Positions 1 through 64,000 of a stretch of 64,000 nucleotides of DNA are shown piece after piece. How positions within the stretch are numbered: position 1 is the stretch's first letter; every line of letters begins with the position of its first letter. Origin of the DNA: an uncultured bacterium. Its GTDB lineage: Bacteria; Zixibacteria; MSB-5A5; CAIYYT01. Location of the stretch: the NCBI GenBank assembly GCA_963726455.1, contig CAVSCK010000003.1, positions 512,001-576,000 on the forward strand. Direction: 5' to 3'. The position numbers were made by a program, and so were the translations under genes. The notes under the pieces were generated by a model. The model ran no database searches and was not told the origin of the DNA. It saw only the letters and a list, made by a program, of their open reading frames with translations.

Positions 1-947
1 CGCTGGGCCTTGACACCTTCGTCATCATAGCCGAAACTCCCCAGTCCTCCGGGAATCGTGGCATCGGCATTGATATTGACAATATCAGAGCCATACTTGA
101 GCTTGCCCAGTTTGTCGAGAGAAAGAAACGAACCGCCGGCAAACGAAATTTCGGTACCCAGCACTCGATCGAATTCGACGGGGTGGCCGCAGGATTCATG
201 CACCTGCAACGCCAACTGCGGCGCGCCGATGATGATTGCCGTTACTTCGTCGGGGCAGGCAGGCGCCTGCAATAACATGATGGCTTCCTCACGCACGCGC
301 TCCGCATGATCCAGTAGGTGCATATCTTCGACGAACTCCCAGCCGAGAGTGGCATAGTCACCGCCATGGGAATTGGGATAGGAACGTGTTTGCGCTTCCT
401 TGCCATCGTAGGCGACTGCTTCGTAGCCGGCGCCTGATTCGATAATCTCCTGCTCGATTTCAGATCCTTCCGTGGAAACAAAGAGCTTCGCGGTTTTGGT
501 AAAATCCATCGACGCTTCCGCGGTCTTGATCTTCTTTGACTTCTTCAAGATGTTCGTGCATTGAATGAGCAGGCCAAGCTTGTCTTCCGTCGATACCGCG
601 AACGGGTCCTTCTGGCAGCTTGAACGATAGTGATCAACAAACGGCTCCTGCTCCGCAAGCACGACCGGGTCATGCTTGGTGATTGCCGAGGCTTTGGCGA
701 TTTGCAGCGCCTGATTGGCGGTCTTCTTTAAGGCCGCCGGGGTCACATTGGCGGTCGCGGCAAATCCCCAGGCATTATTTGCCAGCACCCGAATACCAAC
801 ACCGACATCGAGGTTACGCGCCAGCGAGTCGACGGTGCCGTCCGACACGTGGATCGCCTCGTTTTCCCTGCGGACGAAGCGACAATCGGCATACGTCACA
901 CCCTTGCTGCGCAACCAGTCGATACACTCTTTGAGTTTATCCTTCAT
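1..947 (-). CDS. tldD: TldD/PmbA-family metalloprotease (runs off the left edge of the window)
   Basis: Manual translation from ATG 947 (RBS GGAGGT): MKDKLKECIDWLRSKGVTYADCR...GVGIRVLANNAWGFAAT...HESCGHPVEFDRVLG. HExxGH zinc motif present. Absent from the ORF track because there is no stop in the window. Confidence 0.9.
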   Translation of the reverse strand, partial: MKDKLKECIDWLRSKGVTYADCRFVRRENEAIHVSDGTVDSLARNLDVGVGIRVLANNAWGFAATANVTPAALKKTANQALQIAKASAITKHDPVVLAEQEPFVDHYRSSCQKDPFAVSTEDKLGLLIQCTNILKKSKKIKTAEASMDFTKTAKLFVSTEGSEIEQEIIESGAGYEAVAYDGKEAQTRSYPNSHGGDYATLGWEFVEDMHLLDHAERVREEAIMLLQAPACPDEVTAIIIGAPQLALQVHESCGHPVEFDRVLGTEISFAGGSFLSLDKLGKLKYGSDIVNINADATIPGGLGSFGYDDEGVKAQ

Positions 948-1050
948 TACACCTCCAGAGGTTCTTAATACTATATCCGAGTATACGTTTCAAATTTCCG
1001 TGGGATACACGATCACCGATCTTTTGCGGGAGCACCGGTCAAGACCTGCT

Positions 1051-1611
1051 CTATTCGCGATGGACTGCGCTACCGAGCGCGATGAGTACCTGGGAAATAC
1101 ATTCGCAATCCTTCTCATGAGTCAAGACTGTAGTGACTATCAATAACTGGCCCGAAACTACCCAGGCCTGAACCATGTACTTGAATTCGCCGGGCTTAGG
1201 CGCTTTGTCGGTAGCAAAGAAATACCAGCCGCGACCGGAGGCCCCATTGATTGGTTTGAGCGCTATTTGACTCTCCTCGCTGCCGGGGAGGATTCTTTCT
1301 TTCACGTACGCGTCCAGCTTGATTCGCAAACTGATTTGCGACGTGTCGATCAAGGTGTCAGTCATGCTGTACCCAGGGGTCATCAACACCGAAAACCTGT
1401 CGCCTGCTGCGGGCGAAAAAGTGATCGTCGGTGGCAAATCCATGCCTGGTTGCCGGACTTCACTCTTCCAATCCTGCGGGACTGTCAACACCAGTTTTCC
1501 ATGTTTCGGCAGAGAATACTTTCGCTCTTTCATCTTTTCTGCGGCTTCGAGACCGAAGACTGCGAAAGAGATCGTAAGTGCTAGAATTGTGAGAATCACT
1601 TTCCTTAGCAT
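1051..1611 (-). CDS. Hypothetical exported protein
   Basis: 186-aa ORF, AGGAGG RBS, N-terminal signal peptide. Confidence 0.75.
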   Translation of the reverse strand: MLRKVILTILALTISFAVFGLEAAEKMKERKYSLPKHGKLVLTVPQDWKSEVRQPGMDLPPTITFSPAAGDRFSVLMTPGYSMTDTLIDTSQISLRIKLDAYVKERILPGSEESQIALKPINGASGRGWYFFATDKAPKPGEFKYMVQAWVVSGQLLIVTTVLTHEKDCECISQVLIALGSAVHRE

Positions 1612-1824
1612 CTAAAGGTCCTCCTGGATCCGTTAATCCCCATATGAGGGCGAGCGGTCGCGTCTGACCCATAATAACATTCCGAATTGATCGGAGCCAT
1701 GCCTAATTCTTCGCAGGAAATTACAAACCCGGAGTTGACGACTAACTGATTGGTATTACACGTGTTAACCTTGGCGTCCATGGTAACATTGCAATGGATA
1801 TCGACGATATCTGCAAAAATAAAC

Positions 1825-1853
1825 TGGACTTTTCGGAAATTATGCCGTATACT
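1825..1853 (+). promoter_or_regulatory. Sigma70-like promoter of RRM gene 1
   Basis: TGGACT-17 bp-TATACT; an equivalent element precedes RRM gene 2. Confidence 0.55.
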
Positions 1854-1867
1854 ATAACAAGTAACTA

Positions 1868-2024
1868 ATCTCCACTGTAAGTGTTGTTCAAGTTTTGCTA
1901 CGTTATTTCAATCCTTGTCAATCCCTGAAAATCGGAGATACGCGCAATAAGGCGCACAAAACAATTCTCCTTTGCCAGATAGGTCTATTGCCTTTCGGCA
2001 AGGGAACATCTACAGGAGTGTAGA
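1868..2024 (+). promoter_or_regulatory. Conserved structured 5' leader, copy 1 (candidate cis-regulatory RNA)
   Basis: Shares ATCTCC...GGAGAT pairing, CAATCCTTGTCAA and a GCGC hairpin with 2600-2757. Confidence 0.55.
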
Positions 2025-2360
2025 ATGAATATCTTCGTAGGCAATCTGTCCCGCGAAACCGCAGAAGCTGACCTGCGCCAGGCCTTTGAGGCCTTTGGCC
2101 AAGTCACAAAAGCAACCGTAATTACTGACAAGTTCACCGGCCAGTCAAAGGGCTTCGGATTTGTCGAGATGGCATCCAAGGCGGAAGCCGAAGCTGCTAT
2201 CAGCGGTATGTCGGGCAAGGAATTGCACGGTCGTACTCTTAACGTTAGCGAAGCACGCCCTCGTCCCGAAGGTGGCGGCGGCGGTGGTCGTCGTGATGGC
2301 GGCGGCGGTGGCGGTAACCGTGGCGGTTACGGTGGCGGCGGTGGACGTCGCAGCTGGTAA
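2025..2360 (+). CDS. RRM RNA-binding protein with Gly/Arg-rich tail
   Basis: RNP2 (IFVGNL) and RNP1 (KGFGFVEM) motifs, GGGG/RGG tail, AGGAG RBS. Confidence 0.95.
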   Translation: MNIFVGNLSRETAEADLRQAFEAFGQVTKATVITDKFTGQSKGFGFVEMASKAEAEAAISGMSGKELHGRTLNVSEARPRPEGGGGGGRRDGGGGGGNRGGYGGGGGRRSW

Positions 2361-2398
2361 TACGGCCAAGCATACACTTAAATTAGTGTAGTCTATTC

Positions 2399-2428
2399 AA
2401 GGCAGGAACCAAGGGTTCCTGCCTTTTT
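2399..2428 (+). terminator. Rho-independent terminator
   Basis: AAGGCAGGAACC-aag-GGTTCCTGCCTT followed by T tract. Confidence 0.8.
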
Positions 2429-2556
2429 GATCGCTCACCGGTTTGTTCGTTCCGAACGTGATTGTACCGGAAATACAACCGACGGCGTAAATCGAAGACC
2501 TGACTTGCGAAACAGCCAGAAAGGTAGATTGTGGAGGGCAATCCTTTAAATTAAAC

Positions 2557-2585
2557 CCGACTTTCCGCGGGTGAAGGCGTATAAT
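2557..2585 (+). promoter_or_regulatory. Sigma70-like promoter of RRM gene 2
   Basis: CCGACT-17 bp-TATAAT, same position relative to the leader as in copy 1. Confidence 0.55.
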
Positions 2586-2599
2586 AGGAAAGATCACTG

Positions 2600-2757
2600 A
2601 TCTCCATCTTTAGTTTTGCTCAAGATTTGTAACTAAAAAGCAATCCTTGTCAACTCGTGAATTCGGAGATATGCGCTAACACGCGCAATTAAACGGTTCC
2701 CGTTTGGGAGGTTGGCCTTTGGTCGCCTTCGACGAGACATCTCTACAGGAGTTTAGA
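2600..2757 (+). promoter_or_regulatory. Conserved structured 5' leader, copy 2
   Basis: Paralogous to 1868-2024. Confidence 0.55.
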
Positions 2758-3066
2758 ATGAATATTTACGTAGGCAATCTGTCACCGGAGACGGAAGAGA
2801 CAGATCTTAGAAAGGCATTTGAGCCGTACGGCCAAGTGACTCGCGCACACATTATTGTAGACAAAATCACCAGTCTGTCCAAGGGCTTCGGTTTTGTCGA
2901 CATGGCCGTGGAAGACGAGGGTCGATCGGCAATGACCGGATTGGCCGGCAAAGAGCTGCAGGGCCGCGCGATCAAGATGAGTGAAGCGCGCCGGCTCAGC
3001 GAAGTTCACCCACGCAAGCCAAATCAACCGGACAGCGGCTATCGGGACAGGCACGGCAACCAGTAA
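2758..3066 (+). CDS. RRM RNA-binding protein (tandem paralog)
   Basis: Start reassigned to ATG 2758 (AGGAG RBS; MNIYVGNLS...KGFGFVDM). Confidence 0.93.
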   Translation: MNIYVGNLSPETEETDLRKAFEPYGQVTRAHIIVDKITSLSKGFGFVDMAVEDEGRSAMTGLAGKELQGRAIKMSEARRLSEVHPRKPNQPDSGYRDRHGNQ

Positions 3067-3103
3067 TTCGCCGCGGGCCCAAAACCGTTAGCTAGAACGA
3101 TTC

Positions 3104-3132
3104 AAGGCAGAAGTCCGGGATTTCTGCCTTTT
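3104..3132 (+). terminator. Rho-independent terminator
   Basis: AAGGCAGAAGTCC/GGATTTCTGCCTT plus T's; related to the terminator at 2399. Confidence 0.7.
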
Positions 3133-3311
3133 CGTTTGTGCCAGAATGAATTTGGCATCCCCCATCTTCTCTTCTCCAGGTGACCAACTCGGCTTATCGC
3201 AGTTGGGCAGTTAACCCTCGATGCGCACCAGACTTTTCAATTAAAATTGCGAACCTAACCGTCGTAGTTCGGTTATAAGACACGAAAAATGATGATTAAG
3301 GAGGGAACCAT

Positions 3312-4805
3312 ATGGTTCGCAGAATCTCATCGATGCAAGTAGTTGTGGCCGTTATTACAGTGCTGGCCGCGGCAATGTTCATGGATATTTACGCCGTAAA
3401 ATCCCCGCCGGCAACTGTAATGACCGTGGTAACGCCATCCAAAGACCGACCAGTATATTCTCTGCGCGACCTCAACCAGGCATTTGTAGATATCGCCAGA
3501 GCGGTGACACCGACAGTCGTGACAGTTTCGACCGAAAAGACTCTGAAAATGCGGGAAGTCAATCCGTTTGCGGGCTTCTTTGACAGTCCGTTTGGCGATT
3601 TCTTTGGGAATCCGGGTAACGGACGCGGCCAAAGACAGGCGCCTGAACGCGAGTTTCATCAGCAAGGCCTTGGCTCAGGGGTGATTGTTTCCAGCGACGG
3701 TTATATCCTGACCAACAATCACGTGATCGCAGGTGTTGACAGCATCACGGTTCGAACCTATGACGGTCGCACTTTCCCGGCGAAAGTGATCGGCGCCGAT
3801 CCGAAAACCGATGTTGCGGTGATCAGGGTCAGTGCCGAGAATCTGCCCGCCATCAAGAAAGGCAACAGCGACAGTCTGCAGGTTGGCGAAATGGTCATGG
3901 CAATTGGCAGCCCGCTGAGCCCCAACCTGGCTCACACGGTAACGCGCGGAATCGTCAGCGCCACAGGACGCGCCAACGTCGGGCTGGCGGAGTATGAAGA
4001 TTTTATTCAGACGGATGCGGCCATCAATCCGGGCAATTCGGGGGGCGCACTGGTTAACATGGATGGCGAATTAGTCGGCATCAACAGCGCGATCGTCAGC
4101 CAGAGCGGCGGATTCCAGGGAATCGGACTAGCTGTGCCGGTCAATATGGCGTTTCGTGTAATGGATGCGCTGATCAAGACCGGCAAGGTCGTTCGCGGCT
4201 GGCTCGGTGTCTCGATTCAGAACATCAGTCCGAGCATTGGCAATGCCATGCACCTGCCAAATCAGGAAGGGGCTCTGGTAGGCAGTGTGTCGCCTGGAAG
4301 TCCAGCCGCCAAGGCGGGATTAAGGAATGGCGATGTGATCACCAAGCTGAACAATCACCTAATCAAGAATTCCACTGAATTGCGTAACGATATAGCAGGC
4401 ACTGCACCCGGATCATCAGTAGCTCTCACAATCATGCGTGACGGCAAAGAGATGGAAGTAAATGCGCAACTGGCCGAGCTACCCACTGAGACGGCTCCGG
4501 CTGCCACCAAGTCAGCGTTGTCTGACCTGCTCGGATTTAAAGTTCAGACGCTCGATCGCGAGATTGCCGGCAAGTACGCCCTGGACGCAAGATTGAACGG
4601 TGTGGTAGTCATTGATATCGACCAGAACAGCAATGCCTACGCCGCCGGGCTGCGAGAAGGCGACTTGATCAGTTCGGTCAACCAGTCAGACGTCTCCAAC
4701 GCCGCCGACTTTAGCAATGCCGTGAAGGATGCCAAGCAAGGCGATACAGTTCTGCTCCGTGTGGTCCGCCAGGACAGCGGCTTCTACTTAACCTTCACTC
4801 TCTAA
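3312..4805 (+). CDS. htrA: HtrA/DegQ (Do-family) serine protease with two PDZ domains
   Basis: TNNHV, DVAV and INPGNSGG catalytic motifs; RGWLGV PDZ start; N-terminal membrane anchor. Confidence 0.95.
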   Translation: MVRRISSMQVVVAVITVLAAAMFMDIYAVKSPPATVMTVVTPSKDRPVYSLRDLNQAFVDIARAVTPTVVTVSTEKTLKMREVNPFAGFFDSPFGDFFGNPGNGRGQRQAPEREFHQQGLGSGVIVSSDGYILTNNHVIAGVDSITVRTYDGRTFPAKVIGADPKTDVAVIRVSAENLPAIKKGNSDSLQVGEMVMAIGSPLSPNLAHTVTRGIVSATGRANVGLAEYEDFIQTDAAINPGNSGGALVNMDGELVGINSAIVSQSGGFQGIGLAVPVNMAFRVMDALIKTGKVVRGWLGVSIQNISPSIGNAMHLPNQEGALVGSVSPGSPAAKAGLRNGDVITKLNNHLIKNSTELRNDIAGTAPGSSVALTIMRDGKEMEVNAQLAELPTETAPAATKSALSDLLGFKVQTLDREIAGKYALDARLNGVVVIDIDQNSNAYAAGLREGDLISSVNQSDVSNAADFSNAVKDAKQGDTVLLRVVRQDSGFYLTFTL

Positions 4806-4818
4806 ATAACAAGCATAC

Positions 4819-4852
4819 CCGGCCGAGACGAAATTGTCTCGGCCGGTTTTCT
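4819..4852 (+). terminator. Rho-independent terminator
   Basis: CCGGCCGAGAC-loop-GTCTCGGCCGG-TTTT between convergent genes. Confidence 0.8.
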
Positions 4853-4881
4853 TGCATTCGTAATGTGCTGACTGAGCGAGA

Positions 4882-5463
4882 TTACTTCTTGCTCGCAGTC
4901 GCTTCCAGATAGGTCCTGAAATTATCGGTCGTCCCTTGGGGCGCAATCTCGAACTTGATCGATACTGACTTTTCACCGGTTTTGGAGTAGATCAGGCGAA
5001 ATCTCGGAGCGACTGATGACGTATCGCTCACGAAAATCCAACTCGTAGTATCCGATGACACGGTCGCTGTGTAGTTGATCACATGGCCTTCGTTGTCCCA
5101 ATAGGTAGCTTTGGCCGATTTGTCCGGTTCCTGATGGATAACCATCAGATCGGTATGGGAGTAAGCCGGCTGGTCTTTGGTGGCAGGATAATTGGCGTAA
5201 TTGGTCCGAACCAGGACCCGCTTGTCCAGATCGAGGTAGAATTTGAAACCTCCGGTGCCCTGTCCCGGATTGTTGCCCCCGCCTTCGCCTTCCCAGTTAC
5301 CGAGTAGAAAATTCCATTTTGACCAGTCAGCGGCAGGCGCCGCGCCCTGTGCTGACGCAAAAGCCGGCCACAGACAGACCGCCATAAAAGCGCCGAAGAG
5401 AAATGCTCGCATCAGGACTGTGTGAGATCTAGCATTCGAACAAATTCGTTTTTCAAACTTCAC
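4882..5463 (-). CDS. Hypothetical exported beta-rich protein
   Basis: 193 aa, GTG start with GGAGG RBS, signal peptide, FLLGNWEG lipocalin-like start. Confidence 0.7.
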   Translation of the reverse strand: MKFEKRICSNARSHTVLMRAFLFGAFMAVCLWPAFASAQGAAPAADWSKWNFLLGNWEGEGGGNNPGQGTGGFKFYLDLDKRVLVRTNYANYPATKDQPAYSHTDLMVIHQEPDKSAKATYWDNEGHVINYTATVSSDTTSWIFVSDTSSVAPRFRLIYSKTGEKSVSIKFEIAPQGTTDNFRTYLEATASKK

Positions 5464-5592
5464 GATATCCTCCAGTTCAATCCAATTGTAATGTCGAAGA
5501 AAGTGATAGACCGGCGTTAATTCAAGCTGATATTTGCGGATCTGAACATCGCTTGATGTGAATACAACTACGGAAGCAGATGCGGATTACAA

Positions 5593-5634
5593 TAGCGGGG
5601 GCAAGACTTGAACCTGCGACCTTCGGGTTATGAG
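5593..5634 (-). repeat. Duplicated 3' half of the initiator tRNA-Met (att-like site)
   Basis: 42 bp matching 9370-9411 with 2 mismatches, same orientation, ending at the anticodon loop. Confidence 0.85.
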
Positions 5635-5868
5635 ATTCTCAGGTATCCCAACACGGGCCACTACTTTACACCAGGCGACAATAGCGGCAAAAACTTACGA
5701 AGCTCATTTTGTCCGGTGTTGTCCCGTGCTATGCCCTTTCTTGCGAGGGACAGACTTATGCATTGGAGAAGAAGCGCGCCCCGATCTGGCAAACCCTTCA
5801 TTGCCTGAGGACATTCAGCATTCTTCCACTTTCTCATACATATGAAACTTGCGATCGGAAGCAAGAAG

Positions 5869-8800
5869 TCAGCGCCAATCGCCGAGCGAAATGAAAGCTC
5901 CCCAGGTATAAGGATGATCCGGTAATCGTGCAGCCCGAAGCTTTCTTATCTCCGCCAATTGCAGGTCCCTCAGTCGCTCCGGAATCGGCTTCTTAGACTG
6001 ACTATATAACTGACTCATGACGGCAGCCGTCGCTTCATCCGGCACCGGCCACAACGAACTGATCACTGTTCTTGCTCCTGCCATCTGGAACGCTCGTCGA
6101 AGCCCGTATACTCCTTCGCCCGACTTCACCTCGCCTAAACCTGTCTCACAGGCCGACAAAACCACCAAATCCGTGCCCATCAAGTTCATCCCTGATACTT
6201 CCGACGCCGACAATATACCGTCGTCAACATGAGCACTATCACAACCGGCACCGTGAAGATTCGCGCCGGCCAGTAGAAGCCCCGACTGCAGTAACGGATT
6301 CTCTCCCACAAAGCTCTCGTCCGGGCCGACATTATGTTTCGCCACGAACTGAGGCGCGCACTGCCCCGTCAGGTAGTATCCATGCGTCGCCAGATGGAGT
6401 ACTCGCTTGCCTGGGGCCGCGGCCTTGAATTGGTCCTCTGACGCCTTGGGGCCCACGTAGACCTGTGCCGAATCTTCGCCCCGACCTGGCCAAAGTTTCG
6501 CTATCATCTCGATTTCGGCTCGTGTAAATGGCAGACTGCCAACCTTGAGGTCGGAAAGGGAACCACACCCCGACCGTACATCTCGAGTCCTGTACTCTCT
6601 TTCACCGGTCGCTGTCGAAGCGAACTGCACCTCGCCGGGCTGCTGCGTTCGTGCGGAAATTGTAGCATCAAAGTCCGGATCACCCAGAGCAAACAGACCA
6701 CGACCACTCTCCGGTTTGTCCTTCAACCGGATCAGGTCACGGCCTGAAGAAAGATGATGGAGAACGTATTTTTCAGTCAGGTATTTTCCTTCCTCATCGA
6801 TCAACCCGGCTAACGACACTAAATTCAGCGAACCGTCCAGCCCTACGAAGATCGTCTGATTCTTCTTGAAATGCTTCTCCAATGGCCTCCAGATCTTCTC
6901 ATAAATGGCTCGGCTGATCGGTTCGTATTCGGCCATGTCGGCAGCATTTGGCATCCGACCTGAAGAGGCCAATTGTTGCATATGCTTCAGAAGTCGCTCG
7001 ACCAAAGGCTCGATCTCCAAAGCACTTCCCAAATTCACAATCTCCGGTTTCTCATTCTTGCCGATGATCAAAGCCGCATAGCGAGGTATTAGCGAATCTG
7101 GCTTTAGCTGGTGATAGTCCCATTTGAGATACTCAACAAGGGTAGTGCCCAGCGGCAAAGCTGAACTAATGCGCTCGACCGAAATGTTGTTCAGTGCCCG
7201 TAATCGCTGGAAGCTCGCGCTGTGACGTGACAACTCTGCTTCGAGATCATCCGCTGCGGCAACCAAGGAGTCAAGTTCACGCTTGTAAGCGCCAGTGGTA
7301 TCGTTGCCGGGACCTGCACTGTAGAGTCTGGAAATTCGCATTCGTGCGCCACGAACAGATTCTGCCAAATTCAACGTAGTCGAATCCTTCTCCGTTGTCA
7401 GTTGCCTTTGACGCTCCATAATTGCTTCAGAAACTATGCCCTTCGATTCCAGCATAACGGTGCCGCCTTCAAGTATCGAGTCGCGGTCAATTGCTCCGAA
7501 GTCGATAAGGCACGACAAGTAATTGCTGCCGGCACTCTTGATGGATCTGGAATAAGCAAGCGCGTCCTTCTCGGAAAGCATACAGGCGTTATCGTGAAAG
7601 AGCTTGATCCGGATGTCGAAGGCTGCTGACTCCTCCATAATGCCCAAGGCGAATTGTCCGTTGGCACGATAAGCGCGGGAAAGAGACTCCCTGTAGTTCG
7701 CCACATAAGGACAGCCGGGATCGATCGCCTTTTCCAAAAGCGACAACATTTTTTTGTAGAGAACCTCAGCGTCTGCGAATCGTGACTCGAAGTAATAGAG
7801 GTCGGCTATGGCACCGAGAGTCAGCGCCACATCGGGATGAGATGGGCCGAGGGCCCGTTCTCGAATTCCAAGTGATCTGCTTAGAAGAGATTCAGCTTCA
7901 GAATAGCGTTCTTGTCCCAAATAGGCATTGGCTAGGGCAGTCATGCTCATTCCCACATCAGGATGATCCTGGCCGAAAGCCTTTTCTCTGATCATCAAAG
8001 CCCTTATATAAAGTGACTCGGCAACGGCATATTTCCCTTGATCGTTATTCAGGGCGCCCAAATTGCTCAGGCTTGCAGCAACCTCAGGATGATCTGGGCC
8101 ACGAGACTTCTCCCGGATCGACAATGCTCTCTTCCAATATTGTTCGGCTTCCGCAACCCTTGACAGATCATAATAAATATTGCCGAGATTAGATAAGACC
8201 GTTGCCAACTGCGGATCATCCGGACCCAGAACCTTTTCTCGTATTGCAAGTACTCTTCTCAGAAGCGGTTCTGCTTCGGCATCCCGTCCTTGAACCCAAT
8301 AATCCATGGCGAGGTTGTTTAGGCTAATGGAGACGTCCAGGTGCTCGGAACCGAGGGCTTTTTCTCGGATTGCCAGCGCTCGCTCGTGGCACTGAATGGC
8401 ATCTCGATAACGTGCCTGTTGTGCATAGATATTCCCGAGAATCGTCAGACATTCGGCTACACCCGGATGTTCACGACCGTTAAGCTGCTCCCGAATGGCG
8501 ATTGCTTTCTGAAGCAACTCTTCTGCCTCGGCAAATCGTGCAAGGTCACAGTCGAGACGGGCAACGTTAACCGCGCTTAGCGCGACTTCCAGGTTATTTG
8601 GGCCAAACAACTTTATCTTGAGGCCCAGGGCTTGGCGAAGTAAGGTATCAGCTTCGGCATAGGAGGAAGTGTTCAGGTAATACGTTCCCAATCGGTGCAA
8701 GACTCGAGCAGTAATAGTATCGTCTCCACCAAATTCCTTCCTTGTCAATTCAAGTAGAGCTTTACACGTGACGATTGCTGAGTCTGGGTTCTTCGCTTTC

Positions 8801-8913
8801 CAAAGCGAATCAGATCGATTGGCCAGTTCTTTCCAAGTCTGTGCCGATAAAGACGGTGAGAAACAGACCAGCATTGCCACGAATGCAAGAAGTATCCCTG
8901 CTGATGCCTTCAT
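5869..8913 (-). CDS. Secreted TPR-repeat plus CHAT (caspase-like) domain protein
   Basis: Signal peptide; about 8-9 kinesin-light-chain-type TPRs (HPxVAxSLxNL); CHAT catalytic motifs LHLATHG and LSACETG; C-terminal HPYTWGAF. Confidence 0.92.
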   Translation of the reverse strand: MKASAGILLAFVAMLVCFSPSLSAQTWKELANRSDSLWKAKNPDSAIVTCKALLELTRKEFGGDDTITARVLHRLGTYYLNTSSYAEADTLLRQALGLKIKLFGPNNLEVALSAVNVARLDCDLARFAEAEELLQKAIAIREQLNGREHPGVAECLTILGNIYAQQARYRDAIQCHERALAIREKALGSEHLDVSISLNNLAMDYWVQGRDAEAEPLLRRVLAIREKVLGPDDPQLATVLSNLGNIYYDLSRVAEAEQYWKRALSIREKSRGPDHPEVAASLSNLGALNNDQGKYAVAESLYIRALMIREKAFGQDHPDVGMSMTALANAYLGQERYSEAESLLSRSLGIRERALGPSHPDVALTLGAIADLYYFESRFADAEVLYKKMLSLLEKAIDPGCPYVANYRESLSRAYRANGQFALGIMEESAAFDIRIKLFHDNACMLSEKDALAYSRSIKSAGSNYLSCLIDFGAIDRDSILEGGTVMLESKGIVSEAIMERQRQLTTEKDSTTLNLAESVRGARMRISRLYSAGPGNDTTGAYKRELDSLVAAADDLEAELSRHSASFQRLRALNNISVERISSALPLGTTLVEYLKWDYHQLKPDSLIPRYAALIIGKNEKPEIVNLGSALEIEPLVERLLKHMQQLASSGRMPNAADMAEYEPISRAIYEKIWRPLEKHFKKNQTIFVGLDGSLNLVSLAGLIDEEGKYLTEKYVLHHLSSGRDLIRLKDKPESGRGLFALGDPDFDATISARTQQPGEVQFASTATGEREYRTRDVRSGCGSLSDLKVGSLPFTRAEIEMIAKLWPGRGEDSAQVYVGPKASEDQFKAAAPGKRVLHLATHGYYLTGQCAPQFVAKHNVGPDESFVGENPLLQSGLLLAGANLHGAGCDSAHVDDGILSASEVSGMNLMGTDLVVLSACETGLGEVKSGEGVYGLRRAFQMAGARTVISSLWPVPDEATAAVMSQLYSQSKKPIPERLRDLQLAEIRKLRAARLPDHPYTWGAFISLGDWR

Positions 8914-9366
8914 ACCCGCTCCCTTAAAGTTATGGACTGCCCGAGCGCAGAAGGCACGTCGGCCAGCTACGCCACAAATGTAAACAACACTGCAATTATC
9001 TTCAATTAAGTCTCAGGAGGGTAACATGTCAAGGGGAAAACGGTTGACATGGTTCCACATTGACTAGGAACTAAACCGGGGCGTCCGGATCCCGTCGTCG
9101 CGCTGATCTGGCTTTTCGAGAATCTTGGCTCTCCCTGCCGACTTAGCGGAAGCGAGTCAGTATTTCTTGCGATCGCCACGAGAACACTTCAAGAGACTCG
9201 AAATGATGACTGAAATGCAAACACAGTTATAATCCATTCAGCAGGAACTGGAGAAGCGGGTGGACACGAAGGATAAGTTTGGGTCAATTTGCCAGTCGGG
9301 GATTCTCCTTGACTTCCCTCTCAATGATAAAGCCCCTGGAGATATTGGACTTCAAGGGCCTAAGTT

Positions 9367-9443
<77 letters not shown>

Positions 9444-9452
9444 ATCGCTCCG

Positions 9453-9481
9453 TATATATCAGAGTCCAGGATGAATGTCAA
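9453..9481 (-). promoter_or_regulatory. Sigma70 promoter of tRNA-Met
   Basis: TTGACA-17 bp-TATATA. Confidence 0.7.
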
Positions 9482-9696
9482 GCGAAATAAAGAATCATTC
9501 CCCCTATATTTCGGCCGCCGGGATTTGTCCGCAAGTCCATCAAGTCTAACGCGGTGACTAGCATACCATCTTTGAACCAGTGCGTTACGGAGAGGGCGGT
9601 ACGACAGCCGATTAGCCGTCCCTTAGTATTGAGCAGCCAGAAAGAGCTTGCTTTGGGCGGTGTTGTTGTGTACCTCTACGCCGGAGTAAATCAACA

Positions 9697-10554
9697 ATGT
9701 TATCAGAAAATCAAAACCCGAACGTAATTCGTCGCAGCAGCCACGCCGGAAGTTTCTATCCATCCGATCCGGTGGTACTGGCAGGTCAAATTAAGGAAAT
9801 GCTGGAGGCTGCTTCAATTGAAGGTGAGATCGGGAAAGTCGTTGGCTTGGTGTCGCCACATGCCGGTTATATGTATTCGGGTGGTTGCGCGGCGCACGGA
9901 TATAGGACTATCGCTAAGAAGAAATATGATGTCGTGGTTGTGATCTCGCCGTCGCACCAGGTATTCTTTGACGGCGCGTCAGTGTTCAACGGCGGTGGCT
10001 ACGAGACACCTTTGGGTGTAGTTTACACTGAACTTGATTTGGCCAAGGAAATCGGCAACGTTCACCCCAAAGTGACACTGTCTGCGACCGGACACATCGG
10101 TGGCAGAGCAGCCGAGCATGCGCTGGAAGTTCAACTTCCGTTCCTGCAAGTTGTGCTGGGGGATTTCAAACTCGTCCCTATTGTAATGGGGGATCAAGAG
10201 CAGGACGTCGTCACGGCACTAGCCGAAGTTCTCTCATCCAAACTGAGCAACAGGAATGCATTGATAGTAGCCAGCTCTGATTTGTCGCATTACTATCCGG
10301 CCGAGAAGGCGCTCAAGATGGATGGCGGCGTGATCAACGCCATTGAGAAATACGACTGGAAGCTGCTTCAGGACCGAGTCGTCGGAGGCACATCACAGGC
10401 ATGTGGTGCCGGCCCCATTGCCTGCTGCATGTACGCATCGAAACGATTGGGGGCCAATCGAGCGCGCGTAGCGAAGTATACACACTCAGGCATTGTTACC
10501 GGCGACAATTCCGAAGTCGTGGGATACCTGTCTGCGATATTTGACCGGAAATAA
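9697..10554 (+). CDS. amrB: AmmeMemoRadiSam system protein B (MEMO1 family)
   Basis: AGSFYP, PHAGYMYSG, EHALEVQLPFL, SSDLSHY and ACG motifs. Confidence 0.92.
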   Translation: MLSENQNPNVIRRSSHAGSFYPSDPVVLAGQIKEMLEAASIEGEIGKVVGLVSPHAGYMYSGGCAAHGYRTIAKKKYDVVVVISPSHQVFFDGASVFNGGGYETPLGVVYTELDLAKEIGNVHPKVTLSATGHIGGRAAEHALEVQLPFLQVVLGDFKLVPIVMGDQEQDVVTALAEVLSSKLSNRNALIVASSDLSHYYPAEKALKMDGGVINAIEKYDWKLLQDRVVGGTSQACGAGPIACCMYASKRLGANRARVAKYTHSGIVTGDNSEVVGYLSAIFDRK

Positions 10555-10743
10555 GCGGCCGGCAACCAGACAATTTCCTCACTCAAAATTCCCTGACATT
10601 GAAAGTTTACTACCGCACTTCTTGTTTGATCTATTCGATGACGGACAGGTGAATACTCTCGTTGCCTCATAACTAGAAGTGGTACCGGTCAAACTTGCGG
10701 TAACTCGGCGCTGTATCAAGCTCAGAAGTGGATTTGCGTTAGC

Positions 10744-10772
10744 TTGACATCATGCCGCCGCTAAGGTAATTT
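10744..10772 (+). promoter_or_regulatory. Sigma70 promoter of the dprA operon
   Basis: TTGACA-17 bp-TAATTT. Confidence 0.55.
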
Positions 10773-10775
10773 GCG

Positions 10776-11708
10776 ATGGAGATGCTTGCGAAATCCGCAT
10801 TTCAAGAGCGATCTTGCGGAAAGGAGTTTCCTATCAGTTTCACAGATGAAGACATAGCGGTAATTGCGATTCGCGAGTACGCGGCAGTCGGGCCGCGCAC
10901 GTTTCAACTCCTGCTGACTCACTTTGGAACTATGGAGAAGATCTTTAGCTCCCTTCCGGGCGAGATCGCCGAGCTTCCCAGGATGAGCGACGAGCGCGAA
11001 GAACAGATACGCGCATCAATGGAAAACGCGCCCTACATCCGCAAACGCTTATCAATGCTTCACGACCGCGGCATTGAGGTTTCGACCGTCTTCAATCTGA
11101 CATATCCAACGTCACTGTTGGAAATCGCCGACCCACCGCCGTTGATCTATTGGCGGGGTGAATACAATGTATTTAATCGCAACTGCGTCGCTATCGTCGG
11201 CACGCACACAGCCAGCAACGGTGGGATCGCCGAGGCCGTCAGACTGGGGAAGATGATCTCCGCAACCGGCGCCGTGGTCGTCTCAGGTCTGGCGCGTGGT
11301 ATAGACGGCGGTGCTCATGTCGGGGCATTGTCCGGCGAGGGCAAAACTATTGCCGTGCTTGGCTGCGGTTTTGATGACATATATCCTCCAGAGCACAAAG
11401 CACTCGCGGACAATATCGCCGGGCACGGACTGCTTGTTTCCGAATACCCGCCGGACTCCGAGGTCACAGTCGGGCGGCTGATGGCGCGTAACCGGCTGAT
11501 TATCGGACTGGCAAAGTCTGTTATTGTCGTGGAGGTATCGTCGGACACCGGCGGCACGGTCGCCGCAATTGCCGAGACAGTCAAGCAGGGCAAGACACTG
11601 TTTACTTGCTTCAATCCCAACACCAATGGCGCCAGCACAAACAGCATGGGGGCGGTCCATTTAGCGAGCGCAGACGACTGGAAAATGGTTCTGCAATACA
11701 TGGTGTGA
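10776..11708 (+). CDS. dprA: DNA-processing protein DprA (start uncertain; appears to lack the C-terminal winged helix)
   Basis: YP..L..I.DPP, VAIVG, VSGLARGID and RNRLI motifs. Confidence 0.9.
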   Translation: MEMLAKSAFQERSCGKEFPISFTDEDIAVIAIREYAAVGPRTFQLLLTHFGTMEKIFSSLPGEIAELPRMSDEREEQIRASMENAPYIRKRLSMLHDRGIEVSTVFNLTYPTSLLEIADPPPLIYWRGEYNVFNRNCVAIVGTHTASNGGIAEAVRLGKMISATGAVVVSGLARGIDGGAHVGALSGEGKTIAVLGCGFDDIYPPEHKALADNIAGHGLLVSEYPPDSEVTVGRLMARNRLIIGLAKSVIVVEVSSDTGGTVAAIAETVKQGKTLFTCFNPNTNGASTNSMGAVHLASADDWKMVLQYMV

Positions 11709-11713
11709 CATCG

Positions 11714-11941
11714 ATGAACCACGAAGAACGAGTCAGAGTAATACAGGAAATCGTCGATGAAGCGACCCTGAGATTGATGATGGGCGGCATTACGTTGACG
11801 GACGCAGATCTCATCCTACTACGGGTCCGCAACCAGGCCAGACTCCTGCTCCCGGACAAAATGCAAACATACGACTTGATCTACCATAGTCGCTTGCAGA
11901 GACTGATTGACCAATTCGTCAGGCCCAATCAGCTTGCGTGA
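11714..11941 (+). CDS. Small hypothetical helical protein (75 aa)
   Basis: ATG 11714 just after the dprA stop; fills the gap to yigZ; LLPDKMQTYDLIYHSRLQRL. Confidence 0.65.
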   Translation: MNHEERVRVIQEIVDEATLRLMMGGITLTDADLILLRVRNQARLLLPDKMQTYDLIYHSRLQRLIDQFVRPNQLA

Positions 11942-12554
11942 CAGTTATCTCACTATTGCCGCCAGCATACGTGCGGAAATCAAGGTCGAGCGATCACGAT
12001 TTATCGCCACGGCAACACCGGTAGATTCAAAGGCCACCGCCGAGGCGGCATACGAGCAAATCCGCAAAGAATTCCATGACGCCACTCACAATTGTCTTGC
12101 CTATCAGTTGGGAATGGAACCTAGCGTTATTTTTAGGTATTCCGATGACGGCGAACCCTCGGGTACCGCCGGTAAGCCAATCTATGACGCGATCCTTGGC
12201 CGCGATCTTACCGATATAATGATTGTTGTGACCCGTTACTTCGGAGGCATCAAGCTCGGCACAGGTGGACTTGGACGCGCCTATCGTGACGCGGCAGCGG
12301 CAGTGCTCGACAACGCTTCCGTGGTGGAGCGATTCCTGATGCAGGATTTCAAATTGAGATTTGCACACGAACAGATATCGGCCGTGATGAAATTACTGTC
12401 AGATTTTGGCCTGAAACCGTTGGACACTATCTATGGCGACGATGTGCTGCTTGCTGCAGCGATCAGGCGGGGGCAGTTCGAAATATTCCGAAACGCATTT
12501 GTCGACCGCACGCACGGCAAGGCGGCAATTGAAAAGATTGAGGAGGAAGCATGA
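11907..12554 (+). CDS. yigZ: YigZ/IMPACT family protein
   Basis: SRFIA, ATHNC.AY, DDGEPSGTAG.P and VTRYFGGIKLG.GGL motifs. Confidence 0.93.
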   Translation: MTNSSGPISLRDSYLTIAASIRAEIKVERSRFIATATPVDSKATAEAAYEQIRKEFHDATHNCLAYQLGMEPSVIFRYSDDGEPSGTAGKPIYDAILGRDLTDIMIVVTRYFGGIKLGTGGLGRAYRDAAAAVLDNASVVERFLMQDFKLRFAHEQISAVMKLLSDFGLKPLDTIYGDDVLLAAAIRRGQFEIFRNAFVDRTHGKAAIEKIEEEA

Positions 12555-13126
12555 GCGATTGGCTTGCTAATATCGACACCAATTTGTTCATCTTCTTGAA
12601 CGGGAAGCTGGCAAACCCTGTCTTCGACGCCGTCATGCCGATAATCACCAACGACTGGCTGTTGCGCGTAGTGTTTCTAATCATTGTAGTATCACTCGCA
12701 ATCTTCGGCAAGAAACAGGGTCGAATCGCCGCCGTTCTCTGCGTGATCGCGGTTGGCTGCTCCGATCAAATGTCATCACACCTGATCAAACCGTTGGTAT
12801 CGCGTCTGCGACCATGCCATGTTGTCGCCAGCGTGCACCTGCTAATCAATTGCTCCCAGGGATTGTCTTTTCCGTCATCCCATGCCGCTAATTCCTTTGC
12901 ACCGGCTGTTCTCATGTCATTCTTCTATCCCAAGAAAGTGTGGCTCTTCCTTGCGATTGCGGCGGTCGTGGCCTACTCGCGCATCGTGGTCGGCGTACAT
13001 TATCCGTTCGATGTCGCGGCAGGGGCCGTGGTCGGTGCTATCTGTGGCATTGTCATCGTAGTGATTTACCGTTACGTGAACGCCAGATTCATTGCTAGGA
13101 AGCACCCGCCTCAATCTACGGCTTGA
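12551..13126 (+). CDS. PAP2-family membrane phosphatase
   Basis: KxxxxRxRP, SFPSSH and SRxxxGVHYPFD motifs; ATGA overlap with yigZ. Confidence 0.92.
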   Translation: MSDWLANIDTNLFIFLNGKLANPVFDAVMPIITNDWLLRVVFLIIVVSLAIFGKKQGRIAAVLCVIAVGCSDQMSSHLIKPLVSRLRPCHVVASVHLLINCSQGLSFPSSHAANSFAPAVLMSFFYPKKVWLFLAIAAVVAYSRIVVGVHYPFDVAAGAVVGAICGIVIVVIYRYVNARFIARKHPPQSTA

Positions 13127-13527
13127 CAGGCAGCCAGAGTGGAATTCCGCCTTCGGCAGGCATGCACCTGCCTCTCCGGAGAAATTTTCCTACTATTGAA
13201 TAATGTAGTGTTCGCGCCGCAACCATTTGCGCTGTAAGTCACCAACGCCCAAGTAGTTGACCTTTCACCACGTGTGGGCATCATCTTTGCAGTCTTTGAA
13301 TCGGATTGGAGGGTCATGGAAGACCTGAAAGAATTTCGCCGGTTCAAATCAAATGATCTTGAGCGGCTTCCTGTCGCAGATTCAAGTAGTACCCTTTCTC
13401 CCGTGTCTAGGTCATTCTCAGCAGAATTCGAATTTGCAGTCGGACGGTTTGTGTTATACAGACTCTCCCCTACACGAATCTTCCGTCAAGAGATTTTGCA
13501 CCACTTGCTAGTCGACCGGAGCAACTG

Positions 13528-15558
13528 ATGGAAACCATGTTCGAACAAACTCAGTATCTACCTGCGGAACAGATTGTTAACTCCCTCGAAACAACAAGAC
13601 TATCATCGGAGCCAGGACTCAGAGAGTTGGATTTCTGGAAGGAAATGCAGGTCCCTGATCCGGGGGCTGTTCTTTCTGCGTTTCCGAATATCCTCTCGGG
13701 CTGCGGCTCAAAGGCGAATCTGCGTAAACTCCGCCGCGACTATCCGGACGCGTGTTCGCAAATTGAGGAGAGCGCGCGCGCTGCGCTACAGCATTGTTTC
13801 GACCTGCTTGGTTCAGGGAATGTCGAGCTCGGCGAAAGCATCGACTGGTCACTGGATTTCAAGAGCGGTAAACGCTGGGATTTGCGTGAGCGCCGCCTGC
13901 AGAAACTCATAAATCGACGCGACAACTCAGATGTCAGGATTCCCTGGGAGCTTTCCCGCTGCAATCATTTCCTGACGATGGCGTTGGCGTATCTTCTGAC
14001 CAACGATCACACGTTTGCGATCGAATTCGAGAATCAAGTTTACTCCTGGCGCGACGCGAACCCCTACGAGTTTAGTCTCAACTGGACCAGCACGTCGGAG
14101 ACTTCATATCGGTGCCTCAACTGGTTGGTTGCCTACAAGGCATTCGGCCTGCAACGAAGATTCACCCCGGAATTCGAGCGAGAGTTCTTGACCGAACTCT
14201 ACAAAGGTGGCCGCTTCATTCGCGCCAATCTGGACGACACCGGGCTTGGCGAGAATGCTTCCGACCGTATAATCGATCTCGTGGGTTTGCTGTACATCGG
14301 CGAATTGTTCAGGAATACGACTTACGGTTACGAATGGCGAAGATTGGCGATTGCGCAACTTGAAAGAGAGACCGCCTCTCGGATTGACGCCGAGGGACTT
14401 GAATACGAATCATCGCTTCCCTACCACGGGGTCATATCTGAGTTCCTTCTCTATGCGCAACTGTTGTCCTCAAGAAGTGATTTTCGTTTCTCGGAGACAT
14501 TTGCTGCCACCCTCATCAAGATGCTGCGGCAGCTTGCCTTCTTCACGCAACGTGATGGTACGATCCTGCCGTTCGGAGACTGCGACGACAGTCGCCTGTT
14601 CAAGATTACCGCGCGACATCCCCGTGATTTTCGTGACCTGATTGCAATCGGCAAGGTACAATTCGGGGACTCGTCTGGCGCCGGCACCGCACATGCGCCC
14701 GAGGAATTGGCTGTCTTCGAAGATTCTCAGATTGCGCCTGGCGGTAAAAAGGCCAACCAACCGTTGGGCTGTTCCGTATACTTCACTGCCTCGGGAATAT
14801 GCCGTCTCAGTTCAAACGATCTGACCGCAACTTTCTTCGCAAACGGAGTCAGCGCCGGCGGTTTGGGAAGTCATAAACACAACGACACTCTGAGTTTCAC
14901 CCTCGAACACCACGGAATTCCGGTATTGATTGACCCCGGAACCTACACCTATACCGCCGATGAAACCTGGCGCAATCTATTTCGCTCGGCAGCCAGTCAC
15001 AATTGCGTGACGGTTGACGACTGTGAGCCAAACAGAATGGTAAGCGGTTTGCCCTTCGTACTACGACGCGATAGCCACCCCCTGGTCGTTCGTTGGGACA
15101 GCGACGATGATTTTGATCTGGTGGTCGCCGAAAATGACGGGTACTGCCGGCTGGACGATCCGGTTATACATCGACGTTCGCTCTTTCTCGACAAGGCGAC
15201 GCAAGTACTGTTGCTGCGTGACGAACTTATCGCACAGGGCCTGCATGTCATCAACTACCATTTTCAGGCCGACAACATCAGAATCACGCTGCTCAGAGAT
15301 CAATATCTGCGACTGCAACCGCACGCAGACGGATCAGGGATTCTACTGGCAAACTGCGTCCCCGGACTGAGTATGGGAATCAGCACCAATTGGGTTTCGC
15401 CGCGATATGGTGTCAAACACTCCGGCCTGAAAATCACTGCCTCGGCGAAAGTCAAGTTGCCGTTTGCTTCGCTTTTCGCCTTTGTACCTGACGACACCGG
15501 TGATTTGGTTTCGGCAGGTGCGAAGATTGAAGCCGCTCGCAACTTGATCGGCTGGTAG
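13528..15558 (+). CDS. Heparinase II/III-family (alginate lyase-like) protein
   Basis: DVRIPWELSR, E.S..YH, GDCD, HKHND.LSF, DPGTYTY and RS..SHN motifs. Confidence 0.88.
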   Translation: METMFEQTQYLPAEQIVNSLETTRLSSEPGLRELDFWKEMQVPDPGAVLSAFPNILSGCGSKANLRKLRRDYPDACSQIEESARAALQHCFDLLGSGNVELGESIDWSLDFKSGKRWDLRERRLQKLINRRDNSDVRIPWELSRCNHFLTMALAYLLTNDHTFAIEFENQVYSWRDANPYEFSLNWTSTSETSYRCLNWLVAYKAFGLQRRFTPEFEREFLTELYKGGRFIRANLDDTGLGENASDRIIDLVGLLYIGELFRNTTYGYEWRRLAIAQLERETASRIDAEGLEYESSLPYHGVISEFLLYAQLLSSRSDFRFSETFAATLIKMLRQLAFFTQRDGTILPFGDCDDSRLFKITARHPRDFRDLIAIGKVQFGDSSGAGTAHAPEELAVFEDSQIAPGGKKANQPLGCSVYFTASGICRLSSNDLTATFFANGVSAGGLGSHKHNDTLSFTLEHHGIPVLIDPGTYTYTADETWRNLFRSAASHNCVTVDDCEPNRMVSGLPFVLRRDSHPLVVRWDSDDDFDLVVAENDGYCRLDDPVIHRRSLFLDKATQVLLLRDELIAQGLHVINYHFQADNIRITLLRDQYLRLQPHADGSGILLANCVPGLSMGISTNWVSPRYGVKHSGLKITASAKVKLPFASLFAFVPDDTGDLVSAGAKIEAARNLIGW

Positions 15559-15667
15559 GCGACCGCTCTGATAAGCGAGACATCGTTTTAGCCCTGACAT
15601 CACACGCACATTACGTATATTGTATGATGGTGTCGGCGGTCGACGAACGGACGGCGGCAAAACTATT

Positions 15668-16417
15668 ATGACACATTGTCGAAGAATGTTAGCTTATGGT
15701 ATCAGTTTGATTTTGGTCTGGCTTCTGGGGTCGGCACCTGTATTGAGCAGAGACAGTACACATATGAACGAGAACGACAAGGATCCCTTCCATTATCAGC
15801 GCCGGCAGATGGTGGAAACGCAACTAGCAGCGCGCGATATTCATGACAAACTGGTCCTGGAGGCAATGGCCAAAGTGCCCCGGCACGAATTCATTCCCAA
15901 ACAGTTTCGCGACGAAAGCTATACGGACAACCCGCTATCCATTGGCTATGGACAAACGATTTCGCAACCTTACATCGTAGCGTTAATGACTCAGTTGGCG
16001 CTGGTGGATACATCGTCGAAAGTGCTGGAGATCGGCACCGGATCGGGATATCAAGCCGCGATACTGGCGACACTGGTCAAGCAGGTATATTCGATCGAGA
16101 TAGTTGAGCCACTATGCCGGCGTGCGGATTCAACTCTGTCCAAACTGGGCTACACCAATGTGACTGTAAAATGTGGTGACGGCTATCGGGGGTGGCCGGA
16201 GCAAGCGCCTTTTGACGCCGTACTCGTCACGGCGGCGCCTGACCATATTCCCCAACCTTTGATCGATCAGCTCAAAGTAGGCGGCCGGCTGGTGATTCCG
16301 GTCGGTGATCAAAACCAGGAATTACTGCAAATTGTCAAATCGGAGCAGGGCACGATCACCAAGGATGTCATCCCAGTGCGTTTCGTCCCCATGACCGGCG
16401 AGGCGGAAAAGCGGTAG
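15668..16417 (+). CDS. pcm: Protein-L-isoaspartate O-methyltransferase with signal-like N-terminus (start uncertain)
   Basis: VPRHEF, GQTISQPY, VLEIGTGSGYQAA and VRFVPM motifs. Confidence 0.93.
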   Translation: MTHCRRMLAYGISLILVWLLGSAPVLSRDSTHMNENDKDPFHYQRRQMVETQLAARDIHDKLVLEAMAKVPRHEFIPKQFRDESYTDNPLSIGYGQTISQPYIVALMTQLALVDTSSKVLEIGTGSGYQAAILATLVKQVYSIEIVEPLCRRADSTLSKLGYTNVTVKCGDGYRGWPEQAPFDAVLVTAAPDHIPQPLIDQLKVGGRLVIPVGDQNQELLQIVKSEQGTITKDVIPVRFVPMTGEAEKR

Positions 16418-16467
16418 GCCATCTACCCCAATTGTGCACGTTACATAATGAGGCCATCCGCAAAAAC

Positions 16468-16493
16468 AAAAGCCCCGCCGGTGGCGGGGCTTT
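16468..16493. terminator. Probable bidirectional terminator between pcm and ppdK
   Basis: AAAAGCCCCGCC-ggt-GGCGGGGCTTT. Confidence 0.8.
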
Positions 16494-16514
16494 CTATTAA
16501 CAGTCGTGACTGAG

Positions 16515-19343
16515 CTACTTCTTCTTTGGTTTGTCGTCCTTCCCTGCCTGACGTTCCCTGATCGCAATTTGCGCAGCCGCCAGACGAGCAATCGGAACTC
16601 GGAAAGGTGAACACGATACGTAATTCAGTCCCGTACGATGGCAGAAACCGATTGAATCGGGATCGCCGCCGTGCTCACCGCAGATACCGGTTTTGAGATT
16701 CGGCTTGACCGATCGCCCTTTGTCCACAGCCATTTTGATAAGTTGACCGACACCTGCTTGGTCAATCGTAACAAACGGGTCACGCGACAGGATGCCTTTT
16801 TCGTAATAATACCTGAGGAATTTGCCGGCATCGTCGCGCGAGAATCCCATCGTCATCTGCGTCAAATCGTTGGTGCCAAAACTGAAGAAATCGGCCTCCT
16901 GCGCGATCTCGTCCGCAGTCAGCGCCGCTCGTGGAATCTCGATCATCGTGCCAACCAAGTACGGAATCTCGAACTTGTACTTGCGAGTCATCTGTTCCCC
17001 GATCCGCACGATAATTTCTTTCTGGTTGGCCAACTCGGCTCGTTGTCCCACCAAGGGCACCATGATTTCCGGGAAGACGCGTTTGCCGTCTCTCATCAGC
17101 TCTGCCGCGGCCATGAAGATCGCCTTAACCTGCATCTCAGTAATCTCGGGATAGGTGATGCCAAGCCGGCAGCCACGGTGGCCAAGCATCGGGTTCTGTT
17201 CGTGCAGACTGTCGATACGGTCAAGAATCTTTCTCAGGCGGCCGATATCCTCCGATTTTTCGTTTGCAGTCTCGGCGTCCTGAATCTGCTTCAGAACGTC
17301 CTCGCGTTTGGGAAGAAACTCGTGCAGCGGCGGATCGAGCGTTCTGATCGTCACCGGCAGACCTTCCATCGCTTCGAAGATCGCTTTGAAGTCTGCTTTC
17401 TGGAACGGCAGGAGCTTGTCCAGCGACGCCTGACGTTCATCTTGCGTGGTTGCCAGAATCATCGCCTGAATGTGCGGTAGACGATTCTTGCCGAAAAACA
17501 TATGCTCGGTTCGGCAGAGCCCGATTCCTTCGGCGCCAAATTTACGCGCCAGTGCCGCATCACTCGGTGTATCGGCATTGGTGCGAATACCGATCGCGCG
17601 CACTTCGTCGGCCCAGGTCATGAACGTGCCAAATTCCCCGGAGAGTTCGGGGTCAATGGTCGGTACTTCGCCCAGCATGACTTCGCCGGTGGTGCCGTTG
17701 ATCGTGATGACTTCTTTGTCCTTTACCACCAGAGTTCCGATGGCAAATTGCCGGCGTGCCTCGTAAACGCGAACATCTTCGCAACCGGCCACGCACGGTT
17801 TGCCCATGCCGCGTGCAACCACGGCTGCGTGGGATGTCATACCACCGCGGGCGGTCAAAACGCCTTCGGCTGCAATCATGCCGGCGATGTCGTCCGGATT
17901 GGTTTCAGTTCGGACCAGGATGGTCTTCTCACCGCGTTCAGCCAGGCGAACGGCCTCATCGGCGTGAAATACAACTTTGCCGGACGCCGCTCCAGGTGAA
18001 GCCGACAGCCCGCGTGCAATCACTTCAACGTCGGCGTTGGGGTCGATACGTGGATGGAGAAGCTGATCGAGTTGCTCCGGCTGAATGCGCAGCAGCGCTT
18101 CGTCTTTGGTAATCAGCTTCTCGTGAACCATATCCACGGAAATCTTGACGGCGGCCTGCGCGGTGCGTTTGCCGGTGCGCGTCTGGAGCATGTACAACTT
18201 GTTCTCTTGAATCGTGAACTCAAAGTCCTGCACGTCGCGGTAGTGTTTTTCCAGTTTGCCGGTGATGTCTTTGAGTTGCTTATAGGCCTCCGGCATCACT
18301 TTCGCCAACTCAGTGATAGGTTGAGGCGTGCGAATACCCGCGACTACGTCCTCACCCTGCGCGTTAACCAGAAACTCGCCATAGAATTCCTTGTTGCCGT
18401 TGGAGGGATTGCGCGTGAAGCCAACACCGGTGGCCGACGAATCTCCCATATTGCCGAACACCATCGCCTGAATATTGACGGCGGTGCCCAGATCAGATGG
18501 AATGTGATTGGCGGCGCGATAGGTGATTGCCCGTGGCGAATTCCAACTGCGAAATACAGCATCGCGCGCCATCTGCAATTGCATCCAGGGATCAGTTGGA
18601 AACGGTTCGCCGGACTTGGCGGTGATCAGCTTCAGGAACTGCTTGACGATATCTTTCAGGTCGTCGATTGAAAGCGACGCGTCATGTTTGATCGAACGTT
18701 GTCTTTTCTTCTTGGTGATGATCTCCTCAAACTGATCTTTGTCAATACCAAGCACGACATTTCCGAACATGGAGATGAATCGGCGGTAGTTGTCATAAGC
18801 AAACCGAGGATTGTTGGTCTTGGCGATCAGTCCCTTCAAGGTCTCTTCATTTAGCCCGAGATTCAGGATCGTGTCCATCATTCCCGGCATCGAGAATTTG
18901 GCGCCCGATCGCACCGAAACCAGCAGTGGATTCTTGGCATCACCAAACCTGGCTCCCATCGCCTTTTCAAGATGCTCCATGATCTGCTTCATTTCGCGAT
19001 CAAACGTTTTCGGCAAAGACATCTTGTTGTCGTAGTAGAGACGACAAACTTCGGTGGAGATGGTGAATCCCGGTGGCACCGGAATTCCCAAATTAGTCAT
19101 CTCGGCGAGGCCGGCGCCTTTTCCTCCCAGCGTGTCTTTCATCGCACCATCACCTTCGGCCTTACCGCCGCCGAAAGAATAGAAGTATTTACCGCCGGGA
19201 AGCAGCGACGGCCTCTTCTTTTCGACCGGAAGTTCTTTGATTTGAACTCCGATTTTGCGGGGCTTCAAAGGTTTTGCGGCAATTGCTTTTGGTTTGGAGG
19301 CAACTTTCGGTTTACTCTTCGGCGTCACCTTTTTCTTTGCCAT
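16515..19343 (-). CDS. ppdK: Pyruvate, phosphate dikinase with Lys-rich N-terminal extension
   Basis: LGGKGA, SVRSGA, GGMTSHAAVVAR, GLCRTEHMF and GICGEHGG motifs. Confidence 0.97.
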   Translation of the reverse strand: MAKKKVTPKSKPKVASKPKAIAAKPLKPRKIGVQIKELPVEKKRPSLLPGGKYFYSFGGGKAEGDGAMKDTLGGKGAGLAEMTNLGIPVPPGFTISTEVCRLYYDNKMSLPKTFDREMKQIMEHLEKAMGARFGDAKNPLLVSVRSGAKFSMPGMMDTILNLGLNEETLKGLIAKTNNPRFAYDNYRRFISMFGNVVLGIDKDQFEEIITKKKRQRSIKHDASLSIDDLKDIVKQFLKLITAKSGEPFPTDPWMQLQMARDAVFRSWNSPRAITYRAANHIPSDLGTAVNIQAMVFGNMGDSSATGVGFTRNPSNGNKEFYGEFLVNAQGEDVVAGIRTPQPITELAKVMPEAYKQLKDITGKLEKHYRDVQDFEFTIQENKLYMLQTRTGKRTAQAAVKISVDMVHEKLITKDEALLRIQPEQLDQLLHPRIDPNADVEVIARGLSASPGAASGKVVFHADEAVRLAERGEKTILVRTETNPDDIAGMIAAEGVLTARGGMTSHAAVVARGMGKPCVAGCEDVRVYEARRQFAIGTLVVKDKEVITINGTTGEVMLGEVPTIDPELSGEFGTFMTWADEVRAIGIRTNADTPSDAALARKFGAEGIGLCRTEHMFFGKNRLPHIQAMILATTQDERQASLDKLLPFQKADFKAIFEAMEGLPVTIRTLDPPLHEFLPKREDVLKQIQDAETANEKSEDIGRLRKILDRIDSLHEQNPMLGHRGCRLGITYPEITEMQVKAIFMAAAELMRDGKRVFPEIMVPLVGQRAELANQKEIIVRIGEQMTRKYKFEIPYLVGTMIEIPRAALTADEIAQEADFFSFGTNDLTQMTMGFSRDDAGKFLRYYYEKGILSRDPFVTIDQAGVGQLIKMAVDKGRSVKPNLKTGICGEHGGDPDSIGFCHRTGLNYVSCSPFRVPIARLAAAQIAIRERQAGKDDKPKKK

Positions 19344-19480
19344 GGCTTATATCCAGTCCAAGTTAAATGTGTTTTCAAACAGTAGTTACGGCGCAATTCG
19401 CCAAAACAAAAGCGCCGCAGCGATTCTACACCCAGAACCGAGCTGCAGCACCTTATTAATGTTTGATTCGAAATTTACCG

Positions 19481-19804
19481 TCACATGGTAAACATCTTCT
19501 CGCCAGCAATAATCTTTTGCAGCATTTTCAGAGTTTTTTCGGCCGGAGAGTGCATCAGATCGTGCGTGTTGTACGTCAAGCGCGCCGAATCACGCTTGAA
19601 TTCTAAGGCGTTTCTGCCCTTGGCTCCGGGGAGTCGTTGTTTCTTTTTGTGCAACAGATTGTACTGGCGCTGGTACTCCTTGGCCTTTTCGCGATGAGCC
19701 AGATAGTACTGGCGCTGATATTCCTGTCGCCTCCGCTTCGCCTCTTCAGGAGAGAGAGGCTCTTTACGCCTACGGCGCGTCTTTGTGAGGGTTATTTTTG
19801 CCAT
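19481..19804 (-). CDS. Small, very basic hypothetical protein with a repeated EYQRQY helix
   Basis: ATG 19804 with GAAGGTGG RBS and its own promoter. Confidence 0.7.
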   Translation of the reverse strand: MAKITLTKTRRRRKEPLSPEEAKRRRQEYQRQYYLAHREKAKEYQRQYNLLHKKKQRLPGAKGRNALEFKRDSARLTYNTHDLMHSPAEKTLKMLQKIIAGEKMFTM

Positions 19805-19894
19805 CCCCACCTTCCCTGGCATAAGGTTAATAACTCAACCAACTGAGAAGGCCACTCACCTCTTGCGGCTCCTCAAAAACTTCCTGTTGCAACT

Positions 19895-19923
19895 AATTTA
19901 ACCCGTTTAACTTAAGCTGTCAA
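19895..19923 (-). promoter_or_regulatory. Sigma70 promoter
   Basis: TTGACA-17 bp-TAAATT. Confidence 0.6.
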
Positions 19924-20024
19924 CAGTTTTTTTTGAAATCGGCACACTTTTTTTGTGGCTTTTTGGCACCCCATGTAAGCAGTTGTTGTAACAAGACTTC
20001 TGTAAGTCAAGAAAGCCAACTGGC

Positions 20025-20732
20025 CTAAGTGATCATCTTTATCCAGTCACGAATGTACTGTATCCTATAGATTAACAACGAGATACGCGCCATGACTGTG
20101 TATCCGAACGTCGCTCCGAATCCAATCATTAGAGTATAGATACCCAATTTGGCGGCTCCACCCCAAGCGCCCTTATGCGCCTTGGAGAAAAAGAAATATA
20201 TCAGCGACGACATGGTACCAACGATGACGACGACATCCCAAATCCCCTGCGGGACTCCAAGAAATCCAGCCGTACTCCAGTCGAATCCAAGCCCTATCGT
20301 CGTTCCGCGAAGCTGTGATAGCACGTTGTTCTTCATGGTAACGGGAATGGCAATACCGCTGGAGATACCCAGAAACAAGGCGAGCGGATAACGGCTTATC
20401 CAGGCATACTTTCTGGAAAATCGCGTCCACATTGCAATACCGAGCAGGGCAGGAATAATGTAGTAGAACTCATCGAATTTCGGCTTCCAGGTATTGTACT
20501 GCACTTTCGTGACCGGATCGACGGCAAAATCGAATAAGTGGCTAAGAAGATTGGGATTAATACCGTTGTAGTAAAGCAGAATGGCCCAGTAACCCACGGA
20601 GACACCCACTACCAAATGCTCCGCGAACTTATAGAAAGGATTGTCTTTGTATAGAAAAGAGAACAGGCAAAGCGTCAAGAAGACACCCACCGTTGTCCAA
20701 ATTATCGTGTCCGTGCTAAAAGTCTGTTCCAT
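20025..20732 (-). CDS. Module gene D3: polytopic membrane protein of unknown function
   Basis: FSFLYKDNPFYKFAE and YFFFSK.HKG...FGATFGYTVM.R shared with D1 and D2. Confidence 0.85.
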   Translation of the reverse strand: MEQTFSTDTIIWTTVGVFLTLCLFSFLYKDNPFYKFAEHLVVGVSVGYWAILLYYNGINPNLLSHLFDFAVDPVTKVQYNTWKPKFDEFYYIIPALLGIAMWTRFSRKYAWISRYPLALFLGISSGIAIPVTMKNNVLSQLRGTTIGLGFDWSTAGFLGVPQGIWDVVVIVGTMSSLIYFFFSKAHKGAWGGAAKLGIYTLMIGFGATFGYTVMARISLLIYRIQYIRDWIKMIT

Positions 20733-21589
20733 TATTTACTCTCCTGTTTCGGAGCGCTCTTGCGTTTGCTGAGGAAGAAAGCCAGGTTCCCCATAATAAT
20801 GAAGATGATAATCACCACATGCGCGAATACCTGTACTTTCATCGCCTCGGTTGCCGTTCCGGGATTCTTGCAGAGAGTCTCATATTCTGCAGCCCCTTTC
20901 ATCCCGCCGATGATTCCGAATATCTGCTTCGATTGATAGTAGGGGTAGTAGTCGGCCGCCATAACACCGGTCATCGCCAGTGCGAGCTTCACGTTATAAC
21001 GAGCGTTTCCATCAGCGACCCACATGTCCGAGACGTTGCCTGCCGACAGATTAATGACGCCTTTGATGTTGTCATAATTCTTGATACCGCGCATCATGGG
21101 AATGGAGTCAAGGGTGGTACCGTAGTAATCTTGCGGAAAAGGAATACGGAAATTCATACCCATGCCGAGGATGATAATGCCGGGATAGGGTTTGTAGCCG
21201 AGGTAGACATAATCGATCCCACGTTCAGGCTTGAACCCGTGATAGACCAGGCAGGAATCCGCCACGTCCCTTACGATTTCTTCGGCCATCTGAGCACCGG
21301 TCTGTGACAATGTGAGAGTGATTACCTTAAGTTTCTTGGCGTAGCACTGCTCCAGCATGGCATAGGCCACCGGGTTTAGTTCCGCCAATGAACCCGGATC
21401 GTAATCCAATGAGAGCAGGATATAGTCGCCCGGTTTCAGGGCTTCAATGAAGTCGTAGATTTCCCTGACTTCCTTGACCGGAGTCAGTGGAACAGTAAAT
21501 GGAATAAACAGTGGAGTGATAACAAAAACCAGTAACACCGCAAAAACCCAGCGGCGATCGAGAGCCAAAAGTCGGTCGTGAAATGTCAT
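20732..21589 (-). CDS. Module gene C3: membrane-anchored alpha/beta domain protein
   Basis: DYDP..E, DYVYLGY, YPY..GG.KGAAEYE and Q..AH..GN shared with C1 and C2. Confidence 0.85.
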   Translation of the reverse strand: MTFHDRLLALDRRWVFAVLLVFVITPLFIPFTVPLTPVKEVREIYDFIEALKPGDYILLSLDYDPGSLAELNPVAYAMLEQCYAKKLKVITLTLSQTGAQMAEEIVRDVADSCLVYHGFKPERGIDYVYLGYKPYPGIIILGMGMNFRIPFPQDYYGTTLDSIPMMRGIKNYDNIKGVINLSAGNVSDMWVADGNARYNVKLALAMTGVMAADYYPYYQSKQIFGIIGGMKGAAEYETLCKNPGTATEAMKVQVFAHVVIIIFIIMGNLAFFLSKRKSAPKQESK

Positions 21590-21601
21590 GCCATTCTCCT
21601 C

Positions 21602-22237
21602 TCAATCCTTGCCCAGGTATGAACGTTCAATACCCAGCACAATCTTTAGCGCGGTGGCAACCCCGCCCAGACCGACACCGATGAGGATTGCGCGTTTCGC
21701 GGCCAAATTCGGCACCATTAACATCCAACTACCCACCTGGTTGATCGGATCAGCGAGCGGTCCCGTCGGTATTACTCGCATCATCAACAGGAGAGCCGCG
21801 ACGAGCAATACCGTCGAGACAGCTGAACGGGCGCGAAAAGCGCGGTATGATGCCGAGGCGATATAGAACGCGAGCAATGCGAAGATGGTCGCCTGTATCG
21901 GGATGAAGATGTTGCTGTAAAGCAGGCGGAAGATCGTGCCGTTGAGACCGTTAAAGACCTGGGACCCCTTGATCGTAAGTCCAAAGACAATCATCGCAAA
22001 CATCGAGACCAGGACTACCACACTGTATTGCCAATCTTCGGAACGGCGCTTTATCTTGTAATAGCCGACGTGAATTTGCGACCAGATACCGAGTACCATC
22101 GCAAAAATACCGATTACCGTTAGCCCGTCTAAAGCCACTTCATAGAAGCGTAGCGATGGTTCGGACGGAACAAAGTACTGAATGGCCAGCAACACACCGA
22201 AAACGAAAACCAATATTAATGGAATCTGTTGTTTCAT
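21602..22237 (-). CDS. Module gene B3: polytopic membrane protein
   Basis: Start reassigned to MKQQIPL (GGAGG RBS); LAF..ASASYRAFRAR and LGIERSYLG shared with B1 and B2. Confidence 0.85.
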   Translation of the reverse strand: MKQQIPLILVFVFGVLLAIQYFVPSEPSLRFYEVALDGLTVIGIFAMVLGIWSQIHVGYYKIKRRSEDWQYSVVVLVSMFAMIVFGLTIKGSQVFNGLNGTIFRLLYSNIFIPIQATIFALLAFYIASASYRAFRARSAVSTVLLVAALLLMMRVIPTGPLADPINQVGSWMLMVPNLAAKRAILIGVGLGGVATALKIVLGIERSYLGKD

Positions 22238-22247
22238 GCCAACCTCC

Positions 22248-23495
22248 TCACCACCAGGGCGCGTCAAAGGGTTTACTGAGGAAATCTGCTCCAGTGAATA
22301 CCCGGAGAGCGAGAAGGACAACCATGCCGGCAAGCACGATGGCTTTGAGATAGTCTTGCGCTTTCAGCGTTCCGAGTAGCAGGGGCTCCCGGCCGAGATA
22401 GGCACTAGCAGCATACAGTTCCTCACCCAGCAGAGTATAGTCGCAAGCGACCACAAAGAAAGGCAGCTGCGAGACCTGGTCCGTGCCCGCGATTTGGATC
22501 GAACCGGCAAGGACTCCCGTTTCCGCCAGCAACAGCGATTCGGCGGCGAAATAACCGAGATAAATGTTGGTCGCCGGTTTTTCCCGGAGAATCGTTCCAT
22601 TGACTGCGGCGACGTACGGGAACTGCTGACTGGTCACGTAGTAGACGGAGTCTTCTTTGTAAGTGTCGGGCCGTCCCGCATCGGCATAGCCTGTCTTCAC
22701 GGTCTCCTGCGCAATGGTCATTACGACGGGATCACAGCAAGGGACAATCATCGAAGTCTGGTATTCTGCCACTTTGCGCGCCACGCGACCGAGCACGGTA
22801 AACGAGGCGATCGTGGCAATGTCTCCGGCGGTTCCAATTCCTAACACGTACAGGATCGGTTTGCCCATTTCGGTGGCACGACCGATAGCTTCATCAATGG
22901 CTTCGATACCCGCCAGCGGGCGCACATAAAGATCGATGCCCTTCTTGGCCATGTTGATTAATTTGACGGTCAGAATCAAGAAGATGATGCAGAAGAGTAG
23001 CTCCGGCATCTTCATAGAGTTGAACCAGTTGTCGTAGGCCTGTACGGGTCCGCCCGCTGCCGGTGCGCTCTTTCCGCCCGGGCCAACGGCATAGACGCGA
23101 TAGTACAGATTCGTGTTCTTCGGCAAATATTCGGGACTTGTCTTATCGCGGTTCCCTTTGTCCGCATAACTGGAATTTCCCAGAACGACTGTCCCCGCTT
23201 TCAGCCACGCCGAATCGGGAGCGTCGGGTGAAGTCGCGCGATAAATGTCATAACTGATCACGTTCTTCTTACCAGCGCCGTCATCAGGTGACAGGGTCCA
23301 TTTCACCTGGACACCATGGCCGTCATCGTTGGGAAGATCTTTTAGAGTTACATTAGAGGGCGGCGCGGGCGGTTCCGACGGGATCACCGCCGTTTCAGCG
23401 GGAGGGTCGGAGGTCGCCGTCTGCGCCAATATTGCCTGAGTAAGGCAAAGTGACATACAGATCAGGAGGAACAATATCAGATGTTTCACTTCCAC
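22248..23495 (-). CDS. Module gene A3: signal peptide, FN3-like domain, TM and DUF6754-like domain
   Basis: EAIDEAIGRATEMG and PFFVVACDYTLLGEELYAASAYL motifs; family name recalled, not searched. Confidence 0.85.
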   Translation of the reverse strand: MEVKHLILFLLICMSLCLTQAILAQTATSDPPAETAVIPSEPPAPPSNVTLKDLPNDDGHGVQVKWTLSPDDGAGKKNVISYDIYRATSPDAPDSAWLKAGTVVLGNSSYADKGNRDKTSPEYLPKNTNLYYRVYAVGPGGKSAPAAGGPVQAYDNWFNSMKMPELLFCIIFLILTVKLINMAKKGIDLYVRPLAGIEAIDEAIGRATEMGKPILYVLGIGTAGDIATIASFTVLGRVARKVAEYQTSMIVPCCDPVVMTIAQETVKTGYADAGRPDTYKEDSVYYVTSQQFPYVAAVNGTILREKPATNIYLGYFAAESLLLAETGVLAGSIQIAGTDQVSQLPFFVVACDYTLLGEELYAASAYLGREPLLLGTLKAQDYLKAIVLAGMVVLLALRVFTGADFLSKPFDAPWW

Positions 23496-23517
23496 CTCGC
23501 GTGGCTTAAGGATTTTG

Positions 23518-24336
23518 TCACAATATATTCAACCAGTCTCCGAAGAGAAAGGTAATTCTTCCCACCAGCAGCGAAATGCGCCCCATTACCGTGTATCCAA
23601 ACGACGCACCGAAGGTGATCATCAGAATCCAGATTCCGATTCGCGACGCGACACCAAAGGCGCCTTTGTGTTCTTTCGAGAAGAAGAAGTAGATCAGTCC
23701 GCACATCACGCCGACAAAGATTACCCAGTTAGTCAGGATAGCTATGAACTGTCCATCGGCGGCCAGCGACACATGGCTGATGAAATCGCCCACTCCTTTC
23801 CAGTCAACAAAGAGCGGAATGAATGAGTTGGCGACCTGACTGATAAAATCGGAACGGAGATAGCGAGTCAAGTTAAGGCCGGCGGTGGCGCCGATAATGA
23901 ATGCCAACGACCAACGCGACATCCAACCGACTTTGGGCATCAATCGCATCAGCAAAATCAAACCAAATATGATTGGTATGTAGATTAGGACGTGATCCGC
24001 CTGCGCCTGATATGGCACTTTGAAAAATTCCGACAGGGTCTGGGACGCGCGCGGCACGAAGTTGCCTACGACGGTACTCCAGAAGCCGTAGCACATCCAA
24101 TAGCCGGCTGAGATGCCGACGTACAGACTTTCTGCAAACTTGTAGAATGGATTGTCGCGATAGAGAAATGAGAATATTGATAGCGTCAGAAACACCGCGA
24201 AAGTGATCAGGAAGCCGTCGCGGATATTCATGAATTGTGATTCTGAAGTGCCACTGCTTGATTTGGTGATCCAGCTAATGACGAATACCAAAGCCACTAA
24301 GGCCATCACGATTCTGCCGGCGGTCTTCATGTTCAT
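23518..24336 (-). CDS. Module gene D2: polytopic membrane protein
   Basis: Paralog of D1 and D3. Confidence 0.85.
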   Translation of the reverse strand: MNMKTAGRIVMALVALVFVISWITKSSSGTSESQFMNIRDGFLITFAVFLTLSIFSFLYRDNPFYKFAESLYVGISAGYWMCYGFWSTVVGNFVPRASQTLSEFFKVPYQAQADHVLIYIPIIFGLILLMRLMPKVGWMSRWSLAFIIGATAGLNLTRYLRSDFISQVANSFIPLFVDWKGVGDFISHVSLAADGQFIAILTNWVIFVGVMCGLIYFFFSKEHKGAFGVASRIGIWILMITFGASFGYTVMGRISLLVGRITFLFGDWLNIL

Positions 24337-25241
24337 AATTTACCGCCCTTTTTGCGTGATCTGAAATAAGCCACATTACCAATTACTATGAATGCGATGA
24401 TAACCACGTGAGCCATGGTCTGCGGCCCCATCATGCGCAGAGCGGGCATCGGCTTCTTTTCGAAGCGTGGATAGGTCTTGAGCAGTTGTGATTCATACTC
24501 CGCGGCGCCCTTGGTTCCACCAAGCAAGCCCACGAGCTGTCGGGGCCAATAAGGGTACAGAAGCGGAGTTGAGACCGCCGCCGAGCCGCCTGCCGTCGGC
24601 ACCTTGCCCGGATCGCCCGCAAACAGCACCCATTCCTTCACACCTGGTTTACCGCCGCCAACGGAAATCAGCAAATCCATATCCTTGAGCGACTGGACAT
24701 CCTTGAACATCGGCAGCGAATCGAGCGAATTGCCATAGGCGTCAGAGGGAAACATCTTGCGGAAATTCGTAATGACAACATTAAGTACGCCCTCGTTGCC
24801 GGCTTTGTACCCGAGATTGCAGTAGTCTACCCCGTACTTGGCATCGGGAAAATCCGGTTTGAGAACCTGGTCCAGACTCAACCTAAGCAATGACTGCCCG
24901 GTTGCCCAAAGTGACATAAAGTAGAGTCGGTGCTTCTTTTCGAGAATGTGCCTGATAAAAGCATCGGTCATCGGCTGAACTTCCGGTGCCATGGCGGGAT
25001 CGAAGTCGTAAGACAGCACAATTTTCGATCCGGGCGGCAGACTCTCGATCTTGTCGAACACATTCTTCACGATCGGAGTTGCGACTTCGCCGAATTCAAG
25101 TCGGAAAATGATCGCCAGCGCCACCGTCAGTCCGACGAACAAGTACACAATACGCCGGTCAACATCGCGGCCTTTAATGGACAGGTAGAGAATCCAAAGC
25201 AGCCCGCCACCGATAACGATAATCGAAACTATCAGACCCAT
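24333..25241 (-). CDS. Module gene C2
   Basis: Start reassigned to ATG 25241 (GGAGG RBS, just after the B2 stop); paralog of C1 and C3. Confidence 0.83.
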   Translation of the reverse strand: MGLIVSIIVIGGGLLWILYLSIKGRDVDRRIVYLFVGLTVALAIIFRLEFGEVATPIVKNVFDKIESLPPGSKIVLSYDFDPAMAPEVQPMTDAFIRHILEKKHRLYFMSLWATGQSLLRLSLDQVLKPDFPDAKYGVDYCNLGYKAGNEGVLNVVITNFRKMFPSDAYGNSLDSLPMFKDVQSLKDMDLLISVGGGKPGVKEWVLFAGDPGKVPTAGGSAAVSTPLLYPYWPRQLVGLLGGTKGAAEYESQLLKTYPRFEKKPMPALRMMGPQTMAHVVIIAFIVIGNVAYFRSRKKGGKL

Positions 25242-25242
25242 C

Positions 25243-25917
25243 TCAACTATCCCCTCCCAGGTAGCTGCGCTCAATGCCCAGTAGCAGGCGTAGCGACATC
25301 GAAATTACCCCCAGCGAGATTCCAATCATGATGGCACGTTGTCCGGCCAGGTTAGGGGCATTCATAATCCAAATTGCCAGATTGGGAATTTGCAGCACCG
25401 AGAGCTGATCCGGCACCCAATTTGTCAAGAGCACGCCCAGTGCCGTTCTCCCTAACAAAATTATGAACGCGGCAACAAGAAGTATCGTGGCTTCGGTATT
25501 CTTGGCACGGAATGCCCGATACGATGCGGACGCGACAAAGAAAGCCAGCAGCGCGTACATCGTCGAATTCAGCGGCGACATGACGTATTGGAATAGAAGC
25601 TGGAAGTAAGAGCCCGTTTGCGAAAGATCGCCTGAGATACCCCCGGAATTGCCAAGCTTGAACAGCCCGGTCGCCAGCATCAGACCAAAGCCAAATAGAG
25701 TAACGATTGAATAGCCCCAGTCCTCTGATTTGCGGCTGATCTTTTCGGTATGAACGCGAATGAGGTTGCCACCACCAAGGAAGAACGCGAATACGGCGAT
25801 TATGTCGAAATAGAGTGAAGCATCTTCCTGCAAGTATTTGGCCGAAGGCACAAACACCGACACGACCAGCAGTGTGCCGACCGCGGAGAGAATAAGCATG
25901 GGAATCTGGCGTTTCAC
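25243..25917 (-). CDS. Module gene B2
   Basis: Paralog of B1 and B3. Confidence 0.85.
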   Translation of the reverse strand: MKRQIPMLILSAVGTLLVVSVFVPSAKYLQEDASLYFDIIAVFAFFLGGGNLIRVHTEKISRKSEDWGYSIVTLFGFGLMLATGLFKLGNSGGISGDLSQTGSYFQLLFQYVMSPLNSTMYALLAFFVASASYRAFRAKNTEATILLVAAFIILLGRTALGVLLTNWVPDQLSVLQIPNLAIWIMNAPNLAGQRAIMIGISLGVISMSLRLLLGIERSYLGGDS

Positions 25918-25932
25918 TGTCTTGTCTTACTC

Positions 25933-27201
25933 CTAGCCCGTCGAGAACATCTCACGCAGCACTTTTTCAACCCAAACCATGGAACCCCATCCCCAGGCGC
26001 TGGCAATAGTTGTGGCAATCACGCCGACCAATATCACGATCATGGCAATGGCTTTGCCGACATCCTGCCCTTTGAGCGAGCCCATTTGGCGCGGTTCTTC
26101 CGAAAGATAAGCCGATGCGGCAAACAGTTCTTCGCCGATCAATGTGTAATCACAGGCAGCGACAAAGAAAGGCAACTGCGCTGGCATGGCGGTTCCGGCG
26201 ATTTGAATCGCACCTATTGAGTTACCGGTTTCGGCCATAATCAGCGATTCGGCGAAAAACGCCCCCAGGAAGAAACAGGCCGCGGGTTTTTCGCGTACCA
26301 TGATGCCGTCAACGGCCGCAACAAATCCGAACTGCTCGTCGGTGACATAATGAACCATGTCATCGTTATAGGCATCCGGCCGACCGGCAGTCACATAGGC
26401 CTGCTTGATCGTCTCGCGCGCGGCAGTCATCACCAGCGACGCACGCACCGGCATATTGATCTTGGTGTCGTACTCCGCCACGGTGCGGGCGATTCTTCCC
26501 AGAATCGTCAGTCCCGCAATCGTCTGCACATCGTCCATATCCTGAATACCGGCAACGAAGAGAATCGGGCGCCCCATCTCGGTTGCGCGACCGACGGCTT
26601 CATCAATGGCCTCCAAGCCGGCGATGCGGCGCAGAAATAATTTTGTGCCTCGCTTAGCGCTTTCGATAAACAGAATCACCGCGCCGCAGAAAATGACGCC
26701 GATGATCAACACCCAGGCCAACCGCGTATCGAACCACTGCTTCTCAGATTGAGCGGGCGCCGAAGGTTCGGAGGTTACCTTGTTGTTGTTGACCAGGGCG
26801 GCAACAGTGTAAGTATAGCTGCTGTCATCGGATGTATTTCTATCTTCGTAGGAACGGGTCGCAAATGGAGCAACGTCGATCGAGTCGATCTTATTGGAGA
26901 TGACGTTCGTGCGCCGGATTTCGAAGCCCCGGAAATTGTCGAGCTTTTCGTAACCGGGATCCTTCCATTCGACAGTGATCGAACCACCGGCATCGTTGTC
27001 GGTATCGAAGGCCTTGACAGTTACGGCGCCTAGATTGGGAATGGTCTGAACGGGCGTTGACGGCAGCAACGGCTTAAGTGTGTCACTCGTCGGCGTCGCA
27101 CTTTCGACCGCGAGTAGACAACCACTCAAAGAAATGAATAGTACCGTAACCAGGAGAAATATGAGGGCATCAAGCTTCGCAATGCGAAGGGGTGCTGTCA
27201 T
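25933..27201 (-). CDS. Module gene A2 (FN3-like plus DUF6754-like)
   Basis: Paralog of A1 and A3. Confidence 0.85.
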   Translation of the reverse strand: MTAPLRIAKLDALIFLLVTVLFISLSGCLLAVESATPTSDTLKPLLPSTPVQTIPNLGAVTVKAFDTDNDAGGSITVEWKDPGYEKLDNFRGFEIRRTNVISNKIDSIDVAPFATRSYEDRNTSDDSSYTYTVAALVNNNKVTSEPSAPAQSEKQWFDTRLAWVLIIGVIFCGAVILFIESAKRGTKLFLRRIAGLEAIDEAVGRATEMGRPILFVAGIQDMDDVQTIAGLTILGRIARTVAEYDTKINMPVRASLVMTAARETIKQAYVTAGRPDAYNDDMVHYVTDEQFGFVAAVDGIMVREKPAACFFLGAFFAESLIMAETGNSIGAIQIAGTAMPAQLPFFVAACDYTLIGEELFAASAYLSEEPRQMGSLKGQDVGKAIAMIVILVGVIATTIASAWGWGSMVWVEKVLREMFSTG

Positions 27202-27207
27202 AAAATG

Positions 27208-27864
27208 CTATTTAACCAGTTTCAGCCAGTCGGTGAGCAAGAAATCAATTCGTCCCAACAGGAGCGACATACGGCTCATGACCGTGTATCCGAATGACGC
27301 GCCGAAGGTGATCATCAAGAACCAAGTGCCGACTTTGGCGGCTCCGCCAAAAAGGCCCTTGTGCTCTTTCGAGAAGTAGAAATAGATAAGACCCGTGATC
27401 GTACCGATTACAATCACAAATCGTCCAATAATTTCGTAGCTGTTCCCCGACGCGACTGCTGCGACCGTGTCGACGACCGTCCCGTGGACCTGAGCCACGG
27501 CATTGGTTGAGAAGTAGGTCATCATTCTCAAACCGACCGTGGCACCGACGATGAACGCCAGCGGCCAGCGCGCAATCCAGCCCGCCTTGCCGATAAGGCG
27601 AGTGAGAAGCATTACGCCGAGGATGATACCGCCAATAAACCAATAATCCGGGTCAGGGAGACCCTGAGCGTCTAGATGATTAATACCACTGACGATCGGT
27701 CGATACAGACTATCCCAGAAATAAGTAATGAACCAGAATCCGGCAGAAATTCCGATGAATATCGCCTCGGAGACCTTATAGAAAATATTGTCCCGATACA
27801 GGAATGAGACAATTCCGAGGGTCAAGAGAGCAGCGAGCCAGATGCCAATCAATGTGCTGTCCAT
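27208..27864 (-). CDS. Module gene D1
   Basis: Own ATG at 27864 (MDSTLIGIW); shown in the ORF track fused to C1 because of a frameshift. Confidence 0.82.
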   Translation of the reverse strand: MDSTLIGIWLAALLTLGIVSFLYRDNIFYKVSEAIFIGISAGFWFITYFWDSLYRPIVSGINHLDAQGLPDPDYWFIGGIILGVMLLTRLIGKAGWIARWPLAFIVGATVGLRMMTYFSTNAVAQVHGTVVDTVAAVASGNSYEIIGRFVIVIGTITGLIYFYFSKEHKGLFGGAAKVGTWFLMITFGASFGYTVMSRMSLLLGRIDFLLTDWLKLVK

Positions 27865-27875
27865 CGGATTCCCTT

Positions 27876-28860
27876 CTATTCCCTTACTTCCTTGCGTTTG
27901 CCAAGGAAGAGTGCCACGTTGCCGATGATAATAAAGGCAATCACTACGATATGAGAAAAGGACTGGGCGAGTATGTAAGTTGTTGCTTTCGCCTATCTCG
28001 CCGGTTGCCATTTCAAATTCGGCTGCGCCCGTCATACCACCCGCGAGCCCTTTTAGTTTTCCTGAACTCAGGTAGGGATACACCGACGGCGCTTGAACAG
28101 CGGTGTTGCCGGCGCCAAGATCCTTGCCAAAACGATCGACGGCAATCTGCACCCATTCGACAGTGCCCGGATAGCCGGCGGAGAAATTGATTACGTAATC
28201 AATGTTGCTGAAATTTTCTACTCCTTTGAGCAAAGGAATGCTGTCATACAGAGTGTTGTAAATGTCACGCGGGAAAGGATCGCGGAATGATCTCCCCATA
28301 CGCTGAACCAGAAATTCGTTGCCCGATTGGAATCCGAGATTGACGTAATCAGTCCCGTACTTCAGATTCATCTTCTTTACTTCCGGTTCCTCCAGGGCTC
28401 TGACCACCGACATATTGGCCTGCTGAGGTCCCTGAGGCCACAAACCCATGATAATAACCTTCAGGCCATGCTTGAACGCGTATTTCATAAATGCATCAGC
28501 CATCGGTTGCAGTTCCGGCGCTGAAGGGGGATCATAATCAAATGCCGCCAAGACTTTCGAACCGGGCTCGAGCTTGGTAATCGCGTCGTAAAGCAATTGA
28601 ACTTCGGGAGAAATCTTCACCGGCGGGCGGAAACTCATGAAGAATGGAAGTGTCAGTGAAACGGCGATAAAGACAAACACTGTGCGCCTGCCAACCGGTC
28701 TACCTATGATAGTCAGTATGAGCATGCCGACAAGGGCAAGGAACAACAAGACCGTTACGACAACTGAAACGGATGATGAGAAAGAAAGGGGCTTGGGGAG
28801 CACGATAATCAAGATCAGTAATCCAAGCAGCACGAACCAAGGGGTATACTTCTTCATCAT
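27876..28860 (-). CDS. Module gene C1 (one extra base near 27990)
   Basis: Removing one base at ~27990 restores KATTYILAQSFSHIVVIAFIIIGNVALFLGKRKEVRE*, matching the C2 and C3 C-termini. Confidence 0.82.
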
Positions 28861-29531
28861 CAGCCTTCCAGATGTGACCTTTCAATACCGAGCATGATTC
28901 GGAGCGCCGTCGATGCCGTGCCAAGAGCAATGCCTATCATGACTGCGCGCTGCCCTGCGGTCTGGGGAAATGCCATCAGCCAATTAGAGAGATCGGAGAG
29001 TCGATAACCCTCTGGCATGAATCCCGTTAGTAAGTCACCGACAGGCACCCTGCCTATCATCACAAAGAAAGCCGCAAGCAACAGCAGTGTCGCTTGCAGG
29101 TTCCGGGCTCGGAAAGCTCGATAAGAAGCCGAAGCCACGAAGAACGCCAAGATCGCGAACATCGTTGACGAAAGCGGCGTATAGACGTATTGATACATCC
29201 AGTCAAAATGGGTTCCTGGATCGCGGAATGAGCCGGGCGGATTCATCCCCAGACCTTTGAAGCCGTCATAGGCGCCGACGGCAACCATAATAAGGAAACA
29301 AACGATAATTATGAGTGAGATCGGCCAATCCTTCGCCTTTCGGGAGATATTGAACAACTGAATCTTCAAGAGACTGAGTGCCCCTAACCAAACAGCGAAC
29401 GCGCCTGCCATGGCGAACCAGAGATTGAAAATCTGTTCTGATCGGCTGAAGGGATCATGAGGGATAAAATATGAAACAAGGAATACGAGTCCGGCGACGA
29501 ATGTGATGATTAAGGGTACTTCGCGTTTCAT
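28860..29531 (-). CDS. Module gene B1
   Basis: Paralog of B2 and B3. Confidence 0.85.
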   Translation of the reverse strand: MKREVPLIITFVAGLVFLVSYFIPHDPFSRSEQIFNLWFAMAGAFAVWLGALSLLKIQLFNISRKAKDWPISLIIIVCFLIMVAVGAYDGFKGLGMNPPGSFRDPGTHFDWMYQYVYTPLSSTMFAILAFFVASASYRAFRARNLQATLLLLAAFFVMIGRVPVGDLLTGFMPEGYRLSDLSNWLMAFPQTAGQRAVMIGIALGTASTALRIMLGIERSHLEG

Positions 29532-29549
29532 ATCTATAAACTCAATTGA

Positions 29550-30767
29550 CTAACTTATCTTCAAGAGTAAATCTGCCAGATTGATATTGAATATCGCCAG
29601 AATAAGCAGCACTACAATCGCCAGCATGAAAAGGCCCTTCGCAAAGTCCTGTCCCTTAAGCGAACCCAAGAGTCGAGGTTCTCTCTCGAGATAGGCGCTT
29701 GCCGCAAACAGCTCTTCTCCAATCAGTGTGTAATCGCAAGCAGCCACAAAGAACGGAATCTGCGCCGGCTGGTTGGTACCGGCAATCTGAATAGCACCGG
29801 CTTCGTTTCCGGTCTCTACCAAAATCAGTGACTCAGCAAAGAACCCCCCCAGATAGAACATGGTAGCCGGTTTCTGGCGCATGACCATGCCGTCGATCGC
29901 CGCCGCATACCCAAACTGGTCATCGGTGACGTAGTGCACCATGTCTTCCTTGAAGGCATCAGGCTTGCCGACTTTGCTGTAGGCTTCTCTGACCGCCTCT
30001 TTGGCCGTCATCATCACGAGTGACTTGGATACAGGTACGTCGAGCTGAGTTTCGTTCTGAGCACAGATACGCGCAACGCGACCCAGGATCGTGATGGCAG
30101 CAATAGTGGCAACGTCATCCAAGTCCTGAATGCCCGGGACGAAAAAGACCTTGCGACCCATTTCCGTCGCCCGGCCGATGGCATCGTCTACAGCATCAAT
30201 GCCGGCGATTTTGCGGACATAGAGCTCTTTGCCGGACTTGGCCTGATAGATATAAAACAAAATCGCAATGGAGACCACGATCGTCCAAATCAAGATGTTC
30301 ATCCGGCGCATATTGAACCACTGCGCGATTGGCTTCACCGGCCCAACTGTCTCCGATTCACTCCTGCCCGCCACCACGGTACTGTCTGCCTTGTTCAGGT
30401 CACTGACCGCAGCAATCCTGTAATAATAACTCGAATCCATGGTTACGTTGTTATCAGTAAATGCGTTTTGCCCTTTCGTGGTCTCACCGACGACTACGAA
30501 CGGTCCGCCTGTCGATGTTGAACGCAGGACCTGATATTTGGTCACTAATCGCTGATCATCCGCCGAAAGCTGCCAACTGACGTCCAGAGCCGAGCCATTG
30601 TCATTCGGCGTGTCTTCGGCAACGACGTTGGTTGGTGGCGCCGGATTCTCAGTTGTGACTTGAACGGATTTAGCTGAATCGACAGGAGTATTTGTCTGAG
30701 AGAAGATCGGGGTGCAGAGCAGGAGAATTACTGCGATCAAGAAGACGGATATTCTGAGACGCCGCAT
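29550..30767 (-). CDS. Module gene A1 (FN3-like plus DUF6754-like)
   Basis: Signal peptide, DTPNDNG FN3-like domain, DAIGRATEMG; GGGAG RBS. Confidence 0.85.
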   Translation of the reverse strand: MRRLRISVFLIAVILLLCTPIFSQTNTPVDSAKSVQVTTENPAPPTNVVAEDTPNDNGSALDVSWQLSADDQRLVTKYQVLRSTSTGGPFVVVGETTKGQNAFTDNNVTMDSSYYYRIAAVSDLNKADSTVVAGRSESETVGPVKPIAQWFNMRRMNILIWTIVVSIAILFYIYQAKSGKELYVRKIAGIDAVDDAIGRATEMGRKVFFVPGIQDLDDVATIAAITILGRVARICAQNETQLDVPVSKSLVMMTAKEAVREAYSKVGKPDAFKEDMVHYVTDDQFGYAAAIDGMVMRQKPATMFYLGGFFAESLILVETGNEAGAIQIAGTNQPAQIPFFVAACDYTLIGEELFAASAYLEREPRLLGSLKGQDFAKGLFMLAIVVLLILAIFNINLADLLLKIS

Positions 30768-30890
30768 TGTTCTCCCAACTTAGGCCACCAATACAACCGA
30801 TTGTGCGCACAGGCACTGTCTATAAGACGGTTTCCGCTGCCGATTTGTGCATTCGGCCGGCTGCCTCGGTGGGCCACTCCGAATTGGCGC

Positions 30891-30919
30891 AAATTAGCCA
30901 AGGTCGAGTCTGGTGTCAA
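30891..30919 (-). promoter_or_regulatory. Sigma70 promoter of the 12-gene membrane operon
   Basis: TTGACA-17 bp-TAATTT downstream of the mdh terminator. Confidence 0.6.
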
Positions 30920-30951
30920 GGACAAAATGCTCTGGCGGGCCCGCCGCAACT

Positions 30952-30988
30952 AAAAGGGCGCCGCCCGAGATGGACTCTTGGCGGCGCC
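30952..30988 (-). terminator. Terminator after mdh
   Basis: GGCGCCGCC...GGCGGCGCC followed by CTTTT on the minus strand. Confidence 0.75.
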
Positions 30989-31033
30989 GTAGGGAGGACT
31001 GTACTTCTTGCGAAGTCTAATCTCTGATTCGGC

Positions 31034-31960
31034 CTAGTAGCCGAGTAATTTCAGATGCTCCTTGTAAGTTGCAGCCGATTTCTGCAGGGCTGACAACTCC
31101 TTCTGCTCCAGCTTCATTTCCACGATCTTCTCGACACCAGTCTGTCCGAGAACCACCGGCACGCCGATGTACATGTCATTGATGCCATACTGGCCGGTCA
31201 GGAACGCGGAGCAGGGATACAGCTTCTTCTTGTCGTTCAGCACCGAGTCGACCATTGCCACGGTAGCAGCAGCAGGTGCATAATATGCGGAACCGGTCTT
31301 TAGCAGGGCGACGATTTCACCACCGCCGTTGATCGTACGCTGACTGATCGCTTCGATCCGATCAGGAGCCATAAGTTCCGTAATCGGCACTCCAGCCGCT
31401 GTAGTGTAGCGCGGCAACGGCACCATCGTGTCGCCGTGACCACCCAGAACCATCGCCTCGGTCTCGGTCTGCGCTATTCCCAGCTCCATCCCAATGAATG
31501 TCCGGAAGCGGATCGAGTCCAGGATACCGGCCTGACCAAACACGCGATTGGCCGGAAAACCGGAGACTTTGTAGGCATGGAACGTCATCAGGTCAAGCGG
31601 ATTGGCGACCATCAGAATTATCGCGTGGGAGGCGAACTCCTTGACTTTCTGCGCCACCGAGCCAATGATCTCCGCGTTCTTGGTCAACAGATCTTCGCGC
31701 GACATTCCCGGTTTGCGAGCCAAGCCGGCGGTATGAACCACTATGTCCGAACCGCGCATATCCGCAAAGTCATTTGAACCCTTGATTGTGACATCATACC
31801 CGCGAATCGGCCCCGCCTGCATCAGGTCGAGCGCCTTCCCCTGCGGCATTCCTTCGACGACGTCGATCAACATGATGTCGCAAAGATTGCCCTCGGCCAG
31901 ATACTGTGCAACCGCTGCACCGACATTTCCGGCCCCGATTACCGTTACTTTTCTACGCAT
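31034..31960 (-). CDS. mdh: Malate dehydrogenase (LDH-like)
   Basis: GAGNVG, RKPGMSREDL, LDSIRF, GGHGD and SAYYAPA motifs. Confidence 0.96.
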   Translation of the reverse strand: MRRKVTVIGAGNVGAAVAQYLAEGNLCDIMLIDVVEGMPQGKALDLMQAGPIRGYDVTIKGSNDFADMRGSDIVVHTAGLARKPGMSREDLLTKNAEIIGSVAQKVKEFASHAIILMVANPLDLMTFHAYKVSGFPANRVFGQAGILDSIRFRTFIGMELGIAQTETEAMVLGGHGDTMVPLPRYTTAAGVPITELMAPDRIEAISQRTINGGGEIVALLKTGSAYYAPAAATVAMVDSVLNDKKKLYPCSAFLTGQYGINDMYIGVPVVLGQTGVEKIVEMKLEQKELSALQKSAATYKEHLKLLGY

Positions 31961-32003
31961 CGTTTCACTCCTTCGTTTCTGGCACGTGCCACATCAGCTC
32001 CTG

Positions 32004-33237
32004 TCAGGCGCACTGAAGCACCTGATTGGCGCTGTCCAGCACCACCGCTATATCGCATTTCGTTCCATGTCTTTCCATTAGTTTTTCCACAGCCGGTTCA
32101 AGTTCCGGCCACGGCTCAATCGGTATGAACTCAAGGTCGGATGCGGGCAGTTTCGAAACCAGCATCAGTTTGAGCCGCTCAGATAATCTTTCCGTCCGCT
32201 TGACTTTGTGAATCCCCATCAGCAGCCATTCCGACTGGCCGTCAACCCGCAACTCACCATTTGCCGATCTCTCCGCCAATTTCAGAAATCTGGCGTCGCC
32301 GGTACCCTCAACGCACCCGGAGACTAACAATATCGTACCATCCGATTTTACCGCGGAAGCCACGTTTTCGTAAGATTTCTGCAATTGATATAGATTCTTG
32401 TCCAGAGGCGGATAGACGACGCAGATCGCCACGTCGTACGGGGAGCCAACATTGTGAGCATAGTTGGCCTTAACAAAGTCGCAAGCGCTGTCGTACGCTT
32501 TGTCCCAATCACCTGCCGACAGGTGGAATACCGTTCCGTGGTGATCGCAGACAATCTGAATCGCAAAACGTCTCTTGTAATCGAGGCACGTGGTGCGAGA
32601 ACGGATATCTTCCCATACCGGATTCCCTCGCCTGTGCCAATGGCTGGCTCTTTGAACTCAGCGCGTTTGCATGATTGCGGGAAACATCGGCGAATGATGC
32701 ACAACCGGGCAGAATGATCTTGCGCCCGCCCGTGAATCCGGCGAAGTAATGCGGCTCGACTGAGCCGATTATCAATACCGAATCGCTCTGTTCGAACAGC
32801 TTATTGAGACTTACCGTGTTGGCGCCGCTGCCGAACTCGGCCAACTGATTTTCGTCGAAGGCGCTGTGAATGTGAATCCGATCCGCGAAGCGCTCATAGA
32901 ATCTGCCGAAGATTCTGCGCAGTTGCGTGTCATCAGGCGCACCGTGCAACGCGGTCGCTACAAGAAATGTGGTGTTGACTTGAGACAGCGAATCACCCAG
33001 GACGTCGAGCACGCGCGCTGTCGGTGTAGGTCGACAATGATCGTTGACGACGACCAGCAATTGCTGCGAGTTTTTCAGGAAGTCCGTGAGATCGGTGGGC
33101 AGCTTGCCGGTCGCAAGCCAGTTATCGTTCCCCAGCGAAGTAAGCCGCTTTTGAGGCAAATCGAAGAGGTCAACCCGACAAGTATCAGGCAAACTCAACT
33201 CAACATCCTTGTCGCAATACCAGATGGGAGTCCTCAT
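32004..33237 (-). CDS. larA: LarA-family nickel-pincer racemase/epimerase (frameshift near 32628)
   Basis: ND..RPTP, EPHYFAGFTGGRK..LPG and NH motifs; the shifted frame resumes GNPVWED...NLYQ..K...GIHK. Confidence 0.82.
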
Positions 33238-33260
33238 TCGCTTTCACAATGCCAAAGCGG

Positions 33261-33662
33261 CTATGAGAAATGAAATTTCAGTTCGATCTTTGCGTTCTCC
33301 ACGCTATCCGAAGCGTGCACCGAGTTCTTGCTTACATCAATTGCATAGGACTGGCGAATTGTCCCACACGCTGCTTTCGCCGGATCAGTCGCCCCGATCA
33401 ATTCACGCAGATCAGCCACGGCGTTGTCTTTTTCCAGCGCCATGGCAACGATCGGTGACGACGACATAAATTGAACCAGCTCATCCAGAAACGGCTTACC
33501 CTCGTGAACCTTGTAGAATTCGCGGGCGCGCCCGGCCGTCAGGTGAACCATCTTCATTTCTTTGAGTTCGAAACCGGCTGTCTCCAGCCGGTCGATAATT
33601 CGTCCTATCAGTTTGCGCTCGACGGCATCAGGTTTGATCATCAGCAACGTTTGCTGTTTCAT
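33261..33662 (-). CDS. ndk: Nucleoside-diphosphate kinase
   Basis: Start reassigned to MKQQTLLMIKPDAV (ATGA overlap); NSVHASDS motif. Confidence 0.95.
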   Translation of the reverse strand: MKQQTLLMIKPDAVERKLIGRIIDRLETAGFELKEMKMVHLTAGRAREFYKVHEGKPFLDELVQFMSSSPIVAMALEKDNAVADLRELIGATDPAKAACGTIRQSYAIDVSKNSVHASDSVENAKIELKFHFS

Positions 33663-34267
33663 TTCCTGAGCCTTTCCTTCGCCTTGCGGCCTTCTTCGAG
33701 GCCAAGCTGCAATGCCGCCAGGTTCTTTTCTTCGGTTCCGCGCGGAGCCCTGCGTTTGACAACTTCCGTCAAACCGGCTTCGGAAACGACGCCCGACACG
33801 GCACAGATAGCGCCCAGCGATATAACATTCGCCACCATCGGATTGCCGATCGTATGCCGCGCCAACTGGCTGAACGGAATGCCGACCCACAATGAGGTCG
33901 GGACTTGCGTTACCATGTGGCTGTCGACAATAAGCAGACCGTCTTCTTTCAGATCATGGTAGTAATTGTCACAGGCCTCTTGCGATAGCGCCAGCAGCAG
34001 GTCAAGCTGCATCGGTTTGGGGTAGTAAATCTCATTAGCTGAGATAACCACATCCGCTCGCGACGCGCCGCCGCGTGCCTCAGGTCCGTAACTCTGCGTC
34101 TGAACAACATTCTTGCCGTCATAGGTAGCGACCGCTTCCGCCAGCATCACGCCGGCGAGAATCAATCCCTGCCCACCCGAGCCGGAGAAACGAATTTCGT
34201 AACGATCGATAGTATCATTCCGGGCTTGAGCGGCAGCCGCCTTATTTGCTTTCGTTGGACTTGTCAT
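33659..34267 (-). CDS. korC: 2-oxoacid:ferredoxin oxidoreductase gamma subunit
   Basis: GSGGQG and QSYGPEARGG motifs. Confidence 0.9.
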   Translation of the reverse strand: MTSPTKANKAAAAQARNDTIDRYEIRFSGSGGQGLILAGVMLAEAVATYDGKNVVQTQSYGPEARGGASRADVVISANEIYYPKPMQLDLLLALSQEACDNYYHDLKEDGLLIVDSHMVTQVPTSLWVGIPFSQLARHTIGNPMVANVISLGAICAVSGVVSEAGLTEVVKRRAPRGTEEKNLAALQLGLEEGRKAKERLRK

Positions 34268-34269
34268 GC

Positions 34270-35097
34270 TTATTTCCCCTGCAGACTCTCGATTAATGCG
34301 TCATAGCGGTCACAGTATTCCTCGCGTTCGACATCGCAGAAGACACCTGTGAGCAGTTTGCCCTCCACTTTCTCCGGCGGCATCTTGGCCGCGGCCTTCA
34401 GCGGCAGCACGTTCTTTTTCATCTCTTCCAGCATCTTGACCGAATCTCCCAAACGGTTCAGGCGGCCATAATAGGTGTGGCAGTTTGAAAAGGCTTCGAC
34501 GACCGAGAAACCGCGTTTCTGAATGGCTTCAAATATCAACTGATCGAGCTGAGTGACATGATAGACCGTGCCGCGCGCGACATAGGATGCGCCTGCAGCC
34601 ATCGCCAGTTTGGGAATATCAAAGGGATATTCCTTGTTGCCGTACGGCGCCGTAGCGGCATGGCTGTCAGTCGGCGTGGTCGGCGAGAACTGCCCGCCGG
34701 TCATTCCGTAGATCATGTTATTGATCAGGATGCAGGTGATATCGATATTGCGCCGCGAGGCGTGAATGAAGTGATTGCCGCCGATTGCCAGCGCATCGCC
34801 GTCACCGGTAATGACAATGACTTTCATCTTGGGGTTGGCAAGCTTGACGCCGGTGGCAAACGGCAGCGCGCGGCCGTGAGTCGTGTGCAATGTATTGAAG
34901 TCGAGGTAAACCGGCATGCGCGAGGAACATCCGATACCGGATACCAAAGTCACATTGTCGCGGTCCAACTGCAATTTATCGATAGCCCGAATCAGCGAGC
35001 CCATGACGATGCCGATACCGCATCCGGCACACCAGACATTCGGGAATTTCTTCTTCTCACGCAGGTATTGATGGGTGATGTCTGACTTCTGCGTCAT
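34270..35097 (-). CDS. korB: 2-oxoacid:ferredoxin oxidoreductase beta subunit
   Basis: WCAGCG, SGIGCS and TPP-binding GDGD...NN motifs. Confidence 0.92.
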   Translation of the reverse strand: MTQKSDITHQYLREKKKFPNVWCAGCGIGIVMGSLIRAIDKLQLDRDNVTLVSGIGCSSRMPVYLDFNTLHTTHGRALPFATGVKLANPKMKVIVITGDGDALAIGGNHFIHASRRNIDITCILINNMIYGMTGGQFSPTTPTDSHAATAPYGNKEYPFDIPKLAMAAGASYVARGTVYHVTQLDQLIFEAIQKRGFSVVEAFSNCHTYYGRLNRLGDSVKMLEEMKKNVLPLKAAAKMPPEKVEGKLLTGVFCDVEREEYCDRYDALIESLQGK

Positions 35098-35098
35098 C

Positions 35099-36238
35099 TT
35101 ACCTCACCTCCTTAATCTTGTTGAGAATCTGCATCGGGGTAATCAATTCGGAATCATAGCGACAGAGACTGATAACCTCGACATGCTTGGGTACCAGCCG
35201 CTGAACTTCATAAACCAGTTGGCCCTGATTCAGTTCGGCGACGATGACCTTCTGCAGATTCTTGGATGAGAAAATCTCGCGGTATTTCTTGTCGTGCGAT
35301 GGCCAAATTGTGATCGGCCTGACCTGGCCGACTTTCATTCTTCTCGCACGAGCCATCTGCACCGCCTGCTTGGCAGCGCGGGCGACGATACCGTACGCAT
35401 AGACCGCCACATGAGCGTCTTCCATGCCGTCGGTTTCGATCTGACAGATGTCGTCGAGATAGCGCATGATCTTATTTTGCAGTTTGCTCATCTTTGCCTG
35501 GATTTCGACCGGCTTGCTGGTCGGAAATCCGTATTCATCATGAGTCAGTCCGGTAACATGGAAACGATAACCGTCACCGAACGACGCCATCGGCGACTTG
35601 AAGTTCGGAGTGATTTCGAAGTGTTTGTACCAGCCGGCCGGAACGTCGGGTTTCTGGCGATTGATCACCGGCAGCTCGCCCTCGGCGGGAACAACGACTT
35701 TCTCCCGCATGTGTCCCAACACTTCGTCCAACAATAAGGTCACGGGTGTACGATACGATTCGGCGAGATTGAAAGCTCTCACAGTCAGGTCAATGGTCTC
35801 TCTCACCGACTGCGGCGCCAGCGCAATCGCGATATAGTCGCCGTGAGTTCCCCAGCGCGCCTGCATCGTATCCGACTGTGACACCTTGGTCGGCAGTCCG
35901 GTCGACGGGCCGCCGCGCTGCACGTTGACAACCACGGTCGGTACCTCCGCCATGTAGGCGTACCCGATGCCCTCGACCATCAGCGAGAATCCCGGACCGG
36001 AAGTCGCCGTCATCGACTTGGCGCCGGCGCAGGAGCCGCCGATAATTGCCGCCATCGACGCGATCTCGTCTTCCATCTGGATGAATTTTCCGCCGACCTT
36101 CGGCAACTTTCGCGCCAGAATTTCGGCAATTTCCGTTGACGGGGTGATCGGATATCCGGCGAACAATCGCAGGCCCGCGATCATGGCGCCTTCGGTGACC
36201 GCCTCATTCCCTTGTAGTAATTTTATATTTTCAGCCAT
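35099..36238 (-). CDS. korA: 2-oxoacid:ferredoxin oxidoreductase alpha subunit
   Basis: YPITP, QMEDE, TSGPG and RGGPSTG motifs; next to sucCD, so 2-oxoglutarate is the likely substrate. Confidence 0.92.
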   Translation of the reverse strand: MAENIKLLQGNEAVTEGAMIAGLRLFAGYPITPSTEIAEILARKLPKVGGKFIQMEDEIASMAAIIGGSCAGAKSMTATSGPGFSLMVEGIGYAYMAEVPTVVVNVQRGGPSTGLPTKVSQSDTMQARWGTHGDYIAIALAPQSVRETIDLTVRAFNLAESYRTPVTLLLDEVLGHMREKVVVPAEGELPVINRQKPDVPAGWYKHFEITPNFKSPMASFGDGYRFHVTGLTHDEYGFPTSKPVEIQAKMSKLQNKIMRYLDDICQIETDGMEDAHVAVYAYGIVARAAKQAVQMARARRMKVGQVRPITIWPSHDKKYREIFSSKNLQKVIVAELNQGQLVYEVQRLVPKHVEVISLCRYDSELITPMQILNKIKEVR

Positions 36239-36250
36239 TAAGCAGCACTC

Positions 36251-36499
36251 CTACTTCTCATTGGAGACGATCGCCAGATCAGGACAATGAAGCCAGCAGA
36301 TGGCGCACTGGGTACACTTGTCGGGATAAGAGATAATCGGTTTGCCGTCTCGGTCAGAGGTGAACACTTGATTGGGACAAAAACTAATGCAAATGCCGCA
36401 GGCCTTGCACCAGTGGAAATAAATTGTCAGCGGCCCGGCACCACTCTTCGATGCCGAATCCGTTGCCTGCTGCTCGGTATCGCCCGCTGTATCTGGCAT
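36251..36499 (-). CDS. korD: 2x[4Fe-4S] ferredoxin (delta subunit)
   Basis: Two CxxCxxCxxxCP motifs. Confidence 0.9.
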   Translation of the reverse strand: MPDTAGDTEQQATDSASKSGAGPLTIYFHWCKACGICISFCPNQVFTSDRDGKPIISYPDKCTQCAICWLHCPDLAIVSNEK

Positions 36500-36587
36500 C
36501 TATAAAGTCTCCTTAAACCTTGCGGATCAGCAGCGCTCGGCTCTCTTCCCAGATCGCTGTAGTCCGGATAAATCTATTGACAGTGGT

Positions 36588-37649
36588 CTATTTCTTCTTC
36601 GGTTTTGCTTTCGATCTGGATTTTGCCGCCCGGGCCAATTTGCTGACTTTGGGCTTCGCCTTCCTGATCGGGGCTGATTTCCTGACTACTTTCTTCGCGA
36701 CCGGCTTTGCCTTGGCAGACTTCTTCGCTGCCGGCTTCGCTTTCATCGCCGGTTTCCTGGCAGCGCCTTTCTTGGAAAGCGCGGCGAGTTTCTTCTCTAC
36801 CAGTTCGGCAACCTGAACCGGCGTCTTGGCAACCGGCACACCGACCGCTTCAAATGCCTTGATCTTTTCCGGCGCCGTTCCCGTGCCACCGGAGATAATC
36901 GCGCCGGCATGGCCCATGCGCTTGTCGGCCGGAGCCGTCAGCCCGGCGATAAAACCGACTACCGGTTTGGTGACATACTTCTTGATGAAGGCCGCGGCGT
37001 CTTCTTCATCCGTACCGCCGATTTCGCCGATTACCACGATCGCCTCGGTCTGAGGATCTTTCTGGAATTCAGCGAGACAGTCGATGAAGTTGGTGCCGAT
37101 GATCGGATCACCACCGATACCGATGCATGTTGACTGGCCGATCTTTCTCGCGGTCAGATTGTAGACGATTTCATACGTCAACGTCCCAGAGCGCGAAACG
37201 ACGCCGACCGAACCCTTCTTATGGATGTGTCCCGGCATAATCCCTACCTTGGTCACTCCCGGAGTTATAATGCCCGGGCAATTCGGTCCGATCAACCTCA
37301 CGCCTTTCACCTTCAAATAGTTGTACACTTTCAGCATGTCGTTCGCCGGAACGCCTTCACTGATGCAGACGATAACTTGCACGCCTGCGTCGGCGGCTTC
37401 ATAAATGGCGTCGACTGCCGCTGAGGCGGGAACATAGATGACGGACGTATTGGCCTTGGTCTTTTCGACTGCTTCGGCGACCGTATTGAAAATCGGAATG
37501 CCTTCCAAAGCAGTACCGCCCTTGCCCGGCGTCACACCGGCAACCACTGCGGTACCGTATTCTTTCATTTGCCGCGCATGGAAGGAACCGTCGCGACCGG
37601 TAATTCCCTGAACTACGACTCTCGTTTTCTTATCAACAAAGATTCCCAT
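36588..37649 (-). CDS. sucD: Succinyl-CoA synthetase alpha subunit with a long Lys/Ala/Pro tail
   Basis: Start reassigned to MGIFVDKKT; QGITG, GPNCPG and MGHAGA motifs. Confidence 0.95.
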
Positions 37650-37671
37650 GATCTCTTCCTTTTCTTTCTGC

Positions 37672-38808
37672 TCAGGCCACTTCGGCGAGTTCGATTGCTT
37701 TGGTAACCACGTCAACCATCGTTTCAGCCGCCTGAATTTGCGACTTTTCCAGAATCGCCCGCGCTTCCGCTTCGTTGGTGCCCGTGAGACGCACGACCAA
37801 CGGCACTGAGGGTTTGAATTCCGAAACGGCTTTGACGATACCGTTTGCGACGTCATCGCAGCGTGTAATGCCGCCAAAGATATTGAACAGAATTGCTTTC
37901 ACATTCTGGTCGCGCAGGATGATTCGCATCGCCGTCACGACTTTGTCCGGATTGGATGAACCGCCGATATCGAGGAAATTGGCCGGTTCGCCGCCATAAT
38001 GCTTCACCAGGTCCATCGTCGCCATTGCCAGGCCGGCGCCGTTGACGACGCAGCCGATGTTGCCCGACAAACCGACAAAGGATAGTCCGGCTTCGCGCGC
38101 TTCATTCTCGGATTCTTCCGCCGGAGCCACATCACGCAATTGCTCGAATCTCGGATGGCGATAAAGTCCGTTGTCGTCAAGATTGATCTTGGCATCGAGA
38201 GCGACGACGGTGCCCGATGGCGTGGTCACGAGTGGATTGATTTCTACCAGTGAAGCATCCGATTCCATGAAGCAGCGATAGAGTTTGAGGATAATATCCG
38301 CTGCCTGTTTCGCGGTCTCGGGATTCGAGTAGATCTTGTATGCCAGTTGCCGCGCCTGATATTGCCTCATGCCCAACAGCGGGTCGATGTGCAATTTGAA
38401 AATCTTTTCCGGTGTCTTGGCGGCCACTTCCTCGATGTCAATACCACCCTCGGCAGAAACCATAATCACCGGCTTCTTCGCGCTGCGGTCGACAATAATT
38501 CCGACATACGCTTCATGGCTGATGTCAGTGGCCTCGGTGATAAACACTCTGCGGACAATCAATCCCTTGATGTTCATGCCGATGATGTTCTGGGCGTTGG
38601 CATACGCTTCATCCGGTGTCGCACAGTACTTGATGCCTCCGGCCTTGCCGCGGCCGCCGACATGAACCTGTGCTTTCACCATAACCGGCTTTCCGATTTC
38701 CTCGGCCAGTTGACGTGCTTCGTCGGCCGAAAATGCAATCTTGCCCTTGGGAACCGGGATGCCGAAAGAGGCAAAAATCTCCTTTGCCTGGTACTCGTGA
38801 ATTTTCAT
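37672..38808 (-). CDS. sucC: Succinyl-CoA synthetase beta subunit
   Basis: [21 protein letters not shown] and NIFGGI motifs. Confidence 0.97.
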
Positions 38809-38828
38809 TATGGCTCCTTCAATTTCCT

Positions 38829-40194
38829 CTAAGACTTGGCCTTCAAAAAGGCTCGCGCCTCTTCGAGCAGTATATCGTAGCTATTCTTGTTCCGGAAAAT
38901 CAAGTACGACCTCAAGGAGATGATTGAGAATCTCCCCCACCAACTTCCCCGGTTGCAGGTCGAACACTCGCATAAGCTCATCCCCGTTGATCGCCAGATC
39001 GGCTAACCCAAAGGGGGGCTTGCGCTCCAACTCGGCGCGAATTCGCTGTTCAAACTCGTCCACGTCCTCGGTCTTCCCTCCCATTCCCTGTCCGACCACA
39101 TCCGCACGACGCAGATCGAGCAAGTCAAAAATCAAATCCGGGCCAACCTTGCGGATTAGCCGGCGCATTCCCTTATCACTAACCGCAGTCGTAAACATAT
39201 GTCGATCAACGAGCAACACGACTTTCTCCACAAAGTCATTGGAGTATCTCAGCCGCTCCAGGATTCTTTTGGCTAGCCGGGCGCCATAGTCCTCGTGCCC
39301 GTAAAAAGTCGCTCCGTCGGCTGTCAGTTGCTTTGCCTGCGGCTTGGCAACATCGTGAAAGAGCGCCGCCATGCGGACCACGAGCCGTTTGGGGGTTGCA
39401 TCCGCCGTGAAGATCGAATGCTCAAAGACCGGGTAGGCGTGATATGGTCCCGGCTGGTCGACGCCAACCGTATACTCCAGCTCGGGAAATATAAACTTGA
39501 GCATGCCGACTCGTTGCATCAGCAGAAATCCGGTAGAGGGTTTGTCCGCTTGCACCAATAGTTTGTTCAACTCTTCTGCGATTCTCTCAGCGGAGACAGT
39601 CTGAATCAGGGCGACATTCTCACGCAGCGACACATAGGTTGCCGGCTCAATCTCGAAATTGAATCGCGCTGCAAACTGCACCGCGCGCAACATCCGCAAC
39701 GGATCTTCTCGAAATGAATTCGGGAAAGCTACCCGAATGACGTGTGCCTTGAGGTCTGCCTGGCCGCCGTACGGGTCGATCAACTCGCCATTGACGACAT
39801 TGCGGGCAATTGCGTTGATGGTGAAATCGCGCCGCCCCAGGTCGTCTTCGACCTGCAAACGATGATCGAAGTCGACCTCAAAGTCGCGATGCCCGGAGCC
39901 GGTCGAGATTTCCTTGCGCGGTAGCACAAAATCGAAAGTCTCCGCCGGCATGTCGCCCTTGGCATATTGCGTAAATTTGATCACGCCAAACGAACGGCCG
40001 ACAAGATCGGCGCGTCCGAACCGGCTCAAGATCGCAAGCAGTTCCTGAAACGGAATTCCCGTAACGAGAAGATCAATGTCCTTCGACTCCGGTTGGCCCG
40101 GTATCAACGAATCGCGTACCGCGCCGCCTACTTCATAGAGCTGTCCCTGGGCCGTAATGGCTGCGACAAGTGAGGGTGAGAGTTGAACGGCCAT
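38829..40194 (-). CDS. cca: tRNA nucleotidyltransferase (CCA-adding class II) with HD domain; extra base near 38889
   Basis: VGGAVRD, DID, RRDFTINA, EDPLR and HD motifs; start MAVQLS 40194; the corrected frame gives KNSYDILLEEARAFLKAKS*. Confidence 0.85.
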
Positions 40195-40195
40195 C

Positions 40196-41140
40196 TTATC
40201 CGCGTGTGACAACAGTTCCAGCATTTCCGAGCACCGCCTCCGCCGCCTTGTCAATGGATGTTATCACGACTTTCTGTCCGCCGTTCTTGAGGAAGTCCAG
40301 CGCTGCTTCGATCTTGGGACCCATGCTGCCCGGCGGAAATTGGCCTTGTTTGAGATAGGTTTCCGCTTCCGACGCGGACATCGTATCCAGCAACTTCTGA
40401 TTTGGCTTACCAAAGTTGAGCGCGACTTTGTCTATCCCGGTCAGGATGATCAACATCTCGGCGTTGATTTGGTTGGCGAGCAATGACGATGCGCGATCCT
40501 TATCGATTACCGCGTCGACACCTTCAAGTGTGCCGTCCTTCTCGATATAGACCGGTATGCCTCCGCCTCCTGCCGCGATCACGATGGCGCCACTCTTGAC
40601 CAGTTGCCCGATGATGTCACCCTCCACGATCCGCTTGGGAATCGGTGATGGCACCACACGACGCCAGCCACGGTTGGAGTCCTCTTTCATTACCCAGTTG
40701 CGCTCTGTCTGAAACAACACTGCCTGCTGTTCTGAATAAAATTGCCCGATGTACTTGGTGGGATTGGCAAGCTCCGGATCATTCTGGTCGACCACCACCT
40801 GGGTAATGATTGTCACCACATTGCGCTTGATATTGTCGCGATGCAAACGATTGTACAACGACTGGCCGATCATGTATCCCATACCACCTTCAGTATCCGC
40901 CACACAAATTCCCAGCGGCAATATCGGCGCCTTCCCACGTGCCAGTTCGACCCGCAGGATAGCATTACCTACCTGCGGGCCGTTGCCATGCGTTACCGCA
41001 ATATTATAACCGTGTCGGATCAGTTCGATCAATCCTTGCAGCGAGCTGCGCGTATTGGCAAACTGGTTGGTAATCGTATCTTCGACTTCCTTGCGCGTGA
41101 TGGCATTGCCACCCAGCGCAACCACGGCCGTCTTGGTCAT
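40196..41140 (-). CDS. arcC: Carbamate kinase
   Basis: ALGGNA, HGNGPQVG, RRVVPSP, AVIDKD and GSMGPK motifs. Confidence 0.95.
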   Translation of the reverse strand: MTKTAVVALGGNAITRKEVEDTITNQFANTRSSLQGLIELIRHGYNIAVTHGNGPQVGNAILRVELARGKAPILPLGICVADTEGGMGYMIGQSLYNRLHRDNIKRNVVTIITQVVVDQNDPELANPTKYIGQFYSEQQAVLFQTERNWVMKEDSNRGWRRVVPSPIPKRIVEGDIIGQLVKSGAIVIAAGGGGIPVYIEKDGTLEGVDAVIDKDRASSLLANQINAEMLIILTGIDKVALNFGKPNQKLLDTMSASEAETYLKQGQFPPGSMGPKIEAALDFLKNGGQKVVITSIDKAAEAVLGNAGTVVTRG

Positions 41141-42483
41141 TTGCCTTTCTTCCGGCCTTTCTGAATCCGATTCACGAAGTCGGTTAATACATCGGACACC
41201 GTCGGCGAGCCAATTTCCTGAAGGTCGTATTCCACCCGCGTTGACGGCTGTTTGATCTTGATTACCCGCCGCAAGTCAATCGGTGTTCCAATAATCACCG
41301 AGTCACAGGGCGTGGCAGCAATAGTTGCTTCCAGATCCTTCACTTGCTTGCCGCCGTAACCCATCGCCGGCAGTAGCGTGCCGATGTCGGGATACTTGTT
41401 GAACGTGTCGATTAGCGTGCCCTTGAGATACGGCCTCGGATCGACCATCTCGGCGGCGCCAAACTTGTGTGCCGCCACGGTACCGGCGCCGTACTGCATT
41501 TCGCCGTGCGTCGCCGTCGGGCCGTCTTCAACAACCAGGACGCGTTTACCGCGAATGGCCGCTGCATTGTCAACCTTGATCGGCGAGGCGCCATCGATGA
41601 TCGTCGCCTTCGGATTATAGTCGCGAATGTTACTGCGAACCATCTCGATGCAGTCGCCATCGGCGGTGTCAATTTTATTGATGACCACCACGTCGGCGGC
41701 GAGCAGATTGGCTTCACCCGGATGGTACTGCAATTCGTGGCCGGGACGATGCGGATCGGCGACAGTGATATGCAAATCGGGTTTGTAGAACGGCAGGTCA
41801 TTATTGCCGCCGTCCCAGACGACCACGTCAGCTTCTTTCTCAGCCGCGCGCAGAATCATCTGGTAGTCAACACCCGCGTAGATCACCTGTCCGCGCGCGA
41901 TATGCGGTTCGTATTCTTCCATCTCTTCAATCGTGCAATTGTGCTTGGTCAGATCAGCAAGCGAACCAAATCGCTGGCATGCCTGCTTCGCCAAATCGCC
42001 ATAGGGCATCGGATGGCGTACCGCGACCACCTTCAAACCCATGTCTTTAAGAACTTCACAGACTTTGCGCGTGGTCTGGCTTTTGCCGGCGCCGGTCCGC
42101 ACCGCGCAGACAGCTATCACCGGTTTGGTCGACTTGATCTCGGTGTCGTTGGCTCCGAGCAGCGTAAAGTTAGCTCCCGCCGCCAATACCGTTGAGGCCT
42201 TGTGCATAACGTAACCATGCTGCACGTCGGAATACGAGAACACGACTTCATCGATGTTGTGCTTGCGAATCAGGTCGAGCAATTCGGATTCGGCGTAGAT
42301 CGGAATTCCTTTGGGATACAGTTTTCCGGCCAATGCTCTGGGATACTTGCGCCCGGCAATATCGGGAATTTGCGTAGCCGTGAAACATACTACTTCCACG
42401 CTCCGATTGTTGCGATAGCAGGTGTTGAAATTATGAAAGTCTCGACCTGCGGCGCCCATTATCAGAATCTTCTTTTTTGCCAT
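41137..42483 (-). CDS. P-loop protein of the cyclic-2,3-diphosphoglycerate-synthetase-like family; probable arginine synthetase ArcE
   Basis: GAAGRDFHNF, AVRTGAGKS, RHPMPYG, EEYEPH and WDGGNND motifs; overlaps the arcC start. Confidence 0.75.
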   Translation of the reverse strand: MAKKKILIMGAAGRDFHNFNTCYRNNRSVEVVCFTATQIPDIAGRKYPRALAGKLYPKGIPIYAESELLDLIRKHNIDEVVFSYSDVQHGYVMHKASTVLAAGANFTLLGANDTEIKSTKPVIAVCAVRTGAGKSQTTRKVCEVLKDMGLKVVAVRHPMPYGDLAKQACQRFGSLADLTKHNCTIEEMEEYEPHIARGQVIYAGVDYQMILRAAEKEADVVVWDGGNNDLPFYKPDLHITVADPHRPGHELQYHPGEANLLAADVVVINKIDTADGDCIEMVRSNIRDYNPKATIIDGASPIKVDNAAAIRGKRVLVVEDGPTATHGEMQYGAGTVAAHKFGAAEMVDPRPYLKGTLIDTFNKYPDIGTLLPAMGYGGKQVKDLEATIAATPCDSVIIGTPIDLRRVIKIKQPSTRVEYDLQEIGSPTVSDVLTDFVNRIQKGRKKGK

Positions 42484-42680
42484 CTTCTATCCTCCGATTA
42501 ATACAGAAATTTCGTGTAAAGAAACTGTTACCATCATAAGCAGAGCTGTGAGTTCTGCTCAGACGGCGGAGGCATACCAGATAACACGGAGAAAATAGTG
42601 GCGAATCCGGTTGCCGGCAATGTTTTCGGTGTGAGATGATTTCATAATCTCTAAACTGAATTCTGACCTTCAGCGATTTC

Positions 42681-44165
42681 CTAGGCGTCTATCTGCGCTT
42701 TCTGCAGTGTACCGGAAAAATCAATATAGCACGACTTCCATTCGCTGAAGATATCCAGCGCCTGATGTCCCGCCTCGCGGTGGCCGTTGCCTGTCGCCTT
42801 AGTACCGCCAAACGGCAAATGCACTTCCGCGCCGATCGTCGGGCTGTTGACATAGAATATGCCGGTGTAGATGTCACGCATCGCGGTGAATGCTTCGTTG
42901 ATGTCCTGCGTGTAAATCGACGCCGACAATCCGTACACCGTATCGTTAGCCATTTCAATTCCCTGCTCCAGCGACTCGCACATGGCAACTGATAACACCG
43001 GCCCGAAGATTTCTTCTTTCCAGATCGTCATCTTCTGCGTGACATCACCGAAAATTGTCGGCTGCAGGAAATAACCCTTATCGTAGTCGCTGCCGGTAAG
43101 ACGTTCGCCGCCGGTTACCAGCTGGGCGCCGTCTTTCTTGCCGATCTCGATATAGCGCAGGTCAGTGTTGAGCTGCGACTGGTTGATCGCCGGTCCCATA
43201 TCGACGTTCTCTTGAAGTCCATTTCCGACTTTCAGCTTCCTGGCACGTTCGGTGAGTTTCTCGATGAACTGCTTGTATACATCCTTATGCGCGACTATGC
43301 GCGACGTTGCGGTGCAGCGTTGGCCGGTGGTACCGAACGCGCCCCAGAGGGCACCGTCGACTGCCAGATCAAGTTTTGCCGACGACATTATCAGCATGCA
43401 GTTCTTGCCACCCATTTCCAGTGAGCAGTGCTTGAAATCAGGCGCGCACGCTCTGGAGACAAGTGAGCCAATCTCAGAAGATCCGGTGAAGGACACGATC
43501 TTCACATCCGGATGATGCATCAAGGGGTCGCCAACCTGGCTGCCGGTACCGGTCACCAGATTGATCACGCCCTTGGGAATACCGGCCTCTGCCAAAGTCT
43601 TGATGAAGTTGACACTGGACGCCGGAGTATCGGTCGCCGGCTTGAGGACTACCGTGTTGCCGCAAACGAGCGCCGGGATGATCTTCCACGATGGAATCGC
43701 CATCGGGAAATTCCAGGGCGTAATCATTGCGCACACGCCCAGCGGCTGACGAATAGACATCTGGAATTTGTTCGGCAGTTCCGACGGCGTGGTCTGGCCG
43801 TGCATGCGTCGGCCTTCGCCTGCCGTAAAATACGATATATCAATAGCTTCCTGCACGTCGCCGCGAGTTTCCTTGAGCACCTTACCCATCTCGCGGGTCA
43901 TGACCTTGGCATATTCCTCTTTGTGCTGCACCAACATCTGGGCAGCGCGATAAATAATCTCCGCACGCTTCGGGGCCGGAGTCAGACGCCACTTGTTGTA
44001 GGCCTGCTTGGCAGCATCGACTGCGCTGTTGACATCCTTTTCGTCGGATTTCTGAAAGACACCGACTACCTCATCGGTATTGGCTGGATTGCGGTTCTCG
44101 AAGGTCTGTCCTGTATGTGAAGCCACCCATTCGCCGTTGATAAAATTCTTAATTGCCTCAGGCAT
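42681..44165 (-). CDS. NAD-dependent aldehyde dehydrogenase
   Basis: [22 protein letters not shown] and EEIFGP motifs. Confidence 0.93.
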
Positions 44166-44203
44166 TAGCGCCTCCCGAAAATGATTATCGCAGTTATGGA
44201 AAT

Positions 44204-44219
44204 CGTGATTTTTGTCACA
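44204..44219. promoter_or_regulatory. Crp/Fnr-family-like box
   Basis: CGTGA-N6-TCACA (9/10 match to TGTGA-N6-TCACA) upstream of the aldehyde dehydrogenase gene. Confidence 0.45.
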
Positions 44220-44242
44220 TGCTGTTCCTTATATCTCAAGCC

Positions 44243-44272
44243 AAAATACGACTTCCGCCATCCGAATGTCAA
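44243..44272 (-). promoter_or_regulatory. Sigma70-like promoter
   Basis: TTGACA-18 bp-TATTTT. Confidence 0.45.
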
Positions 44273-44462
44273 CTTCTTTCGGTTTGCTTGTTAGGTCCAA
44301 CCAGTGCCAGTCTGGAAGTCGCGGAATTCTCCGATTTCCTTGCATTAATTACATTAGAGACTCAGACTACGGGCCCGATTCATTCGAACCTGCAGTGATT
44401 AACTGATTCCACTAATCGGATTGCTCCATCTCGTCAACTCTATTAGAATTTGCCTGGCATAT

Positions 44463-45131
44463 ATGGACAATTACTACGACAAGAATCTGTCGTCCGACCG
44501 ACTAAAACGAGTCTACGAACTCGCCCCGCCGCGCGTCAGGCAATACCTTGAGGCCGAAATTGCGTTCGTCTTGACGCGAATTGAGGCCGCCGACTTTGTG
44601 CTGGAACTCGGCTGCGGTTACGGGCGCGTTCTGGAGCGACTTGCTTCCAAGGCCAAGCTCACCATAGGAATAGACACGTCCCAACCCAGTTTGTTGGCTG
44701 CTGCCGAATTTTGCCCACTCCCCAATGTTGGATTGGCGCGGATGAACGCGATTTCGCTCGGTTTCAAGAGCCGGAGCTTTGATCGCGTCGTGTGCATACA
44801 GAATGGCATTTCCGCGTTTCATGTCGATCCATTGGGAATGCTGCGTGAATGCGTACGAGTGACCAAGTCGGGCGGCAGAATACTGGTTTCCACCTATTCC
44901 GAGCGGTTTTGGAATGATCGGCTTGAGTGGTTTCGCCTTCAATCCCAAGCGGGCTTGCTCGGTCAGATAGACTGGGATCAAACCGGGGAGGGCGTAATTG
45001 TCTGCACTGACGGCTTCCGGGCCACGACCTTCACGCCGGAGATGCTCAATTCACTTGCGGCGCGGTTGGACCTGAGTTACTCCCTCTACGAAGTAGACGG
45101 CTCCAGTCTGTTTTGCGAAATTTTCAGCTAA
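44463..45131 (+). CDS. Class I SAM-dependent methyltransferase
   Basis: VLELGCGYG motif I; likely start ATG 44463. Confidence 0.85.
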   Translation: MDNYYDKNLSSDRLKRVYELAPPRVRQYLEAEIAFVLTRIEAADFVLELGCGYGRVLERLASKAKLTIGIDTSQPSLLAAAEFCPLPNVGLARMNAISLGFKSRSFDRVVCIQNGISAFHVDPLGMLRECVRVTKSGGRILVSTYSERFWNDRLEWFRLQSQAGLLGQIDWDQTGEGVIVCTDGFRATTFTPEMLNSLAARLDLSYSLYEVDGSSLFCEIFS

Positions 45132-45270
45132 TTTCGGGCAGTTTTCTCAAATCATCGTATCTCTGGAACCAAACGTCGACTAATCTTGTTCTTGTCTCCA
45201 GACGCCGAAACGAGAGGTCCTCGCCGGAGTCTTGAGTGAGAAACTCAGCGATTTTAAGGAGCAGAAGATC

Positions 45271-45468
45271 ATGCGCAGAAACATGGGTACCACGGATAGA
45301 ATCATCAGATTATTCGTGGGTTTGGGAATCTTGGTCTTGGGAATCGGTCTTAAAACTTGGTGGGGCGTTATCGGAGTAATACCGGTTTTGATCGCATTCG
45401 TAGGAATTTGTCCGGGGTATTTGCCATTTGGTATTTCGACCTGTAGGGAAAGAGCAAGAGTTCACTAG
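45271..45468 (+). CDS. DUF2892/YgaP-like small membrane protein
   Basis: NMG..DR..R...G.CP.Y..FGIST pattern; AAGGAG RBS. Confidence 0.85.
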   Translation: MRRNMGTTDRIIRLFVGLGILVLGIGLKTWWGVIGVIPVLIAFVGICPGYLPFGISTCRERARVH

Positions 45469-45493
45469 TCTCCGCAGTTGTTCCCCTAAGGTA

Positions 45494-45534
45494 GAAGCCG
45501 GTCGGAAGCAGAGTCCGCCGGCTTCATTTCTTTC
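45494..45534 (+). terminator. Terminator
   Basis: GAAGCCGG...CCGGCTTC plus T-rich tail. Confidence 0.6.
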
Positions 45535-45551
45535 GGCTCATCTATATATTG

Positions 45552-46316
45552 TCAGATCAGAATCTCATCACCTTCGTTGGCTCGATAAACGTCCGTAACC
45601 CCCTGCTTGGCGCATGCGGTCTCAACGCCGGAAGAATCGAAATCGTCGGACATGTGTGTTAACATAATCTTCTTCAGTCCCGTCTTCACGGCGACCTCCG
45701 GTAGCCGCGTAAGATCCGTGTGCATTGCATCGAGAATGAGCAGGTCAGCTCCTGCGACTCCGGGGAGAATCTCGTCCAGACTCCCCACATCGGCGGAATA
45801 CGCCAACCGCTTGATTCCGCACTTCACAACAAAGGAGAAACATTGCATGCGATTTGCGAGGCCTGCGTCAGCCAGAAAGGACACATTATTCTTGAGATGA
45901 CTATTGGGAATAGCCGACACGGTGACGTCACCTGCCTGAATCGTGAATCCCTCTTCGATTCCACGTACCACAAGATCGAACGGAACTTTGTGCGGAAATA
46001 GATAGGTCAGATTGAATAGCTGCTTAACACCCCCCACCGCTTCCGACGGGACATAAATTGCCAGCGGCTCGACCCGTTTAAGCAGGTAGTTCGCCTGGAT
46101 GAACATTGGCAGTCCCATGCAGTGGTCCGGGTGCATATGCGAGACGAAACAGGCGCTGATACTGCGCGGATCGATCTGCAGACGGCGCAAGCGCCGATGA
46201 TAAACCCTCACCTGCATCCAAAAGCAAACCGACCTGTTCAGTCGTCACCAGGTACGCCGAGCTTGCCAGATGCGGATGCGGCAACCCGACGCACAGCCAA
46301 TGACTGCTAGTCGCAA
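45552..46316 (-). CDS. MBL-fold hydrolase (RNase Z/BN-like), with indels near 46285 and 46190
   Basis: Joined frames read LRLAVIGCASG / LPHPHLASSAYLV..LLDAGEG / ...SHMHPDH...SAD...THM. Confidence 0.75.
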
Positions 46317-46366
46317 ACCATCACCCCTGTATGTGAATATCTAAGAAGAAAACTGACAGAGTCTGG

Positions 46367-47402
46367 TCAACTCTCAAACACTTCGTGGAAAATCTTGATC
46401 GCGTCGTTGCAGTCTTCGCGATTGACATCCAGATGCGTTACGCAACGGATTTTCGTTGCCCCAAACTGAACTGCCAGCAGTCCTTTTTCTTTGCACGACC
46501 CGAGCACTTCGCTCACCTGCCGTCCCGACTGGGCAATATCCATCACCACGATATTGGTCTGCACACTGTCGAGATCAATGTAGATCCCGTCTATCTCCGA
46601 CAAAGTCTCCGCGAGGTACCAGGCGTTGTCGTGATCCTCGCTGAGCCGTTTGATGTTGTTTTCGACGGCGTAGATACCGGCTGCGGCAATAATGCCGACC
46701 TGTCGCATGGCGCCACCGAACATCTTGCGCACACGGCGGGCATCCTGAATGAACTCTCTGTCGCCGACAATCATCGAACCGATCGGAGCTCCCAGTCCCT
46801 TGGATAGGCACACGCTCAGCGTGTCCGCCAGCCGCCCGTACTCAGTCAACGGGATATCCGTTGCGACATGCGCATTCCAGATCCGCGCTCCGTCCAAATG
46901 CACCAGCAATCCCGTTTCATCGGCGAGATTGCGGATGGCTTCCATCTCTTCCAACGGGAAAATAGTCCCGCCGGCGCGATTGTGAGTATTTTCGATGGCA
47001 GATAATCTTAGTGCGCGGAGCATGGATATCCTTCTGCCTGATCAACGGCCGAATTTCGGCAGCCGTAATGACCCCGCGAACACCCTTCATCACATGAAAC
47101 AACAAACCGGAGAACGCAGCGGCGGTGGCCACTTCATAATTGAAGATGTGTGCCCCTTCTTCGCAGATGACTTCGTCGCCCGGTTGCGTGAGAGTCTTGA
47201 GGGACACCTGGTTTCCCATGGTTCCCGAAGGCACAAACAGCGACGCTTCCCTCCCGAATAGCTCGGCTACTATCTTCTCCAAGCGAATGACGGTGGGATC
47301 ATCGCCGAAAACGTCGTCGCCGACTTCGGCCGCGGCCATCGCCTGCCGCATCTGTTCGGATGGTTTGGTAACCGTGTCCGATCGCAAATCGATGTACTTC
47401 AT
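46367..47402 (-). CDS. ltaE: Low-specificity L-threonine aldolase; extra base near 46997
   Basis: DLRSDTVT, SGTMGN, ENTHN, HLDGAR and SKGLGAP motifs split across two frames. Confidence 0.9.
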
Positions 47403-47518
47403 TTTGCCTTCTGTTCTTTCAAGTGCGCCCGTTAGGTGGAAAGAAGCGCCGCCCGATACTGATCGTCAAGAAAAAACGTTTATGCGGCACCTGCCTTAGA
47501 TTGCTCATTGGGCCGGTA

Positions 47519-48142
47519 TCATAAATCACTTTGCGGCAACTGCGGGAAGAATGCCTTGACCAGCAAATGCATTACCAGCCCGGCGATCAGAGGCACCGTC
47601 AAATTGTCATCGCGATGAATCGAAACCGCTTCTACTATAGTCGCTATTACGGCACCGATAATGCCGACTGTGTACGGTACCTTCGGAACCAGGACAATTA
47701 TCAACAGCGCTACCACCAGGAAACCCAACGCCCCTTCATACGTCTTGGGGCGCCTGATGAAGTGTCTGCCGTATCGCCTGCCGATCAATGCCGACGCGAC
47801 ATCGCCCAGGATTTCGAAGGTTATCGCAGTAAAAGCAATCCAGCGGGGGAAAAAGATAATGGTGGCTAGACCCCCAAGAATAATATAGAAGGCGCCGGTG
47901 AAATTGCCGTTTTCCTCCTTTGGGCGAATCATGCCGCCGACTGCAAACTTGAGGTAATGCCAGGGACGCAATTTGCGGAGGCGGATGATCTCGAACGTGA
48001 TGGCGACGACCATCGTCGCGCTCATGATCGCGATTGCCCACGGCTTGGGAAATATCACATAACAGGCAGGAATGAGCAAGGCGATGAAATGAGTCGCCTT
48101 GCGCATGGCCTCCTGTTTGTAACTGATATTCTTAGGAACCAC
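47519..48142 (-). CDS. Dolichol/phytol kinase-like membrane protein
   Basis: RK..H, GD.ASALIG..YG, KT.EG and DDNLTVP motifs. Confidence 0.85.
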   Translation of the reverse strand: MVPKNISYKQEAMRKATHFIALLIPACYVIFPKPWAIAIMSATMVVAITFEIIRLRKLRPWHYLKFAVGGMIRPKEENGNFTGAFYIILGGLATIIFFPRWIAFTAITFEILGDVASALIGRRYGRHFIRRPKTYEGALGFLVVALLIIVLVPKVPYTVGIIGAVIATIVEAVSIHRDDNLTVPLIAGLVMHLLVKAFFPQLPQSDL

Positions 48143-49976
48143 TTTTCACAGTTTCAGTCACTGTTTTTGCCTGAGCCAGAGAGTCCGCTAACTGAAAATA
48201 GCGGTCGCGCTTGGTCAAGTCTATCTGTGAGAGTATGTCGTCGTACTTCACGATATCTCTCCCCTTGGTTACCATCGCAATCCACTTGCGATTCGAATCT
48301 TTCGCAGCTTCCGCGCGAACCAGCTCCTGCACGTCCAGCCGCGCCGCATCGAAATTCTTCATCGACTTGCGATCAACTACTTTGATGACATGCCAGCCCC
48401 ATTTGGTCTGGACCGGCCCAGCATACTTGCCGACACCGACCAGCCAGGCGGCATTGTAGAAATCGGTTCCCATTTCCTTCTCAGAGATCCAGCCCAGGTC
48501 AAACGCCTCCTCCTTAAACTTGGGATCGCCGGGATAATATTTCATTGCCAATTCCTTGAAATCCGCACCGGCCTCAAGTTTGCTTTTGACGTCTGCCGCC
48601 TCTATTGAATCCTTGAAGATGATATGCTGTACCTTAAGAGGTTTGTCGGAAATGAAATCACTCTTATGGCTTTCGTAGTAGCTCTTCAGCTCGGCCTCGG
48701 TCGGAAGCTCGCTGGACACTATCGTCCGATCTCGATAAATGCGGCCCATAATCTCCTGCCGCGCCAGATTGTTATATACCTGTTGAACCGTGTCCCTCTC
48801 GAAATAGCCCAGTTGACGGGCCGCGGAAGCCATGGCGTATGGCGATAGTTTCGACAGAACTATTTGTTTGCGCACGTCGGGAGTAACTGGTCCGCGTCTG
48901 CCGCCGGTGCGAAAGACCAGCTCCAACTCCTTGAGAATGCCGGCATTGATGGTGTCAGTGCCGTTTACCACGCATACCCAGTCCAATGGGTCGTAGCCGC
49001 CGGGTTCCTTTTGCAGCAACGGTTCATTCCATTCTAGCTTGGCGGAGGTGTCCACGCTGTCTACGAAGCTACTCACCATGATGGTGCGGTCGAAGGACTT
49101 AAGCTGCGTTCGTATGTTTTCCCGTAAGGCACTGTCGAGCGGCGTCACCATCGAATCGCGTATTTCGTCCACGCGAAGAATATGCCAGCCGAACTCCGTC
49201 TTGAACGGCGGACTCACCGCACCCTTCGGCAACTTGAAAGCAACCTTCTCGAATTCCGCTACCATCTGCCCTTTCTCGAACAATCCCGTGCTGCCACGAT
49301 TCGGCTTCGAATTGGTGTCATGGGAGAACTTCAGCGCGAGCTCCCCAATATCGGCGCCGCCCTTAACCTGGCGATAATACTCGTCGATCTGCTCCTTGGC
49401 TTTGGCGTCGAGTTGCGCCGCGGAAAGTCCGGAGACATTGATGCCCGATGCTTCCCAGGCCTTGGGATTTGTCGACATCAGAATTTGCGTGACACTGCGC
49501 CTCTCGGGAGTGCTGAATTTGGCAATGTTGACGCGATAGGCGCTGTCAACCGAGGCGTCGGGGATTCGAATCTTGTTGTCGAACAGGTCTTGCATCATGT
49601 AGCCAATGACGAAATCATGGGTGCGGTTCTGTGCGAGCCGATGAATCTCCTTCTTGTCGTAGTCCTTGAAATCCTTGGTGAGCAGATACGCGCACCTGCG
49701 GTAGATGACCTCATCGAGGGCATTCTCCAAAGTCGGCGCCACCGGAGCATTCGGTGATGTCTGTTTGGTGTACTCCTGCAAAACCTCACCCAGAGGAATT
49801 TTCATCGTATCGACGGTCGCCACTATGGTCGATGCGCTAATCGGTCCCGTCTGGGCTATGCGCGTTTGTTTGGAGCAACTCAACGGCAGTAACGAAATTG
49901 CCGTCAGAGTAACAAGTAAGACAAGTGCGAGATTCCGCTGGTTCATAAGTATGTCGATCCTCCTAGAGTGCAACAT
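48132..49976 (-). CDS. PpiC/parvulin-type peptidyl-prolyl isomerase lipoprotein with two PPIase domains (start may be ~49947)
   Basis: LSC lipobox; GQMVAEFE..AF, TEFGWHIL and TKWGWHVIK motifs. Confidence 0.88.
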   Translation of the reverse strand: MLHSRRIDILMNQRNLALVLLVTLTAISLLPLSCSKQTRIAQTGPISASTIVATVDTMKIPLGEVLQEYTKQTSPNAPVAPTLENALDEVIYRRCAYLLTKDFKDYDKKEIHRLAQNRTHDFVIGYMMQDLFDNKIRIPDASVDSAYRVNIAKFSTPERRSVTQILMSTNPKAWEASGINVSGLSAAQLDAKAKEQIDEYYRQVKGGADIGELALKFSHDTNSKPNRGSTGLFEKGQMVAEFEKVAFKLPKGAVSPPFKTEFGWHILRVDEIRDSMVTPLDSALRENIRTQLKSFDRTIMVSSFVDSVDTSAKLEWNEPLLQKEPGGYDPLDWVCVVNGTDTINAGILKELELVFRTGGRRGPVTPDVRKQIVLSKLSPYAMASAARQLGYFERDTVQQVYNNLARQEIMGRIYRDRTIVSSELPTEAELKSYYESHKSDFISDKPLKVQHIIFKDSIEAADVKSKLEAGADFKELAMKYYPGDPKFKEEAFDLGWISEKEMGTDFYNAAWLVGVGKYAGPVQTKWGWHVIKVVDRKSMKNFDAARLDVQELVRAEAAKDSNRKWIAMVTKGRDIVKYDDILSQIDLTKRDRYFQLADSLAQAKTVTETVKSGS

Positions 49977-50907
49977 TAAGAGATATGCGGTACGTATTGT
50001 CTAGTTCCTTGTGATTCATAAACGCGCCGTCGAGACGAAAGCGATTGAAGCTGACACCGACGCCGAGTGTTAGCCGTCCGACATCTGACCCGGCACGGAA
50101 AAATACCAAATTTTCGTATGATAGTTCTCCGCCCCAATGCGTGTCGAGCGACATGCTCCCCATCGATACTTGCGCAGCCGCTTTGCGTCCCTCGAACAGA
50201 AATTCACCGTCTGCGATCGCTCGCGCCGTGAATGACTGATAATGATAGGCGTAGGTTCCCCCCAGCTTGACTGCGGGGAGAATCGATTCCTTGGTGCCAT
50301 TGTCGTACGACAGGAAAGTCGAAGTCACATCGGTGATCGTCGCCCCCAGCGTCACGTCGGGCGTCAGATCATACTGCGTGCCGAGATCAAATCCCAATCC
50401 CCAGGCGCTATTTGCGGCCAGCGAACGCAAAATCATCTTCGCAGATCCACCGGCGCGCCAGCGGTCTGAAACTTTGTATCCGCCACCAAACGAGAAGACA
50501 TAATCGTAATGGCTTGCTTCGGATTTCGCCACGATCCTGCTGCTGTCCGAATTCCAGCCCGTGATCAAGATTCCCCCGCCACCGAGTCGATAGATGCCCA
50601 CACCCAGCGCCCCATTATGTGAACCGAATTTCACCGGATGTGCGAAAGCCGCGAAATCCTGATTGATCAGCGAACCAAACGTTTCCGAATGTAAGAAGGT
50701 CAGCTGATTGTTCGTTAAGTGCGCCAAACCGGCGGGGTTGTAGTAGATGCTGCTTGGATCAGCGGCCAGCGCTATGTACGCCCCACCGAATCCCAACGGT
50801 CGGGCGCTGGCGCCCAACTTGAAAGACTCGCCGGCATACTTGGCCGCCACAGCCGCAGAACAGACGAAGATGCTGGTCAATATGGCGGCGAATGTCGTAA
50901 AGCGCAA
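49963..50907 (-). CDS. PorV/PorQ-like outer-membrane beta-barrel
   Basis: Signal peptide; ARPLGFGGAY.A.A.D..SIYYNPAGL; amphipathic strands. Confidence 0.8.
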   Translation of the reverse strand: MRFTTFAAILTSIFVCSAAVAAKYAGESFKLGASARPLGFGGAYIALAADPSSIYYNPAGLAHLTNNQLTFLHSETFGSLINQDFAAFAHPVKFGSHNGALGVGIYRLGGGGILITGWNSDSSRIVAKSEASHYDYVFSFGGGYKVSDRWRAGGSAKMILRSLAANSAWGLGFDLGTQYDLTPDVTLGATITDVTSTFLSYDNGTKESILPAVKLGGTYAYHYQSFTARAIADGEFLFEGRKAAAQVSMGSMSLDTHWGGELSYENLVFFRAGSDVGRLTLGVGVSFNRFRLDGAFMNHKELDNTYRISLNVAL

Positions 50908-50977
50908 AGTCAGATAGTCTCCAAACCAGCGGAAATTACCTCCTCACATCCTCACTGTCAACTCTATTGTACAAACG

Positions 50978-51008
50978 AAAAGGGCGGTCGAATCGCTCAA
51001 CCGCCCTT
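50978..51008 (-). terminator. Terminator
   Basis: AAGGGCGG...CCGCCCTTTT on the minus strand. Confidence 0.7.
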
Positions 51009-51030
51009 GAGATCCGTTGTCAGAATATTA

Positions 51031-51867
51031 TTAGGACTCGCTCTTCTTGGCTTCCAGCTTGTCTTTGCTGCTATTAGCGCAGGATTTCTCCCACTTTTCA
51101 CCGTAATTGTCACCAAAGAGCGCCTTCATGTCCGAACTGTAATCGGTCTTCATCGCCGCAACATATCCGGCCTTGTTGATCGCGGAAACCATGTCGTCAG
51201 TCTTGACCTTGTCCGAATGGAACACTACGGACGCAGAGGCCGCCTTGAGATTAACATCAACTGCGCAGACACCGTCCATCGCGCCGAGTACTTTGGTGAT
51301 GTGATCAACGCAACCCTGGCAAGTCATTTTGTCAACCGACAAAAATACCACCATCGGATTGGCTTCGCACTTCATGGCGTCGGCAACCGTCTGAGCCGCA
51401 TGGCCGTTCGGCAGTTTGGCTTCGCCGGCAGTCCCGGTGGCTTTGCCCTTATCAACGCCGCACTTGGCTCTCTCGGCCGCAGTGCACTGGTGATCGGCAG
51501 GTTTGCTGCCGCTCTTGCTCATCGGGCAACCACCGGTTTCACCGGTGAGATTTACGGAAATTTTGGTGTCGGATGTGGCAATGGCCGGCATGATGTTGAT
51601 GACATCACTTGAAGTGGCGTCGGCCTTGCTCGCGGTGGATTTGCCGTTCGGGCAAACACAGCCCGGGTGAGAAGCGCAATCCTTGCCGTCTTTCTTCATG
51701 GCCTCGCAAGCGGCTTTGCAATCCTTTTTGTCTTTGTCGCAAGTGGCTTTACCGGTGCAGGTCGCGGAACAATCTTTGCCGGCTGCTTTCTTATCGCAAC
51801 TGTACGCTGGAACCGCCAGCGACATGGCAAAGACGGCAATCATAAGAACGAGCGCGAGTTTCTTCAT
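51031..51867 (-). CDS. Exported Cys-rich protein with C-terminal HMA domain
   Basis: Signal peptide, Cys/Lys-rich N-terminus, MTCQGC motif; GGAGG RBS. Confidence 0.85.
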   Translation of the reverse strand: MKKLALVLMIAVFAMSLAVPAYSCDKKAAGKDCSATCTGKATCDKDKKDCKAACEAMKKDGKDCASHPGCVCPNGKSTASKADATSSDVINIMPAIATSDTKISVNLTGETGGCPMSKSGSKPADHQCTAAERAKCGVDKGKATGTAGEAKLPNGHAAQTVADAMKCEANPMVVFLSVDKMTCQGCVDHITKVLGAMDGVCAVDVNLKAASASVVFHSDKVKTDDMVSAINKAGYVAAMKTDYSSDMKALFGDNYGEKWEKSCANSSKDKLEAKKSES

Positions 51868-51950
51868 CGGTGATCCTCCTATTGAGTAACTATGATTTTG
51901 GTTCTGTGTCAGTCCTGTTACTTTGTTATACTAATGAATTCGGCGAAGTA

Positions 51951-52523
51951 CTAAAGATACTTCAATATTCTTTGTTCTAGTACCGTCTTGTCCTGCAACC
52001 CCACGAAGCGATCAACAATCTCGCCTTTGCGATCAACCAGGAACGCAACCGGGATTGCCGAGCCAATATTCCAGTCGCCAGCCACCTGCGCGTTGCCGAT
52101 TACAACCTTGTACGGTATTTGCATCTGCTTGGCGAACTGGGCCACCTTCTCAGGACCCGTTTGATCCAACGATATCCCGACGACCGCAAAACCCTTGTTC
52201 GCATACTTGACCTGCAACGAACTCAAATCTGGTATGGAACGGCGGCACGGAGGACACCATGTCGCCCAGAAATCCACCAGCACGACTTTGCCGTCAAACT
52301 GGCTCCAGTCTACGGTCGAGCCGGTCGTCACATCAGCCAATTGGAAGCCGGGGGCTTTGCGCGACTGCGTTTCAATATTTGCAGCATCTCCTACGCGTCC
52401 GACTTTTGCCGGGTTCTTCGCGTTGAGCTCGACGGTAGAGTCTTTGGAACAGGAGTCGATAAACATTGCTGCGAGTAGAAGGAAGACAACAAGCAGACCG
52501 GTCTTGAAAATATGCTTTCTCAC
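51951..52523 (-). CDS. TlpA/ResA-family disulfide reductase
   Basis: DFWATWCPPC motif, membrane anchor. Confidence 0.9.
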   Translation of the reverse strand: MRKHIFKTGLLVVFLLLAAMFIDSCSKDSTVELNAKNPAKVGRVGDAANIETQSRKAPGFQLADVTTGSTVDWSQFDGKVVLVDFWATWCPPCRRSIPDLSSLQVKYANKGFAVVGISLDQTGPEKVAQFAKQMQIPYKVVIGNAQVAGDWNIGSAIPVAFLVDRKGEIVDRFVGLQDKTVLEQRILKYL

Positions 52524-53047
52524 TTTGATCCGGCTTTCATGTTCTGCTTTTCCATATACTCCTTAAAAGACATCTTCTGATGCGCCTCGGTCCTTATGTA
52601 ATTAAGTATCGGCAGCATTGTCGATGCGTCTATATAGCCGGGCACGGGCGCTATCTTCGACCCGTCGGGTTCGAGAAACCAGGTAATCGGATATGCACGT
52701 ACGCCGAACTGGGAAGTCAAGCCCTTCTCGGTAATGTCTCCGTCCTTGAGTTTCAGGACGTTGTAAGATTCGCCATCTACCATTGCAGCCACGAAGTCGC
52801 GGTTGATGGTATTGACGATTTGCGTATCCTGATAAGTCGTGGCGGCCATCTTCTTGCACCAACCACACCAGGAAGTGTAGAAATCAATCAGGACATGCTT
52901 CTTATTCTTGCGGGCCTCTTCCACGGCCTTGTCATACTTAACCCACGAGATATTGCCCGACTTTTCGGAGGCAAATAGCGCCGGCTTGCCAAACGAACTG
53001 ATCAGCAAGAGTGCGATAATGACAGAGTAGATCTTTCGTGTATTCAT
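52520..53047 (-). CDS. Exported thioredoxin-fold protein
   Basis: DFYTSWCGWCK and cis-Pro YP motifs; signal peptide. Confidence 0.88.
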   Translation of the reverse strand: MNTRKIYSVIIALLLISSFGKPALFASEKSGNISWVKYDKAVEEARKNKKHVLIDFYTSWCGWCKKMAATTYQDTQIVNTINRDFVAAMVDGESYNVLKLKDGDITEKGLTSQFGVRAYPITWFLEPDGSKIAPVPGYIDASTMLPILNYIRTEAHQKMSFKEYMEKQNMKAGSK

Positions 53048-53182
53048 AGTTTAGTAGGCGGTATCCTAGGTTGCAGTAACTTTCAGTCCTCTAAATCTAA
53101 CAAATCCGACCATAAAAGCAAACGTTTTTCCGGTCTCATCAATGGTTTTAACCCTTCAGGCGGCCGACAGTTCCCGTCCTTA

Positions 53183-56100
53183 TCACACGGGCTTGAAATT
53201 AATATTCTCTTTTCCAACCAACAATGTCAACTGTTCGAATAGCTTGCCCTCGGGTCTGACCTTCAAGTTCTTTGACCTAAGATAAAACAATTGGCTCCCC
53301 GACACAACAGCTAGTTGCACTCCGACCGGCCCCGGATACCGGCGCAGCAGCGACTCGATATCCTGCAGCAAGTTGGCAGACGCGCCGCCGTTGATGAATA
53401 TTTCCATTAGCGCCGGCCGTTGATCGAACAAACCTTCTAGTCGGCATATTTCCGACGCCACCAGCTTCGATTTCTCATTTTCGCGTGTCGATACACGTCC
53501 GCGCGCCAGCAGCACGGCATCCGTGTGAATCATTTGCCGGCTGCGCTCAAATAAGTCGGCAAACACCACAACTTCGACGACGCCAAAAAAATCCTCCAGC
53601 GTGATGAATGCCATCTGTCGCCCCTGCTTGTCATAGCTCACCTTGAGCGCCTGAACGATTCCCCCTAAGCTCACATCGGTACCGTCAGGGCGGTCACTGA
53701 TTTCTTCCGAATTGGTCGTAGCGTACGCCGACAGCTCCAGGCGGAACCGCTCCATCGGATGGCCGCTGACATAAAAGCCCAATGCCTCACGTTCATTCTG
53801 TAGTATCGTCGCTGCATTCCATTCGTCGACGTTGGGCAGTAGCGGCTCCTGAACCGTGTCGTCGGCGCCACCAGACCCAAAGAGATCTGACTGCGCGATC
53901 CCCTCTTTTCGCTGGATTGACTGTCCGAAATTCAGCGCCACCTCCACTGCTCCGAACAACTGCGATCGATTGCCCCGCACCGAATCAAAGGCGCCGGACA
54001 TAACCAGGGATTCTATCGTTCTCCTGTTCACCGCGCCAAGATCAGCGCGCGCACAGAAGTCAAATATCGACTCGAATCTGCCTCCCTCATTGCGCGCCTC
54101 CAGAATCGCCTCGACTGCGCCATGACCGACATTCTTCACGGCCGCCAATCCAAACCGAATCTTGTCACCGACCACGCTGAATGCCAGTTCCGATTCATTG
54201 ACATCGGGAGGCAGTACCTCAATTCCCATCCGGCGGCATTCTTCCATTAAAATGATGATTCGGTCAGTCGAGCCCATTTCCGAGGTCATCGACGCCGCCA
54301 TGAATTCCTGCGGATAGTGCGTCTTCAAGTAGGCAGTCTGATAGGCCAACAGCGCATATCCCACCGAGTGCGACTTATTGAAACCGTAGCCCGCGAATTT
54401 CTCAATCAGGTCGAAAACCTGCTCAGCCGTTTTCTTCTCGATCTTGTTCTTCTGGCAGCCCTTGACGAATTCCTCTTTCTGCGCCCGCATCAGATCGGCA
54501 TCCTTCTTCCCCATCGCCTTGCGAAGGATATCCCCCTTTCCGAGCGAGTAGCCCGCCATCTCTGCCGAAATCTTAATCGCCTGCTCCTGGAACACGATCA
54601 CGCCATACGTGTCCTTCAGAACCGACTCCAACAAGGGATGCTCGTACGAAACTTTTTCCAGACCATGTTTGCGGTTGATGTAGAGATCAACCACGCCACC
54701 TTTAAGCGGTCCCGGCCGGTATAACGCGTTCATGGCTGCCAGATCGTTCAGGTTCTCGGGGCGAAGTTTGCGCAGATAATCGCGCATGCCCGTGGATTCG
54801 AACTGGAAAATGCCGATCGTGGCGCCGTCACAAAACAGCTCATAGACTTTCGGATCATCCAGCGGAATCTTGTCGATTTCCAAATGGAACTTGTGCCGCA
54901 CCGCGATCATCGCAATGGCATCGTCGATCACTGTCAGCGTGCGCAGCCCCAGGAAATCCATCTTGAGCAGACCGATTCCCTCAACAACCTTCATATCATA
55001 CTGGGTCGTGACTTCGCCCTTCGTCCCGACATACAGCGGCACAAAGTTAGTCAGTTTGGCCGGTGCAATCACAACCCCTGCGGCGTGTGTCGATGCATGC
55101 CGGGTCAACCCTTCCAATACTCTCGATATCTCTAGAAGCTTCGCGATGCGCGCGTCCGACTCGATCAGTTGCGTCAATTGCGGTTCGAGTTTGAGCGCCT
55201 TCTCGATCGTCATGTCCACGGCAAACGGGATCAGTTTGGCAATACGGTCAACCTCGCTGTACGGAACTCCCATGACTCTGCCGACATCACGCACCACTGC
55301 GCGCGCGGCCATGGTTCCGAAGGTGATGATCTGGCCGACGTTTTCCTGTCCGTATTTTTGAATAACGTATTGGATGATCTTGTCGCGTCCGCGATCGGAG
55401 AAATCGATATCGATATCAGGCATGCTGATACGTTCAGGATTGAGAAATCTCTCGAACAGCAGGTCATACTTGATCGGATCGATGTTCGTGATTCCCAGCG
55501 CATAGGCGACAATCGATCCTGCCGCCGAGCCGCGTCCCGGACCGACTGATACTCCTTGCTTGCGTGCTTCGCCGGTGAAATCGGCGACGATCAGGAAATA
55601 TCCCGCGTATCCCATCTGCTTGATGACTTTGAGTTCGTAATCAAGCCGCTCCTTGACACCCGCGGTGACCTTCGGGTAGCGTTGCGCCAGGCCCTTCTCG
55701 GCCAGATAGGTCAGGTAGTCGTCGAGGGTTTCGTATCCCGGTTTCAGCGGAAACGCGGGCAGGTGATTCTTGCCAAGCTGAATTTCCAGATTGCACTGCT
55801 CGGCGATCCTCAGGGTGTTTTCAATCGCAGTTGGCGTCGCTGCGAACTGCTCTTTCATTTCGGCGGCGGTCTTTACATACAGTTGATCGGTCGAGTAACG
55901 CATCCGATCAACGTCACCAATCTGTTTGCCCGTCTGAATGCAGAGCAACGCATCATGCGCCTCGGCATGTTCGCGGCGCAGGTAATGGCAATCATTTGAG
56001 GCGAGCAGATGGAAACCGTTTTCCTCAGCCAGCTTGACAATCATTGGCCGGACTTTGTCCTCGTCAGCGATAGCGTGATTCTGAATTTCCAGATAGAAGT

Positions 56101-56623
56101 TGTCCTTGCCGAAGATATCAGCAAGTTCAAAGGCGCACCGTTTCGCTTCGGCATCGTTGCCGCGTCGCAAGTACATTGCCACTTCCCCGTGCAAACATGC
56201 CGTGGAACAAATCAACCCCTCGGCGTGCTGGCGCAGCAATTCCTTGTCGATTCGCGGCCGGTGATAGAAACCTTCCAGGAATCCCGCGCTCGAAAGCTGG
56301 ATCAGATTCTGGTAACCTTCAGCGTTCTTGACCAGCAGGACCAGATGGTTTCCACCGTCGGGATATCCCGCCACCGGTTCTTTGAGCATCCGCGACTTGG
56401 GAGCTACATAAACTTCTGAACCGATGATCGGCTTGACACCGGCATCACGCGCCTTCTTGTAGAATTCCACCGCTCCGAACATGTTGCCATGATCGGTGAT
56501 GGCGATTGCCGGAAAATGCAGCTCCACTGCGAGCTTGACAAAATCCTCGATCCGGCAGGCGCCGTCGAGCAGCGAATACTGGGTATGATTGTGCAAGTGA
56601 ACGAAATCGGCCGTCTGCCTCAT
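53183..56623 (-). CDS. dnaE: DNA polymerase III alpha subunit
   Basis: HLHNH.YSLLDG, GRGSAAGS, PDIDID and GFNKSH motifs; start MRQTADF by ATGA overlap; normal length. Confidence 0.97.
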   Translation of the reverse strand: MRQTADFVHLHNHTQYSLLDGACRIEDFVKLAVELHFPAIAITDHGNMFGAVEFYKKARDAGVKPIIGSEVYVAPKSRMLKEPVAGYPDGGNHLVLLVKNAEGYQNLIQLSSAGFLEGFYHRPRIDKELLRQHAEGLICSTACLHGEVAMYLRRGNDAEAKRCAFELADIFGKDNFYLEIQNHAIADEDKVRPMIVKLAEENGFHLLASNDCHYLRREHAEAHDALLCIQTGKQIGDVDRMRYSTDQLYVKTAAEMKEQFAATPTAIENTLRIAEQCNLEIQLGKNHLPAFPLKPGYETLDDYLTYLAEKGLAQRYPKVTAGVKERLDYELKVIKQMGYAGYFLIVADFTGEARKQGVSVGPGRGSAAGSIVAYALGITNIDPIKYDLLFERFLNPERISMPDIDIDFSDRGRDKIIQYVIQKYGQENVGQIITFGTMAARAVVRDVGRVMGVPYSEVDRIAKLIPFAVDMTIEKALKLEPQLTQLIESDARIAKLLEISRVLEGLTRHASTHAAGVVIAPAKLTNFVPLYVGTKGEVTTQYDMKVVEGIGLLKMDFLGLRTLTVIDDAIAMIAVRHKFHLEIDKIPLDDPKVYELFCDGATIGIFQFESTGMRDYLRKLRPENLNDLAAMNALYRPGPLKGGVVDLYINRKHGLEKVSYEHPLLESVLKDTYGVIVFQEQAIKISAEMAGYSLGKGDILRKAMGKKDADLMRAQKEEFVKGCQKNKIEKKTAEQVFDLIEKFAGYGFNKSHSVGYALLAYQTAYLKTHYPQEFMAASMTSEMGSTDRIIILMEECRRMGIEVLPPDVNESELAFSVVGDKIRFGLAAVKNVGHGAVEAILEARNEGGRFESIFDFCARADLGAVNRRTIESLVMSGAFDSVRGNRSQLFGAVEVALNFGQSIQRKEGIAQSDLFGSGGADDTVQEPLLPNVDEWNAATILQNEREALGFYVSGHPMERFRLELSAYATTNSEEISDRPDGTDVSLGGIVQALKVSYDKQGRQMAFITLEDFFGVVEVVVFADLFERSRQMIHTDAVLLARGRVSTRENEKSKLVASEICRLEGLFDQRPALMEIFINGGASANLLQDIESLLRRYPGPVGVQLAVVSGSQLFYLRSKNLKVRPEGKLFEQLTLLVGKENINFKPV

Positions 56624-57312
56624 CGGGAATCCCACCATTCACCTTTCTTGCCGGTCAACTTGAAGTAGAGATAACCAAACGCAAATCCGCCGACATGGGC
56701 AAACCACGCCACACCACCTCCCTGCCCACCCGCGAGCAAACTCGGCAATCCGTACAGCAATTGCAGTACGAACCAGAATCCCAGCAGTATTGCCGCAGGT
56801 AGACGAACCGTCTGTATGAAAAATCCGAGGAACAGCAGGGTCAAAACGCGCGCCTTCGGATAGAGTGCCACGTACGCACCCAGGATTCCGGCAATCGCCC
56901 CCGATGCTCCAACCAGAGGAACTTGCGATGACGGTGAAGTTGCCATGAACAACAACAAAGCAGCAACGCCTGAAACCAGGTAGAAGACAACGAATTTGAA
57001 TTTGCCCAGGTAATCCTCGACATTGTTTCCGAAGATCCAGAGGTACAACATGTTACCGGCGAGATGCATGAATCCGCCATGTACAAACATGCTCGTTATT
57101 ACGGTAACTCCGTACGGCATAGCAAGTTGTGGATATAGCGTGCCGGCCCCTGTGTATTGCGCCGGCACAAATCCCATTCTGAACATCATGGCGTTGTATT
57201 GAAAATCAGTCAACGTGAATTGGTAAATGTATACAGCCACGTTGGCCGCAATAAGCACAACGGTTACGATAGGAAATCGCCTGGTGGGTACATCGTCCTT
57301 GAGTGGCAACAT
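56620..57312 (-). CDS. Rhomboid intramembrane serine protease
   Basis: MFVHGG..HL.GNM, GASG and AHVGG motifs; start MLPLKD. Confidence 0.93.
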   Translation of the reverse strand: MLPLKDDVPTRRFPIVTVVLIAANVAVYIYQFTLTDFQYNAMMFRMGFVPAQYTGAGTLYPQLAMPYGVTVITSMFVHGGFMHLAGNMLYLWIFGNNVEDYLGKFKFVVFYLVSGVAALLLFMATSPSSQVPLVGASGAIAGILGAYVALYPKARVLTLLFLGFFIQTVRLPAAILLGFWFVLQLLYGLPSLLAGGQGGGVAWFAHVGGFAFGYLYFKLTGKKGEWWDSR

Positions 57313-57378
57313 ATTTGACCAATATACGCCATTCGATAGATGACACAAGCAGCCAGTTAGATGGATGTAAGGTTACGA

Positions 57379-57434
57379 ATACGTACTTCTGTACGCACTA
57401 AGTTATTGACAGATAGAGCATCGGTGTCTATATT
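57379..57434 (+). promoter_or_regulatory. Candidate operator plus sigma70 promoter of the PAS-LuxR gene
   Basis: ATACGTAC-ttct-GTACGCACT followed by TTGACA-17 bp-TATATT. Confidence 0.6.
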
Positions 57435-57519
57435 GGAACTACTTAGGTGGACTAAAACCAGTTTCCGCTCGTCCTCTCCAGCGAGGGGCCTGCTTCACCT
57501 GTATTTTGGGGGTGATGAA

Positions 57520-60500
57520 GTGCACGAACCTGACGGCAGCACTGACAGCAATCAAGATCAATCGAGCTCTCCCAATACTGGCCATGTAATCGCGGGATAT
57601 ATTGTTTGGGTCAACCGCGAAGGCACAATCGAATATGTCGCGCAATGGGAAGGTGGAATCAGCTACGAAGGGCTGCTGGGAAATAGTGTGTTCGACAGGG
57701 TACCGCCCGATGCCCGGGAGATTCTGATTGCCCGATTGCAGGATGTATTCTCGACCCACGTAAATGAAACGATCATCATGCCTGCTCCTGCGGACTGCGA
57801 CAAGGGCGGCATGGTTGAGATCAAGCTGATTCCTCTGAAATATCCCGGGAAACCGATTGACAAGGTTGCCGTAGCGTTCCGTCGGACAGCCGGAGAAATT
57901 AAGTTACCGTCTCCCGAAAGAACATCGCGCCTGCAGCAAAAGGGGACGCGATTCCCCTCCCGCATGACATTCGATGAGTTGCCTTGCGAAACAAGTCTCA
58001 AGAAACAGAAACACATCGAGGCGCTGCTCAAGGAAGCCGAGGAGAATTTCCGCCGACTGGCTGATACTTCGCTGCAGGGCATCATCATCATACAGGATGA
58101 TACCATTGTATTCACCAATCAGCGCGCCGCAGACGTTATCGGAATCACGGTCGCGGAATTGACCGGCCTGACCATGGTAACTATCTCCGAGAGGTTCATC
58201 GAACCGGAATCTCGGGCCCTGCTTGATCAGAAGCGCCGTGATCTATTTGACGGCGTTGTCTACGGATCGTCGTACGAATTAAGAATCCGCACGATGTCCG
58301 GCGACGCCCGGTGGCTGGATGTCACCACGATGCCCGTTACTTATCGTGGACATGATGCAATTCAGGCGTCACTGATCGACGTCACCGACCGCAAGAAGAC
58401 CGAAGATGACTTACGTGATAGTGAGGAACGCTACCGGACTCTCGTCGAGAATGCACAAAACGCGATCTTTTCAATGGAATATGACGGAACGCTGGCCTTC
58501 TTGAATTCGGTGGCAGCCCGCATGCTCGGTGGCGAGCCCTCCGAGTACGTTGGCAAGAACGTCCGTGACTTATTCCCGCCGGATAAAGCAGAACGACATC
58601 TGGCGGCGGTACAGCGTGTAATCGATAATGGCAAGGGCGAGACGATCGAGAATCTCACGGAACTGCGGGGACAACCGCGTTGGCATATCACCAGTATCCA
58701 CCCGCTCAACGGACGAAATGGCAAACGGCATTGCGCCTTTTTGATTTCTACGGATATTACCGACTCGAAATTGGCTAGCCAGAAGCTCGCGCGGGAACGC
58801 GATTTCACGCGCTCTATTCTGCAAACGGCGAACAGTCTGATCATCTGCCTCGACGAGCGCGCCGAAATCTTGATCTTTAACGAGGAATGCGAACGCGTCA
58901 CGGGATATTCGGGCGATGAGGTCAGGGGTAAACGCTGGTCAGATATTTTCGTCCCACCTGAATATCGTCATGAAGGGCTAAAGGATTTCGGCACCTGGGT
59001 GAGAGAGCATCCCCACGACCGCAAGGAAGAGCCGATTATTACGAAATCCGGCGAGCGGCGCTGTATTCTCTGGTCCAACTCGTCGTTCATTTCACCAGAC
59101 ACCGGTGAGTTGGCCGCAATTGCAATCGGCTATGACATTACCGAAGTGAAGCGGGCCAATCAGCAACTGAAGGAAGCGGAAGCACGATATCGTAACCTGG
59201 TGGAACTGCTTCCGCAAATTGCCTATACCGCCGCACTCAACGGCAACAGTACGACGACTTATATCAGTCCACAAGTGGAGAAGATACTTGGTTTTTCTCC
59301 GGCAGAATATCTTACCAATCCCGACCTTTGGTACCAGCAGCTATATCCTGACGATCGCGAGCGGGTCCTGGCCGAACTTCGTCGCACCCACGAAACTGGA
59401 CGCCCTCTGAATATCGAGTATCGGATGTACAGCCGCGACCGACGGGTGATTTGGTTTCGTGATCATGCAGTGATAATTCGAGACAGCGACGGCACACCGC
59501 TTTTTCTTCAGGGCGTTCAATACGATATCACCGAGAACAAGGTGGCAGAAGACGCGTTGCGAGAGAGCGAAAAGCGCTTCAAAGATCTTGCCGACATGCT
59601 GCCGTCGACCGTCTTTGAGTTAAGTCTCAAGGGCAAGTTTACTTTCGTCAACAGCCACGGGTTGGACCTTTTCGGTTACACACTGGAAGAATTAAGCCAT
59701 GATGCGGCCGTATTCGACGTGCTGTCCCCGGCGGATCGCGACCGCGTGAAGAAAAGTTTGCTGGAGATTCTGGGAGGCCGCACTCTGCAGGGGGCCGAAT
59801 ATACGGCGGTGCGCAAGGACGGCAGCGCGTTCCCAGCTCTGATTCATGTCAATCGTATCTCGCACAATGGCAAGATCAGCGGCTTTCGCGGCATCCTGGT
59901 TGATATAACGCAGCGCAAGAAAGTCGAGGAATTGCTGCGGCAGTCCCAGGAGGCCTATCGCGATCTGGTGGAGAATGTTGATGACGTCCTGTATATCCTC
60001 GATCAAGATCTCGTGATCACCTATGTGAGTCCGATTGTGAAAAGCGTTTTGGGTTATGAACCGGCGGAGCTGCTGGGACAGACAGCGTTGTCACTGGTTC
60101 ATCCTGATGATTTGCCCGGACTATTGGTCAGTGTGAACGACGTCCTGAATAACCGGCTCTATCCCAGCGATTACCGGATGCTGACGAAGACCGGCGACAT
60201 TCGCTGGGTGCAAACGTCCAGCCGCCCGATTTTTGAAAAAGACAAGCTCATTGGAGTACGAGGCATCCTGACTGACATCACCGAGCGAAAACGTTCCGAA
60301 CGGGCACTGCGAGAAAGCCAGGAACGATTCGAAAGAGTTGCTCAGCAAAGTCGTGAGATGGTCTGGGAAGTTGATGCCGACGGACTGTACACTTACGTAA
60401 GTCAGGCGTGTGATGAAATTCTTGGTTATCGGCCGGACGAACTCACCGGCAAGATGCATTTCTACGATCTTCAGCCCGAGTCGGAACGCGAGGACTTCAG

Positions 60501-62253
60501 AAAGAATGCCTTTGCAAACCAGATAGTCCCGCGCGCGCCCTTTCATAATCAGGTCAACAAAGTAGTCTCCAAGACTGGCCGGGTGTTGTGGTTCCTCACC
60601 AGCGGTTCGCCGGTCCTGGATGCCGACGGAAATCTGAAAGGTTTCGTAGGCGCCGATCTTGATATCACTGAGCGAATCGAGATGGAGCAGGACCTTCATA
60701 TTAAGGAGCGGGCCCTAGCTTCGTCCATTAATGGCCTCGGCCTTGCCGATCTGCAAGGACGAATCTCGTATGTGAACGACGCCTTTGTGAAAATGTGGGG
60801 GTATACTCGCGAAGAGATTTATGCCACGCCGATGAGCAATTTGGCGTTCGATCCGCAAGACGTTGTTCGTGTAATGGACGCCATCAGATCCAAAGGGCAG
60901 TTCTTTGGTGAGTCCGTGTCGAAACGAAAAGACGGCACCCCCTTTGATGTTCAAATCTCCGCCAGTATGGTGACCAATGCATCCAATCAACCGATTGCCA
61001 TGCTGGCCACATTTATTGACATCACCGAACGCAAGCGGAGCGAACGAGCCTTACAAATGAGCGAGGAACGTTTCCGTCTTCTCTACAAAGGGAATCCGCT
61101 GCCGACCTATACATGGCAGCGAAGAAACGGTGACTTCTTTCTGGTTGAGTGTAACAGCGCCGCCGTGACAATGACGAACGGCAAGATCGCTTCATACATC
61201 GGCGTCAACGCGAAAGAGCTCTTCGTGAAGCGGCCGGACGTGTTTGATGACCTGAATCTCTGCCTCGACGAACGATCCAACTTCAACCGTGAAATGGAAT
61301 ATCAGCTTGGTTCTCCCGGGCGGACCGTGCTGTTCTCAGTCAGGTACAACTTCGTGCCCCCCGACTTGGTATTGGTACAGACAGAGGACATCACTCAACG
61401 GAAACATGCTGAAAGCGCTTTGAAAATGAGCGAGGAAAGATTCCGAGCGCTCTTCAAGGGCAGCCCGTTACCGATGGTGCTGTTTCAATGGAGGATGGGA
61501 GATCTCGTCCTGATAGACACCAATGACGCGACGAATTCCGTGACCGAGGGGAAACTCGCCCAACTAACCGGTGAAACGGCCAAACACATATTTCAGACAG
61601 ATCAGGAGTTTCTGAACGAACTGTATGAATGCTTCAGCCACCAGTCAACTATCAGTCGGGAAGTCCGTCATCAATTTTGGGGCACAGACCATGAGCTGCG
61701 GCTATCTGTCTTTTGTTCTTTTGTCCCCCCTGATTTGATGCTCATACAAGCTGAAGACATCACCGAGAGAAAACGAATGGAAGAGCGCCTCCTAAGCGCA
61801 AAGCTGCAATTGGAGCGCGACAGTCAGGCACTGAAAGAAAAGAATATCACGCTCAAAGAAGTCCTGACTCAGATTCAGGACGAAGTTGATCAAGTAAAGC
61901 AGAACATCCAGTCCAATATCAGTAAGCTTGTCATACCAGTCTTGTTAAGACTCAGGGAGAAAGCAAGGGAGAGCGACCGAATCGAACTGGAGCATCTGGA
62001 ATCAGTGCTGAGTAACGCAGCCTCTCCGTTTATCCGTGACATAGAATCACGATTTGTTCAATTGACGCCGCGCGAGACGGAAATCTGCAACATGATTTGT
62101 AACGGGCTGCAATCCAAGGAGATCGGTCAGGCGCTGGGTATCTCCCATCGAACTGTAGAGAAGTTTCGCCAGAAAATCAGAGCAAAACTGGGAGTAAAAG
62201 ACCGCGACACCAATCTTACGTCCTTTATTCGATCGCTATCCCAAAAGCCGTGA
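57520..62253 (+). CDS. Multi-PAS (~11) LuxR-type one-component transcriptional regulator
   Basis: Ten D[IV]T PAC ends plus a degenerate N-terminal PAS; C-terminal LTPRE.EI...G..SKEIG..L.IS.RTV HTH; start GTG 57520 with GGGGGTGA RBS. Confidence 0.9.
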   Translation: MHEPDGSTDSNQDQSSSPNTGHVIAGYIVWVNREGTIEYVAQWEGGISYEGLLGNSVFDRVPPDAREILIARLQDVFSTHVNETIIMPAPADCDKGGMVEIKLIPLKYPGKPIDKVAVAFRRTAGEIKLPSPERTSRLQQKGTRFPSRMTFDELPCETSLKKQKHIEALLKEAEENFRRLADTSLQGIIIIQDDTIVFTNQRAADVIGITVAELTGLTMVTISERFIEPESRALLDQKRRDLFDGVVYGSSYELRIRTMSGDARWLDVTTMPVTYRGHDAIQASLIDVTDRKKTEDDLRDSEERYRTLVENAQNAIFSMEYDGTLAFLNSVAARMLGGEPSEYVGKNVRDLFPPDKAERHLAAVQRVIDNGKGETIENLTELRGQPRWHITSIHPLNGRNGKRHCAFLISTDITDSKLASQKLARERDFTRSILQTANSLIICLDERAEILIFNEECERVTGYSGDEVRGKRWSDIFVPPEYRHEGLKDFGTWVREHPHDRKEEPIITKSGERRCILWSNSSFISPDTGELAAIAIGYDITEVKRANQQLKEAEARYRNLVELLPQIAYTAALNGNSTTTYISPQVEKILGFSPAEYLTNPDLWYQQLYPDDRERVLAELRRTHETGRPLNIEYRMYSRDRRVIWFRDHAVIIRDSDGTPLFLQGVQYDITENKVAEDALRESEKRFKDLADMLPSTVFELSLKGKFTFVNSHGLDLFGYTLEELSHDAAVFDVLSPADRDRVKKSLLEILGGRTLQGAEYTAVRKDGSAFPALIHVNRISHNGKISGFRGILVDITQRKKVEELLRQSQEAYRDLVENVDDVLYILDQDLVITYVSPIVKSVLGYEPAELLGQTALSLVHPDDLPGLLVSVNDVLNNRLYPSDYRMLTKTGDIRWVQTSSRPIFEKDKLIGVRGILTDITERKRSERALRESQERFERVAQQSREMVWEVDADGLYTYVSQACDEILGYRPDELTGKMHFYDLQPESEREDFRKNAFANQIVPRAPFHNQVNKVVSKTGRVLWFLTSGSPVLDADGNLKGFVGADLDITERIEMEQDLHIKERALASSINGLGLADLQGRISYVNDAFVKMWGYTREEIYATPMSNLAFDPQDVVRVMDAIRSKGQFFGESVSKRKDGTPFDVQISASMVTNASNQPIAMLATFIDITERKRSERALQMSEERFRLLYKGNPLPTYTWQRRNGDFFLVECNSAAVTMTNGKIASYIGVNAKELFVKRPDVFDDLNLCLDERSNFNREMEYQLGSPGRTVLFSVRYNFVPPDLVLVQTEDITQRKHAESALKMSEERFRALFKGSPLPMVLFQWRMGDLVLIDTNDATNSVTEGKLAQLTGETAKHIFQTDQEFLNELYECFSHQSTISREVRHQFWGTDHELRLSVFCSFVPPDLMLIQAEDITERKRMEERLLSAKLQLERDSQALKEKNITLKEVLTQIQDEVDQVKQNIQSNISKLVIPVLLRLREKARESDRIELEHLESVLSNAASPFIRDIESRFVQLTPRETEICNMICNGLQSKEIGQALGISHRTVEKFRQKIRAKLGVKDRDTNLTSFIRSLSQKP

Positions 62254-62332
62254 TACGTACATTGCGTACGCACTGCGTACGCGGTCGTGGCGTATTGATC
62301 TGGCTTGACATTTTCCCACATTTTGCCATCTT
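62254..62332 (+). promoter_or_regulatory. Second copy of the operator motif plus promoter
   Basis: ATACGTAC-attgc-GTACGCACT-GCGTACGC; TTGACA at 62305-62310; TGcCATCTT weak extended -10. Confidence 0.5.
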
Positions 62333-62339
62333 TTACGTA

Positions 62340-62746
62340 GCGATGCACAAGGGGCTAATCGGGTGGAATCTTCTATAGGCGGCGAAGGTTCGAAGAGGAA
62401 GCCAGGCAATTAGGCAAGGTTTCTCGAACCTCAGATAGTTAGGTGAGCCGGAGGATTTCCCAGATCAGAATGAACTGATTTCGTAATCGATCACAGGATG
62501 TGATCGAAACTGCGCGACCCGGAAACTGTGTACGCGAGTGGTTAACTCTGACGACTCCCTTTGGGAGGGTTGGCAGGACGAATCAGGGAGGCAGGACAAC
62601 GGGGGAAACTGGCGGCTGGCTGTGAAGCGGAGGTGAATCGCAGAACACTCTGCGCTGGTTTTGTGATTCGAGAGACTTCGTGAACGGTTAGTTACCAGAC
62701 CTTGGTAAGACCCGGTGGTGACCAAGCTGCCACCGGGTTTAATTTT
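62340..62746 (+). ncRNA. Candidate ~400-nt structured non-coding RNA
   Basis: Lies between a promoter and a terminator, has no plus-strand ORF, at least 7 hairpins and 12 GGA motifs. Confidence 0.45.
62710..62746 (+). terminator. Rho-independent terminator
   Basis: ACCCGGTGG...CCACCGGGT-TTAATTTT. Confidence 0.75.
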
Positions 62747-62835
62747 GCTCAGTCTTGACTCCTACCTTCATATATATCCTCCCACATTTCATCACTCGAT
62801 ATCTATTAAGCCGAGAATCGGCCTCGCACGCAAAT

Positions 62836-62871
62836 AAAAGACCGGGAATCTCTTAGTGAGATTCCCGGTCT
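62836..62871 (-). terminator. Terminator of the dockerin-domain gene
   Basis: AGACCGGGAATCTC...GAGATTCCCGGTCT-TTT on the minus strand. Confidence 0.8.
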
Positions 62872-62899
62872 GATTATCGATCGGAATTAGATCTGATCG

Positions 62900-64000
62900 T
62901 TATTTAGTGCAAGGAGCCGGACCGCCTGAGAAAATGTAAGCGATCAAGAAAACGGCATCCGAGATGTCAACAGCTGTGTCGCAGTTGGCATCACCCAGCT
63001 CAAGTGGATTCGGAGCCGCTCCGCCACTAAAGATGTAGCCGATGATAAATACGACGTCAGAGATATCGATCGAACCGCTGCCGTCAGCATCGCCCGACAT
63101 CACTTGAGTTCCACCGACATTCATCGTAACCGGTATGTTGTGAACCGGGTTTGTAGGTGCGTTCGAGCCGATTGTCAACGAACCCGTGTAGGTTGAGTCG
63201 ATACACTCGGCGGCGTTGAACCCGATGGTCAGGGTGTCGCTGCCGTGCGGATCGATGCTGCCACCACTCGGATCGGAAGAGAGCCACGTGTTAAGCGGGC
63301 TCTTGAAGAGAATTGCTAAGTTGCCGTGCAAGTAGGCGGCATTGAATACGATCTGTGAACCGTCCAGACCGGTGCGATTCTCAATACCAACGCTGCTGCC
63401 CAGAATATCGAATCCCGCGGCTATGGTCTGATATTGAATTCTGATCTTGCCATTGGGCGACAGGATAACTTCCGCCGTGATGACATCACCAGGATTGGTC
63501 GTGGCATCGTACTCCGGATAGTTCTTGTACTCGATCACCAGGTCACCATTGACCACTTGATAGAGCACCTTGCCTCCGGGGCTGTCCGGATCAAGGATAT
63601 TGAGGTCGTCCCAACACCAGGCAATCATATTGTTCGGAGTGCCGGATGTCGGAATAGCGACGTTGCCCAAAGAGCTGAGATCGGTAGTCGGGCCAAATCC
63701 GATCAGGCCGTTGGCGCCAATATAGAACTCGGTGTAAACCGAATCATAGTACTGGAAGCTGAATCCGATCGGGAACGGACCGATGAAGTTGTCATCGGCC
63801 AGACCAGCCGTAACGTTGGTGCCTGTGGCTTCAATGTCAACCCAAGCGAAGGTCGGTCCACCCGGTTCATCCGAATCTCTCCAGGTGTATCCAAAGGCAT
63901 CCGGACCGCCTGAACCCTTCGTCATCTCGGCGAAATACGGCTCGGTATAACCGGTCTTATCCGGATCGGCTACGCGGGTACCCAACGGCACCTGCGGAGT
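62900..64000 (-). CDS. C-terminal part of a large extracellular protein with a dockerin-like (paired EF-hand) end
   Basis: GGPDAFGY.W.DSD repeat-domain motif; GDADGSGSIDISD and GDANCDTAVDISD; starts outside the window. Confidence 0.85.
   Translation of the reverse strand, partial: TPQVPLGTRVADPDKTGYTEPYFAEMTKGSGGPDAFGYTWRDSDEPGGPTFAWVDIEATGTNVTAGLADDNFIGPFPIGFSFQYYDSVYTEFYIGANGLIGFGPTTDLSSLGNVAIPTSGTPNNMIAWCWDDLNILDPDSPGGKVLYQVVNGDLVIEYKNYPEYDATTNPGDVITAEVILSPNGKIRIQYQTIAAGFDILGSSVGIENRTGLDGSQIVFNAAYLHGNLAILFKSPLNTWLSSDPSGGSIDPHGSDTLTIGFNAAECIDSTYTGSLTIGSNAPTNPVHNIPVTMNVGGTQVMSGDADGSGSIDISDVVFIIGYIFSGGAAPNPLELGDANCDTAVDISDAVFLIAYIFSGGPAPCTK

Follow-up and report, generated by a model that had tools for sequence, protein, structure and literature searches.

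The region 20025-30767 of the analysed stretch of DNA (the window, 64,000 nucleotides in all) contains three head-to-tail copies of a four-gene membrane module, A-B-C-D, on the minus strand (ORF survey, Table 1). This threefold repeat is far beyond chance. The module is part of a larger conserved gene set with its own ATPase, observed in many bacterial phyla. The set is widely conserved and has no described function; no paper on the system was found in the literature search, and a full-text search found none that mentions DUF6754 or PF20539. The twelve genes would encode a single kind of four-subunit inner-membrane module in three subtypes of ancient origin. Our tentative explanation is that one cytoplasmic ATPase, common to all copies, drives these modules, which would be interchangeable and would probably serve translocation.

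The array and its four gene families

Eleven ORFs of 200 aa or more fill the array on the minus strand, with gaps of -32 to +22 bp between adjacent genes. This confirms the triplicated A-B-C-D order of an earlier note on this DNA, with gaps of at most 22 bp. The same note counted twelve genes. Three full A-B-C-D sets are indeed present, but C1 is frameshifted, so the assembly reads C1 through into D1 as a single 550-aa ORF (27208-28860). The frame of C1 is intact up to approximately 27991 and is lost between this position and 27965; the C-terminal membrane helix resumes in another frame and ends at a stop at 27876, next to the D1 start at 27864. In another genome of the same genus (G008), C1 is intact and D1 is separate. 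A scan for sigma-70 promoters produced 12 sites, compared to 10.7 +/- 3.8 in shuffled sequences, and none within the 266-bp gap upstream of A1, so that the single promoter proposed earlier found no support.

Table 1. Genes of the array, its downstream neighbours, and partner genes elsewhere in the genome
Feature	Position	Strand	Description
A1	29550..30767	-	405 aa; PF20539 E 2.5e-117; motifs present; signal peptide, FN3, membrane helix, cytoplasmic DUF6754 domain, membrane helix
B1	28860..29531	-	223 aa; polytopic membrane subunit; 36-42% identity with B2, B3; no Pfam family above cut-off
C1	27876..28860	-	membrane helix, periplasmic Rossmann-like domain, membrane helix; frameshifted
D1	27208..27864	-	218 aa from ATG at 27864; polytopic membrane subunit
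A2	25933..27201	-	422 aa; PF20539 E 4.1e-127; AlphaFold2 model
B2	25243..25917	-	224 aa; approximately six membrane helices (topology inferred)
C2	24333..25274	-	313 aa; AlphaFold2 model and fold searches
D2	23518..24336	-	272 aa; polytopic; no Pfam family
A3	22248..23495	-	415 aa; PF20539 E 6.5e-112
B3	21602..22237	-	211 aa from ATG; listed ORF begins further upstream, TTG at 22333
C3	20732..21589	-	285 aa; ORF and paralog identity
D3	20025..20732	-	235 aa; ORF and paralog identity
Small, very basic ORF	19481..19822	-	113 aa; after the array; kept in Zixibacteria, where it lies between D3 and PPDK
Pyruvate phosphate dikinase (PPDK)	16515..19343	-	lineage-specific downstream neighbour; context only
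GlmL-like ATPase and X375	contig C5 186138-189248		same genome
S0, S1	contig C3 764855-765876		same genome; two small membrane proteins

The paralogs are 44-45% identical in A (BLASTP, E 1e-97 to 1e-120), 36-42% in B, 33-36% in C and 35-44% in D. The best E-value in the six between-type BLASTP comparisons is 0.027. Profile-profile comparison shows no relation between A and C or between B and D, and thus the four genes form distinct families. The copies had been described as diverged but motif-keeping, and indeed, at 33-45% identity, every motif quoted for them is kept in each of the three.

A1, A2 and A3 match DUF6754 (PF20539) over 247-251 of 257 profile positions, at 373-423 bits, and the short A of module 4 scores 388.7 bits (gathering cut-off 27 bits). 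The resemblance to this family, pointed out in the earlier note, is therefore firm (E-values in Table 1). Pfam assigns DUF6754 no function, and the entry covers A alone and not its obligate partners B-D. For the latter three there is no match in Pfam or NCBIfam, nor on the sequence level to any solved structure. The DUF6754 domain has 41 invariant columns among 134 sequences. An invariant histidine is absent from A, B and D; the one in C, H289, lies inside the last membrane helix, and cysteine C350 of A is nearly invariant only. The motif scan found no CxxC or CxxCH patterns in the array proteins, in agreement with the earlier observation that redox motifs are absent. A Walker-A-like pattern turns up a single time, in the FN3 part of A3, which faces outward and is not conserved.

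The topology of the subunits was derived from hydropathy and charge. It places the invariant motifs SASYRAFRA and GIERS of B2 at the cytoplasmic face. More generally, the conserved motifs of B and D are predicted to face the cytoplasm, and their outer loops are variable.

The larger gene set and its ATPase

DUF6754 was found in all 201 genomes sampled from the phylum, which is Zixibacteria according to the record titles. Presence in every sampled genome of a phylum makes a defence island unlikely. Elsewhere, the order A-B-C-D is kept at 93 of the 99 A genes with at least 4.3 kb of sequence available downstream. Among 101 sampled Planctomycetota genomes, the 28 that encode A are precisely those that encode D. 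Six of 38 long D homologues are C-D fusions. These observations support the treatment of A-D as one unit, and no match to an already characterised system was found. Twenty loci have three matched modules, and positions 1, 2 and 3 in them correspond to three clades (20/20, 19/20 and 20/20, respectively). Judging by these sequences, all three copies are maintained, as had been supposed, and the subtypes are ancient.

Outside the Zixibacteria lineage the cluster has the order S0-S1-GlmL-like ASKHA ATPase-X375-A-B-C-D. The part from the ATPase to D is seen in loci labelled as Planctomycetota, Acidobacteriota, Fermentibacteria, Aegiribacteria, Phycisphaerae and Zixibacteria. X375, a protein of 375 aa, is encoded in 26 of 28 A-positive and 0 of 73 A-negative Planctomycetota genomes. 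Of its 108 long homologues, 107 are ATPase-X375 fusions and one is fused to A; a fusion of these genes is likewise seen in locus L066. Among the 50 loci with room upstream, 22 have the GlmL-like ATPase or X375 within 4.5 kb of the first A, and in 28 the array has neither adjoining it. Genomes G000, G045 and G208 have one ATPase and one X375 versus five or six A genes. In the genome considered here the parts of the system are scattered, and no ATPase gene lies beside the array within the window. The 113-aa ORF that follows the array is unrelated to S0 and S1 and is listed as context only.

The ATPase sequences contain the ASKHA phosphate motifs DxGSTTTK and DIGGATTD. The ATPase of the system matches PF13941 over positions 1-450 (E 7.8e-131, 436.6 bits versus a cut-off of 27), but falls below all three NCBIfam GlmL cut-offs (TIGR01319, NF040745 and NF040744), with scores of 166.6 versus 204.05, 227.9 versus 475 and 221.6 versus 600. 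Thus the protein is a relative and not an equivalog. The PF13941 and NCBIfam GlmL matches are shared with the GlmL/MutL accessory proteins of glutamate mutase and ornithine aminomutase (PF13941, TIGR01319). However, the ATPase of this system is approximately 620 aa long, compared to 450-460 positions in the GlmL models, and it is fused to or adjoins X375 and membrane genes, not mutase genes; in this genome it is encoded outside the window. The scanned flanking proteins included no families of B12-dependent mutases. Between phyla, X375 keeps 47-71% identity, and on sequence comparison the cytoplasmic parts, X375 and the DUF6754 domain, are the most conserved portion of the system. Quite likely, A-D work together as a single unit and are coupled to the ATPase-X375 pair.

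Predicted structures and outward-facing domains

The AlphaFold2 model of A2 (pLDDT 88.3) has a helix at residues 7-28, an FN3 domain at 61-143, a membrane helix at 159-183, a Rossmann-like domain at 194-367 and a membrane helix at 370-403. The model of C2 (pLDDT 95.2, pTM 0.91) consists of membrane helices 3-33 and 40-56, a Rossmann-like domain 64-273 and membrane helix 277-309. Both proteins are thus modelled with a sirtuin/DHS-like Rossmann domain, which would lie in the cytoplasm in A and in the periplasm in C. Conceivably, each module combines two halves of opposite topology, A+B with the Rossmann domain inside the cell and C+D with this domain outside.

Sirtuins are the only structural matches of the DUF6754 domain, FN3 matches aside. 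Residues 193-366 of A2 align to Sir2Af2 (1yc2_D) over 140 residues with Z 11.5 and rmsd 3.4, and the domain also aligns to 1s7g (Z 11.4) and 1ma3 (Z 10.9). However, the identity to Sir2 is 11%, the model has no zinc-ribbon subdomain, there is no Pfam sirtuin match, and the domain lies between two membrane helices. The C domain matches transhydrogenase domain III (Z approximately 8) and the CODH epsilon subunit (Z 8.5), values that sit within a flat list of generic Rossmann folds. No profile-level homology to the sugar-phosphate-binding eIF2B/MtnA (IF-2B) fold was found: hhalign against an alignment of 21 MtnA-like proteins covered 30 columns with probability 2.7% for A, and the probability for C was 0.1%.

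The outward-facing parts (FN3, beta-propeller) differ between homologues. FN3, PQQ (BamB-like) beta-propeller or RHS domains are present in 692 long A forms, 27 D forms have an insert of approximately 350 aa, one B homologue has an FG-GAP insert, and one lone A is fused to Peptidase_S49.

Possible modes of action

The following mechanism may be suggested. ABCD would be the membrane half of the system, with A as a bitopic, receptor-like subunit carrying the cytoplasmic DUF6754 Rossmann domain, C as a bitopic subunit with the periplasmic Rossmann-like domain, B as a polytopic subunit of approximately six membrane helices, and D as the second polytopic subunit. The proposed cytoplasmic half, the ATPase and X375, is encoded elsewhere in the genome, as are S0 and S1. 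The single-copy ATPase-X375 pair would bind A at its DUF6754 domain, and B and D at their invariant cytoplasm-facing motifs, and turnover of ATP would alter the conformation of the ABCD bundle. On the periplasmic side, the C domain and the variable FN3, beta-propeller or FG-GAP decorations would engage an extracytoplasmic substrate. Most likely, this substrate would then be carried across the inner membrane. The paralogous modules would handle different substrates with one common engine, like S-components sharing an ECF module. In Zixibacteria, where the tandem order of the three subtypes is fixed, a single hetero-oligomer might even be formed from all three.

The genetic logic, one ATPase and one X375 for five or six membrane modules, resembles that of ECF and ABC importers, as does the combination of two polytopic subunits with an outward-facing alpha/beta domain. 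On the other hand, A-D have no ABC ATPase, no conserved Walker A and no ABC/ECF membrane family, and the ATPase of the system has the actin/Hsp70 (ASKHA) fold. An ABC transporter proper was rejected, as A-D have no Pfam match to an ABC ATPase or membrane domain. Several observations count against transport in general. No subunit of A-D has a recognised transporter fold or family, and we know of no transporter class powered by an ASKHA ATPase. The GlmL-family names refer to accessory proteins of B12-dependent mutases, not motors, which counts against a motor role. Receptors and envelope machines carry FN3 and beta-propeller decorations more often than solute carriers do. The 28 loci with no adjoining ATPase or X375 and the scattered parts in this genome also speak against an ATPase-driven transporter. 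Thus the assignment of the ABCD unit as a transporter is rather tentative.

One alternative, which we consider somewhat unlikely, is an envelope machine or mechanotransducer, in which the ATPase-driven ABCD unit transmits force or signal to periplasmic or outer-membrane partners. Its role could be to assemble, anchor, remodel or sense polymers or proteins of the surface, as in FtsEX, MacB-type or Tol/Ton systems. The variable extracytoplasmic binding modules (FN3, PQQ/BamB-like beta-propeller, RHS, FG-GAP, Peptidase_S49) are consistent with this, as are the predicted topology of B and D, conserved inside and variable outside, and the genes for a TonB-dependent receptor, ExbB and ExbD directly downstream in three Fermentibacteria/Aegiribacteria loci. 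A stator of the MotA/ExbB/TolQ type was rejected: B and D have no MotA_ExbB match, and the true ExbB and ExbD are separate genes in these three loci. However, the flanks of 23 loci from other phyla contain no conserved periplasmic or outer-membrane partner gene, and each of the five or six paralogous modules would require its own. Moreover, the commonest labelled phyla of related Atlas clusters are Chloroflexota and Bathyarchaeota, which, if correct, argues against a role tied to the outer membrane.

It is improbable that the system is an ion-translocating energy converter, similar to Rnf/Nqr or transhydrogenase, coupling a cytoplasmic reaction to an ion gradient. A would then be the anchored dinucleotide-binding Rossmann subunit, C the anchored periplasmic domain, B and D the six-helix subunits of approximately 200 aa, and X375 the NqrA/RnfC-like peripheral protein. 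The likeness to Na+-NQR, Rnf and transhydrogenase lies in the anchored alpha/beta domains on both sides of the membrane and the two small six-helix subunits. The fold matches of A and C point the same way, including the DHS-like fold that the modelled A domain would have in common with domain III of the proton-translocating transhydrogenase. A minority of long X375 homologues have precomputed RnfC_N or NQRA_N matches, suggesting a similar barrel, and one Atlas cluster bears the name RnfC barrel-sandwich. TCA-cycle and PPDK genes are found near the array in this lineage. However, A-D match no Rnf-Nqr, PNTB, flavin or FeS family and lack cysteine and cofactor motifs. A search of PDB with the X375 profile (E up to 1) yielded neither NqrA nor RnfC chains, and membership in Rnf/Na+-NQR was rejected on these grounds. 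The resemblance to transhydrogenase is one of fold, with no sequence family match, and the C-domain scores are those of generic Rossmann folds. The ATPase, the variable surface domains and the five or six paralogs are unlike bioenergetic pumps, and the neighbourhood is not kept outside the lineage.

The model of the earlier note, an ATP-independent four-subunit complex whose paralogs differ in specificity, read here as a self-sufficient secondary transporter, is now more improbable still. The absence of an ATPase gene beside the array in this window and the 28 loci without a nearby ATPase pair agree with it, as do the ancient, maintained subtypes. However, the module is genomically and phyletically tied to the GlmL-like ASKHA ATPase (PF13941) and X375, by the co-occurrence of X375 with A, by the gene order kept in many phyla and by the chain of fusions ATPase-X375, X375-A and C-D. 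A simple carrier would also leave the large, highly conserved cytoplasmic domain of A unexplained. The same note took the neighbouring amino-acid and dicarboxylate genes as a hint of solute uptake. This link is not supported, as malate dehydrogenase is upstream in only one of 20 related loci, and PPDK was seen downstream only in Zixibacteria-type arrays. Solute uptake by ABCD is possible.

Finally, a PEP-dependent, PTS-like group translocator fed by EI/HPr or PPDK-type phosphotransfer is highly improbable: module 4 does follow DprA-HPr-PtsI-PGI/PMI in four of six Zixibacteria genomes examined, PPDK follows the triple array, and this genome encodes EI, HPr and four EIIA_2 domains, with no EIIA-man and neither of the two EIIC families searched (PTS_EIIC and EII-Sor), but the partner outside Zixibacteria is the GlmL-like ATPase and not PTS genes, and the conserved neighbourhood also includes DprA and MetK, so that the proximity of HPr and PtsI may be plain synteny. 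PTS enzyme II was rejected for A-D, which have no PTS family match and no invariant phosphorylatable histidine or cysteine in the cytoplasmic domains.

Returning to the ATPase-driven modules, there is a modest chance that they represent a new class of primary-active membrane machines, in which an engine of ATPase, X375 and S0/S1 plugs into ABCD modules and the ATPase is of the ASKHA (GlmL-like) and not the P-loop type. If true, this would be a previously unrecognised class, run by an actin/Hsp70-fold engine instead of a P-loop ATPase.

The triple array and its surroundings

The array lies on the minus strand, where 11 ORFs of at least 200 aa occupy 20025-30767 in the order A1-B1-(C1+D1)-A2-B2-C2-D2-A3-B3-C3-D3, with intergenic gaps of -32 to +22 bp. 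This tight spacing by itself suggests that the twelve genes are co-transcribed. A consensus promoter scan gave 12 sites against 10.7 +/- 3.8, which is not above chance, and none of them falls in the 266-bp gap upstream of A1. Paralogs of the same type share 44-45% (A), 36-42% (B), 33-36% (C) and 35-44% (D) identity in BLASTP comparisons (E 1e-42 to 1e-120), and the motifs listed in the earlier note are all kept in the three copies. The best of six cross-type comparisons among A-D had only E 0.027, and profile-profile comparison found no relation between A and C or between B and D.

The same genome contains five ABCD modules: the three in the window, module 4 on contig C1 and a frameshifted module 5 on contig C4. 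In the window, the C1 and D1 genes form one 550-aa ORF, solely because of a frameshift in C1 between approximately 27991 and 27965. The C-terminal membrane helix that is normal for C still follows, in a different frame, up to a stop at 27876; the start of D1 is at 27864. In another genome of the same genus (G008) C1 is intact and D1 is separate. Since other genes in the window also look split or truncated, the frameshift may equally well be an assembly indel or a real mutation. Together with the split or truncated LarA-like, lyase and module 5 A genes, it suggests either assembly indel errors or several pseudogenes.

The PPDK neighbour of the array and the small basic ORF ahead were seen in Zixibacteria-type arrays only. 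These and other features are listed in the table.

Features of the window, of the same genome and of related loci, with coordinates
Feature	Location	Strand	Remarks
Two small RRM-domain RNA-binding proteins	window 2025-2360 and 2704-3066	+	close together
TPR-CHAT protein	window 5869-8913	-	1014 aa
Very basic 113-aa ORF	window 19481-19822	-	no family; between D3 and PPDK; 14 Zixibacteria loci (custom HMM)
10-of-12 promoter-like site	window 19923-19895		just upstream of the 113-aa ORF
LarA-like gene, in two ORFs	window 32004-32432 and 32509-33237		looks split
Beta-eliminating lyase	window 46367-47023		profile positions 132-287 only; looks truncated
PAS-domain protein	window 57361-62253	+	1630 aa; many PAS domains, LuxR-type C-terminus
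Module 5 A gene, in two pieces	same genome, contig C4 793270-794017		
S0-S1	same genome, contig C3 764855-765876		
EI, HPr and four EIIA_2-domain genes	same genome, contigs C1 83549-85622; C3 676319, C5 549936, C4 1721684, C3 465949		
Tandem triple of DUF6754 genes	WOR-3 genome G208, contig C1 2063297-2071459		spacing ~3.7 kb; six DUF6754 genes in the genome
Fused ATPase-X375 paralog	genome G206, contig C32 171354-174167		964 aa; second version of the system
TonB-dependent receptor, ExbB, ExbD	loci L075, L093, L094, ~12400-17200	same as D	after D; Fermentibacteria, Aegiribacteria
Lone A	locus L023, 10321-12708	-	795 aa; no B, C or D nearby; outward-facing C-terminus fused to Peptidase_S49 (SppA-like)

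Conservation of the module and its ATPase partner

The suggestion of the earlier note that A resembles DUF6754 was borne out, as A1-A3 match PF20539 with E 1e-112 to 1e-127. Its view of A-B-C-D as a unit also holds outside the window. Sequence of 4.3 kb or more is available downstream of 99 A genes, and in 93 of these cases B, C and D follow in order. Two of the six exceptions are halves of one split A ahead of a frameshift-split C (locus L037); one, at L057, is a lone A fused to a peptidase, and the others are L046, L098 and L107. A and D occur in exactly the same 28 of 101 sampled Planctomycetota genomes, and 6 of the 38 long homologues of D are C-D fusions; the cultured species Calycomorphotria hydatis is the source of one such fusion.

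DUF6754 was found in all 201 genomes sampled from the phylum of the window (108/108 genera) and in none of 14 control genomes; most of the positive genomes have about five matches. A pattern scan with one genome per species gave at least 599 stretches, at least 592 of them confirmed. The best 79 loci are labelled as Zixibacteria, Planctomycetota (including Gimesia), Acidobacteriota, Gemmatimonadota, Eisenbacteria, Marinisomatota, Fermentibacteria, Aegiribacteria, Cloacimonadota, WOR-3, Coatesbacteria, Stahlbacteria and others. The D-family profile matched 2823 representatives at 50% identity (2108 at E <=1e-10) among 1.84 billion.

By best match to the copies in the window, modules 1, 2 and 3 stand in this order at 15 of 20 fetched loci. 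A FastTree tree of concatenated A, B, C and D proteins (1087 columns, midpoint root only) includes 20 loci with three matched modules. The position-1 modules form one clade in 20/20 cases, with weak basal support (0.28), and so do 19/20 position-2 and 20/20 position-3 modules, both with support 1.0. With this root, systems from other phyla that have a single module branch next to type 2 or type 3. As the clades follow array position, the three copies are ancient subtypes and not recent duplicates. A tandem triple also occurs outside Zixibacteria, in the WOR-3 genome.

Analysis of the flanks demonstrates that the ABCD module is half of something bigger. In other phyla the gene order is S0-S1-ATPase-X375-A-B-C-D, where S0 and S1 are small membrane proteins, the ATPase is GlmL-like (PF13941, ~620 aa), and X375 is a 375-aa protein of no family. 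Many Zixibacteria have the ATPase-X375 pair ahead of their three modules, encoded either on the strand of the array or divergently. Fifty loci extend 3.8 kb or more upstream of their first A; the pair lies within 4.5 kb upstream of it in 22 of them and is absent there from 28. In the genome considered here it is on contig C5. Of the 28 Planctomycetota genomes with A, 26 also have X375, against 0 of the 73 others; the two A-positive genomes without a match have A on short contigs. The identity of X375 across phyla is 47-71%. Long X375 homologues are ATPase-X375 fusions in 107 of 108 cases and an X375-A fusion in the remaining one, which could be a read-through. The pair is single-copy, whereas modules are multiple: one ATPase and one X375 against 5-6 A genes in genomes G000 and G045 and in the WOR-3 genome. 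Beyond the eight genes, the flanks of 23 loci from other phyla have nothing in common, except for TonB-receptor, ExbB and ExbD genes at three related loci.

In some genomes the whole system is present a second time, in a more divergent form. In Planctomycetota, such second loci were observed in G231, G255, G274 and G291, with weaker A, D and X375 matches on separate contigs.

Predicted folds and the outer face

Five of the eight protein families of the system have no Pfam family. For B, C and D no Pfam family scored above the cut-off and no NCBIfam family matched, and scans of 54 individual B and 55 D sequences against Pfam gave scattered sub-threshold matches only. Against all PDB sequences, the A profile matched within its FN3 part only (titin, E 3.7e-22), B had one match (E 0.22), C four (E 0.35 or worse) and D none; the best match of the X375 profile had E 0.064. 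NQRA_N gave weak matches only, in 3 of the 31 genomes that were sampled from the class. S0 shows sub-threshold hints of a bacterial PH domain only, and a family scan of S1 found nothing.

In the A2 model (pLDDT 88.3), an N-terminal hydrophobic helix (7-28) and an FN3 domain (61-143) are followed by a Rossmann-like domain (194-367) that lies between two membrane helices (159-183 and 370-403). The DUF6754 domain is probably cytoplasmic, because a basic stretch follows the first membrane helix. When the complete A model was used for fold searches, FN3 matches crowded out everything else. In a second search the only non-FN3 matches were sirtuins: 1yc2_D (Z 11.5, rmsd 3.4 over 140 residues, model positions 193-366), 1s7g_A (Z 11.4) and 1ma3_A (Z 10.9). 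Foldseek gave weak matches to Nir2 LNS2 and TON1374 with rmsd of 18-28 A.

The C2 model (pLDDT 95.2, pTM 0.91) has membrane helices, a Rossmann-like domain (64-273) that is likely periplasmic because of the charge distribution, and a final membrane helix (277-309). Its best match is MT0777 (1kjn, Z 9.4-10.0), itself without known function, followed by the CODH epsilon subunit (Z 8.5) and by transhydrogenase domain III and sirtuins (Z ~8); the scores stay flat along a list made up of generic Rossmann folds. A relationship to eIF2B/MtnA was considered and rejected for both A and C. B has approximately six membrane helices by hydropathy, and the invariant motifs SASYRAFRA and GIERS of B and YRDNPFYKFAE and FSKEHKG of D are predicted at the cytoplasmic face. 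Complex prediction for A(158-415)+B+C(36-313)+D(40-272), with matched 134-row alignments, gave no verdict either way: D scored 0.69, 0.68 and 0.69, and partner-replaced controls 0.00 and 0.00, yet the C-replaced control scored 0.50.

The outer face is variable. There are 692 A homologues with a length of 740 aa or more; judging from the best 120 of them, additional FN3 domains, PQQ-type beta-propellers or RHS repeats precede a constant core of membrane helix, DUF6754 and membrane helix. One B contains an FG-GAP insert, and 27 D homologues have an insert of ~350 aa of no family.

Possible role of the system

The four families make up a membrane module of great age and wide distribution with a tight gene order, and its phyletic occurrence is tied to that of a GlmL-like ASKHA ATPase and X375. 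We tentatively consider translocation as the role of the system. The ATPase-X375 pair would dock on the DUF6754 domain as well as on the conserved motifs of B and D at the cytoplasmic face, and would power the module. An outside substrate would be handled by the periplasmic domain of C together with the variable decorations, and paralogous modules may differ in specificity.

A role in mechanotransduction or envelope assembly, which comes second, is rather unlikely. An ion converter similar to Rnf or transhydrogenase is improbable. The earlier note proposed an ATP-independent carrier, with solute uptake hinted at by the metabolic neighbours. This clue did not survive, as malate dehydrogenase is upstream at only one of 20 related loci, and we regard such a carrier as very improbable. 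A PTS-like translocator is hardly credible. Module 4 follows DprA-HPr-EI-PGI/PMI in four of six Zixibacteria genomes, but DprA and MetK are also conserved there, so the link to HPr and EI may be plain synteny. The PTS of the genome, with EI, HPr and EIIA_2 genes, is incomplete as far as seen, since PTS_EIIC, EII-Sor and EIIA-man, the families searched, were not found.

In the full-text library searched, there was no mention of DUF6754, PF20539, PF13941, TIGR01319, or glutamate mutase L with membrane, and the matches listed for GlmL with ATPase and membrane look unrelated, judging from the listing. Nor did the proteins match a transporter, stator, Rnf/Nqr or PTS family that is already known. 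A remote link to a known fold may emerge later, as B, D, X375 and the ATPase are known from sequence alone.

These are six to eight co-travelling genes in many bacterial phyla with no assigned function. Homologues in cultured planctomycetes, such as the C. hydatis fusion, make the question directly open to bench work. As the system is present in every sampled genome of the phylum, it is probably the basis of a trait that is central to abundant bacteria of sediments and soils. Coupling to the ATPase, if real, would be a new way of energising membrane work and would provide a function for one Pfam DUF and five families without Pfam entries.

Follow-up and report, generated by a model that had tools for sequence, protein, structure and literature searches.

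The window, that is, the whole 64,000-nt stretch of bacterial DNA analysed here, contains on its + strand, at positions 62340–62746, a segment of about 407 nt that is non-coding, structured, conserved and syntenic, and that has its own terminator and a conserved promoter and box architecture. We consider it on balance probable that this segment is a genuine, independently promoted structured non-coding RNA gene of ~400 nt, whose product serves in trans as the output arm of the neighboring LuxR-type regulator. The evidence consists of the predicted fold, conservation in seven sequences, covariation and the blank result against Rfam; transcription of 62340–62746 and the positions of both transcript ends are deduced from the predicted elements. 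Judged at the sequence level, the segment has the promoter, the terminator, the conserved structure and the lack of a conserved ORF by which an independent sRNA gene is recognized.

Fold, promoter and terminator

The RNA lies in an intergenic stretch of 646 nt between the stop codon of the PAS-LuxR regulator gene (62251–62253) and that of a convergent gene (62900). When 62340–62746 was folded on the + strand, the energy was −157.9 kcal/mol versus −131.7 ± 6.0 for shuffled sequences (z −4.35; none of 100 shuffles was as good), and the − strand of the same region gave a z of −1.89. Most helices listed in a preliminary description, which had been made from the sequence alone, appear in this minimum-free-energy fold. 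In the consensus fold of six sequences, pairing was found in 93.6% of cells. Fifteen of the 126 pairs change on both sides, compared with 4.0 ± 1.7 after shuffling (0 of 500) and 2–7 in slid controls, all counted on the same alignment that gave the consensus structure and in a family of seven sequences, six of which are close relatives; the covariation thus read is moderate evidence for the predicted fold. A manual count showed that G-U or U-G is the commonest pair type (23 of 126 pairs), which fits the + strand only.

Three parts of the RNA deserve description. On the basis of alignments A2/A3, the consensus fold and unpaired probabilities, we recognized a conserved 5' motif, GGGGCTAATCGGGTG (62351–62365, +), whose UCGGGU (62359–62364) pairs with ACCCGG (62517–62522) in the consensus fold and whose GGCUAA is predicted to be unpaired. 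The hairpin TCGATCACA-GGA-TGTGATCGA (helix 6; 62487–62507, +) has four pairs with a change on both sides, so that its stem is kept by compensatory changes, and its GGA loop is variable. The conserved core found by BLAST and alignment (62510–62624, +), including GGCAGGAYGAATCAGGGNGGC and (A)AGGACAAYGGGGGAA, shows 78–79% identity to same-genus genomes, with indels of 3, 1 and 1 nt inside.

The candidate promoter of the RNA (62305–62332, +) consists, by sequence, of a −35 element TTGACA (62305–62310), a 16-nt spacer and a −10 element CATCTT (62327–62332), which places the predicted start at about 62339–62341; because the −10 is weak, this promoter was not called by our consensus promoter scan. 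The terminator scan, which reported five terminator-like sites against 1.1 ± 1.0 expected, assigned a terminal hairpin and intrinsic terminator with a CCAAGC loop to 62708–62740 (+), where 13 pairs are followed by TTTAATTTT. The same scan detected no terminator between the regulator stop and 62708, and the RNA is therefore probably also the 3' end of the regulator mRNA. The terminator of the convergent gene is a separate one at 62839–62871 on the − strand, as had been described. A search of the 3.64-Mb genome with the pattern GGTGG..CCAAGC..CCACC gave a single occurrence, and model R2 matched nowhere in it but at the hairpin 62708–62740 (23.3 bits, E 5.6e-5); the RNA is single-copy.

Known RNA families did not account for the region. 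A cmscan search of 58000–64000 against Rfam 15 (E ≤ 10) gave only two chance-level matches, SMAD5-AS1_3 (E 0.44) and sR10 (E 7.1), with nothing below E 0.4, and OLE, GOLLD, HEARO, ROOL, raiA and other large RNAs in Rfam had no match there. RNase P RNA and tmRNA were rejected as identities because both lie elsewhere, at G000:C4:1146685-1147049 and C4:1264149-1264514; ARAGORN found no tmRNA in the window, and its only tRNA there is a tRNA-Met at 9367–9443. The 6S model (RF00013) had no match anywhere in the genome, and we also rejected this identity on the ground that the size and branched fold of our RNA are unlike the 6S rod.

The regulator gene and its boxes

According to the ORF list and Pfam, the gene upstream (57361–62253, +; longest ORF 1630 aa) encodes a multi-PAS, LuxR/GerE-type one-component regulator, with PAS families in 7–8 stretches and a GerE domain at residues 1567–1615 (E 1e-12). 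Operator-like boxes are visible in the sequence between its stop codon and the −35 of the RNA promoter: ATACGTAC-ATTGC-GTACGCA at 62253–62272 (+), overlapping the stop codon, and a second box, TGCGTAC...GCGTA, at 62274–62294 (+). These elements agree with the operator plus promoter noted in the preliminary description. Box-like repeats in this position are also present at same-genus loci and at loci occupying the same slot in other genera (slot-mates).

A whole-genome regex scan and the sequence itself revealed the same kind of box, ATACGTAC-TTCT-GTACGCA (57379–57397, +), a candidate autoregulatory operator, in front of the regulator gene, followed at 57406–57434 (+) by promoter-like TTGACA, 17 nt and TATATT. 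These promoter-like elements fall inside the mechanically longest ORF, from which we infer that the true start is probably the GTG at 57520, after GGGGGTGA. The same arrangement of box and TTGACA-17-TATATT precedes the regulator gene of the same-genus genome G001 (L090). No such box was seen upstream of eight regulator genes of genus g2, whose coordinates had been estimated from frame lengths and may be wrong.

The repetition of box and promoter before the regulator gene suggests a one-component sensor that controls its own gene and has an RNA as its output, and a regulator of one component driving the RNA, as proposed earlier, fits this anatomy. In the mechanism we favor, the RNA promoter, which combines a good −35 and a weak −10 with upstream palindromic ATACGTAC-N4-5-GTACGCA boxes, would be activator-dependent and would be driven by the adjacent multi-PAS LuxR/GerE-type regulator, and positive autoregulation would follow from the presence of this box at the promoter of the regulator gene. 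The RNA, which probably also forms the 3' end of the regulator mRNA, would constitute the post-transcriptional output arm of the regulator and act in trans; both the control by the neighboring regulator and the action in trans are what we infer from the arrangement. Three conserved parts are expected to be accessible, namely the internal loop GGCUAA, the G-rich linker AGGACAAYGGGGGAA and the terminal loop CCAAGC, and the RNA may exert its effect through base pairing or through a protein partner that is not CsrA. Hfq was not detected by PF17209 in this genome, which is rated 100% complete. As for targets, whole-length RNAduplex of the RNA against the 420-nt leader of a third gene with the box did not do better than shuffled controls, 11 of 40 of which scored equally well, and a blastn-short search against the genome gave matches of chance length only (13–15 nt). 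A gene bearing the box is located at G000:C4:1857603.

Conservation within the genus and the same slot in other genera

Model R1 found the RNA in all four genomes of the genus (g1) and in none of 17 other genomes of the family. Homologues are present also on three metagenome contigs, giving seven sequences in total; among pattern matches, 3 of 11 in metagenomes and 3 of 12 in genome contigs were true homologues. A covariance model of 148 positions was used; with filters off, R1 matched, among 22 regulator loci, only the known G001 sequence, the next best being L053 (13.7 bits, E 0.23). A search of sequencing runs listed no RNA run containing the stretch and one DNA run with 0.21 of its words. 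All g1 homologues lie between a LuxR-type gene and a convergent dockerin gene, and past the RNA terminator the sequence is not conserved. The earlier view of a structured RNA unit tied to a LuxR-type regulator gains in this way from the conservation of the unit itself, with its predicted promoter and terminator, and of the boxes that link it to the regulator. As defined by sequence, the RNA family is a genus-level one within Zixibacteria, with seven members, and "a new large RNA class", as had been suggested, is too strong a term for it.

The convergent gene in the window (62900–64000, −; 3' part) encodes, by the ORF list and Pfam, a 1631-aa gingipain-like Peptidase_C25 protein with a C-terminal dockerin; the full gene was read at L083:201-5096 (−), where Pfam assigned C25 (1.3e-57) and dockerin (1.3e-5).

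Three further genera of the GTDB family to which g1 belongs have an equivalent slot, filled by an RNA-like unit, in the order regulator stop, boxes, TTGACW, structure, hairpin and convergent dockerin gene, with TTGACW 40–57 nt past the stop and then a structure of 225–375 nt. This spacing of TTGACW was found at 14 of 14 RNA-bearing loci and at one of nine other loci, where the arrangement is different. The g2 unit is present in 12 of 13 genomes (model R2), its −10 reads nATCTT, and all 12 of its RNAs have a nested architecture of two helices plus a hairpin with different helix sequences; g4 and g5 also bear structured units with boxes, promoter and hairpin. Fold z-scores of the relatives and slot RNAs ranged from −1.6 to −5.3, being weak in G002 (−1.67) and G013 (−1.64), and nine slot-mate loci gave no Rfam match at E ≤ 1. 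The terminal hairpin with the CCAAGC loop is shared by g1 and g2 (nhmmer E 0.02–0.9 in a tiny database); apart from it, nhmmer found no sequence similarity across genera, and a search for shared k-mers gave three 6-mers only. By sequence comparison, it may be analogy and not homology that relates the slot RNAs of different genera. In the regulator tree, g1 had no settled position with respect to the clade of RNA-linked regulators from g2 and g5. The sole R2 match outside the family among 151 genomes of the phylum, in G045 (E 0.007), was rejected as a chance match, being a merely hairpin-like stretch in a flagellar cluster. The regulator C-terminus had two matches in five genomes of other families, neither with boxes or TTGACW past the stop.

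A wider reading is that these units form, in one family of Zixibacteria, a fast-evolving class of multi-domain riboregulators of ~225–410 nt, each serving one autoregulated one-component LuxR sensor with multiple PAS domains as its dedicated output and perhaps controlling the adjacent secreted dockerin enzymes, such as the C25 peptidase, as an RNAIII-like effector, with the CCAAGC hairpin and the G-rich linker as working parts. We regard this as a tentative possibility, one that we would rather doubt than adopt at present.

Alternative explanations

The absence of a terminator between the regulator stop and 62708, where read-through is expected, and the weak −10 would both suit a reading in which the RNA is purely a cis-acting 3' UTR of the regulator mRNA, serving for example in stability or feedback, with an unused "promoter". 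However, TTGACW at 40–57 nt past the stop and the upstream palindromic boxes are conserved across four genera in which the RNA sequence itself diverges, a clear promoter with the same box stands before the regulator gene, and DNA palindromes have no obvious role within a 3' UTR; we think this reading unlikely. Cis regulation of the convergent dockerin gene, in which conditional read-through of 62708–62740 would cause antisense transcription or transcriptional interference into the C25 gene, draws on the presence of a convergent dockerin-bearing gene past the RNA in every locus examined and on five g2 genomes in which no U-run follows the CCAAGC hairpin and the terminator after it also serves the convergent gene. 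In the window, on the other hand, the hairpin is a strong terminator with 13 pairs and a U-rich tail, it is set off from the C25 gene by ~100 nt and by a second terminator, and the convergent genes may belong to different families (C25 in g1; only He_PIG plus dockerin seen in partial g2 products), which makes this explanation quite improbable in our judgment. The region had also been called ORF-less. This holds in substance, since the frame and start of its ORFs vary among relatives, although mechanical ORFs of up to 41 aa (+) and 86 aa (−) are present, those on the − strand varying in frame and length. A small-protein gene or dual-function RNA whose core encodes a ~26-aa peptide (MNQGGKDNGG...) would be consistent with the ATG-started ORF of 26–32 aa in the six other g1 sequences (seven in all) and with two variable core positions that are synonymous in the frame of the 26-aa ORF; we give it hardly any weight, because in the window ACG replaces the ATG and two 1-nt deletions shift the frame with the nucleotides still conserved, the purine stretch abuts the ATG with zero spacing, and the four g2 RNAs checked have no conserved ORF. 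The 1-nt indels in the conserved core exclude coding.

The most specific earlier proposal was a sponge of the Csr/Rsm type, in which exposed GGA motifs would sequester CsrA under the control of the LuxR-type regulator. The genome does contain csrA (81.7 bits), the RNA is G-rich (33% G), the window has one hairpin with a GGA loop, and a regulator with an upstream palindrome recalls GacA/UvrY driving RsmY/Z or CsrB. CsrB and RsmZ have roughly six GGA per 100 nt. The twelve GGA motifs reported for our RNA were counted correctly, but the modest enrichment claimed for them did not hold, 14.5 ± 2.5 being expected in 407 nt from 300 dinucleotide shuffles (z −1.0); in all 18 RNAs tested, including 17 relatives and slot-mates, GGA had z-scores of −2.5 to +0.3, at 0.6–3.1 per 100 nt. 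Nor are the positions conserved. The hairpin ACAGGATGT at 62487–62507, which had been likened to the CsrA consensus, keeps its stem, but its loop GGA is replaced by TGCT, TGTT, TGCC or CTTCA in five of five A2 relatives, and the linker GGA is lost in two of six relatives (AAAGAC). The conserved GGA-bearing core is predicted to be mostly paired, and cmscan gave no match to the Csr/Rsm families in Rfam. As for csrA, it is flanked by a flgK-like and a flgL-like gene and has fliW at a distance of 2.3 kb, which suggests that this CsrA is of the flagellar, FliW-partnered and protein-antagonised type. In Campylobacter, CsrA of this type is described as controlled by FliW and not by sRNAs (PMC4894983, PMC7829508). 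We therefore consider the sponge highly improbable.

Significance and comparison with known systems

Hardly anything is known of regulation by RNA in Zixibacteria, and our literature search found no paper on the subject. The host is an uncultivated soil or sediment bacterium of this group. What the present locus offers is a concrete, testable circuit that combines a many-PAS sensor, a defined DNA box shared by two or three promoters and, as one output, a structured RNA. The neighboring secreted dockerin proteins probably target extracellular polymers. Should the RNA be the effector of the sensor, it would show how environmental sensing is coupled to the production of secreted enzymes in these sediment and soil bacteria, and the few families of large regulatory RNAs listed for bacteria would be joined by one more; as nothing beyond a genus-level sRNA, it would be an ordinary new entry for RNA catalogues.

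One close parallel is VqmA of Vibrio cholerae, a cytoplasmic receptor that has PAS and HTH domains and activates vqmR, the gene of a small regulatory RNA (10.1101/2019.12.19.881847). As in VqmA-VqmR, a one-component PAS sensor with a C-terminal four-helix HTH is proposed here to drive a regulatory RNA, with PAS and GerE assigned by Pfam and the link between regulator and RNA resting on the conserved boxes. VqmR is ~150 nt and Hfq-dependent; our RNA, in contrast, is ~400 nt with several domains, in a genome where no Hfq was found, and the lack of an Rfam match indicates no sequence relation. The regulator has 7–8 PAS stretches instead of the single PAS of VqmA, and the RNA gene follows the regulator gene in the same orientation without an intervening terminator, unlike the arrangement of VqmA-VqmR.

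In the systems of GacA/UvrY with RsmY, RsmZ and CsrB, a DNA-binding domain of the LuxR/GerE family and a palindromic site upstream are combined with a structured RNA that is the main output. The first two features and csrA are found here too, together with a proposed structured RNA output, but the regulator is of one component instead of a phosphorylated response regulator, and GGA is neither enriched nor conserved, no Rfam match exists and CsrA is FliW-linked. RNAIII of staphylococcal agr is divergent from its operon, encodes delta-haemolysin and has C-rich loops. Our RNA would resemble it, by functional analogy only, as a large multi-hairpin effector RNA beside an autoregulated sensory circuit, with secreted proteases and surface proteins in the neighborhood or regulon; it differs in being G-rich and has no relation to it in sequence or structure. 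sRNAs of the DapZ or MicL type are embedded in 3' UTRs and have their own promoter. The present RNA is far larger, its promoter lies past the stop codon instead of within the coding sequence and the upstream gene is its presumed regulator, but like them it has a terminator common with the upstream mRNA and a separate promoter near the gene end.

Locus organization and predicted fold

The candidate RNA (62340-62746, plus strand) lies in the 646 nt between the stop of the PAS-LuxR ORF (end 62253, +) and the end of the convergent gene for a gingipain-like C25 peptidase (end 62900, -). A palindromic box, ATACGTAC-ATTGC-GTACGCA (62253-62272, +), overlaps the regulator stop codon and is followed by a second box, TGCGTAC...GCGTA (62274-62294, +), and by the hexamers TTGACA (-35, 62305-62310, +) and CATCTT (-10, 62327-62332, +) with a 16-nt spacer; the -10 is weak and the promoter was missed by our scan. 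The terminator scan, which detected 5 terminator-like sites where 1.1 +/- 1.0 were expected, found a hairpin followed by TTTAATTTT at 62708-62740 (+) and, about 100 nt beyond it, a separate minus-strand terminator (62871-62839, -), confirming that the RNA has a terminator distinct from that of the convergent gene.

The RNA stretch, whose G content is 33%, is single-copy in its own 3.64-Mb genome (rated 100% complete). Its plus strand reaches a folding energy of -157.9 kcal/mol, where dinucleotide shuffles average -131.7 +/- 6.0 and none of 100 does as well (z -4.35); for the minus strand z is -1.89. Most helices proposed in the preliminary description are present in the computed plus-strand fold. 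As to the neighbours, a rhomboid-family protease gene (56620-57348, -) is divergent from the regulator, and a second dockerin protein and an AceK (isocitrate dehydrogenase kinase/phosphatase) gene lie past the C25 peptidase (8224-9996, -, of the extracted locus L083).

Homologues within the genus and consensus structure

BLAST against 60 related genomes matched 62510-62624 in two of the three same-genus genomes at 78-79% identity. R1, a covariance model built on 148 positions of the core, found the RNA in all four genomes of the genus and in none of the 17 further genomes that make up the GTDB family. When a 21-nt degenerate core pattern was scanned across metagenome contigs and 185,579 species genomes, 3 of 11 and 3 of 12 matches, respectively, were true homologues, the latter being the same-genus genomes already known. 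All seven distinct sequences of the genus share one layout: the 3' end of a LuxR-type gene, an ATACGTAC...ATACGCA box, a promoter TTGACT-17-TATTTT (TTGACA-16-CATCTT in the window), GGGGCTAATCGGGTG, the conserved core, a terminal hairpin with a covarying stem, an unconserved spacer and the convergent dockerin gene.

The RNAalifold consensus of six sequences has 126 pairs, with 93.6% pairing cells in the alignment. In fifteen pairs both partners are changed; 500 shuffles give 4.0 +/- 1.7 (none reaching 15) and a slid-partner control 2-7. This covariation support is moderate, since structure and count come from one alignment, which has few sequences (six). The commonest pair type by hand count is G-U or U-G (23 of 126), a bias that suits the plus strand alone. 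The model consists of a 5' domain of three hairpins closed by long-range helices (62344-62348/62528-62532 and 62359-62364/62517-62522), a long hairpin that includes the greater part of the conserved GGCAGGAYGAATCAGGG, the linker (A)AGGACAAYGGGGGAA, which is rich in G, and a third long hairpin plus the terminal hairpin. Among conserved positions, those predicted most likely to be unpaired lie in GGCUAA (62353-62358), in a portion of the linker and in the CCAAGC loop. In one same-genus RNA (L013, 1195-1235), about 34 nt of an internal hairpin are duplicated in tandem; helices can be gained while the remainder is retained.

Proposed connection with the regulator

Pfam places PAS families in 7-8 stretches of the regulator and also detects a GerE domain. 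Our scan found no terminator between the regulator stop and the RNA, so that the RNA should be carried on the regulator mRNA as well. A paired-box scan of the genome gave 30 raw matches, several overlapping at the RNA promoter; beyond these, a promoter-like TTGAC hexamer follows the boxes at two intergenic sites. One site is upstream of the regulator gene itself (ATACGTAC-TTCT-GTACGCA, 57379-57397, +), followed by 8 nt, TTGACA, 17 nt and TATATT (to 57434), and the same arrangement occurs in a same-genus genome (G001; locus L090, position 614). At the level of predicted sites, this implies autoregulation of the regulator. Since this box and promoter lie inside the mechanically longest ORF, the true start is probably near GTG 57520, after GGGGGTGA, rather than ATG 57361. 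We infer that the boxes are bound by the neighbouring regulator rather than by a paralogue. The other site, on another contig (G000:C4:1857603, -; L094 2606-2588, -), reads ATACGTAC-ACCAT-GTACGCA, then TTGACG-17-CATATT, and stands ahead of a leader of some 420 nt, followed by the gene for a signal-peptide protein with a weak NosD/beta-helix match; this gene may be the second member of the regulon and have a long, structured 5' UTR.

Predicted RNAs at the same position in other genera

A family search with the C-terminal 199 aa of the regulator yielded 25 loci in 21 genomes, and a recurrent anatomy was seen behind many of these genes: boxes of the TGCGTAC / ATACGTA / TACGCA type immediately after the stop, a TTGACW hexamer separated by 17 nt from nATCTT, then 225-375 nt in which no ORF is conserved, a GC-rich hairpin, and a convergent gene ending in dockerin. 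TTGACW lies 40-57 nt past the stop in 14 of 14 RNA-bearing loci, and among the 9 other loci listed it occurs only in L054 (positions 1 and 24). The predicted RNA of a second genus in the family, g2, is well conserved there: a covariance model (R2, 189 positions) recovered it once, at full length, in each of 12 genomes out of 13 (147-187 bits). With the invariant GUUCACUUCGACAGGNAGACC kept unpaired, all 12 folds share a nested two-helix-plus-hairpin architecture, while helix sequences differ (GCAUCAU/AUGAUGU, GAGCACCAG/CUGGUGUUC, GAAUACC/GGUAUUC, for example). Fold z-scores of eight representatives range from -1.6 to -5.3, and Rfam gave no match in nine such loci of other genera.

Comparison by nhmmer of the RNA types of our genus (g1) and three others (g2, g4, g5) found no similarity except for the g1-g2 terminal hairpin. 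This hairpin (62710-62738) is the single R2 match in the whole own genome (23.3 bits, E 5.6e-5), where GGTGG..CCAAGC..CCACC occurs once in 3.64 Mb; five g2 genomes have the CCAAGC hairpin without a following U-run, so that it is not just a terminator.

In a tree of regulator C-termini, the RNA-linked g2 and g5 genes cluster (89/89) and non-linked g2 paralogues form a clade (100/99), whereas placement of the g1 and g4 genes lacks resolution; the tree is compatible with a single origin. In the regulator C-termini compared (loci L042-L066), the RNA-linked ones carry RTVEK(F/T)RQ in the presumed recognition helix, where the non-linked g2 clade has QTV(E/G)KFRQ, a difference that may determine box specificity. 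Three other non-linked regulators (L059, L095 and L096) differ from both. A sample of 151 genomes of the phylum gave one match outside the family, judged to be chance, and two regulator homologues in other families were without the box/TTGACW signature; sequence divergence being rapid, this is to be read as not found rather than absent.

Possible modes of action

The reading we favour is that the sensor would bind its box at two promoters, its own and the activator-dependent one of the RNA, and that the RNA would then accumulate and act in trans through a few accessible conserved elements; transcription, activation by the sensor and trans action are all inferred. A search of sequencing runs retrieved no RNA run that contains the stretch. 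No Hfq was found in the own genome, and crude searches gave no RNA targets. The closest documented circuit is VqmA-VqmR, in which VqmA, with PAS ligand-binding and HTH DNA-binding domains, activates vqmR (10.1101/2019.12.19.881847); the window RNA is far larger than VqmR.

A rival is that the stretch is purely a cis-acting 3' UTR element. Another is that read-through past the RNA hairpin exerts antisense control on the convergent gene (C25 peptidase or dockerin). That a small peptide is encoded might be suggested by an ATG ORF of 26-32 aa (MNQGGKDNGGTLVV...) inside the core of the six other g1 sequences (L012, L013, L018, L019, L022 and L036; approximately 62576-62650), but in the window it is destroyed by ACG for ATG and two 1-nt deletions that shift the frame. 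Indels of 3, 1 and 1 nt separate the window from the other sequences inside the core, where nucleotides are kept and reading frames shifted; judging from these sequences, coding by the core is therefore excluded. The minus-strand ORFs of the seven sequences have different frames, starts and lengths, and the initial description of the region as ORF-less is in essence borne out.

Sequestration of CsrA through GGA motifs, in the manner of Csr/Rsm sponges, was the initial suggestion and now appears highly improbable. The count of 12 GGA was right, but the modest enrichment read from it was not, 14.5 +/- 2.5 being the number that composition predicts. Across the 18 RNAs tested no enrichment is seen (z -2.5 to +0.3; 0.6-3.1 per 100 nt), and CsrB and RsmZ have roughly 6 per 100 nt. 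The ACAGGAUGU hairpin loop, noted for its likeness to the CsrA consensus, is specific to the window and not kept in relatives, the linker GGA is missing in two relatives, and core GGAs are predicted to be mostly paired. A csrA gene is indeed present, but it is flanked by flgK-like and flgL-like genes, and fliW follows 2.3 kb downstream; in such a flagellar setting, the Campylobacter CsrA is reported to be controlled by FliW and not by sRNAs (PMC4894983, PMC7829508).

Comparison with known RNAs

The Rfam search proposed earlier identified no known family: at E <= 10, Rfam 15 gave just two chance-level matches, to unrelated eukaryotic and archaeal families. ARAGORN found no tmRNA within the window, and the RNase P RNA and tmRNA of the own genome sit on a different contig. 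RF00013 (6S) had no match anywhere in this genome, and the branched fold of about 400 nt is unlike the 6S rod. The sequence family is new, yet small and narrowly distributed, while this kind of system, an RNA gene adjoining a regulator gene, has precedents; a full-text search, supplements aside, found no paper on RNA regulation in Zixibacteria.

Elsewhere in the genome, a second tmRNA-like match scores 103.9 bits (G000:C4:1267337-1267681). It is located 3 kb downstream of the complete tmRNA gene, which scores 195.6 bits, and may be a remnant that an element left behind on integrating into ssrA. Tandem units of about 100 nt with the palindrome CCCTCTCCCAAAGGGAGAGGG, at G000:C3:62800-63200 and elsewhere outside the window, are a REP-like repeat family, and CTCCC-N3-5-GGGAG occurs 45 times in the genome.
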